64,000 nucleotides of DNA. It comes from Macrostomum lignano (Eukaryota). The translations under genes and the position numbers were made by a program. Each line of letters begins with the position of its first letter. Within the stretch, counting starts at the first letter, position 1. Location of the stretch: NCBI GenBank assembly GCA_002269645.1, contig NIVC01001245.1:1-64000 (forward strand), written 5' to 3'. The notes beneath the pieces were generated by a model that was not told the origin of the DNA, did no database searches, and saw only the letters and a program-made list of their open reading frames with translations. This document shows positions 1 through 64,000 of this stretch, piece after piece.

Positions 1-915
1 CCATTAGGATCACAAAGAAGCGCCATTAGGATCAAAAAAGAGCCATTAGGATCACAAAGAAGCGCCATTAGGATAATAAAGAAGAGCCATTAGAGCATTA
101 TCACAAAGAAGCGCCATTAGGATAATAAAAGAGCTATTAGGATCACAAAGAAGCGCCATTAGGATAATAAAGAAGCGCCATTAGGATAAAGAAGCGCCAT
201 TAGGATAATAAAGAAGAGCTATTAGGATCACAAAGAAGAGCCATTATATAAAGAAGCGCCATTAGGATCACAAAGAAGAGCCATTAGGATAATAAAGAAG
301 AGCCATTAGGATCACAAAGAAGCGCCATTAGGATAATAAAGAAGAGCCATTAGGATCACAAAGAAGAGCCATTAGTACAACAAAGAAGCGCCATTAGGAT
401 CACAAAGAAGCGCCATTAGGATCACAAAGAAGCGCCATTAGTACACAAAGAAGCGACATAGGATCAAAAGAGCCATAGGATCACAAAGAAGCGCCACTAG
501 GATCACAAAAGCGCCATAGGATCACAGAAAAGCGCCACTAGGATCACAGAAAAGCGCCATTAGGATCACAGAAAAGCGCCATTAGGATCACAAAAAGCGC
601 CACTAGGATCACAGAAAAGCGCCATTAGGATCACAGAAAAGCGCCATTAGGATCACAAAGGGGCGCCATAAGGATCACAAAGAAGCCCCATTAGGAAAAT
701 AAAGAAGCGCCATTAGGATCACAAAGAAGCGACATTAGGATCACAAAGAAGCGACATTAGGATCACAGAAAAGCGACACTAGGATCACAAAGAAGCCCCA
801 TTAGGATCACAAAGAAGCGCCATTAGGATCACAAAGAAGCGCCATTAGGATCACAAAGAAGCGCCACTAGGATCACAAAAAAGCGCCATTAGGATCACAA
901 AAAAGCGCCATAAGG
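1..915. repeat. Minisatellite, ~22-bp unit GATCACAAAGAAGCGCCATTAG (POLR1A intron 9)
   Basis: Direct tandem repetition with small indels. Confidence 0.95.
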
Positions 916-934
916 AACAGTCAGGACAGCTCAC

Positions 935-11146
<10,212 letters not shown>

Positions 11147-11184
11147 ACTACTGAATTTGTGCGCTAATATAACATCTAATAGGC

Positions 11185-11337
11185 AGATGTGCAACCGACA
11201 GCTCATCTAAAGGCTGCGTACGGCTGTTCAGTCCAAGGACTGGGGGGGGGGGGGGGGGGGTCCGAGTGGGATCGGGAATCGAACCCCCGACCTTCAAGTC
11301 GGTGAGTCCGACGCTCTAACCACTATAGGCTACAACC
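11185..11337 (-). mobile_element. tRNA-derived SINE, internally deleted copy (head plus tail, central domain missing)
   Basis: Minus strand begins GGTTGTAGCCTATAGTGGTTAGAGCG (A box) ... GGTTCGATTCC (B box); tail GAGCTGTCGGTTGCACATCT shared with copies at 42190 and 46213. Confidence 0.8.
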
Positions 11338-12254
11338 TATACTCTATTGAAAGTAGAAAGTTTTTCATTTGATGCTCGTGAAAGGAATAAATGAGCGATT
11401 CGCACCTATCAGAGCCCACTTTTCAAGACACAGAGTGTACATGCCTGACCGATAAGAAAGTCAAAAGGCCACTGTACACCCTGAAAGTATTGGCGAGCTT
11501 GTATGTATTTAGGAGTCAGCGAAGTAGGCAGTAGTTGGAGTGTACCCACACGATGAGTCAGGGTTACGGGTATGTCTGCTTGCTTCCTTGCTGAATCCCG
11601 ATGACTAACACAAAAGCCCTGTAGATATTTACTGCAGCTATTTTGCTGGTAACAGACAAATGAAGAAAACCAAGGCCCACACTAGTTACTTAGTAGTAGT
11701 TACTAAAAAGCGACACCAGTATTGAAGGTATATTTTAATTGCCATCAATGTTTTATATTGAAATAATTCTCAATTACATAAGAATACTACTTACTATCGG
11801 TAGCATATCTAGTTAATTTCCTTAACAAACCCCTAATATTTCTTAAGCATTTGAATCAGTCTAACAGTCATCAATATGCTTATCAAACAGTAGCTTAATT
11901 AATTCAAACGAATGTCAAATAAATTTACTTTTAAAGTACTACTAGAAAAAATGCGCTTAAGCACGAGCCCAGCAAAGGCATTCATTGTACTCGTAATAGC
12001 ATCCTATGCTGTAAAGCCGTGTCATTCTTAGTTGACAGATTAGTTATTATTATTTAAGCATACAAAAGTACATTAACAACACAAGTGAAGAGTCGGTGGT
12101 TGAGTGCGCATACGATTCTAATGGAACTTCCGAAGTAGATAGACATCTGTCAACTTCTCATTGGAATTCGATCTTACTATAACCCCACTTCTCAGTCCCG
12201 GCTGGTACTTCCTCTCATTTTAATCCCTGTTGTCCCCTTCCCGTTGGGATATCA

Positions 12255-12895
12255 TTGTATTCTAATCCCAATTGTCAGCTTCCGGTTGGGATTTCATTTT
12301 TATTTTAATCCCTATCGTCAGCTTCCGGTTGTGATTTTATTTGTATAGTAACCCCAATTGTCAGCTTCCGGTTGTGATTTTATTTGTATTCTAATTCCAA
12401 TTGTCAGCTTCCAGTTGGGATTTTATTTGTATTCTAATCCCAATTGTCAGCTTCCGGTTGTGATTTTATTTGTATTCTAATCCCAATTGTCAGTTTCCGG
12501 TTGGGATTTTATTTGTATTCTAACCCCAATTGTCAGCTTCCGGTTGGGATTTTATTTGTATTCTAATCCCAATTGTCAGCTTCCGGTTGTGATTTTATTT
12601 GTATAGTAACCCCAATTGTCAGCTTCCGGTTGTGATTTTATTTGTATTCTAATCCCAATTGCCAGCTTCCGTTTGTGATTTTATTTGTATTCTAATCCCA
12701 ATTGTCAGCTTCCGGTTGTGATTTTTTTGTATAGTAACCCCAATTGTCAGCTTCCGGTTGGGATTTTATTTGTATTCTAACCCTAATCGTCAGCTTCCGG
12801 TTGTGGTTTTATTTGTATTCTAATCCCAATTTTTAGCTTCCGGTTGGGATTTCATTGTATTCTAATCCCAATTATCAGTTTATGGTTGGCATTAT
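12255..12895. repeat. Minisatellite, 43-bp unit AATTGTCAGCTTCCGGTTGGGATTTTATTTGTATTCTAATCCC (~15 copies)
   Basis: Tandem copies between SAP18 stop and POLR1A start. Confidence 0.95.
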
Positions 12896-13058
12896 AATCC
12901 TAATTTTCAGGTTTTGAGTTTAGACTCTTCGCTTAACGTCCGGTCGAGGGGTTTCAATGTCAACCATAATTACGCACAGTGACCACTATAATACACAATA
13001 ATAATATTTATATTGACGAGGCTGCCTACAATAAAAAACAATAACCCAGCAACCCAGA

Positions 13059-14473
13059 TCAACGCCTTCGGCCGCCGCCCCGATCGCGACTGTCGTCCCG
13101 TCGATGCCGACCTGCGTCCCGGTCCCGATCCCGGTCCCGATCCCGATCCCCGCCAGTCCGCTCGTCAGGACAGATAGAAATGTCCAAATAATCGCCGATA
13201 CGAAATCGCCGATCCTTCAGAGTGACATTGTCGTCCATGCCGCGGGTGCCGTTGCGCACGGTGCCGATGTCGCGCGATTTGTAGCGGGTCGTTTGAAGGT
13301 CGGGATAGACTACGGCAAAGTCAAAATAGGTGCCCTTGGCTCGGGAGTCCGGGTTCACCTATGAAGAGGAATTTGGGTGGACAGAACGTTTTGCTTTACA
13401 GATACAGTTGCCAATATAAATCGCCCTATGCTGAAAAATTGCCAATATAAATCACTCTTTATGCTCACATAATACCCAATACAAATCGCCCCATGCTCAG
13501 ATAATTGCCCCAATGCTCAGATAGCCCCCCCATGCTCAGATAATCGCCCCCATGCTCAGATAATCGCCCCCCATGCTCAGATAATCGCCCTCCATGCTTA
13601 GATAATCGCCCTCCATGCTCAGATAATCGCCCCCATGCTCAGATAATCGTCCCCCATGCTCAGATAATCGTCCCCCATGCTCAGATAATCGCCCCCATGC
13701 TCAGATAATCGCCCTCCATGCTCAGATAATCGCCCCCCATGCTCAGATAATCGCCCTCCATGCTCAGATAATCGCCCTCCATGCTCAGATAATCGCCCTC
13801 CATGCTTAGATAATCGCCCTCCATGCTCAGATAATCGCCCCCATGCTCATATAATCACCCCCATGCTCAGATAATCTCTCTTCATGCTCAGATAATCGCC
13901 CTCCATTCTCAGATAACCGCCAATAAAAATCGGCCCCTATGCTCAGATAATCGCCCTTGTGGTCAGATAATTGCCAATATAAATCGCTCCTTGAGGTCAG
14001 ATAATAAACAATATGAATCGCCTTATTCTCAAAAAATCTCCAATATAAATCGCCCTTTGGTAAAAAAATCGCCAATATCCACAATAAACTCGTTTCATTT
14101 TAATGTAAACAAAAATGAACAACTAAAAAACAAAACATACCTCCTGCACAAGCTGCGACAGCTCCTTCAGCGTAGCATCCATCCAAGTATAAATCTGCAG
14201 TTCATTAGACGGAGTTCGACCCTGGGTGAACTCAGTCAGTGAATGATGCCGCTTAATGGAGCAGAACACTCGCAGCAGCAGCGGACAAGTCTTCTCACGA
14301 TCGATGGCCTGCGTGTTGCTCTCCACCAGAGGCTTCTGGTCGACGCCGCGAGGTTGCCGATCTCGAGGCCGGTCCCGATCTCGATTGCGAGGGAGAGGCG
14401 GCGGGCTGCGGGACCTACGGCCCCTGCGAGACAGAGACACTACTGGCGAACGCGAACGATCCCTGCGTCTCAT
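13059..14473 (-). CDS. SAP18: Sin3-associated protein 18 (ASAP/PSAP complex subunit), 2 exons, ~210 aa
   Basis: Exons 14141-14473 and 13059-13358 (phase 0). IDREKTCPLLLRVF, ELQIYTWMDATLKEL, KGTYFDFAVVYPD, RFRIGDYLDISI match the SAP18 ubiquitin-like fold. Confidence 0.96.
13470..13965. repeat. Minisatellite, ~21-bp unit GCTCAGATAATCGCCCCCCAT (SAP18 intron)
   Basis: Tandem copies. Confidence 0.95.
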
Positions 14474-14559
14474 GTTAGACTAGGTAAGCAAAGCTTAGCA
14501 GAAATGTTTAATGATGCAAACTATACTTTTTTATAAATAAAAACAGATAGTATCATAAT

Positions 14560-15350
14560 GGGCGATTCTAGTGGTCGATTATCTGAGTAGGGGGGGGGGT
14601 GATGCTAGTGGTAGATTATCTGAGTAGGGGGGTGATGCTAGTGGTAGATTATCTGAGTAGGGGGGGGTGATGCTAGTGGTAGATTATCTGAGTAGAGGGG
14701 GTGGGTGATGCTAGTGGTAGATTATCTGAGTAGGGGGGGGTGATGCTAGTGGTAGATTATCTGAGTAAGGGGGGGGTGATGCTAGTGGTAGATTATCTGA
14801 GTAGGGGGGGGTGATGCTAGTGGTAGATTATCTGAGTAGAGGGGGTGGGTGATGCTAGTGGTAGATTATCTGAGTAGGGGGGGGTGATGCTAGTGGTAGA
14901 TTATCTGAGTAGGGGGGGTGATGCTAGTGGTAGATTATCTGAGTAGAGGGGGGTGGGTGATGCTAGTGGTAGATTATCTGAGTAGGGGGGGGTGATGCTA
15001 GTGGTAGATTATCTGAGTAGGGGGGGGTGATGCTAGTGGTTGATTATCTGAGTAGGGGGGGGGTGATGCTAGTGGTAGATTATCTGAGTAGGGGGTGATT
15101 CTAGTGGTAGATAATCTGAGTAGGGGGGGGGTGATTCTAGTGGTAGATAATCTGAGTAGGGGGGTGATGCTAGTGGTAGATTATCTGAGTAGGGGGGGGT
15201 GATGCTAGTGGTAGATTATCTGAGTAGGGGGGGTGATGCTAGTGGTAGATTATCTGAGTAGGGGGGGGTTATGCTAGTGGTAGATTATCTGAGTAGGGGG
15301 GTGATTCTAGTGGCAGATTATCTGAGTAGGGGCGATTATAGTGGTAGAGT
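14560..15350. repeat. G-rich minisatellite, ~33-36-bp unit GTGATGCTAGTGGTAGATTATCTGAGTA(G)n
   Basis: About 23 copies directly upstream of the SAP18 ATG, each with a G5-G9 run. Confidence 0.95.
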
Positions 15351-15680
15351 ATTTGAGTGGGGGGGAGTTTAGTAGTATGTATCAATTTTATTGGTACAAC
15401 TTTTATCAAATTGTTTGATACTCAAAATGAAGCAAAGAAACTCAATTCAAAGATAACATTGGTGTATATGTGATACACACTATACCGGTACATGTAAAAC
15501 AATCCAGTATATTTTATAAAATCTGCGTCTTCTAAAGCATCAGAATCAGTGTGCCACTTGGCATCCTTGGGGTCCAAATAAAGGATGTCAAAATTTAAGT
15601 TGATGTGTCATAACGCAAGCTTTCACAATAATAATTCAATAACTATTATAACTAAAATTTTATGAATATATGTAGAATAA

Positions 15681-16077
15681 ATTCACGGATACCAGAATAA
15701 CTAGATGGGCCACTCAGCACATTTGCATCTAAGCTACTTTCACTTCAGTAGTAAGTTTAACTGAAGCATTGTAATGTATTTTTAAAGCTAAGGCTCATAT
15801 AACCGCCCCGCCAAAAATTTTATTGCCTTTCTTGAAATTCCAGCCTAAATCTGCCATGTACATCTCCGTGGACTGGCTAATGTACATTATTGCTGGACCA
15901 ATTAGCAAGCTGTTTACGCCTGCAAGCTTGGGCTTCTAAACTTATCAAAGTCATTTCAGCTGCCTTTTTTATAAAATAGCTTATGCATTCTTCTTTGCTA
16001 CTGAACTGGAAGTAGAAAGCTGTTTACTAAGTATATATGCATGAGTGGCCCATCTAGTTATTTTAGCATCTGTGAAT
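15681..16077. mobile_element. MITE-like element with long imperfect inverted ends
   Basis: ATTCACGGATACCAGAATAACTAGATGGGCCACTCA vs TGAGTGGCCCATCTAGTTATTTTAGCATCTGTGAAT; no clear TSD. Confidence 0.6.
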
Positions 16078-16279
16078 AAATGTTCATGCTTAAACAGACA
16101 ACTAATGTTTGCACCCTGTTATAGCGCGGTTAATTCTCATTTCGACTAATCAAAGCAATACCCATCTTAAACGAAATCACAAGCGCAAGTTTCATATTTC
16201 TAGTGAAGTCTATGTAAGTATGCTTGTAAGTATTCACATGATGTCATGTGTCATGATGTAATGTCATGTTTAACTCAAA

Positions 16280-18108
16280 TCAAATCTGCACATTCAACTG
16301 CGGCATAGGGTAGCCATTATGATCAACAGCGGCAAACAGGCGATAAGCTGCCGGCGGTTTCAAATCAGTGACAATCCGTTTCTTCTGTAGCCGATCAATT
16401 GCAGCCAGACTCACTCTTGAGCACTCGCGAATTTTTAGTTGTTTCAATGAGCGACAGAACTCGGTCAATTGTTCAAGCAAACTATCGGTGATGCGCCAGC
16501 AACCCGTCATGTCCAGCTCCATTAGACACTTGTTGCTGCGCAGATTCAACAGCGACTCGTCTGTTAAACCGTAGCACTTAGCAACGCTAAGCTGTTCGAG
16601 GCGTTGACAACCGGTTAGCAACGCGGACAATCCCGGATCGTCAATCTGCCAACAGCAGGTCAAATCTAAGGTAGATAAGTCTGGCCAAGCTGAGCCAATA
16701 ATTTCTAAACCTGAACTTGACAGCCAGTGACAATCGCGCAGTGATAGATGGGTCAACTGAGGACAAGCTGAGGCCAGCGCCTGCACGGAAGAGTCTGTTA
16801 ACCAATGAGCCTGATCTAAGTAGACAGCTTGCAGGTGTACATTGGAGTGAATGACTGGAACTAGCAGTTGGTCAACAAGCCAACTATGCTGAGAGTGAAA
16901 CCTGAGCAAGCGCAGACTGCAGCATCTGTTAGCCAATACGCGAAATGCGCAACTATCCAATCGGTAGCCGGAGTTATCAAAGGCTACACGAGCGTCTAGC
17001 GAACGCATTGAGCAGGCGCAATAATCGTCTACTAATTGCCTGCAAAGATTTGCAAGGTGGAAAAAAAGAATATTAGCCAGCCGAAAAGAATAACAATGAC
17101 AGTTTTTTTATTCCTTAGGAAGCATTATGCTGATTTCTGAGCCCAATCTCACACAGGATAGGCACTGCTCACATTGTGTCTTGTTAGTCCTTACTTAGCA
17201 GTGCTGAAACGCTACAGAAAAATCATTATTACTGTAACGGATATTACATAAGCGAGATTCAGTTAACAGACATCGCCTATGACATCTCAGCAACTCCCCA
17301 TTGAGCCTTAGAATCTCAGCAACCTCGATTTGAGCCATGCCATTCAAGCAACTCTCCATTGAGCACTGAGCCATGGCATCTCAGTAACCCCCCTTTGGGT
17401 CTTTGCATCTCAGAACCCCCCCCCCTTGAGCTTAAGCATCTCAGCAACCCTCCATTGAGCCTTCGCATCTCAGCAACTCCCCTTTTAAGCCTTGGTATCT
17501 CAGCAACTCCTTATTTGAGCCTAGGCATCTTGGCAACTCCCCATTGATCCTTGGCATCTCAGCAACTCCACATTGAGCCATGGCATCTCAGCAAATCCCC
17601 ATTAAGTCATGACATCTCAGCAACTCCCCTTTTAAGACTTGGCATCTCAGCAACTATTTTTTAGCCTTGGCATCTCAGCAACTCCCCTCTTTGAGCATTG
17701 GCATCTCAGCAACTCCTCTTTTAAGACTTGGCATCTTCTCAGCAACTATTTTTTTAGCCTTGGCATCTCAGAAACTTCCCTTTCAAACATTGGCATCTCA
17801 GAAACTCCCCTTTGAGCCTATGCAAAGTTTCTCATTGACTTCAGTGAATAAACATCAATTAAACATCACATCAATTATCTACCTACATAAGTTATAACAT
17901 AGATTGGAAGGCTACCTTTCTAATTATCTAGCAAGTCTTAGACTTCACTTAGAAATTATTTTACAAACTTATAGCATTAAAAATTCACATCTCTATCTTA
18001 CCTTGCCAAAAAAGAAACTTTTCTTAGGTTAAGCAGGTCCTGCAAATCAAGACAGGATAAAATGTGTTCAAAAAGTACATCATGCCATGGCAGCTGAAGC
18101 AGCTGCAT
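16280..18108 (-). CDS. FBXL15: F-box/LRR-repeat protein 15, 2 coding exons, ~288 aa
   Basis: Exons 18002-18108 and 16280-17039 (phase 2). F-box start LLQLPWHDVLFEHIL, cysteine-containing LRRs (LDLTCCWQI, LDMTGCWRI), C-terminus ..PQLNVQI as in the FBXL15 family. Confidence 0.88.
17275..17822. repeat. Degenerate ~30-bp minisatellite GGCATCTCAGCAACTCCCCTTTTGAGCCTT (FBXL15 intron)
   Basis: Tandem copies; related units at ~41130-41280. Confidence 0.9.
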
Positions 18109-20858
18109 AATGGCTTGAATAGTGGTAGATAGATGAAAGTATCCAGTTGTAAGCCAAACTGCTTCCACTTGATGCCTTAGTAACTGCTGGATATTTCAAC
18201 AACTGGAAAAAAAGTTCCTTATATAGAAATATTTTGATAGATTGATAAAAATTCAAGCTGACAATATATAAAAGTTAAGATGAATTATAGACCTAGTTAT
18301 TCTTTTTGTAGAATAAATAAATGAGACCAAATAGTAAATTATAAGTTAAGCTATTTTTAACCTTCTTTACTTTAACATTATATTATAGTGAACAATGAAA
18401 GATTAGTTGCTAATTAGATTTAACATCTATAAAACTTATAAATTATAGGAAACTACTTTGTAAGAAGCCATAGATATGTAAATTAGATATAGCTATAAAT
18501 ATGAATATTGAAAATTTTGGTTATGGCAAGAATTTTATAATAGATATAGGTTCCTAACACAAGTACTTTAACCTCCTCAGTTTGAATTTTTCTTGTGTGC
18601 TCAATATAAGTTAGATGAGATCAAATTTGAACCCTGAAATTCTAATTATAAGTTATTATCTTATATTACATATATAAGACATACACACCCCCTGATTTAT
18701 ACTAGCAATGTGACTTACTTTTTTTACAAAAATATGTCTTACCTATAAAAGAAACATAAAGCAAAAAGAAATAAGCAAAAGTTAATGTAATTTTAGGTAA
18801 AGGGCAGGAGCCTATCCTTATTGGAATAACTGCACATATAATATGACTGTCTACATACAAAGTTGTTAAATTTTGGTGCCTTGCAACACTACTGTAACAT
18901 TTTTATATTCATATATTAAATTTTCAATCCCTAAGAATAATGTTTATAAACCTGTGCCACACATTTGCAGGATCTAAAATTATATTCCAATAGGGAAGCC
19001 TATGGCCTGTACCTAAGTTATTATTATTATTATTAATTGATGAATATAATGTGAACTTATAATTAAGCACGAGACTATACTGTATAAGGAGGCCTATGAT
19101 ACTAATGGTTGTCTGATTCAATAGGACAGATAGGACTGTAATTTGCATACCATATGTACTTTTAACACTAATCTTTGTCACTTACACTTGTTCCTACCTT
19201 TCTTTTCAAATTCAATAATATTTTTTAGAATGTACAACCTGTTACCAAGCTTATTTTTCTTGCTTTGCTTATTTAAATACTTGTTTAAAATATATTTATT
19301 CTGCTTGATAATGATTGTGGAAAATAGAAACTAGTTGCAAATGATCTATTTTTGTTTTTTTTCCTTTTTATATTCTAATTAAGCAGCATTGTATTCCTAA
19401 TATGATACTAAGTTAGACTAAACCATTTGGCTTGACATAATAAGTTAAGACTGACAATAGGCTTACTAGTTGATAATAAAGCAAGCCTAAGTCATGGGTA
19501 AACCAAAATAAAATATAATTTAATTGGCACTTAGCCTTAGGCATTCCAAGTCTTGAATAATAAGCTGAATTAATATTTTATATTGTCAACTATATTATAT
19601 ATGAGCTAAAACAAAAAAGGATTAAGCTAATAGCATATGGCTAGTATAAAATATGCAATTTTAACAATTGGCCAATTGCCATATTTTTCAAATAGAACAA
19701 TTTGGCAACATTGTATAATTTGGTAAAAAGAAAAGGATGGCATAGGGGCCTAAAATAATAGAAATAAAAAAAGAATAACAATACCAATACAATAACAAAA
19801 AGGACAAAAGGAATAATTTAGTGCAATAAAAGAGAGAAAAATTATATAATATATAGCCTTGTAGCTTATGATAGAATTGCTTTTTGGGTCTTTATTTATT
19901 GTTAATAATCCTTTATAAACATTATATGAGTTATATTAGATGATCTGAATATGAAATTGAAACATTTCTATTTAATATATATATATTAAATACCAAAATG
20001 TTTTTTTTTCAATATCACTTTTTAATCTATCTATATCATATATACTAATTAAAGTCTATGCCACTAATATATACCAAATATATATATATACCAAAACAGT
20101 GCATATAAGCAAACAAATTGCAGATATTTGTAAGGGGAAATAGGCAACTATCCTAATTGGAATAGGTTAAAAATATAGATAGTTGTTTATTGTATTTTAA
20201 ATGTTTTTTTTAAATTGACATATTACATAGATTTAAGAAAGGCAAACAATATTGCATCATAGTGAAAGACAGTATTGCATGTCTTAGATATTTAGTAAAA
20301 CAAAAATAGAGAAAATATTATTAATTTTCTCAAAAATGTCTGCCTTTATAATAGTTCAAAGTTATCTTTAAAATAAAGTAATAAAGTAGAGTAATAAAAT
20401 CACACGAGGTTCTAGGAGCAGACAAAAGAGCAAAACAAACTAATATTACTATCTTAAAGGCCTATTATTATTAGTATTGCATTATACTTTTCATACTTTT
20501 GTCTTGTGTATTGTATATTTGAACTACTTTTTTATATCAGTGTTGCAGCAATGCAATCTACATATTAATTGGTTTTTGAAGCTTATTCTAAAAAGAGATA
20601 GCTGCCTTTTCTATGAGGCATTGGGTTAGGTTAGGTAGACCTAAAGAATTAAAGGAGGGCCAATAATTTTTTACCAAAATTCAAAGCCATTGATTTGATT
20701 TTGCCCCTCTCCTTAAATGGTACTTTACTCTCCCTAGAATTTGTCTCTCCTTATGGCTCATTCCATATACTTACTTACTTACTACTGACGGGGGGCGCAG
20801 GCGCCGCGAATAGGCCGCGAGGCCCCTATCGCAACCCCAAGGTAAAAGAGCACAAGGA

Positions 20859-25692
<4,834 letters not shown>

Positions 25693-26442
25693 CTAAGAAT
25701 AAATGAATGATAAAATGTTAGATTAGTATGTTATCAAGTGGCAAAAAGTAATTTTTGTAAAAATTTGGACAGTTTTTTAAGCAAAAGACATCATTAAGTT
25801 TGTGAACCTTTAAAAACAAATAGAAAGCTTTGGAAGGTTGAAACAAACTATAGATAAAAGTATAGTACTTGCATCATCAGATAAAAGTATTGATGAACAA
25901 ATAATCAATTATATTTTTAATATATTGGTACCTCTAAGTTACTGAATTGACAGAACAAAATATGTTACGACCAGAATGTTACGACCATAAGGCTGCCTTT
26001 TCTTTTGTATCTTTGTTGCCTTTTTGAGTTTATATATTCTACAAAAAGAGTATGATTTCTGAAGATGTTCTTAGTCGAATTTTAAAAAATTTATTGCAAA
26101 ATATCAAAAATGAAAAATGTTATAAGACTTTTACCTTTTAGTTTCTATCTGTCAAAAATCCTGTCGTTACGACCAGAAGTGCCATTCAAGGTTTAATAGC
26201 ATCTATATTAATGATGATATCTACATGAAACTCTATAAAAATATTCTTGACAAAAAAATCTTTCATTTAAAATATTGGTTTAGTGTATTCTATTATTAGA
26301 TTTCATTTTATAAGTAAAAATAGCCTGTCATGTTACGACCATAATTATATGGAATTGCCCTTATGCTTTATCTTTTACAATTTTTGTAATGCCAAAAATT
26401 TAAATCCAAAATAAGTATGGGCTTATACCAATTAGTCATATC

Positions 26443-27240
26443 ATGGAAGTGCTTATCCCTTTAGTCCTATGCCAATAATTCTAATTTTATCCATACGGAT
26501 CCATGTTGATGATTTCCAGTTTATCCCCATGGCAGCTTATTGAAATAGCTACCACTAATCAAGTCTATATGCTATGTCAATAATTCCAAATTTATTCACA
26601 TGGATCTGTTTTGATAATTTCTAGCTTATCTTTATGGCAGCTAATTAGAATAGAGAACCTTAAAATGAATATGTTCAAAAACTGTCTATGCTTATTTGTT
26701 TTCATTGTTTTATAAATATTTCAAAGAAACTATTAAATACTTAATAATATTAAGTATTTTGTTAAAACTTTTTCATTGTTAAAAGGGTTAGGCCTAATTT
26801 TAAATATTTGCTTAGCTACCAAACTTGCTTAGAACGATTAGGCCCTAAATAGACTCTAAGTCACTAAGATTGAGGAAAATTAGACTTGCAAAATTCAAAA
26901 TTAAAAAAAAATAATAAATAATGATAATAGGCCTAATAGTAATAATAATGGCAATATTGATTTAGTTAATGTCAGTACACATAACTAAACACAAACAACT
27001 GCACAATCTTAGCCATAGGGATAGGGCCTTAAGCTAAAAATTATTGACATGGATCCGTCTGTGTGGATAAAATTGGACTTAGGCCTAGGCCCATTGACAC
27101 TGCTTATAGACTTGAATGGTGGTAGCTATTTCAATAAGCTATTGTGGGGATAAGCTAGAAATTTTTTACATGGATCCATGTGTATAAAATTAAAATTATC
27201 GGTACCACCGGCATGAGACTGTGGGGATAAGCACTTCCAT
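26443..27240. mobile_element. Foldback/MITE-like element with ~170-200-bp imperfect inverted arms
   Basis: Arms ~26443-26620 and ~27040-27240 (ATGGAAGTGCTTATCCC, GCTTATTGAAATAGCTACCAC and their reverse complements). Confidence 0.7.
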
Positions 27241-28120
27241 TAGTCATGGGGGCAAAAATGTTAAAAAAAGGAGAAATAGGGCCTAGGCCTAGAATAGGCC
27301 TATCAAAAAATATAGGAGAAAGGAGAAAAGTCTAGGCCAATGCATGGAATGCTTGCCAAGCCAAATGCACATCAGAAAGTGCTGGCATGAATAAAATCTT
27401 CTAGATTAGGCCTATGAATTATAGGCCTAGGCCTAGGTCCCTAGGAAGGTAGGCCTAAGCAGTAGCCACTAGGGCCTAGGACAATGCAAGACAGACATCT
27501 TTAAAACATGATCTCTATAAAACATCATTATCAATGGTGGTATGGAATCGAATCATGTGGTTGGTAAAAAAAATACTGTCTACAGTCAGATTACATTCAT
27601 TAAGTTGCTGGGCTATAGCCTAGGCCTATACTTATAACTTCTTCAACATTTAAGCCTTACCCTTTAGGCTTAACATAACGATTGTTACTAAACGTAATAT
27701 GATAGGACCTAGGCATATACCCTATATCATTCAAAATTTCTAAAAACTTAAAAACGAAAATTAATACAATCAGTCAAGTCACTACTAACAAATAACAAGC
27801 TATCATTGACGGACCCGTGATGACCGGATTTTCGGTTCTCGGTTCAGTTCCGAAATTTAAATTAATTCACTCCGGATTGCCTCTAAATAGTTAGTGTATA
27901 AACAAAGTAAAAACATTTCTGCTCCAATTTCACTTAAACATCAAATAAAAAAGCATTGCCATTGCAATAAATATTTAAATTATATTTTTTTATGATAGTT
28001 TTACATTTTATTGTACTTTTTTCGTCAGTCATTTTAGCGCGCATATGAAACTTATCCACACGAAATTCAAAAGCACATTGCTTTCGAAGTGCTTTGAATG
28101 AGAATACACTAAGGCAAAGG

Positions 28121-28300
28121 CAGTGGCGCAACCAGGTGGGGGCGGGGGCGGTCGCCCCCCTCTTATAGGCGCGGAGACCCAAAAAATCAAAGGGGGACCA
28201 AGCGAATTTTCGCCAAAACAGAGCCACCCCGTCCGCCCCACCTCCCGGGACTTTACCCTCCAGAATCCGCCCCCTCATAAAATTTCTGGTTGCACTACTG
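28121..28300. mobile_element. Short MITE-like element, TIR CAGTGGCGCAACCAG / CTGGTTGCACTACTG
   Basis: 13/15 TIR match, internal G/C runs; no TSD found. Confidence 0.5.
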
Positions 28301-28725
28301 AACGAAAGTTTCCTTACACACCCTCTCTTCAATATAAATTTATAATTATATTATATTTTAATATAAAATTATAATATTAATTACATATTATAATTATAAT
28401 TTTAATTTTAATTTTACTTACATGTATATATAATTATATAATTTAAAAAGATATTTAATTTATCTGCACTTTCTTTGAAAATTTAACCTCATAAAAATAA
28501 AATATAAGCATTAAAAGTCATGCTTAAATGTCTTTTGCTGAGCAAAACTGTCACTCTATAATGATGGTATTAAATATTTACGCGTAGATGAACTTTGTTT
28601 TAGTTTTTAGTTACTCTTAAGACTATAAAAAAATTACCTGGGACTACATGAAGTATAACTTGTTTCAACTAATTGTTTTACTTAAATGAATAAAAAATAT
28701 ATACACAGTAAAAGTTAATAGCTCA

Positions 28726-29740
28726 TAACAGCAACAACTTAACAACAAATTATGCAGCTAGCAATCAAAGTCACAGAGCAGGGTGCTTCAGATGGCGCGC
28801 CGCAGAGCCTGAGAGCGGAGGAAGTCCGCCCCGTTGGCAGTGTCGGGCGCCCTGGCGTCGCGTACGTAGGAGGCAGTCCACGTATCGACGGGTTTGGGCC
28901 TGACCCCGCCTGAGCGGGCCCTGCAGAGTGAGCAACAGGGCTAGGACGTCCTGAACAGGTTGGGGGCAGTAGCCCTCGGCCCGGATCACGTACGTGGCCC
29001 GCCAGTTGAAGTCGCCGCCGGCGCAGGATGGTGGACGGGCGCTGCAGCTTGGCCCGATCGTACAGGGCCTCAGTCCCGACGCTCTCATCAGCTCGAAAGG
29101 TCGCACGGAGCAGCCCTGAATGCGCCGAGTCCAGCTGCCGCTCTAAGCGTAGCCGTCAGTGTCCACGTCTCGGCGTTGTAGAGCACACCGCCTGCCACAG
29201 CCGACGAGCCCTCTGGCGGTCGGGCAGCGCTTCGGACTGGACGTCGGCTCGGATCGAACGGAAGGCCGCCCAGGCAAGTCCTCGGCGCCGCCGGATCGAG
29301 GTCCGTCCACGTGAGGCACCAGACCGCCGAGTAGGTGATCCCGCTGGTAGCGTGCGCGCGAGCGTGGTCATCTGCCCGTCTGCGAGGCGACATGTCAGGT
29401 CCGCTAGCGCTGGGATGTCGGCCGGCACAGTCAGCACCTAGGTCTTTAGCGTGTTGACAACCAGTCCGACGCTCAATGCCACCTTGACCAACCTGTCGAT
29501 CTGGCGGGATGCCACCTTGAACGGACGAGGACAGGAGGGCGAGTTCGTCGGCGTAGCCAAGCAAATAATAATAAGGCGCTTTTCACCGTGGCGGCGACCG
29601 ATGCGTCTGCGCAGCGCAGGAAGCCGTCGTTAGCCGAGGAGACTGCGGTCCGAAGCACCCAGTGGCAGCAGCACGAAGAGAAACGGCGCCAAAGTGTCGC
29701 CATGCAGAACTCCTGATGAAGTGTCGAACTGATGATGATT
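28726..29740 (-). mobile_element. 5'-truncated degenerate RTE-type LINE (3' half of RT)
   Basis: Minus strand FDTSSGVLHGDTLAPFLFVLL, LLGYADELALLSS, VLYNAETWTLTATL; decayed TTG tail; homologous to 37540-38430. Confidence 0.85.
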
Positions 29741-30299
29741 TACATGTATGTAATCGCCCTACTAGTGAACCGTCTTCTCATGGGGGAAGGATCAGATCGT
29801 ATGACTATGGATGGCTGCCAGCCGTCTATGACCAGACTATGACCGACAGATCGCCCTTCAGGTTGTCCCGCCCATGCATATTGATAACTTTTTGGTAGTG
29901 CTATATTAGAGACGCGGTAAGGACCCAAATGTGCCCCATCGATAGCTAAGGTGCAAATATTGATCATTGGGTTATTGCATGACCCACTGGCTGCCACCAC
30001 TCTGTGACCTGGCGAACCTGGATCTACGGTATGACCAGACCTGGCGAGGCCGGAGCCCCCGCCTGGGATGGGTATCAAAGGGTTGGAGCTAGCGGTGAGC
30101 AGCATGCAGCCGAATAGCTGATAGGAATCTGCTTGGGCACAAATCGAGAACTCCGGGATCATACAGACGGATTTTTATCAGGGGATCTTTTAAGGCTGTG
30201 ATGACATACAGTTCAGATTGCAAAAAGTACATGTAGTGTATAGAGAACACGTAGAACAGCTATACGTGTACATCTAGTTTGGATTGATCAATGGGTTCG

Positions 30300-30595
30300 G
30301 GCCTGGCTCCTCATATGAAAGGTTTTTTTCTCCACGGAGCACCAGACCGCTGATGTGATGAACCACTGCTGGCAGCGTGCGTCTGCGTCGTGGCATGTCA
30401 GGTCCGCTGATACGTCAGCAGACACAGTCAGCATCTCGGTCTTCAATATGCTGTCAACGCTTGAACCCACCTCTTTCTGTGCTTTCAACAGACGAGAAAA
30501 AGAGGCTGAGGTCGCCAGCGTTGCCAAACAAGCTCAGGTGTTTTTTGCCGCTTTGGCGAACGATGCGTCTCCACAACAGATAAAAAAGCAGGAAG
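30300..30595 (-). mobile_element. Older RTE-type RT fragment
   Basis: RRIVRQSGKKHLSLFGNAGDLSLF resembles RRIGRRHGEKRLSVLGYADDLALL; ILKTEMLTVSAD resembles TLKSEVLTVPAD. Confidence 0.7.
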
Positions 30596-30601
30596 AAATC
30601 T

Positions 30602-31937
30602 CTCCATTTCAGCATTCGAGGTGTGCCACGAAGCTCACAGATGTTCAATTGAAAAGATATTTTTGGTGTAAAGTCTACTCAGATGTTATATTGCAAAAAT
30701 GCTTTTAGTTTAATTTTAAAAAGATTTTCCTTGCTGTAGTATGCATTTGATTTTTTTGTACAGTCACCATCTCGGTCGTAGATTCTAAAGAAAATTCACT
30801 CCATTTCAGCATTCGAGGTGTGCCACGAAGCTCACAGATGTTCAATTGAAAAGATATTTTTGGTGTAAAGTCTACTCAGATGTTATATTGCAAAAATGCC
30901 TTTAGTTTAATTTTAAAAAGATTTTCCTTGCTGTAGTATGCATTTGATTTTTTTGTACAGTCACCATCTACGTCGTAAATTCTAAAGAAAATTCACTCCA
31001 TTTCAGCATTCGAGGTGTGCCACGAAGCTCACAGATGTTCAATTGAAAAGATATTTTTGGTGTAAAGTCTACTCAGATGTTATATTGCAAAAATGCTTTT
31101 AGTTTAATTTTAAAAAGATTTTCCTTGCTGTAGTATGCATTTGATTTTTTGTACAGTCACCATCTACGTCGTAAATTCTAAAGAAAATTCACTCCATTTC
31201 AGCATTCGAGGTGTGCCACGAAGCTCACAGATGTTCAATTGAAAAGATATTTTTTGTGTAAGGTCTACTCAGATGTTATATTGCAAAAATGCTTTTAGTT
31301 TAATTTTAAAAAGATTTTCCTTGCTGTAGTATGCATTTGATTTTTTTGTACAGTCACCATCTACGTCGTAAATTCTAAAGAAAATTCACTCCATTTCAGC
31401 ATTCGAGGTGTGCCACGAAGCTCACAGATGTTCAATTGAAAAGATATTTTTGGTGTAAATTCTACTCAGATGTTATATTGCAAAAATGCTATTAGTTTAA
31501 TTTTAAAAAGATTTTCCTTGCTGTAGTATGCATTTGATTTTTTTGTACAGTCACCATCTACGTCGTAAATTCTAAAGAAAATTCACTCCATTTCAGCATT
31601 CGAGGTGTGCCACGAAGCTCACAGATGTTCAATTGAAAAGATATTTTTGGTGTAAATTCTACTCAGATGTTATATTGCAAAAATGCTATTAGTTTAATTT
31701 TAAAAAGATTTTCCTTGCTGTAGTATGCATTTGATTTTTTTGTACAGTCACCATCTACGTCGTAAATTCTAAAGAAAATTCACTCCATTTCAGCATTCGA
31801 GGTGTGCCACGAAGCTCACAGATGTTCAATTGAAAAGATATTTTTTGTGTAAGGTCTACTCAGATGTTATATTGCAAAAATGCTATTAGTTTAATTTTAA
31901 AAAGATTTTCCTTACTGTAGTATGCATTTGATTTTTT
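30602..31937. repeat. Satellite-like tandem repeat, 197-bp unit, ~6.8 copies
   Basis: Unit starts at 30602, 30799, 30996, 31192, 31389, 31586, 31783; near-identical copies. Confidence 0.97.
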
Positions 31938-33259
31938 GTTTATTTATTTTCGTGGAACTGAACGTGGAACTGAAAATCCGGTCATGGACCCGTGGACATC
32001 TGCATTCATTTATCTATCAACTTTTAATTTTTTTGTAAAAAGTAAAACTAAATGTTTGTAATTTATACAAAATTACTGCAGAAAGATTGAGGAAATGCAA
32101 AAAGGGTATTGAAGTTTTTTTATTTAATAAATAACGATTTTTAATGAATGTAAACATTTGTTGCTAGCACAATTTTTCTGTCTTTTCAGTTTCAAAAGAT
32201 CTCTCATTTATGTAGCGCAGCAAAAGTGCTGCAACTTCTGTAGATTCTTAAATGAATTATATGAAATTATATGAATAATGCATGATACATCAAGAATCAC
32301 ACAACACATTTGCTGTTATTTAGGCAGTTAGAACATTATTTCTTTAGTATTAGTTCTTGTCAAGGCTGTCTGCAAGTATATTTTTGCGTATATTTTATTT
32401 ATGGAACCGAAAACAAAGAATAATGAATTTATCTTTTACATATAAAGCTGGAAAAGGTCAAGAATCATTCTTTAGTAAAATTTATAGAAGTAATAAAGCT
32501 AATAATTAATAAGCTAAGTAATAAGTAATAAATTAATAATTAATAAGCTAATAAAAGTAATAAAGCTTCCCTACAGTGGTCCATTTGTAACCGAGGTTGA
32601 TTGTGACTTCGGCAAAGGTTTTGTTATTGTTTACTTTATGTGTTTCCTGGTCGATTTTTCTAATACTTGAAATAGATATATACATTATTTTCACTAATAA
32701 CTGGAATAGACCAATGTTAATAATTTTTATACAAACAATCGTCAATGTTCGAAAAATACTAATCTTTAAAAGAAAAAAATTGAAATCAGTTGTTCGTTAC
32801 CTTATAAAACTAATAAAGATATACCCTAGAAAGCCACTAAAATCAAGCAATTTTGCATACATTACTAATGACAGTATTACATTATTTAAATAAATAGTTG
32901 TTTGGCCCTATTTTTATCACTAAACTGACAAACTTCTTTCAATATTTAAATTAAGAAAAAATCATTGAGATTAATAAACATTTTTGTGCTTGCATTTTGG
33001 CTTATATAGTGCCAAATAAGACTGCTTTTTAAACTTCTCATTCAGTTTTGTAGCTTAGGATATTTCCAACAATTACTTTCTGAAGCACTTATCCTTTTCG
33101 GATTTATTTTCATAATCTGGAAGGCAAATAAATACAGTACCTGCATATGCATGACTTTTAAAAATCTGTTTAAAAAACAAATTAACTTCTTCCCCAATTC
33201 ACCCTAAGTTAAACAGCCATAAACAGGTTTTAAGTATTTTGTCGTTTTATTCATGCAAA

Positions 33260-35507
33260 ATGCCACCCAAGGGAAAGAAAGGCAAGGGCAAGAAAAAGAA
33301 AGGATCCGGCAAGCTAGCCAAGATGACAGAAGAGGAAAGGATGCTTTACCTGGAGCAGCAGCGGCTAGCGGAAGAGGAGTTTCGCAAGCAGAGGGAGGAC
33401 TTCCTCAGCGCCTACTTGCAGGTTCGTTGCTATTCAATTTTTCGGCAGTAAATTACTCATAAGAGCTCTTGTATTCTCACTGTACGATATTTTTACTCAT
33501 TCAGGGAAAAATTGGCCACGAGGAGAAGTTTTCCAAGCTGAACCAGTACAAGCTCAACCACCAGTGGCGAAACATCATGCGCGAGGTCAAGTCAAAGGAG
33601 CTCAAGCGCGATATTGAAATCCTTAGTCAGACATTCGAGCGAGTTGTTGACCGCAAGGAGAGCGTGCTCAAATCACTCGTGAAGGATATCGAAGAGGCTG
33701 ACGACCAGCTGAGCTTGGCGGTGCGAGCCCACCTGCAGAATGTCGACCGGCTAATTGACATTCAAAATCGGCGCGTTAGCAAGCTCACGTCTGAGTACCA
33801 CGCGGAGAAGGAGATAATCAGAGAGGAATTCGACTCAGAGGAGGCCTATGTAAGCGAGCAACAGGACCGTGACATGAAGGATCTGCAGGATGTGCTGTAC
33901 GGACTGGAGGAGAGCTTCATGGAAAAGGAGGTCGACGCCAGGGCGGAGTTTCAGAGCATGCGAGATGAAATTAAAAATAAGGTAAGGTTGCTGATTGCAT
34001 GTAGCTACGGTAAGGGGACGTTGTCAAGACTCTAGAAGTTACCAGCAAAAATTTCACACGACCATATTCATATCTGGTCATGCCGCCATTACTTTAATTA
34101 GCACTCTAAATCCATCCCCAGAACAACGAGGAGAAGCACTCTCTCCGCATCCTGCTCGAGGGCAAAGTGGACGACTACTGGAACCAGTTTAACGACGCCA
34201 AGAAGGCGTACAACGAAGCCACCCGAGACAAGAAGGCCATGTTCGAGGACTACAAGCAGCGCGACGAGCGATCATCAAACGAGATCGAGCGTCAGATGCG
34301 GATGCTGCAGAAGATTAACAGCCAGATAGCGGCCGTGAAGCAGAAGATGGCGCTGAACTCGCGCACCTATGACGAACGCAATCGAATGCTAAAAGAGGAA
34401 CGCGAGAAGATGATGCTGCACTTCCAGCAGCTGAAAGCTCAGATGAACAAGATTCGCGAATTGCAGCGAGAGAAGCTCACCAAGATGACGCTTGAAAGCA
34501 ACGGTGCGCTCAAGGAGCTGCGCAGGCAGGGCGATAAGGCTGATCGGATTCTCAAGCTGGGTGAGCATTCTTGAAGTGTAATTGAACTCACATTACCTAC
34601 GAGCTAATAGCTGATCCAATGATCCATTGCACTCGTTTCGTTTTACATTTAAACTTTCCTTAGTGAAGATCAATTCGAACAAAAAACAAAGTTGAAATTA
34701 TCATTTTACAACTCTATACAGGTACATCAGCTGCATCAAGGGCGTAGCCAGACTTTTTTTATTAAAATGGGCACTTAAAAGTGACAAAACTTCGGAAACG
34801 CCATTATCGAGGGGTCGCACCCCCCCCTTGCCCCCTGGTTACGCCCCTGAGTTGAATGATTGAAAGATCCTTAGATTTTCGGGCATACATGTAATTGCCA
34901 AATACAAGTGTTTCTTTAATAGCAGGTAAGTTAGACAGTAAATGATGTCCCAGAAACCATAAAGTCATTCAAGCTCTTACAACAATAAATTCACAGCCGA
35001 GATGTGTCGCAAACTGGAAACGGAAGAGGAGAAAGTCTTGCCTTTCCCGGCAACTTCGCTGACTCCTGAAGAGATGGAAGACGTCGCGGTGGCGCTGAAG
35101 GAGGAGCCCAACGAGCCTCTGGCAGCGGCGATGCGTCGCTACCAGAACTTGGAAGAGTTCTGGCGCCGATTCAACAAGGTGATGCTGGACAAGCTGGCTC
35201 TTGACAAGGAAAAGTCGGTGCTCATGTCTGAGAATATGCAACTGCGCAGTCTGCTCAAGCAGTACCTCGACGGCGTGTCTGTCAATGACGAGATTCTCAG
35301 CAGTGTCAATCCGCTGATTGTTGTCAATGGCCGGTCGAATGTCAAGTAAGTGGCTGACGCAACTTATACCCAGTTTTTTTCGCATAACAACTGAACCCCG
35401 GTTTTACGATTTGCAGCCTGAAGCCGCCGATGCAGGATCCTCGAGTTCGTCCCGCGGCCACCGTCACTGTGGAGGCCAGCCTTGAAGTTCGAAGCAAGCG
35501 TCTGTGA
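33260..35507 (+). CDS. CCDC65: Dynein regulatory complex subunit 2 (CCDC65/DRC2/FAP250), 5 exons, ~505 aa
   Basis: Exons 33260-33421, 33505-33981, 34122-34560, 34997-35345, 35417-35507. QWRNIMREVKSKELKRDIEILSQTFERVVDRK, RAHLQNVDRL, EEKHSLRILLE, EMCRKLETEEEKVLPF, LLKQYLDGVSVNDEIL. Confidence 0.95.
34737..34849. mobile_element. hAT-like MITE in CCDC65 intron 3
   Basis: TIR CAAGGGCGTAGCCAG / CTGGTTACGCCCCTG; flanks AGCTGCAT and AGTTGAAT (6/8 match, possible decayed TSD). Confidence 0.6.
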
Positions 35508-35962
35508 CTCTAAACCGTTAGCCAGTCTGCGCACTGTAGCTGGACCGAACTTACATTTTAACTGATGCTCTTTACAATTACAAAAAAAATGCGCTTCCAA
35601 TTTTTAACCACAACAAAGCTCTGTATTTTCTGCCCGTATCCTGCACACTTCCATGGCCTGTTAAAGTATACAGTCTGTTTTGTTTTTGTGAACACTTTTA
35701 AATATTTTTTATAACGGAGACAGCATTCAGCCTCTCAAACGTCCATTTTCAATGATTTAGCTTAAAAAATTGAGCCAACGCCGAAAGAGTTTATAAGCTA
35801 CGATCTCTGTTCAATTGGTGCTGTTTTTGTTCATGAAATACATCTCAACAATAGCTATTTGCTGGATTTAAGCAGTTTGAACAAAGTACATCGATGGGAA
35901 ATTTTGTCTTTCTTATTTTCAGTCATTTTATTTTATTTTCACACCCGTGCAAATATTGCTGA

Positions 35963-38432
35963 CACCTCCTGGCATCGCGGCCAGATCACCAGGCCGCGGA
36001 TGACCTCGGTTGGCTCGGACGGCCGCGCTTCGGCTGCGGAAGCAAAGTTCAGCACAGCAGGGACTCGCAGAGGTCGGCGCAGCGTCGCACTGAGCGGCGG
36101 CGCGAGCGCAACCGCCGAGGGCGACTCCGCGGCGCGGCCAGGCGCCTGTTGTCCCCAGTCCCTGCTACTTCAACTATGGATCCGCCGGGTGGCGCCGGGG
36201 ACCACGAGGCCAACCTCCATCTGGCCCCAGCTGTACCAAGTGGCCGCCTCAGACTCGGCACGATGAACTGCCGAACTCTGAAGGCCCCCTGGCGTCGCAC
36301 CATCTTTGTCCAGCTGGCCCACGACCTACAGCTGGACCTCGTCTCGCTGCAGGTTTCTATCGTAGCTGAGCCAGGGCTCCACTCTGAGGACCTCGGAGCC
36401 GGTTGGAGCCTCCTGTACACGTTGGCAGACAACCGCGGCCGGGGCGGTGTCGGCGTGCTGATCGGACCGCGCCTCCAGCAGAGCGTGCACTGCATCTCGC
36501 TGTCCCCGTGACTGATGGGGGTCGACCTGCGACTGCGCGCCCGCTGCATCCGGCTGTTCTGCGCATATGCACCCACTGCTGCTCACCCCTAGGAGGCTCG
36601 TGCCTTCTTCGACTTCCTGGCTGGGCAGCTGGAAGAGGTGTCAAACCGCGACACGCTGGCAGTGCCCGGAGACCTGAACGCTGTCCCGCGGAGGTCCGAG
36701 CGCTCGCCCTTTGTCGCGGGACGCGAGAACGCCAATACCGATGTACTGGAGAACCTGCTTGACCGGCTGGATCTGGTGTCCGCGAACACCCAGTTCCGCA
36801 AGCCCCCTGCCCGCCTGGTCACCTTTGCGGGCTGCAAGAGAAGGCGGCGGAACGCACGCGGGCGCAATGCCACGAGGAGACTGGCGCAACTCGATCATGC
36901 GCTGGTTCGCACTCGCGAGCGCCGCCGCGTCACCAACTGCGACACCACGGCTCCGCTGGCTCTCCGGTCAGACCACCGACTCCTGATCTGCGACTTGCGG
37001 CTCCGCGACCAGCTCTACCGACCGCCAAAGCAGCGGCCACGGCGCTACTATCGCGCACTGTCGGACACCCGTGTGAAGCGTCAATTCGCGGGTGCCTTCG
37101 TCGGCGCGCTTGGAGAGCAGCGCGAGGCGGAGTATTCCGACATCAGCACCGCCGTTAGAGCCGCTGCAGAGCAGACGGTCCCGCTGATGCGGCCAGCGCA
37201 GAAATTGCTGCCTGTCTGGCAGAGCGACCCCATCATCAGGCAGGGTCGGCTCAACATCGAGCGACTCCGCAGAAACCGGAGGCCCACAGGCGACGCTAAA
37301 GATGCATTTGAGCGCCTTCTTGACGAGCAGGTCGCTGTCGACGACGCCATTAGGTCCATCACTGCAGCCGGCCCCGACGTGAAGAGCCGCGCAGTGTGGA
37401 CGGCCGTCCGGACTCTGACGGGGCGCAAAAAGCGCGTGGCGCTGAACCTGGCCGGCGACAACCCGGAGGAGCGCAGGAATGAATTGCGCGACTTCTTCGC
37501 CGGCATCATGAACGCGCCCGCGTCGGCGCTGCCCGCCAGCTTTGCGCTCCTCTTCGTGCTGCTGCTGGACTGGGTGCTTCGGACCGCACTCCCATCGGCA
37601 AATGACGGCTTCCTGCTGCGCAGACGCATCGGTCGCCGCCACGGCGAAAAGCGCCTAAGCGTGCTTGGCTACGCCGACGACCTCGCCCTCCTGTCCTCGT
37701 CTATTGAAGGCGCTCAGCGCCAGATCGACAGGCTGGTCGCTCGGTCGCGTCGGTCTGATCGTCAACACGCTGAAGTCAGAGGTGCTGACTGTGCCGGCCG
37801 ACATCCCAGCGGACCTGACGTGCCGCGGCGCAGACGGGCAGACGACCAGGCTCGCACGCTACCAGCGGTTCACCTACCTCGGCGATCTGGTGCCCCACGT
37901 GGAAGAAGACCTCCGGCGGTACAGACGACTTGCCTGGGCGGCCTTTTGTTCGATCCGAGCCGTCCTCCAGTCCGAAGCGCTGCCCGACCGCCAGAGGGCT
38001 CGGCTGTGGCAGGCGGTGGTCGAAACCGTCCTGCTATACAACGACGAGAAGTGGACGCTGACGGCTACGCTAGAGCGGCAGCTGCGCTCGGCGCACTCAG
38101 GGCTGCTCTGTGCGGCCTTTCGAGCTGACCAGAGCGTCGGGACCGATGCCCTGTACGATCGGGCCAAGCTACAATGCCCGTCCACCATCCTGCGCCGGCG
38201 GCGACTTCCCACGTGATCCGGGCCGAGGGCTACTGCCCCCAACCCGTTCAGGACGTCCTGCTGCTCACCTTGCAGGGTCCGTTCAAGCGGGGTCAGGCCC
38301 GAACCCGTCGATACGTGGACTGCCTGCTGTGCGACGCTGGGGCGCCCGATACTGCCAACTGACGTGCCCTGCTCTAAGTGTGACTGTGCACGCAGGGTCG
38401 CGTATTTTGTTGTTGTTGTTGTTGTTGTTGTT
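35963..38432 (+). mobile_element. Inactive RTE-type LINE (APE + partial RT) with (TTG)n tail
   Basis: RLGTMNCRTL, GGVGVLIG, VPGDLNA, QLDHALV, RSDHRLL (APE); LGYADDLALL; stops near 36509 and 36590, frameshift near 37740, internal RT deletion near 37540; 5' boundary approximate. Confidence 0.88.
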
Positions 38433-38891
38433 TTCAGTAGTTTAACACCAGTCAAACTTGCTAGAAGAAATTGAATCGCGTCGAAAATTAAGTTTTACAC
38501 AAGACAGTGGATATGTGACCGTTTAATGCCACTGATTTGAATGTATTGTAACGAATATTGTTAAGATTTATTTAGTTTTAATTGTTTTTCGAATAGAATA
38601 ACTTTCTGTGCTACGCTTGCAGGATCCGTGTTATCGACTTTTAGGCAAAATTACAAGCGTATCATATACGTTTTTTAGAAAATTTCGAAATCAGTGTAAC
38701 AGGTTAAACAAAATTTACTATCTTAGATACAGGTACAATTGAATTTTCAATACTGTCTCCAATTTGTGACTGAATTCAGACTTTAGTTGGATGCGAAAGC
38801 GAACTAGATTAAAAGAAATATTGAACTGAATGAAGTTCATGCATTCTAAGAGACTTGGACACTTTCGAAAAATCAAAACAGCTTAGGTGTG

Positions 38892-40507
38892 CTATACAGT
38901 TGGTTCTTTCAGCTGCCAAGTTTCAGCCAGCTCTCGTCTCAGCTTCTCGACACTCGCATTTAGCTGGGCGGTTAGTTGCTCAGCTTTCAACCTGAGTTCA
39001 GACTGCTCGCACAGCTTCTTGTATAGCCGCTCCTGCTTTCGTTTCTCCTCCATCAGTTTGCTGTCGAACTCGTCCGCGTGCTGTTCGAGCCGCTTAATCA
39101 ACTCGCCAATGGTGCCCTTCATGTTCAGCATCAGAGAGTGATCCTCCTCAGCTTGACGTTTGTACTCAGCTAAATGAATTTTCTGATTCTGACAAATTTG
39201 TTTGAATTCTTGTAGGCTTCGCTGCTTATTTTCCAGTTCCGTACGCTGATTTTTAATAGCCTCCTTGTACTCGTCGCATTGCTTTTTAAGTTGCGTTTGC
39301 CAAGATTTAATTTGGTGGTTCTCTTCTCGCAGCCGGTCCAGTTCTGTCTGCAGTTGCAGTTTGCTTGCTTCAAGGTCAGCTTTTTCTTGCGATAGTTGCT
39401 TCAACTGAGACTTGCTGTCATCTGCCGGGGGCTGAGTCTGATGCTCGTCAGAATGAATTGCTTTGGTCAGTCGATCATGGACCACGATCGTGGGAGGACT
39501 TTGTGGCATCACGCGTGTCTCAGATTCTTGACTAGAAGATAACGACGTTCGAGCCTGCAATTCACGGAAACCAGATTTGTTTCCATCTTGCGGGATGCTG
39601 GTTTTCGTGGAATTTGATTCTTTGCAGGAATCGTCTTGTGAAAGACGCTGGTCCCGAAGTTCTGAGAGCTTCAAATCACCAACCTGCGCATCCGTCATGT
39701 TCAGCTTCTTTTGAACTTCGTTCTGCTCTTCAGCCATTGTACAATTGTTTTGTTCCAATTCCTTCACAGGGGCTTCACTTTCCATACTCTTTATCCCTTT
39801 GTTGAAACGAGAATTTTCCTGTTCCAACTTCTCCATTTTCTGTTTTTCCTCTTTCGGCTCGTTAAGCAGACTTTCACTAAGAGTATCATCGCTTCCATCG
39901 TCCGCACAGTCCTCATGATTAATTTTATCTTCTTGTTTTGGCTTGTTCTGTCTAAAAAGTAGTTAATATCTCTTTGACCTTTAATATGCATACTGTTTGG
40001 ATCAGTAAATGGACGCAGAACTTACATGCCCTCGGATGACTCCAATGAATTTGATATACTCGTAGCAGAACATTGTTGTTGTGTCAACTGCCGATTAGGT
40101 TCGTTTACGCCTTCATGCTCTCTAAAAATCGAGTATCAAACTGGCAATATGCGTCAACTTCACAACAGTTAAACAATAACTACGACTACAAAAAACGACT
40201 AAGATCACAAAAAATCAAAAACAACCACGAAAATGGGCAAGAATCCACAAAAACATTCATGACGTCAAGACACACAAGAGCAGTAAGATACGGAAAGAAA
40301 CGAAAACAAATAAATGTTTATTAATTAAGCTAACTCATCAAAGAGGTCGACAAATAGACAAAAAATTAAACAAACAATTCAAAATATAGCGACTTACACA
40401 GAACTTGACTGAGAGTTTTGAAGGCTCTTAGATTGGCCCATAATTTGGGTTAACGATTTGATCAAATCAGTTTTTTCTTCGCTTTCAACTGTCACTTCTG
40501 CAGCCAT
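38892..40507 (-). CDS. Uncharacterised coiled-coil protein, cluster member A, 3 exons, ~421 aa
   Basis: Exons 40398-40507, 40026-40121, 38892-39951 (phase 2/2, frame continuous); paralogous to member B. Confidence 0.78.
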
Positions 40508-41429
40508 TCGCATTTATCAAGCTTATAGAAGGATGTTGAGATGCTGCAGGCAGAAAATTTATGTCATTGGACATTAGGTATGCTTAAATTTTCTATAAAA
40601 GATTAACTAAAAAGGGCTCTGCACCGCTCATTCGCCAAGCATTTATCATGGACACTGCAGCTACAATGCTAGATGGGTGAGAGATTTTGGGTTCGCAGCA
40701 TTGTAGTACATGTACATCTAAACTGGCGCTTCTTTTGTACATCTAAGAGCGCTCAGTGCGCTCAGTTTTGCGTTCAAATGGGTTTCCATAATTCTATTCT
40801 TCATACTCTCCTGTCTTTCCTGACTAATGTACTCCTAAGTTTCAAGGTACTGAATAAGGTACTGAAGCTCTGGATAGACTAGAAGATATGCATCAAAGAC
40901 TGAATGTATTGGTATGGTCGCCATTTTTTCATTCGACCTGTCTGAGCTAAACGGGTAACTGTTCCGAGCCACCCTAGAATTAAAAACTTTTGTGAAATAG
41001 AAGGTGCTGATAAGTTCTCATGTAGGTTTTGACCTTGTAACAGTCACTACTATTCATCTCTTAAGTAAAATGATGTTAAAAGCAAAAATCTGAACGCCAG
41101 CCATCTAGCCTGCATACCCTTTTGAGCTTTGGCTTTTAGCAATACCCCCATGCGCATTGAAATCTCAGAAATCCCCCTTCATGAGCCTTGAGATTTCAAC
41201 AATTCCCCTGCGCCGCATATTTTCAGCTACCTCCCCATGAGTCTAGGTACATGTACGAGTATCTCAGCAATTCCCCTATGATTTTTTATGGTTGACCGGA
41301 CCATACTTTTGTAATTGAACCCTAACTCTAAACATAACCAGTTAGTATATATTCCGGTGAAACATTTTAATTACTTGTACCGCTTTCGTCAGTCAAGTTG
41401 ATAGTCAAAGTCGAAAATCCCCATTGGCT

Positions 41430-41675
41430 GCCGCAGAACTGCACTCGGCCATAGACAATAAAGTCAATCAAAGCCACACTGCCACAGAACTGCACTCGGC
41501 CATAGACAATAAAGTCAATCAAAGCCACACTGCCACAGAACTGCACTCGGCCATAGACAATAAAGTCAATAAAAGCCACACTGCCACAGAACTGCACTTG
41601 GCCATAGACAATAAAGCCAATCAAAGCCACACTGCCACAGAACTGCACTCGGCCATAGAAAATAAAGTAAATCAA
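41430..41675. repeat. Tandem repeat, 51-bp unit, ~4.7 copies
   Basis: GCCACAGAACTGCACTCGGCCATAGACAATAAAGTCAATCAAAGCCACACT. Confidence 0.95.
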
Positions 41676-42189
41676 ACTGATAAAAATCCAGGTTTCACAA
41701 CTTTGGAACTTTCAGAGACTTTATTCCAAACCAGCCGTTTAAGAATCTCTCTCGCTCTCTGGTCAAACGACAATCAATTTGAAAATAGCAAACAAGTTTT
41801 TTTGGTTAACTACCTAAACTTGGTGCTGATTTTGAATGGAATTATCCACTTGATTGATCAACATGGTACACAGAATAATTGTTTTTGTTACATTCGTTTT
41901 TTCATTACTTCTCTATTTCAGGACCATAATGTATGCTTTTTATTCTCAGTGAAAAATAGTACCTATGTATAGCATGTCAAAAAACTATGTTATTATAGTC
42001 AAATTATAATACCACTAAAACGATTCATTTTTCGAAATATGTTGCTAGGTGCTACATGTCATCACCATCACATTGAAGATAGTCTTTTATACAAGAGGGA
42101 ATTTTTTTCAATTTCAAACCGCGAGGTCCTTTGAGGCATAATGGATTGGATGAAAAAAACAAAAATTTATTTCACATGCACTAATGGCC

Positions 42190-42456
42190 AGATGTGAAAC
42201 CGACAGCTCAGCCGCAGCTATTGCGCTGCGCATCTGAAGGCTGCGCACGGCTGTTCAGTCCAAGGACTGGGGGGTCGCCACACACAGCCTCAATTACCCC
42301 AGCTAATGCTGGCACCCATTTTACAGCTGGGTGAACTGAAGCAATGCAGAGTTAAGTGTCTTGCTCAAGGACACAAATTGTTCCAAGTGGATCCAGAATC
42401 GAACCTCCGACCTTTTAGTCGTGTGTCCGACGCTCTAACCACTAGACTACAACCCC
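42190..42456 (-). mobile_element. tRNA-derived SINE, most complete copy, with CORE-like central domain
   Basis: A box TAGTCTAGTGG, B box GGTTCGATTC, then TGTGTCCTTGAGCAAGACACTTAACTCT...CAGTTCACCCAGCTGTAAAATGGG. Confidence 0.85.
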
Positions 42457-42634
42457 TGCCTGATTAGATTAGATACTTGCCTAGCCTGGATACATCAGGG
42501 ATACTGTTCGTAACTATTCTAAAAAAAACTACTAGCTGTTGTCATAATGTTAAAATAAAAACAAAATTCACTTCTCATTTAAGTCGTTTTAATTAATCAT
42601 CGTTTTCAAGTGTTGACTACTTCAGCTCCCCGAC

Positions 42635-45600
42635 TTAAGCAGCTGCTTGCCGTACTCTAGCCAATTCGTCATTCAGTTTGATCAACTGTTGCGCCGCTTT
42701 CAACCTGAGATCAGATTGCTCGCAAAATTTCTTATAAAGCTGCTCCTGTTTTCGTTTCTCTGCCATCAGTTTGCTGTCGAACTCTTCGGCATGCCGACCC
42801 AGCCGATCGGTCAATTCGGCAATGGTGCTTTCCATTTCGCGAGCGCGTGCCACCGAGACGCTACTTCCCAGCTCGCTTTTGTACCGATCCATGTAGGTCC
42901 TCTGCGTTCTACAGATTTCTTTGAACTTCGCCAGCTCTTGTTGCGCGCTGCTGGACTTGGTGCGCTCCTTTTGAATTTCTTCCCTGCATTCGGTGCACTG
43001 CTTTTTCAGTTGGGCCTCCCACGACTTCAAACTATCGTTTTCCTTCTGTAATCTATCGAGTTCTGCTTGCAGCGCTAGATTTGTAGCTTTTAGTTCATCT
43101 ACTCGATCTTTCTTCTGCTCCATCTCTGACATGATATTCTGAGTAGCTTCTTTGGGTTGAGTGCACTGTTCTTTTAGTTGAGCCCCAGAAATTGTCTCTT
43201 GGAGTCGCTTCAATTCGACTTGTAGCTCAAGATTTTTTGATTCAAGGTGTGATACTTTGCCACTCTGTTGCTCCATCAGTGTCTTAATGTTCTGGATGGC
43301 TTCCATGTATTCAGTAATCTGCTCTTTCAGTTGTGTCTCAGATGATATTAACCTCTCGTTATCCTCCTGCAGTAGTTTTAAATGTTCTTTTAAAGCCAGA
43401 CCTGAGGCTTCAAGTTTAGCAACTTGACTATTCTGCTGTTCCATTTGAGTCTGTCTATCTTGAATATCTTCCTTGTGCTGTGCGCACTGCTCCTTCAGTT
43501 GAGCCTCAGACAACTTTAACCTCTCGATATCCTCCTGCAGTTGCTTCAGCTCTTCTTGTAGCTCAAGGTTTCTTGATTCAAGGCGAGTTACTTCGTCACT
43601 CTGTTGCACTATCAGTGTCTCGCTATTCTTGGTGGATTCCATATATTCCGTTATCTGATCTTTTAGTTGAGTCTCAGCTAATAATAAACGATTTTTATCC
43701 TCCTGCAGTGACTTCAGTTCTGTTTGTAGAGCCAGGTTCGTATTCTCAAGGTCAGCAACTTTATCTACCTGCTGCTTCATCAAGGAATCACTATTCAGAC
43801 TAGCCTGATTCACCTGTTCTTGAAGAGCTAGATTTTTTGCTTCAAGTTCAGCTATCTGCTTCACATGAAACTCTTGTTCAAATAGATGCTTTTCTTTGAG
43901 CTCTTCCATTTGTGTTTCCAATGACTTCAACCGATGGTTATCATTATACAGTTGCTTCACTTCTGCTTGTAGAGCCAGATTTTTTTCTGCAAGGTCCGCG
44001 ATTTGTTGTTGCAGCTGATCCATTTCAGACTCGCTTTTCTGAACATCTTTCTTGCATTGAAAGACCTGCTCTATTGCTTGTGCCTCGGAGGACTTCAACC
44101 GATCGTTATCTTCACGCAGTCGCTTTGATTCGTTTCCGAGAGCGAGATTTTTTGCTTCAACTTCAGCTAGCTGTTTTATAAGAGACTCGTGTTCAGAGGC
44201 TTGATCTTCTTTCTGTTGCTCCACCAGAGACTCGCCATTTTGAATAGCTTTTTGGTATTCGATGCACTGCCCTTTTAATTGGGCCTCCAATGACTTTAAC
44301 TGGTGGTAATTATTGTGCAACTGATCCAGTTTTGCTTGTAGTTTTAGGTTTCTTTCTTCAAGATTAGCTACTTGTTCCTTCTGCTGCTCCAGCTGAGTAT
44401 TGCTGCTTTGAATATCTTTCTTGTATTCAGTGATCCGATCTTCCATTTGAGTCTTTGATGACTTTAAAAAATCGTTGTCCTTCTGCAGTCGCTTCAGTTC
44501 TTCTTGCAGCTCAACGTATTTGGTTTCAAGTTGACCTACCTGTTCTTTCTGCTGCTCAATTACAGTCTTACTACCATGAATATCTCTTTGAAGCTTAGTG
44601 CACTGCTCTTTTAGCTGAGTCTCAGAAACTTTCAATTGATTGTTCTCCTCTTGCGATCGCTTCAATTCTTCTTCCACTTGATGTAGATCAACATTTTTTG
44701 ATTCAACGCGAGCAATTTGTTGCTTCTGTTGCTGGATCAAAGCCTCGCTATTATGGATATCTTCCTGCTGTTGAGTGCTCAGCTTTGTCAAATAAGCCTC
44801 GGTCGACTTCAACTGATTGTTATTCTCTTGTAGTCGTTGCATTTCTTCTTTTAGATCAACATTTTCTGCTTCAAGTTCACCTAGCTGCTTTGATAGACGT
44901 TCTTGTTCGTCTGCGTGTTCTTTCTGCTGCATTTCCAGGGACTCTATTTTCTGAATAGCGTTCTTGAATTCAGTTGACTGATCTGTTACTTGAGTATCCG
45001 ACGTCTTTAACCGATCATTTTCCGCTTGCAATCGCGTCACTTCAGCTTGTAGTTTCAGGTTTTTAGCTTCAAGATCAGCGACTTGTTCTTTCTGCTTTTC
45101 CTTTTGAAACTTGCCATCAACTGCCAGTTGTGTAGTCTGTTGCTCAGAATGAAAGGATTTTGTCAATTGCTTACGTCTTTCAATCTTCCCTAAGTTGATG
45201 GACATCGGCTCATCAGGATATTTTTCCACCTCACATCGCGAGGAAATACAAGCAGACATCATCACCTTCGGCATCTGTCTAGGATTGTCTTTGGTACAAC
45301 TCTGTGGATTCGGCTGGTTCATTTTAGGTCTCAGCTCGGCAGTTGGGACTAAGCTGCCCACATCGATATTAAGTCGCTTTCCAAGCTTCTTAGTGAACTG
45401 CATCGACTCGTCGCGTTGAACAGTTGAATCGCGTCGCAACTTTTCAGCTTCAGCTTCCATAAAGGATATTCTTGATTGCAGATCTTGAATTTTGCGGCTT
45501 TGCTGCTCCAGCTGGTAATCTTTCATTTTAAGTTGATTCTCGAGCTTCTCTGAAAGCTCCCTTAACGAATCAGATACTGCAGTGTCATTTCCTTCATCTC

Positions 45601-47279
45601 TTGCTTGTCTCATGGAATTCTGAGCATGCTGATTTTTTTGTCTTTGTCTAAAATGAAAAATAAGTGGAAGTATAGGTGATAAAATGCGATGACGCTGGGT
45701 TAAAAGTTAACCAGTGCAGCTTACTCGTACTCAAATGAGTCAAGGTTGCTCAATGCATCGGAAATTTTCTGCTTCGGCTCGTTCTCAGGCTGCTCGGTTC
45801 TAAAATATGAAATCTGAAATGAGTGAAACTCAATAAAACACGTCGAAACACTGAAAATTTTTGTTTTTGAAAACTGAGTTCCAAGAAACTGCGTTTCTTG
45901 ATATTTTTTTAAATTAAGCTAATGCAGATGTGAATCAAGTTTTATAAACTACCAGACCAAGTATTTTATGTTTTTAATTGCTCATTGTATGTCGGGAAGG
46001 TTTGAAATTGTTAAGCTAGTACTGTAAGTACGAAGCCCTGTATAATTTCTCTCATTTATCCGAAAATGGCAACTGTTTGCGGCTGTCTATCTGGATAGGC
46101 AACTGATTTTTCGGAAAAAAACTATATCAACTGTTTTTCACTAAAATTGAACTAATAAATAAGAAATTTTTAAGATTCGGTGAATGTGTCATGGCTAAGA
46201 GATTGCCGAATGCTAATAATAGTAGATGTGCAACCGACAGCTCAGCCGCAGCAATCGTGCATGCGGTGCATCTGAAGGCTGCGTACGGCTTTTCAGCCAA
46301 TGACTGGGGGGGGTCGCCACACACACCCTCAATTACCCCAGCTAATGCTGGCACCCATTTTACAGCTTGGCACAAATTGTTTCAGTGGGATAGGGAATCG
46401 AACCCCTTACCTTCAAGTCGCGAGTTCGACGCTCTAAAAACAAGGCTACAACCCCCTAATCAATGCTAAAGGAGATTAAATACTCGAAGAGTGATTTTTA
46501 TTAATGTAGTAGGGCATTATTTTAGGAACGGGAATTATTGTGGGTTCAAATATGCTTTTTGCCTACTATCAGTAGCTTCAGCCCGGGGAAATAATTAGAG
46601 TAGGGGAAAATCGCTAGTTTTGGGATTCCTTTAGAACTACATAGCAGTTGGGCTCTTGGGAAAGCATCTCCTCCCGTCCTCGGACATTTAACTTAGAAAA
46701 TTCACGAAAGGAAGTGTAAGAAGGGGAAGTAAAAGAAGGGATATAAATTAGGCTTGAACAGAGGAGTCTTGCCTCTAAAACTAATTAAGGGTCTTGCCCA
46801 GAGCACATAGGGAAATAGGGAGTTACTGTAAAAGAAGACCAACCTTTTGTACCGTAACATTTAATTACTTCTTTTAGTAAACTTGTTTTAACTAACTTTA
46901 TTGGTGTCCTGACTGAGTTCTTTAAGCCTAAAGCTAGAATTAGGGAACAGCAGGAACCTGGTGGCAGCGAACTACCAAAATCTCAAACCAGTAAACTCCA
47001 CTTAAAATCCTTAATATAAAACCAGTAGCCTAAACCGCGAGGTACACGGCTTGTCCATTAATGCTTGCATTTAAATAATATTGTGTATATTTCTATAACT
47101 TATATTGTTACATCATGTTATTGATACATTTACTACGGTCGTAACCGATTTTTATGAATTGGATTGAAAGCTACTTACCTTGCATCGAATAGTTGCAAAC
47201 TCGAACTGTTTAACTCTTTCAGCTGCAAACTTAATGATTCAAGGATGTCAGATTGGGAATCGCTGCTGTTATGGCTCAT
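42635..47279 (-). CDS. Uncharacterised long coiled-coil repeat protein, cluster member B, 3 exons, ~1062 aa
   Basis: Exons 47179-47279, 45725-45799, 42635-45647 (phase 2/2); 3-kb uninterrupted frame with ~13 repeats of ~56 aa. Confidence 0.85.
46213..46455 (-). mobile_element. tRNA-derived SINE, copy lacking part of the central domain (member B intron 1)
   Basis: Same head and tail as 42190-42456; ~40 bp of the CORE-like segment absent; ends in TACTATTATTAG. Confidence 0.82.
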
Positions 47280-47877
47280 TCCTAAGGCAGCGTCCTTGAA
47301 TCTTAGTGTAGTTTTAAAACAATATTTTGTCAATTCTATAGAACAGCTACGAAAGAAGACAGTCAACGGAGCAGTTTGTGTTTTAATTTATTTAACCCCG
47401 CTTTCTAAGTGTTATCTGGAGACAGTTTTAGCGTCAAAAACTATAGTTTTATGTGTACAACATTTTTTGCCTTTACAGACTGCACCGCCTTCTTTGAGTA
47501 CTTGTACACCTGTACTCGGTCGAATAGTTAAGCGGTTGGACCTGTTTGCTAACGCACATTATTTGAGCTTCTGTCTGCTTTGAGTAGACATTTTGACGCT
47601 GCAAAAGCAATGAACAAACTCGTTCGTTAATAGTTGCAATAGAAATTTGTGCAGTAATTTCGTTTCCACCTATCCATACTTACACCAAGTTAACCTCAGT
47701 GAGTACAAGAACAAGGTACGATGTGCGCGTACATTTTAACAAAACTGGGTGCTAACTCAAAAAGTGTCAATTTTTATTAATTGACAATTATAGTATGCAT
47801 GCAGAGAGCGTTGAGATACTGGTTCACAGTCGATGCTGGCTTTCCTGGAGCTTTTGAAGGATGTCCTGCGGGAACTT

Positions 47878-48490
47878 TCCTAGGGGCAGTGTTCTAGGGG
47901 CAGTGTCCTAGGGGCAGTGTTCTAGGGGCAGTGTCCTAGGGGCAGTGTCCTAGGGGCAGTGTCCTAGGGGCAGTGTCCTAGGGGCAGTGTCCTAGGGGCA
48001 GTGTCCTAGGGGCAGTGTCCTAGGGGCAGTGTCCTAGGGGCAGTGTCCTAGGGGCAGTGTCCTAGGGGCAGTGTCCTAGGGGCAGTGTCCTAGGGGCAGT
48101 GTCCTAGGGGCAGTGTCCTAGGGGCAGTGTCCTAGGGGCAGTGTCCTAGGGGCAGTGTCCTAGGGGCAGTGTCCTAGGGCAGTGTCCTAGGGGCAGTGTC
48201 CTAGGGGCAGTGTCCTAGGGGCAGTGTCCTAGGGGCAGTGTCCTAGGGGCAGTGTCCTAGGGGCAGTGTCCTAGGGGCAGTGTCCTAGGAACAGTGTCCT
48301 AGGGGCAGTGTCCTAGGGGCAGTGTCCTAGGGGCAGTGTCCTAGGGGCAGTGTCCTAGGGGCAGTGTCCTAGGGGCAGTGTCCTAGGGGCAGTGTCCTAG
48401 GGGCAGTGTCCTAGGGGCAGTGTCCTAGGGGCAGTGTCCTAGGGGCAGTGTCCTAGGGGCAGTGTCTTAGGGGCAGTTTCCTAGGGACAC
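47878..48490. repeat. G-rich minisatellite, 14-bp unit GTGTCCTAGGGGCA (~43 copies)
   Basis: Near-perfect tandem array. Confidence 0.97.
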
Positions 48491-48926
48491 TGTCCTGAAG
48501 GCACCGTCCTCGGAATATGAGTGTTTCGAAATGCCGTATTGTCACAGAGTCGAAAGACACTTTCATAGGCCCGAAATTTCAAAACGCTAGAGTACCACCA
48601 ACCCGAAATTATACATCGTCGCTGTAAAAGGTCCTGCTACATCTTTAAGCTCTATTTACGCAAAATGGCTTGTCATAAATTTAGACTAGGATAGGTTAAA
48701 TAACCGCATAAGTCAAAATTTTTTATCAAAACAGAGATTTATAGCCTAGTGTTGAGCGGCAGTAAAGAAAAACTACTACGTTTGTATTTGATCATTAAGA
48801 CACGTTTTTCAAAAAATTCATTGATAATAAAATAACCAGTAATTTAATTTTTATTTAATATTAAAAACATCCCTGAAATTTGCTATTCGCCAGATAAGCT
48901 TGTAATTTCCACAGAAAAATTATCAT

Positions 48927-50004
48927 TTACAAGTTGCCACCACCACCAGGCGGTCTCATGGAGCGATGTTTGTTAAGCAGATCGTTTCCGGACTGGTAAT
49001 TATTGAGCTGCTCCTGGCCAGCCAAGTTCTCAAGCAGGGTGTTGACTCTTTCTCTCAGCGTGTGGACCTCATCAGTCAGATTCGCGATTTCGCCATCTTT
49101 TCGAGGCAGCTCTTGCTTGAACCATCCGATTGCTTCCTCAGCCTGTCTCAGTTTCCCCTGAGCCTCCGTCAGCTGCGTGTTCAACTCGTGCTCTCTAGTC
49201 AGCATTTCGGTCATTGTCCGCTCCATACCCGAGTAGTCATTGCGCAGCTTTGCGTGCTCAAGCTTCAACTGCTCCAGCTCGGTATGAGCAGTCGCCGATT
49301 TGCCCAACTCTTCTTCAAGCCTCTGACGCATCTGCTCGGCCACTTTGATGAGGTCATCGCGCTTCTTATTGGACTCGAGCAGCTGCTGTCTGAGGCTTTC
49401 AACTTCTCTGGTTTCATCATCGGAAGTGCTCTGCGATACTAAAGCATTGCTCCCAGGATCCACTGAACCGCCATTTGCGTTGCCGTCATCCATGTCCAGA
49501 CGCTGTCGCAGCTGCTCTGCCAGCTCCAATGCTTCATCTCGCTGCTGACTCAGGCTTCGAGACTTCTGCTTCTGCTTCTCAATCTCGGCTTCCAATGAGG
49601 ATATCCGAGCTTCTAGAGTCAGCAGTGTGCGAGACTGCTCTTCCAGTTGCATGTCCTTGAGCCTGAGTCTCCGTTCGAATTCGAATATCTCCTCCAACTT
49701 TTGCTGGGTGTCATTTGTGTGCGCTCTTAGACTGAAAATCGAATTTCTAAGAAGTTAAAAAGCTATTCAATTCGGCTTTAAGGTCGCAGAGAAAAGTTCA
49801 GTAGTGATAGCAACTATCTCACTTACCTTGAATCAGATTGCAGCTTTGTACACTCCTTCCGCAGCTGCTCGAGTCTAAAGAGTTGAATGAGTCATAATAG
49901 AAAAGAAATCACTAGAAAATGAAGGTATATAAATAAAATTTAACTCACTGAGATTTCATCAGGTCATTCGACTGGGTCAACTGGCTCACCAGTGATTCAA
50001 TCAT
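48927..50004 (-). CDS. Uncharacterised coiled-coil protein, cluster member C, 3 exons, ~302 aa
   Basis: Exons 49949-50004, 49827-49874, 48927-49731 (phase 2/2); LRLKDMQLEEQSR..RISSLEAE..QRDE matches the N-terminal block of member B. Confidence 0.75.
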
Positions 50005-50432
50005 CCTCCTGTTATGATTTGTGTAAGTCAAGTCTTTCAAACTTTCAAAAATGATAGAACACAGTCGGTATTGGTAGCTGAGTTTGTGCAGACTTTTTAT
50101 GCTAGTGGGTGCATTCCTAAAGTGTATACATGAAAAAAACAAAATAATTCCGGCAAAGTTCCTTTTTAGCCTTAGTTTTTGACGTGTACGTTATCTACGA
50201 GTACATTGTTGTACAGCCAGGGTCCAGTGCAGGGTAGAAGAAACTCTGTCTTGTACACTGTTCCATACGGAGTACACTGTTCCATTGCACACTGGTACGT
50301 CTGTATCTGTCTATGCATTCTACCCAATACTTCGAAACTCAATAAATTGTACTTTATACGAGCTAGCATTTTGCTGGAAACGAAAGCTTTATTACATGTA
50401 TACTCGTATACTGTTTAGTGAGCTGTTAAGTC

Positions 50433-51100
50433 GGTTTACCCCCTATTCGCCGAATTCCGATTTGCCGATTCCCAGCTCGCCGAATCCTGATTCGCCGATT
50501 CCTGGTTCGCCGAAATTCCCGAGTCGCCTATTCCCGATTTGCCGAAATTCCTTATTTGCCGAAATTCCTCATTTGCCGAAATTCCTCATTTGCGAGTCCC
50601 GACTTGCCGATTTCCTGATTCGCCGAATTCCCGACTCGCCGAATTCACTATTAGGCCAATTCGTACTACGTCGAATCTCTGGTAATGCCTGTGGCCTGTG
50701 CTAGCTAATAGATAAGCCATTCTTTGTTCGAACCTTGTGTATATTTTGCTTGTTTCATTCACTCTACTATTTCTTAGTGACTTTACTAATACTAATACTC
50801 AAGAAATAATAGAGTAAATGATAACAAGCAAAAATGTACAAAACGTTCAAGAAAAGAATGGAGCCACAGGCACAGGCATTACCAGAGATTCGACGTAGTA
50901 CGAATTGGCCTAATAGTGAATTCGGCGAGTCGGGAATTCGGCGAATCAGGAAATCGGCAAGTCGGGATTCGGCAAATGAGGAATTTCGGCAAATCAGGAA
51001 TTTCGGCAAATCAGGAATTTCGGCAAATCGGGAATAGGCGAATCAGGATTCGGCGAGCAGGGAATCGGCAAATCGGGATTCGGCGAATCGGGGGTAAACC
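50433..51100. mobile_element. Foldback-type MITE, 668 bp, ~240-270-bp inverted arms built of ~10-bp subrepeats
   Basis: Ends GGTTTACCCCC / GGGGGTAAACC; 8-bp TSD GTTAAGTC at 50425-50432 and 51101-51108. Confidence 0.92.
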
Positions 51101-51823
51101 GTTAAGTCAACCGCTCTGCCAATACTCTGGGGTGGCGGTCAGGCGCTGCAGTAAGTCAGTCAGCAGTCCAGTTTGAAAATCCGAAAAAAGTAATTTAACG
51201 CATTGACAGAAAAAAACGAGTGAAGTGACATTCCAAGTGTAATTTCCTGTTTTCATCTGACCGAACATAAAGGAAAATGTATTTTAAAATATCATATCTG
51301 CTACGAAGGCACAAAAAATCCTGTGATTTGGATTTGGAACACTTTCTGCTTGTAAGTCTAAAAATAACAAGCAAAACCGAAATTCAACAGCTTCAGACGT
51401 CGCAAAAAAGGGTTTTTCTTTAAAGGATATTTAAAGGATTACGACTTCAAAACATCGTCTTGATTGTGGCATTGTGATTCTAGCAACAAAATTGTTTCCC
51501 GCATTTAATTACGAGTATTTGTCGCAGTCGATAGATATAAATAAATTAAGAGATTTGTATAAGGATGGTTCCAAACAAAAGTATTTACAGATAGCACATA
51601 TATGTGTAGATTTTTCTGCCTTTTCTTTTCCCAAAAGATTCTGGTTCCAGAGTAAATGTTCATGAGTAGCCTCATAATGAACTGCAGATAGACAGTGCAT
51701 CTCTGACTTTTCAATCGAAAACATCCTTAAAGAAACCGGAATAACTTAGTCGGATGAACACGAACAGAATTGATGTTTTAAGATTGTCAGCCAAGATTGT
51801 AAGTTTTCTTGAGTAGCCCCGAG

Positions 51824-54230
51824 TCAGTGAGCATTTTGCCCAATGACAGTTGATGAGTTCAGTTCATCACAGAGTCGTTGACGCACGTACTTAAATGTCT
51901 CAACGACGTTACCAAGTCGTCTTTTGACTTCAAGCAGCTGCTGCTTCAGTGCATCCATTTCTGTTTCCAAGTCATCCGAACAATGATGAAGTTCATCTCC
52001 CACTTCCTGCGATTGTTGAAGGCGTTCAGCCGACAGCAGCAAGAGTTGGACTGCCTGTTCTAGACTATTCTGCACCTGAAACAGTTTTGTTTTCACCTCC
52101 TGTTTTCTAGAATGCGTCGCCAAATGCTCAGCCGATAATTCACTATCATGTCTCATGACATCATTGTTTTCGAATTTTCCCCTTGTACTTTCCGGCCTAA
52201 AAGTCTGAGCAGAGGGTCCACAATCAGTTGTATGGAAAAGCAACGCAGCTGCTCGTCGCATCCTATCTTGGGTCGAATGCAACTGACGTTTATTGCGTTC
52301 CAGTTGCACCTTCAATGCAACAAGTTCCTTCTCGCATTTCTGTCTAAGATTCTGATGTTCGCAAACTTTCCCGTATAGCTCATTCTGAATTCTCTTCGCT
52401 TCCTTCAGCCTGTTGTCCGACTCTTCAGCATGGCGGTTGAGTCTTTCATGCAGAGTGGCGATTGTATGATTCAGTTGTCGCTCCAGAGTAGTCTTTTGAT
52501 CAAGGTTCTGTGTAGCTTTATTCAGCTCATCCTGCAGCTCGTGGTTTTTCTCGGCCATATTTTCAATCTTGGCTTGAAGTTGCTGAATCTTTTCTTCACT
52601 ATCGCGGCATAGCCTGCTATGTATCAAATTTAACTTTTGCTTTTCTAAGCAAACCTGCGTCAAATCTTTTTGAAGATTTCGACACCTAATTTCCAGCTCC
52701 GTCAAAACTGAGTCCTTATCTTTAAGCTGGCTTTCTAGCAACAGTATAGACTCTTTACTTTGGTTTAGGAATCTAGTTTGAGCTTCATAGTTCTTCCATA
52801 GCCCAGTGAACCTGTTTTCTAATTCACCAGCAACCGACCGGGCCTCCGTTAATTCTGCTTGAATTCTGCTCTCCGAATTTTTTTGCTCAACAAGGGCCAA
52901 CGTCTTTTCCTTAACTTCGGTCTCCAGCGATTGCTTTAGCTTATTTGCATTAACAAGAGCCTCATCTTGCTTTTCAAATTCTGTCAATAAACTGTTGAAT
53001 TTTTTCCTCAACTCTTCAAAATTCTGCTCAGAAACTTTATTCACGTCACTGAGAGTCTGCAACTGAGATTGAAGCATTTGATTTTCCTTTCTCAGCTTCT
53101 GTGCGGTCTGCTGTAAACTCTGTTTGGCAGTTTCCAGTTTTTCCATAGCTTGAGTCATACGATCTATCTTTGACTCCAACGACGTCTTGGCCTGACGACA
53201 TTGATGAAGAGCCTCCTCTCGCTCCTTAAGCCGTGCAACTAAGTCCGTATTCCTCTTGTTTAGGGCTTGACTATTTTTGAGCAGAGTATTGTTTTCTCTT
53301 TCTCTTTGACTGCTGAGGCCTTCGAAGTCTCGTCTCAGCTGCTGCTCAGAGGCTGCCTTGGCTTCCAGTTGAGTCTTGCTGTGGTTCAGAGCCTCTTGTA
53401 GTGCATCGCACAACTGATGCGAATCTGCCAGTTTGGCATTTGATTGCTCGGCCATGGCTTGAGCTTCCTCAGCATTTTTTCTGCTCTCATCACATTGGGC
53501 CGACAAGTCAGCTATATGAGACTTCAGTAGCTGATTTTCCTGAGTCAACTGTTTCAACTGTTTTTCAAAGTTTTGCTTTGAAGCCTGCAATGTGGTCACT
53601 TGCCAAGTTTCGCGCTTCAACTGGGATTCCAGTGAGCCGTTGATGTGTTTTATTCTTTCAAGTTCCTTCAATTTATTTTCCATTTTATTAATGCACTGCT
53701 CCATTTCTAAGCATTGAGCCTTCAATCCGTCTCGCTCTTGTCGAATTCGTGACAGGCATTCGTGCTCTGTTGATTCAACTGTCTCGGTGGCCACTTCTTT
53801 CATTGATGGAATTGAAATGTCGATTGGTTCCTCCGCAGATGGCCTGAAAATCAGCCATCGTTGGTGAAAAACAATAGTTTCAAAAGTAGAATTAATTGCA
53901 CTTTTATTCAAATGTGAAAAGAGACTTAGATAAGGTAGACTAATGCAAAAAACTTACTCAGAATCCCAAGGCCCTGGTGAGGAAGACGTTCTGCTGAGCC
54001 TAAGGTAGTAAAAAAGCACATATTAACAGAATTAACTACACAAAAAAATTCATAAACAATACGCTGACACAACATTTACTAGATAATTCAACCAGTAAAA
54101 CTCACAAGGTGGTGCTGATGCCAGGTTCTTCCGGTACTATATCGCCATCAAAAAGCTTTACAAGCTGAATGGTTAATGAGTCAATCCTGTCTAATAATTC
54201 TGATCCATGATTTGCACAGCTGGAGCTCAT
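51824..54230 (-). CDS. Uncharacterised coiled-coil protein, cluster member D, 3 coding exons, ~728 aa
   Basis: Exons 54106-54230, 53958-53999, 51824-53843 (phase 2/2); contains RLNRHAEESDNRL..KRIQNELYGKVCE motif shared with A and B. Confidence 0.82.
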
Positions 54231-54732
54231 GCTACTCAAAGTGCCGCTTTGAAAGTTTGAAGAACCGACTGCCAAATTCTTAATACAGTATTCTCTCGCG
54301 TGGTTTAGCGGTTTGGGGTAGTTCGTGTATCCGCGTATCGTATGAATTTTCGCTGGTCTGGGACTAAATTAATGTGTGAATTGTACATATATACTGTGTT
54401 TTTTAATGTACGAGAATCTCTACCTTAAAACTGCACTGCGGTGACTCATAAGTACAGAGCCAGTACAATCACACGCAATTCCACACACTGAGCGAGCCGT
54501 ACCAGAAAAGAATAAATTTAGTTTCTTATCAATTCAGTTTCTTAGTAAATTTCATATTGTTGTTAAAAGTTAAAAGTTGCTTAAAAATTATGTTGTGTCC
54601 TAAACAAAATATGAAAGATAGTTCGTAACTTTTTTTGCTCCAAACAGACAGTCAATAAATTTATTTCAAAAACGAAAAAATTAAATGCAAAATGCGTGCG
54701 ACCTCCAATCTTAGAAAAGTGAAGGAAAACAC

Positions 54733-55165
<433 letters not shown>

Positions 55166-56715
55166 GCGTCGCTTGGCTTTTAATGTCTCGGCCACAGTCC
55201 GTATATTTAATTTTTATGACGCAAGTACGAGCATTTATAGAATAAGCACAGCAAAATTACTTGAATGACTTAAGCGACACAGTATTTTAAATAAATTTGG
55301 TTGCATTCCTGGAAACAAGTATATCCTTTAGACTTTTCTATAAAAATGAAACCCAGGGCTTAGATGCGTCGATGGCTTTATAGCCATCTTAATCTTTCTT
55401 TGACGATTCGAGCTGACACTCGAGCTTGATGATGGCGCGTCACAGCTGCCCGTTTACCTTTACCTTCTGAAAAAAACCTTACCGCTTCGCCTCAGAGCCT
55501 ATTCTTAAACCTGGCATGCTGTCCTCAACTATCGCACTTTTTACGATTTCTTTGCTTGACCTAACACCAGTTTATAGCAGCTTTCTTCTGAGTTTGAACA
55601 CTCTTGCAGCGATTGTTTTTTTACCTGCTTGATTTCAGTGAAAGCCTCATTTTTAGCGCTAAGTTTCAATGTCAAGATCGCATAATTTCCTTCGAGTCTT
55701 GCACTTTCAGCCAGAGTTCATGCTTACCCTCAAGATGCTGCATGTGATGTGTTCCTTATTACCCGACTTTCGATAATCAAGGAACAATCACTTCTAGCTC
55801 AGTAGCTAGGCCACCCAGTAAGTCAACAGAAGGTATTCAATTACCTTGAGTCCTTATGAGATAACTCTTCAATGTTGATCTCGGGTAGATCTCGTCTGTA
55901 GTCTCTTCTGACTGTCGCTCGTAGGTCGGGTCCGAGTCTTCTTTCTTTCTTCAAATAGTTCCGGCCGGATTCTGTTGCTCGGACCAATGGGAAGCTTCCA
56001 AATTAACAATGGGATCCCTGCGCCAAACTGCGGTTTGAATTAAGCCTCCTTCTTCTAGCAAGTCTCGATTGACTTGGTGATCAGGAAGTCCTCCTAAGGC
56101 TTCCTCTTCGGAGCTTCTCCTCTCGTCGGGAGTTGGCTCCTGGTCCGCTTCGGACCGCTTGTATTTATAGGCGACTTTTTTTATCCAAAATAGCAACATT
56201 ACAATTCACGTGTTGCGCTAAAAGGGGAAAATGGCTCATGGCGTATTTTTCTGGTAACATCTTTTCCTGGTAGCTTGATTCATTCAAAGCTTTAGGCGCA
56301 CATGCGTGTACTACTTACTTATAGTAGCATTATACGATTATCTTCTTTTTACCTTTTTAACGGGAGGTAGAACACTCTACACATGGTCTCTTGAACTTCT
56401 CGGCATTAGCGAGGGACTTTTTATCCCACTTGCTGTATTGGCATCAGTGTTGCTAGGAGTATCGAAAAATTCTGTTCACTGCATTCGGTCAATGTTCCAA
56501 CAAGCCTGCAGGTTGGAAGCTTTGTGTCACAGAGGGCACAGGGAAAAAATCTGCAAAATGAACGCAGAAATACAAAATTTTTGTAGGTGCAGCCAACGAA
56601 ATCATTTTCTGACGCTAAAATCGATGACTGAGAAGCCGGTCGGACGCTTTCCTGCCAAGCCGCATGTGAGTCTTAAAACGTTTGATTGAACAACAACAAT
56701 GGGTGGTTGGGCCTT

Positions 56716-57027
56716 GGCGACGCCCCTGAGTTTGACCATAAAGGCCCAACCACCCATTGTTGTTGGCAGCAGGGACATGTGTCCCCCCCCCCAGTGAAGG
56801 CTATGGGGAAGGTGATAATGCTCTTCTCTGTGTAAAGCAATAATTTTGTTTCAGGGCGCTAAAATATTGAACCTACGGTGCTAAAATGAGTGCCTGCGAT
56901 GCCAAAATGAGCGCTGACAACACCGGTTCTCAAAAAAATGTACATAGTAGAAATTTAGTCATGTACATGTATGTGTACAATTCATTGCTTTGTCCCCCCC
57001 CCCATAAAATCCATGGCGACGCCCCTG
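56716..57027. mobile_element. hAT-like MITE whose left end is inverted
   Basis: Right end GGCGACGCCCCTG + GTCAAACT (57015-57035); left TIR plus the same 8-mer appear reverse-complemented at 56716-56736. Confidence 0.75.
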
Positions 57028-58084
57028 GTCAAACTTTCTAAAGAGGGGACGGATGTACATGTACGCCAGAACACCAACCGAGTGGAAAGCCTGGCAGGAC
57101 GCCAGAAGAAAGTTAGGCTAGCTTCATGCTCCCACTTAGCTCCAGGAGTTCACACTGTCTACTTAGATCAGACTGGTTTGAACTTGTGGACCCGGAGGTC
57201 GCATGGCCGGGTCGGCTCGTGCAGACCACCCATTAAAGTGCATCGTGACAAACTGGAGTTACGGAGTTTTTATTTATTCATTCTGTTATTCAAAGGGGTG
57301 GAAAACGCAGCAAATGTTTTAGGGCTTTTAAGACCTCCTAGCAGACCGCTGGCACCATCTGCGACTCGAGTGAAAGGCGGCTGAAGCTGTTAACTCAGCA
57401 GTCATTGCTTGACACGCGCGCTAAAATGTCTATGGCTAAAACAATTTGCATTGTCACTGTAAAATTAAGTTAGACATTTAAGTTAGACAGCTAGTGAAGC
57501 GACTGAGATCGAGTAAGCTTTCAATAAATCACCTTGAGCGTAGAAAAGACCCATCAAGCTGGCCACAATATTAGGTTGCTATACAAGATATATGGGAACC
57601 ACAGAACTTACAGTTCTGTAGTGGGAACCTTCCCCCGACCATATTTTAAACCCCCTTAAGAATTTCGCACTATAGCTAGTCCTGATATTGAGTTTCTGTG
57701 TTCTAGCAACCAATTTGTTTCGGGCAAATGGCTATTTGAAGCCTTGGCTAGAAATAAGAATCTAAGAAATCTAAAAATCTAAGAAAATATTAGAATAAGA
57801 GATTGCGAAGATAATTTCCAACAAATTTGTTTACAGATAAAAAATATTCTGTAGACTTTTATGTTTTCCCTTTTGCTTCAGATTCTGGTTCCGAAGAAAA
57901 ATACTCATGAAAAGCATCATAAAGAACCGCAGTTACACGGTGCATCTTCGACTTCTCAATCGAAACAGTCATTAAAGAAACAGGAATGCAACAGCCAGAT
58001 AAAATGGAACAGGATTAAAGTATGTTGATTTTAAGCCAGATATCAACAAATTTGATTCAAAAAACAAGTTTTCTTAGTTGCACC

Positions 58085-59627
58085 TTCACAGCAACAAGTT
58101 ATTGAGTTGAGTACTTCGTTGAGTCTTTCATGCAGAACGGTGATTGTATAATTCAGTTGTCACTCCAGTGGTACTACTTTATACAGCTTAGCCTATAGCT
58201 CATGGCTTTTCTTTGTCACAAGTTCAGCACTGGCTTGAAATAAGTTGCTGAATATTCTTCACTATCCAGATCGATCACTTGACTCGAACTTTCAAATTAC
58301 GATGGAATACAACTTGACCTTCCCTTTTCTTTTGTCAAATCTTTCTCAACATTTTGAGGCCCAGATTCAATATCTGCCGAAACCGAATCCTTATCTTTAA
58401 TCTGGGTTTCTTGCAATATTATCGACTCTTCGCTTTGGTTTAGAGGTCTAGTTTGAGCTTGAAATTTCGTCGACAGCACCGTGAATCTGTTTCCCATTTC
58501 ATCAGCGACCGACTGGGCCTCCTGCAACTGAGATTGGAGCATTTGATTTTCCTGTCTCAGCTTCTGTGTGGTCTGCTGTAAACTCTGCTTGGCAGTTTCC
58601 TGTTTTTCCATAGCTTGAGTCATACGATTCGTCTCTGATTCTATAATGACCTATTGGCCTCACGAGATTGATGCAGAGCCTCCTCTTGCGCCCTGAGCCG
58701 TGCAAATAAGACCATATGACTCTTTTCTTCGATGTCTCGCCTCAGCTGCTGCTCAGAGGCTGCCTTGGCTTCCAGTTGAGTCTTGTTGTGGTTCAGAGCG
58801 TCTTGCTGTGCATCGCACAATTGCTGCAAATCTGCCAGTTTAGCATTTGATTGTTCGGTCATGGCTTGAGCTTCCTCAGCTTTTCTTCTGCTTTCGTTAC
58901 ATTGTGCCGACAAGTCAGCCAGCTGCGACTTCAGTAGCTGATTTTCCTGAGACGACTGTTTCAACTGTTTTTCCAAGCTTTGCTTTGAAGCCTGCAGGTT
59001 GGTCACTTGCCAAGCCTTGTTCTCCAACTGGGATTCCAGTGAGCCGTTGGTGTGCTTCACTTTTTCAAGTTCCCTCAATTCGTCTTGCATTCGATTGATG
59101 CACTGCTCCAGTTCTAAGCATTGAGCCTTCAATCCGTCTCGCTCTTGTCGAATGTGTGACAGGCATTCGTGTTCTGTTGATCCAACTGTCTCGGTGGCCA
59201 CTTCTTTCGTTGGTGGAATTGAAATGTCAATTGGTTCGTTCAACGATCGTCTAAAAATGGGCCAACGTTTGTTTAAAATTAAAAATTTGAAGAGTAAATT
59301 TAATTGCATTAATTAAGTTGCAAAAAGGGGTAGACCAATGCAAAAAATGTACTTAGAGTCCGGTTGCTCAGATGAGGAAGCCCTGTCGCTGGGTCTGAAA
59401 GTTAATTAATGCATTAACAGCATTAGTTACAAAAAAACTCCATTTACGGATGATACGGCTGATGGAACTCTTCGCGTACTGACTAGTACAACGAGTAAAA
59501 CTCACAAGGTGCCGATGCCAGATTTTGCCGGCGCTCTCTCGCCATCAAAAACCTTTACAAGCTGAATGGTCAATGACTCAATCCTGTTTAATAAATCTGA
59601 TTTATGATTCGCACAGCTGGAACTCAT
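58085..59627 (-). pseudogene. Decayed duplicate of coiled-coil member D (member E)
   Basis: Exons 59506-59627, 59353-59394, from 59250 onward align with D; premature TAG at 58641-58643 with frameshift, two internal deletions, fragmented 3' part. Confidence 0.82.
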
Positions 59628-60678
59628 GCTACTCGATGTGACGATTTAAAAGTTTTGAGAACTAAACTGGGAAAAATTGTTGATACAAGTTTTTTACAGC
59701 TTTCTCACGATGAAAGCCAGAAGAGAGAGAGAGAGAGAGATAGACCAGGACAGTATATGTTGAGGTAGTTCGTGCATATGAATTTTCGCTTTGTGGTGTA
59801 CACTCTGCAACCGCCATACATTATGCATTGTACAGTGTGAACTGTAGCTTGCAATGTCTCTCTACCTTAGAGCTCCAGTACCGCACTGGGTTGAGAAGGG
59901 GAGCCGGGTAGAATCACGCGCTCTTCCAGACTTCCCCGTCATGACTTCCTCTTTCTTTTTATTGGCCTCCAGTCTCCTAGTGTCAATGAGCTGTTTCTAA
60001 AAATTGGATCATCACGTGGACCACGCCTGGGAACTAACTGGATGAATTGAAGGGGTCGTGGTGAGCTTGTTGCCTTGTTAAGCTTGTTGTCCAGTTGCTT
60101 CAGCTCCATGGCCAGTGGTCTAGCTAAGAATCTACTTTATTTTAACTTTGAGACCCTTCAGAGGAAGTCATTTTGTTAGCACTGCCGGCGACAGTGCTTT
60201 GATTTAGGACAGTAATTCTACAAGCCCTCAATGAATAACGATTATCAGATGAACCTTGCAAAAGTATAGATGTGCATTGAAAGCAACACAATATTCTTAT
60301 GATAAAACCTTAGCAGTTGGCTCTTTGGTAAGAAGAAAAAATGAATTAACACAGTAAAAAAGTGAAACTTGCTGTTTTCACCTAATCGACAACATAGTAC
60401 CATGTATTTTAAATTGTCACAATTTACACATTCAATAAATAAAATACAGAGATTAGGAACTATTATATACCTATAAATTATAAAATGGCAAGCAATAACC
60501 GAAATTTAACAGCATCAAACGTCGTTATTTTCATGTTAGGTTTTTATATTTATTGGTGATTCAAGAACCAAAATCTCTTCGGAGCTCTTTTCATTTCATT
60601 AATTTGTTCCTTTTTCAAATTTGTTCTACAACGGTGTTTTATTCAATAGCTTGGCAGTGTGAAAAGTCTGTGATAGGA

Positions 60679-61704
60679 TGTAGTCACGTCCTCGACCCCC
60701 CCCCCCACTAATTTTCGCGCAACCCTTTTTCCCCTGTGATTCATGCGCCTTGCTTATCGCCCATCCCACTCCTCTGCGCACCAACCCCACCTCCTTTCTA
60801 TTGTTCGAAATCATTCATGCGTGTGACAGTTTTATGGCCCCCTATCTCCGGAAGCTTTTCCTGCCTGTTATGTAAACCTCCCATCATAAATAATTTTTAC
60901 TCCGGTTCGACCCTCTCCAATTTCAGGGTTGCTTGCATGGTAACGGAGGTTGAGGACAAGTCACGGCCTCAATATGACGCATCACGCTCCCGTGATGCGT
61001 GATCTCAGAGCTATAAATAAGAGCTCGTTTTGAGCTCTTAACATCGGTACCCTGTTATAACCTGTCGGGTTCTGTCCTAACCTGTCCGGTCCTGCCCTAA
61101 CCTGTCCGGTCCTGCCCTAACCTGTCCGGTCCTGCCCTAACCTGTCCGGTTCTGTCCTAACCTGTCCGGTCCTGCCCTAACCTGTCCGGTCCTGCCCTAA
61201 CCTGTCCGGTTCTGTTTTAACCTGTCCGGTCCTGTCCGAACCTGTCCACTGGACTTTTCCTCTTTCTCTCACTCTCGTTTTTCCCCGTTCCCCAACATCC
61301 GACCTCTTTCCCGACTAACCCCACTTTCCCTTCTCGGTCGTACTGATCGTATGTGACTGCAGCCGCCGCCGTGACCACCCGACGACCACCACGCCCAGCA
61401 GTCCTGCCCGGCGGCCGCGTTTGTAAGGCATTTTTCCTCTGTTGCGCTGCCCTTTGGGTACCATAAGTCTAGTCATCTTGCTAATCATCTCATAATTTTT
61501 CAATATTTCCTTATTAATTTTGTTTTAATAATTAACTGCTGTTAGGGCCAAATTAAGGCCCAGTAATTCAGGGCGCCCGGGCATTAGCTAAGCTATTCAA
61601 CTTGTTTCCTTCTGTCTGTTTACATATTTACTATGAGTCAGTAGTAAGTGCGCCCATTGCAGGGTATTAAATATGAAATGGAAGCTCAGGATTAGAGTGG
61701 AACA
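60679..61704 (+). other. LTR-like promoter module 1 (TGT...ACA, TATA box, candidate intron)
   Basis: Starts TGTAGTCACG, TATAAATA near 61014, GTAAG near 61423, ends GGAACA; shares motifs with module 2; no TSD or PBS found. Confidence 0.4.
61056..61245. repeat. Minisatellite, 20-bp unit AACCTGTCCGGTCCTGCCCT (~9 copies)
   Basis: Tandem copies just downstream of the module-1 TATA box. Confidence 0.95.
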
Positions 61705-61725
61705 TCATTGAGTATGAGCCTATGA

Positions 61726-63177
61726 TGTAACCACGTTCTGGTCGCGGGATAGGGCATGGGAACTTTTTCGAAAGTGCCTCCTAATCCCGTGTACCCCCCC
61801 CCTGCACAGAGCTGTCGAGACTCGGCCAGGTCTCCGACCAGGCCTGGAGACTCCCGCTCTGCTGCACCCCCCTGCTGCCTTGGTTCTGTCTCCCCTGCCG
61901 CCACACCTGCCTTTCCGGAGCTCCCTATCCCTCTCTGTACCTCCCCCCCTCTACCTTATCTCCCCTGCGCTCCACCCTAGTCTTCTTGTACTTTCCCTAT
62001 CCCCCCTCTTTTTGTCTCTCTCTGCACTATTTTCCTGCGCTGCCCCCTCTTTCTCTGCGTCTACTTACAGTATTTTGTGTGCTCACCGACCTCCCATCCC
62101 TTCCCAAACTCCCAAACGGTGACGCAAGTCGTGTGACCCCTTCTTCTCCTCGATGACTCATCGATGACTCATCCCCCTCTCTTGCGCAACCTTTTCTCAT
62201 GCTATTGTTCTCCTCCCCAAATTTCTCATGCGACACCCACCCCACCTCCGCTTCTATTGTTCTCGTTTTTGATTCTTTTGTTCTCTTTACCCCCACCAAT
62301 TATCACCTTTTCTCCAATGTTTGCTTTTCTATTGTTCTCGATTCTCCCCAATTATCCCCGATTTCCAATTCCTTTGTTCTCGACCCCGGCCCTATTGTTC
62401 TCAATGTTTGCTTGCGCAACACTTTCGCGACCACCCGCTGCGCCAATTATCCCCCCACCCCGCCTCCGGATTGCGCAATTTCCCTTTTTATCATGTTGCT
62501 ATGCCGGTCTCATGTTTCTCATCATGACTCATTCTGACGTCATTCGGCCGGCAGCCAATCAGAGAGAGGGAGTCATGGAAACGACCTTGGAGCGGCGGCT
62601 GGGAAGGCTATAAAAGGAGGCGGTTTTCGGCATGAGAATGCTCAACTTTTGCCCACCTTCGGGCTCCTAGTCTTTCTTTAGACTTGCCGTCAGACTGAGT
62701 TCTGACCCATTCGTCTATAAGACGAATCCCTGCCGGTCCGCGGTCTGATACCGCCAAGTTATCTTCAGCTCCCCAAGTGAGCTCGCCTATTGGCCAGCGG
62801 TCTGACACCGCCCAGCATCATCAGCTTCGCCTGATCTACACCAGCACCTTGTCGCTTCAGCGCATCCCCGCTTCACTGTCCGCCTGACTGCAGCCTACAG
62901 CCGCCCTCGGTCACTCCGTCTCTCTCTCTCTCTCTGTGCAGCTGCCGGTAAGTTCCTGTTACTGATTTGTGCTCTAATTGCCTTTGCTTATCCGGAGTTT
63001 GCCTATTTTTCCATTGTCTGATTAGAGGGCTGAGCCAGTTGTGATACCGTACCTTTTGCTGTATTTTTACTCAATAGTGAAGCCGCCTAATTGCCTGATT
63101 ATTTGCCTAAGGGCCTAATTATTAACTATTAACTAACCTCATCATTATTCACTCTTTCACCATCATCTTTCACCACC
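61726..63177 (+). other. LTR-like promoter module 2 (TGT...CA, TATA box, candidate intron)
   Basis: Starts TGTAACCACG, TATAAAAG near 62609, GTAAGT near 62948; right boundary uncertain; no TSD or PBS found. Confidence 0.4.
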
Positions 63178-64000
63178 AAAGGCTTGCTAAGCCTTTCTCC
63201 CGGGGTGGCAAAGCATAGGGAAGTTTGGGTAAGCTAATGGCCTCTCCCCGTGCAAAGCTCGCCTGTGAGTGCGTGCTGCGGGGCCGTGTGTACGTGCAGT
63301 AGAGGGATTTGCGAGTCTTGGCACAGAATGGCAGTAGGAAGGTTGCAACCCCATGCTGACGCGTCCCTTCGCCCTGAGCAATCTAAACTAGAGACAGTAC
63401 ATGTTCGCCTCATACTACTCTTAGTAATCAAAGTCGCAAGTCAGCCTCGCTCACAGCCACAAAGGATCCCCTGCTGAGAAATCCTCCAGATTGAGCCCAG
63501 AGTTCCCGATCATGCCCCAAGCAGAGTCCCTGGACCATGTGGGTCCTTGGCCCTCTGGTCACGAAGCGCTACCAAAGCTACTAATCATGTGGGCGGGACA
63601 GTCTAGTGCTGGAGGTCCGTCAGGTCATTGCCCGGTCATAGGCAGCCTACGGTCATTGCCCCCTCTAGCCAAGCGTTCGTCTCTCAATAGGAGCGGACCG
63701 GCGACAAGAGCGGTTACATCACCTAATTTAACAACAATAGCAGTAACAATAATCTAAATAAGTTCCCGTAGGATGCGCACCAGAGAGCGCTCTGAGACCT
63801 GCACTTAACCATCCCATGCCGCATCGAACAGATCGAGGAGGAAAGACATTAAAATGGCGGTTTTTATCATCCACCCTTTTGATCCTGGGCGCTAAGGAGG
63901 GAATCGTAGTCTCGAATCGCTCACCAACTAAAAGACCTTCCCTCCTATGCAAAAGTTCTCGTTTCCAGCATTGACTAGACTGTCTTTGTATGCCTCGCAT

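Follow-up and report, generated by a model that had tools for sequence, protein, structure and literature searches.

The closest known counterparts of the proteins described here are hypothetical proteins of Macrostomum lignano in GenBank, which are annotated singly and without family grouping; two of them, PAA70370.1 and PAA70371.1, are the products of genes B and C of the present locus themselves. In the literature searched, no account was found of how these proteins are related, of their common exon plan and repeats, or of D and E. CCDC150 (human Q8NCX0 family) is likewise a long coiled coil without other domains and with a poorly known function, whereas genes A to E constitute a multi-copy, Macrostomum-restricted tandem array of modular blocks. 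Tropomyosin, CEP63/Deup1, golgins, SYCP1, the myosin tail, and IF share with the family heptad-periodic, E/Q/K/L-rich continuous helices, and, as in generic coiled-coil scaffolds, repeat number would set rod length. However, such scaffolds gave weak Pfam and PDB scores against the family, below the family thresholds, and unlike them the family has no IF rod-end motif, head or motor domain, membrane anchor, or GRIP domain.

The Mlig-sperm1 family (Mlig020950) is specific to free-living flatworms and is needed for normal sperm (PMC5816591). Like genes A to E, it is a taxon-restricted, multi-member M. lignano family without known domains. In contrast, it has another gene ID and coiled coils go unmentioned in PMC5816591; the likeness drawn here is one of kind. 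Taxon-restricted genes represent a large and poorly understood share of flatworm genomes. Mlig-sperm1 demonstrates that such families can hold essential reproductive roles (PMC5816591). Because RNAi, in situ hybridisation, and transgenesis are in use in M. lignano, the function of the present array is directly testable.

Gene plan and members of the array

An earlier note on the window (the whole 64,000-nucleotide stretch analysed) had described five minus-strand genes built on one plan, and this plan was borne out when all models were rebuilt from sequence. The features are as follows.

38892 to 59627, minus strand: array A-E in the order E-D-C-B-A, contig NIVC01001245.1, assembly Mlig_3_7
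38892 to 40513, minus strand: gene A; exons 40513-40398, 40121-40026 (96-nt micro-exon), and 39951-38892
42635 to 47279, minus strand: gene B; exons 47279-47179, 45799-45725 (75-nt micro-exon), and 45647-42635; 1062 aa
42944 to 45097, minus strand: B repeat array; about 12 tandem 56-residue (168-nt, 8-heptad) units in the last exon
42656 to 42841, minus strand: B C-terminal block; TI..L..RL..HA.E.D..L...KR.Q..LY.K.C....LR.K.
48927 to 50004, minus strand: gene C; exons 50004-49949, 49874-49827 (48-nt micro-exon), and 49731-48927; 302 aa
51824 to 54230, minus strand: gene D; exons 54230-54106, 53999-53958 (42-nt micro-exon), and 53843-51824; 728 aa
58118 to 59627, minus strand: copy E; exon 1 59627-59506, 42-nt micro-exon 59394-59353, and last exon from 59250

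In all five rebuilt models, a short exon 1 is followed by an in-frame micro-exon and a giant last exon. The micro-exon lengths given previously (96, 75, 48, 42, and 42 nt for A to E), phase 2 for both introns in five of five genes, and product sizes of 421 (A), 1062 (B), 302 (C), and 728 aa (D) were all reproduced exactly. The introns are canonical GT-AG introns with gtaagt, gtgagt, or gtacat donors and an ag acceptor with a pyrimidine-rich tract. The exon-1 motif [DE]-[LI]-[LI]-x-[SR]-[LI]-x-S-L-x-x-Q-[LI] was found in every member. The family was defined by three exons, two phase-2 introns, an in-frame micro-exon, the exon-1 motif ..[LI]xSLxxQ[LI], and at least one shared block (the B/C block, the 56-aa unit, the C-block, or the D/C tail), and all of these features were found in each of the five members. 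No additional member was found at 59.7-64 kb of the window.

The sharing of sequence blocks between otherwise diverged members was significant in pairwise BLASTP: the C-termini of A and B were 50% identical over 153 aa (E=1e-39), the C-block of A or B and that of D about 45% over 60 aa (E=1e-10 to 1e-12), B and C 37% over 94 aa (E=1.5e-12), and C and D 37% over 46 aa (E=1e-5). The C-terminal block of roughly 60 residues is common to A (about 39122-38943), B, and D (about 52489-52295); when the three types were aligned, 20 columns proved invariant. Gene A encodes 423 aa from the ATG at 40513 or 421 aa from that at 40507. Besides the N-terminal motif and the C-terminal block, its product has one 56-aa repeat unit and a linker rich in Ser, Glu, and Gln. 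Protein anchors and a MAFFT alignment gave the B repeat consensus QQ..QVA.LE.KNL.LQ.ELKRLQEDN.RLKSSETQLKEQ.TE.KE.IQN..T..E.; at the DNA level, the repeats have a 168-nt periodicity, and the units are 62-76% identical to each other. Gene C has one block in common with B (B94-184) and one with the D tail (D677-722), and does not have the A/B/D C-block.

The earlier note had treated E as a pseudogene, and comparison with D by blastn and tblastn agreed, revealing a degraded and truncated copy that resembles D (80-86% nt) but has internal deletions and a frame shifted at least twice. Its last exon reaches a stop at 58641, after which similarity to D continues in other frames down to about 58118. 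Nothing remains after D codon ~525, the C-terminal block is largely gone, and the residual ORF comprises 257 codons.

Genes B and C were 100% identical to the RNA-seq-based GenBank models PAA70370.1 (BOX15_Mlig010330g1) and PAA70371.1 (BOX15_Mlig031124g1), respectively. Gene A carries no annotation on NIVC01001245.1; PAA70358.1 (Mlig026644g1; 94%) and PAA83440.1 (Mlig020877g1; 90-92%), whose models derive from RNA-seq, are its sister copies and align over the full length including the micro-exon. Further hypothetical proteins of the family are PAA70357.1 (Mlig003505g1) and PAA70356.1 (Mlig031789g1), and these four proteins are copies of A, B, and C on two sister contigs with 90-97% identity. 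The Mlig_3_7 GenBank annotation was built purely on RNA-seq and transcriptome evidence (PMC5730564). Because B and C are identical to such models and sister copies of A are among them, transcription is shown for A, B, and C at the least; lack of transcription of A-D had been named previously as an outcome that would speak against the family. The description of the genes as unrecognised does not wholly hold: B, C, and the sister copies of A are already GenBank hypothetical proteins, and older UniProt models bear automatic names (CCDC150, GOLGA2L5). D, which has an intact ORF, and E are unannotated in GenBank. With the present models, the Mlig_3_7 annotation gains D and E as new members and A as a further copy.

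Searches for relatives

Large databases were queried directly with D (exhaustively) and A (by a word-indexed search). With D (728 aa) as the query, an exhaustive phmmer search of 1.84e9 cluster representatives returned only two M. lignano proteins (P0001 and P0004) at E<=0.001, and the only database relative of D was the fused ML2 model A0A1I8G9K9 (76%). The search with A, which did not list even B, returned M. lignano copies only. The proposal that the family is lineage-specific was thus sustained by both queries, and no relatives outside M. lignano were detected in the databases searched.

The inability of the first reading to place the family among known coiled-coil proteins was also confirmed: no Pfam family reached its gathering score with A-E, and no significant relative was found in the PDB searches. 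Tropomyosin (PF00261) scored 21.9 bits with B and 10.2 bits with C against a gathering score of 38.6, and CEP63/Deup1 (PF17045) scored 19.7 bits with C (E=7.9e-4), below its 33-bit gathering score. When the last-exon products of A-E were the queries, none of IF rod/lamin (PF00038), Myosin_tail_1 (PF01576), and SMC_N/hinge was listed even at E<=1. CCDC150 appears as the automatic UniProt/UniRef name of the D-like model A0A1I8G9K9, and GOLGA2L5 only as an automatic name on a 343-aa C-like UniProt model. Since phmmer with D found only M. lignano proteins and the Pfam scores fell below threshold, both names are, at the sequence level, unsupported by the searches run and are not to be relied on.

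Sister contigs and evolution of the family

On the sister contig NIVC01001246.1 the E-D-C-B-A order is kept at about 97% nt, and a third contig has a B-A-NYD-SP28-FBXL arrangement. The D ORF is also intact on the sister contig, and E has an identical truncated structure there. On both sister contigs, the reading frame of the B-like copy is interrupted. In comparisons with the sister contigs, which rest on few substitutions (12-55 per gene), omega was 0.34-0.37 for A, 0.41 for B, and 0.38 for D, with dN of 0.016-0.034; for the adjacent NYD-SP28, dN was 0-0.007 and dN/dS 0-0.24, with 0 nonsynonymous versus 7 synonymous changes. The characterization of the family as fast-evolving therefore stands to the extent that dN and omega of A, B, and D exceed those of NYD-SP28, but positive selection was not demonstrated; A, B, and D appear to be under moderately relaxed purifying selection. 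Within A, omega was 0.48 in the linker and 0.15 in the C-terminal coiled coil. Gene conversion between copies is likely, given that the three copies of A show no difference (100% identity) in exon 1 and the micro-exon.

Since its members have the exon plan, the phases of the introns, and the exon-1 motif in common and share blocks in a mosaic fashion, the family evidently descends from one ancestral three-exon gene through tandem duplication. After duplication, the 56-residue unit of B evidently expanded to about 12 copies, the C-block was lost in C, and the D/C tail block in A and B. The birth and death suggested by the earlier note is visible in the D/E tandem duplicate with its degraded E, the interrupted B-like frames on the sister contigs, and the expanded internal repeat of B. 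The array is a tidy example of family growth, in which genes were duplicated in tandem, an 8-heptad unit expanded, blocks were lost, and a copy decayed, and is otherwise an ordinary set of orphan coiled-coil proteins.

Coiled-coil character, identity, and cellular role

Of the 28-residue windows, 44-46% in B, C, and D and 27% in A had a dominant period of 3.3-3.8 residues, versus 10-13% in shuffled controls. AlphaFold2 predicted the C-terminal 173 residues of A as one continuous 167-residue helix (pLDDT 94). Heptad periodicity and long uninterrupted helices, the features of the coiled-coil class, are thus both present in the family. The N-termini are hydrophilic, and since none resembles a signal peptide or a transmembrane segment, the proteins are predicted to be cytoplasmic or nuclear rather than secreted glue or seminal-fluid proteins.

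The array probably encodes a family of paralogous coiled-coil proteins, alpha-helical, intracellular, and taxonomically restricted, that serve as scaffold rods of M. lignano. The proteins would form long dimeric rods; for B, with about 720 helical residues each adding about 0.15 nm, we calculate a length of roughly 100 nm. As end modules they would have in common the amphipathic motif at the N-terminus and the C-terminal block of roughly 60 residues, the latter being the most constrained part (omega 0.15 in A). We propose that through these modules the rods attach to one another or to a single shared partner structure, and that the paralogues would therefore supply scaffold, tether, or spacer rods differing in length; oligomer state, rod polarity, and end-module docking are purely conjectural. 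No expression pattern, localisation, or phenotype for the family was found in published supplements searched by gene ID. The male germline or sperm cytoskeleton is our tentative best guess for the cell type, at somewhat less than even chances, because of a general pattern in M. lignano: flatworm-specific genes are over-represented among its germline-enriched genes (PMC5816591), and in Macrostomum the genes related to reproduction evolve rapidly (PMC7336406). It is unlikely, though conceivable, that the array encodes parts of a Macrostomum-specific cytoskeletal structure, such as the elaborate sperm (bristles, shaft, and feeler) or another lineage-specific organelle, in which paralogues differing in the number of 56-residue units would be molecular rulers for its dimensions, and turnover of copies and repeats would track the evolution of morphology under sexual selection.

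That the proteins are very divergent orthologues or paralogues of CCDC150, a centrosome-associated protein conserved in metazoans, and act at centrosomes or basal bodies seems quite improbable. The D-like model does bear the UniRef name 'Coiled-coil domain-containing protein 150', in mitosis the long coiled-coil protein CCDC150 of humans co-localises with gamma-tubulin (PMC6788831), and the weak best Pfam match of C is CEP63 (E=8e-4, below the cutoff). However, exhaustive phmmer of D detected no similarity to CCDC150, and nothing outside M. lignano, at E<=0.001 in a library of public genomes and metagenomes that we assume to include animal CCDC150 orthologues. In GenBank, types A, B, and C were kept as 'hypothetical' by the annotators, names assigned automatically to coiled-coil proteins often mirror compositional matches, and the relative of C bears another such name, GOLGA2L5. 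That second name, together with the variable-length long coiled-coil rods typical of golgins, would suit golgin-like vesicle tethers, an identity we regard as very doubtful, given that GOLGA2L5 (PF15070), GM130, GRIP, GRAB, and other golgin families gave no Pfam match at E<=1 for A-E, the C-termini are hydrophilic and without a transmembrane anchor, and the searches with D and A found no homologues outside M. lignano. Transverse-filament proteins diverge past sequence recognition while keeping coiled-coil length. A coiled-coil, fast-evolving, lineage-restricted family could accordingly comprise proteins like those of the meiotic chromosome axis or of the transverse filaments of the synaptonemal complex, as functional analogues of SYCP1, whose C-terminal fragments were the second and fourth best PDB matches of the C-block profile (6f63, E=0.05; 4yto, E=0.63). 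These E-values are not significant, though, and the top match of the profile was an unrelated Hsp70 fragment; Pfam SCP-1 was absent even at E<=1, and five paralogues that range from 302 to 1062 aa and vary in their number of repeats are a misfit for a length-constrained transverse filament, which makes this identity highly improbable.

The family of scaffold rods might also be smaller than the array, if D, like E, is a duplicate that is untranscribed or decaying and A-C alone are functional; we regard this as rather unlikely. Transcript-based models of D and E were absent on both contigs, no spliced D or E product occurred in a 15-billion-protein collection, E carries frameshifts and a truncation, and the broken frames of the B-like copies on the sister contigs are compatible with a partly dead array. 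However, the 1-bp indels of these B copies may be long-read assembly errors. Since the GenBank annotation dropped repeat-overlapping transcripts and those below 0.5 RPKM (PMC5730564), the missing D and E models are weak evidence. Furthermore, two copies of D with 45 differences between them both keep the 728-codon ORF and canonical splice sites, and the D omega of 0.38 is below the neutral expectation, with 18.5 of the 45 changes synonymous versus 21% expected. Even the residual ORF of E had an omega of 0.39 (8 synonymous and 12 nonsynonymous changes).

Gene models and annotation of the array

The five paralogues A-E lie on the minus strand in the order E-D-C-B-A. The DNA 5' of each long minus-strand ORF was read and the exons were then assembled by script, which gave the following models.

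A, minus strand: exon 1 at 40507-40398, micro-exon at 40121-40026 (96 nt), last exon at 39951-38892; 421 aa
B, minus strand: exon 1 at 47279-47179, micro-exon at 45799-45725 (75 nt), last exon at 45647-42635; 1062 aa
C, minus strand: exon 1 at 50004-49949, micro-exon at 49874-49827 (48 nt), last exon at 49731-48927; 302 aa
D, minus strand: exon 1 at 54230-54106, micro-exon at 53999-53958 (42 nt), last exon at 53843-51824; 728 aa
E, minus strand: exon 1 at 59627-59506, micro-exon at 59394-59353 (42 nt), last exon from 59250; degraded

The rebuilt models reproduced all of the numbers given in the earlier note for a five-gene architecture of short first exon, micro-exon and long last exon. All introns of A-E are in phase 2, with the donors gtaagt, gtgagt or gtacat and the acceptors (t)nag, and the motif encoded by exon 1 occurs in the variants DLIKSLTQI, DILESLSLQL, MIESLVSQL, LLDRIDSLTIQL and LLNRIESLTIQL. 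E is a duplicate of D and shows 80-86% nucleotide identity to it across its first 1.2 kb; it carries at least two frameshifts and two internal deletions, has no sequence past D codon ~525, and retains an ORF of 257 codons. No further array member was found in the 59.7-64 kb part of the window.

The product of B was identical over 1062 aa to PAA70370.1 (BOX15_Mlig010330g1), and that of C showed 100% identity to PAA70371.1 (BOX15_Mlig031124g1, 302 aa), both from M. lignano contig NIVC01001245.1 of assembly GCA_002269645.1 (Mlig_3_7); for both genes, the CDS span matches its GenBank model exactly. The Mlig_3_7 annotation was built from RNA-seq and transcriptome evidence only (StringTie/TACO, de novo transcriptome and TransDecoder) (PMC5730564). 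For A, the annotation lacks a model on the window contig and has copies on two other contigs. These copies, PAA70358.1 (94%) and PAA83440.1 (90-92%), aligned with A along its whole length, and the 96-nt micro-exon is present in both with identical sequence; their start corresponds to position 40513, two codons upstream, which gives 423 aa. GenBank holds no model for D or E on either the window contig or the sister contig (NIVC01001246.1), and the sole D-like database protein, UniProt A0A1I8G9K9, is an older ML2-assembly prediction in which two D-like copies are fused and the micro-exon is skipped. For D and E, the 42-nt micro-exon is therefore putative, being placed by open frames and canonical splice sites only. 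Transcript-derived copies were sought by exact-sequence look-up of 11 alternative products (A of 423 and 421 aa, D of 728 aa, micro-exon-skipped A, C and D, forms of E, and sister-contig forms of D), none of which was present in the protein collection.

Sought for expression data, the gene IDs Mlig010330, Mlig031124, Mlig026644, Mlig020877, Mlig003505 and Mlig031789 did not occur in the text and the partly covered supplements of the M. lignano papers, and a literature search for Macrostomum and coiled-coil returned nothing relevant. The Mlig-sperm1 family was rejected as the identity of the array; it has a different gene ID, and no evidence connects the two.

Paralogue mosaic, genomic copies and selection

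Pairwise BLASTP across the array proteins showed that the shared blocks form a mosaic. A matched B in the N-terminal region (30%) and in the final 153 residues (50%, E=1e-39), B 94-184 matched C 53-145 (37%, E=1.5e-12), and C 137-182 matched the C-terminal extremity of D (37%, E=1e-5). A C-terminal block of ~60 residues common to A, B and D (hereafter the C-block) has 20 invariant columns (TI..L..RL..HA.E.D..L...KR.Q..LY.K.C....LR.K). In addition, a 56-residue unit (8 heptads, 168 nt) is present in ~12 tandem copies in B and in one copy in A; because the 168-nt units of B are just 62-76% identical at the DNA level, the expansion in B is not recent. The evidence supports growth of the family by tandem duplication, expansion of the 8-heptad unit, block loss and decay. 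The birth-and-death evolution proposed in the earlier note is borne out by E, a D duplicate with frameshifts and deletions, by the interrupted frames of the B-like copies on two other contigs (below), and by the unit expanded in B.

M. lignano has been described as neopolyploid (PMC10733133). On the sister contig the array recurs in the same E-D-C-B-A order with ~97% nucleotide identity to the window, and copies resembling C, B and A are present on a third contig (NIVC01000419.1). On all three contigs the array is followed by a convergent NYD-SP28 gene and an F-box/LRR gene. In the window the former extends on the plus strand from 33469 to ~35400, is highly constrained, and encodes an NYD-SP28 ('Sperm tail') Pfam domain, which we take to mark nexin-dynein regulatory complex subunits.

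The B-like copies on the sister and third contigs both have interrupted frames, one by loss of 1 bp in the micro-exon, a 1-bp insertion and a ~147-nt deletion, and the other by a frameshift in mid-exon, and their GenBank models are consequently truncated to 479 and 535 aa. These breaks reflect either real decay or long-read indel error. Both introns of C (window 49827-49948) are without a counterpart in the sister contig (L004 10278-10629), where the C-like model has 320 aa and is marked 'partial', and beyond '...EEELGK' the C-terminus of the C-like ORF on the third contig differs; the gene structure of C therefore varies between copies. The D micro-exon (53958-53999) is 88% identical to its sister-contig counterpart (L004 6787-6828), with 3 of the 14 residues changed, and the introns flanking it are 98-99% identical across the two contigs, a divergence that is odd whether the segment is neutral or constrained. 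Exon 1 (40398-40513, counted from the upstream start) and the micro-exon (40026-40121) of A are 100% identical in nucleotide sequence among the window, the sister contig (L001) and the third contig (L002), with 0 synonymous changes, and the remainder of the gene differs by 4-8% among the three copies. This invariance suggests gene conversion or a constraint on the RNA.

Substitutions between the window and its copies (our own Nei-Gojobori estimates)
Segment; compared with; synonymous; nonsynonymous; dN; omega
A; sister contig; 18.5; 25.5; 0.026; 0.34
B, 3' half; sister contig; 16.5; 27.5; 0.029; 0.41
C, last exon; sister contig; 1; 11; 0.018; above 1, not significant
D; sister contig; 18.5; 26.5; 0.016; 0.38
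E, residual ORF; sister contig; 8; 12; 0.028; 0.39
A; third contig; 22; 33; 0.034; 0.37
NYD-SP28, segment 1; sister contig; 5; 3; 0.007; 0.15
NYD-SP28, segment 2; sister contig; 1; 1; 0.003; 0.24
NYD-SP28; third contig; 7; 0; 0; 0

From the comparison of dN and omega with those of NYD-SP28, in which few changes were counted and copies may plausibly have undergone gene conversion, it is apparent that the family evolves at the protein level several-fold faster than this conserved neighbor, yet under net purifying selection. The fast evolution claimed at the outset thus holds for dN, and has to be qualified by the omega values of 0.34-0.41 for A, B and D. Along A, compared with the third contig, exon 1 and the micro-exon had 0 changes, the disordered linker had an omega of 0.48, and the C-terminal coiled coil with the C-block had an omega of 0.15. 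Constraint in the family is strongest in the C-terminal module.

Protein properties, database searches and candidate roles

E, Q, K and L are abundant in the array proteins, and P and G are scarce. A hydrophobic period of 3.3-3.8 residues was dominant in 44-46% of the 28-residue windows of B, C and D and in 27% of those of A, compared with 10-13% in shuffled sequences. For the C-terminal 173 residues of A, AlphaFold2 predicted a single unbroken helix (pLDDT 94), and Foldseek with this model gave no match, a result that is expected of a bare helix and uninformative on function.

In Pfam searches with the last-exon products of A-E, no model reached its gathering score, and only generic coiled-coil matches were seen below threshold; the best were tropomyosin (21.9 vs 38.6 bits) and CEP63 (19.7 vs 33 bits), and the others (FPP, ATG16 and similar) were likewise read as generic coiled-coil noise. 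PDB sequence searches with D, C and B and with a C-block profile yielded nothing significant. An exhaustive phmmer search, which covered D only and which we regard as the decisive test, retrieved just two proteins from 1.84 billion cluster representatives, the D-like A0A1I8G9K9 and a B-like protein (P0004), both from M. lignano. In a word-indexed search of a 5.8-billion-protein database, D matched M. lignano only and A matched only its two M. lignano copies. The search with A failed to list B, so that negatives of this method for coiled-coil queries need caution; the C-block alignment likewise gave 0 matches at E<=10, missing even the known block-bearing members in the database, and this outcome is read as uninformative, not as a negative. 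The absence of any known coiled-coil family and the restriction to the lineage, both asserted from sequence alone in the earlier note, are in line with these results, and its reading as a whole is upheld by the rebuilt models, searches, copies and selection. The evidence supports the array as a real, taxon-restricted family of intracellular coiled-coil proteins of which A-C are transcribed.

Rival readings would place some of these proteins in named families. UniProt automatically names the D-like model CCDC150 and a C-like model GOLGA2L5 domain-containing, as would suit a divergent, centrosomal CCDC150 or golgin-like proteins; neither name is supported by the searches run, since no Pfam or PDB match was significant, phmmer of D was restricted to M. 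lignano, and A retrieved only its copies. For SYCP1-like proteins, the best named PDB match of the C-block profile was a fragment of SYCP1, at a non-significant E=0.05. The reading of D as a silent copy would fit its missing GenBank model; the ORF of D is intact in both the window and the sister contig. Orphan coiled-coil scaffolds are a well-known kind of protein, and the array proteins fit that kind. What is new is the description at the family level, the genes themselves being mostly known already as 'hypothetical proteins'.

The array proteins would form dimeric rods, which the shared exon-1 motif and C-block may dock either to each other or to some common structure, and the paralogues would supply rods of differing length, estimated at ~100 nm for B. 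The N-termini of the array members do not resemble signal peptides and lack a hydrophobic signal sequence; secreted adhesive and seminal-fluid roles were rejected on this ground. A role in the male germline or the sperm cytoskeleton is our leading guess, a tentative one to which we give somewhat less than an even chance. Its two sources are the enrichment of flatworm-specific genes in the M. lignano germline (PMC5816591) and the quick evolution of reproduction-related genes (PMC7336406).

Repeats and other features of the window

Between the NYD-SP28 gene and A there is a degenerate reverse-transcriptase element (35905-38425; GC ~66%; weak RVT_1 match) with ORFs at 36638-38128 and 37665-38216. 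It is missing from the sister contig, in which its flanks are contiguous, and a fragment at ~29028-29564 is seemingly related to it. On the minus strand, a non-LTR retrotransposon that is apparently intact (21224-25665) has a 1150-aa ORF with endonuclease, RT and RNase H, preceded by a 329-aa ORF1; this insertion (~5.8 kb with flanks) is also absent in the sister contig.

Within the array, a 14-bp satellite (TCCTAGGGGCAGTG) is present in ~44 copies of 97% identity between C and B (47878-48496), and an (ACT)n microsatellite of ~144 copies between E and D (54731-55165) gives rise to long pseudo-ORFs of poly-Ser, poly-Leu and poly-Val. Between D and C, 15/17/32-bp repeats (TTCGGCAAATCGGGAAT-like) form two oppositely oriented arrays (50441-50646 and 50920-51092) that are separated by ~270 bp and may constitute a foldback or MITE-like element. 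Another element, on the minus strand, is repeated in intron 1 of B (46130-46381) and in the B-A spacer (42211-42351), both copies translating to AVKWVPALAGVIE.VCGDPP. A tRNA-like 'ggttcgattccc' stretch lies directly upstream of the intron copy, and the element looks SINE-like, but an ARAGORN scan of the region called no tRNA.

The exons at 1-11042 on the minus strand belong to an RNA polymerase largest-subunit (Rpb1-family) gene, which a very long tract, CT/GC-rich and microsatellite-like, breaks at ~6700-9770; the tract translates on both strands as endless 'LSACLTAC' or 'LSVCLSVC' ORFs.
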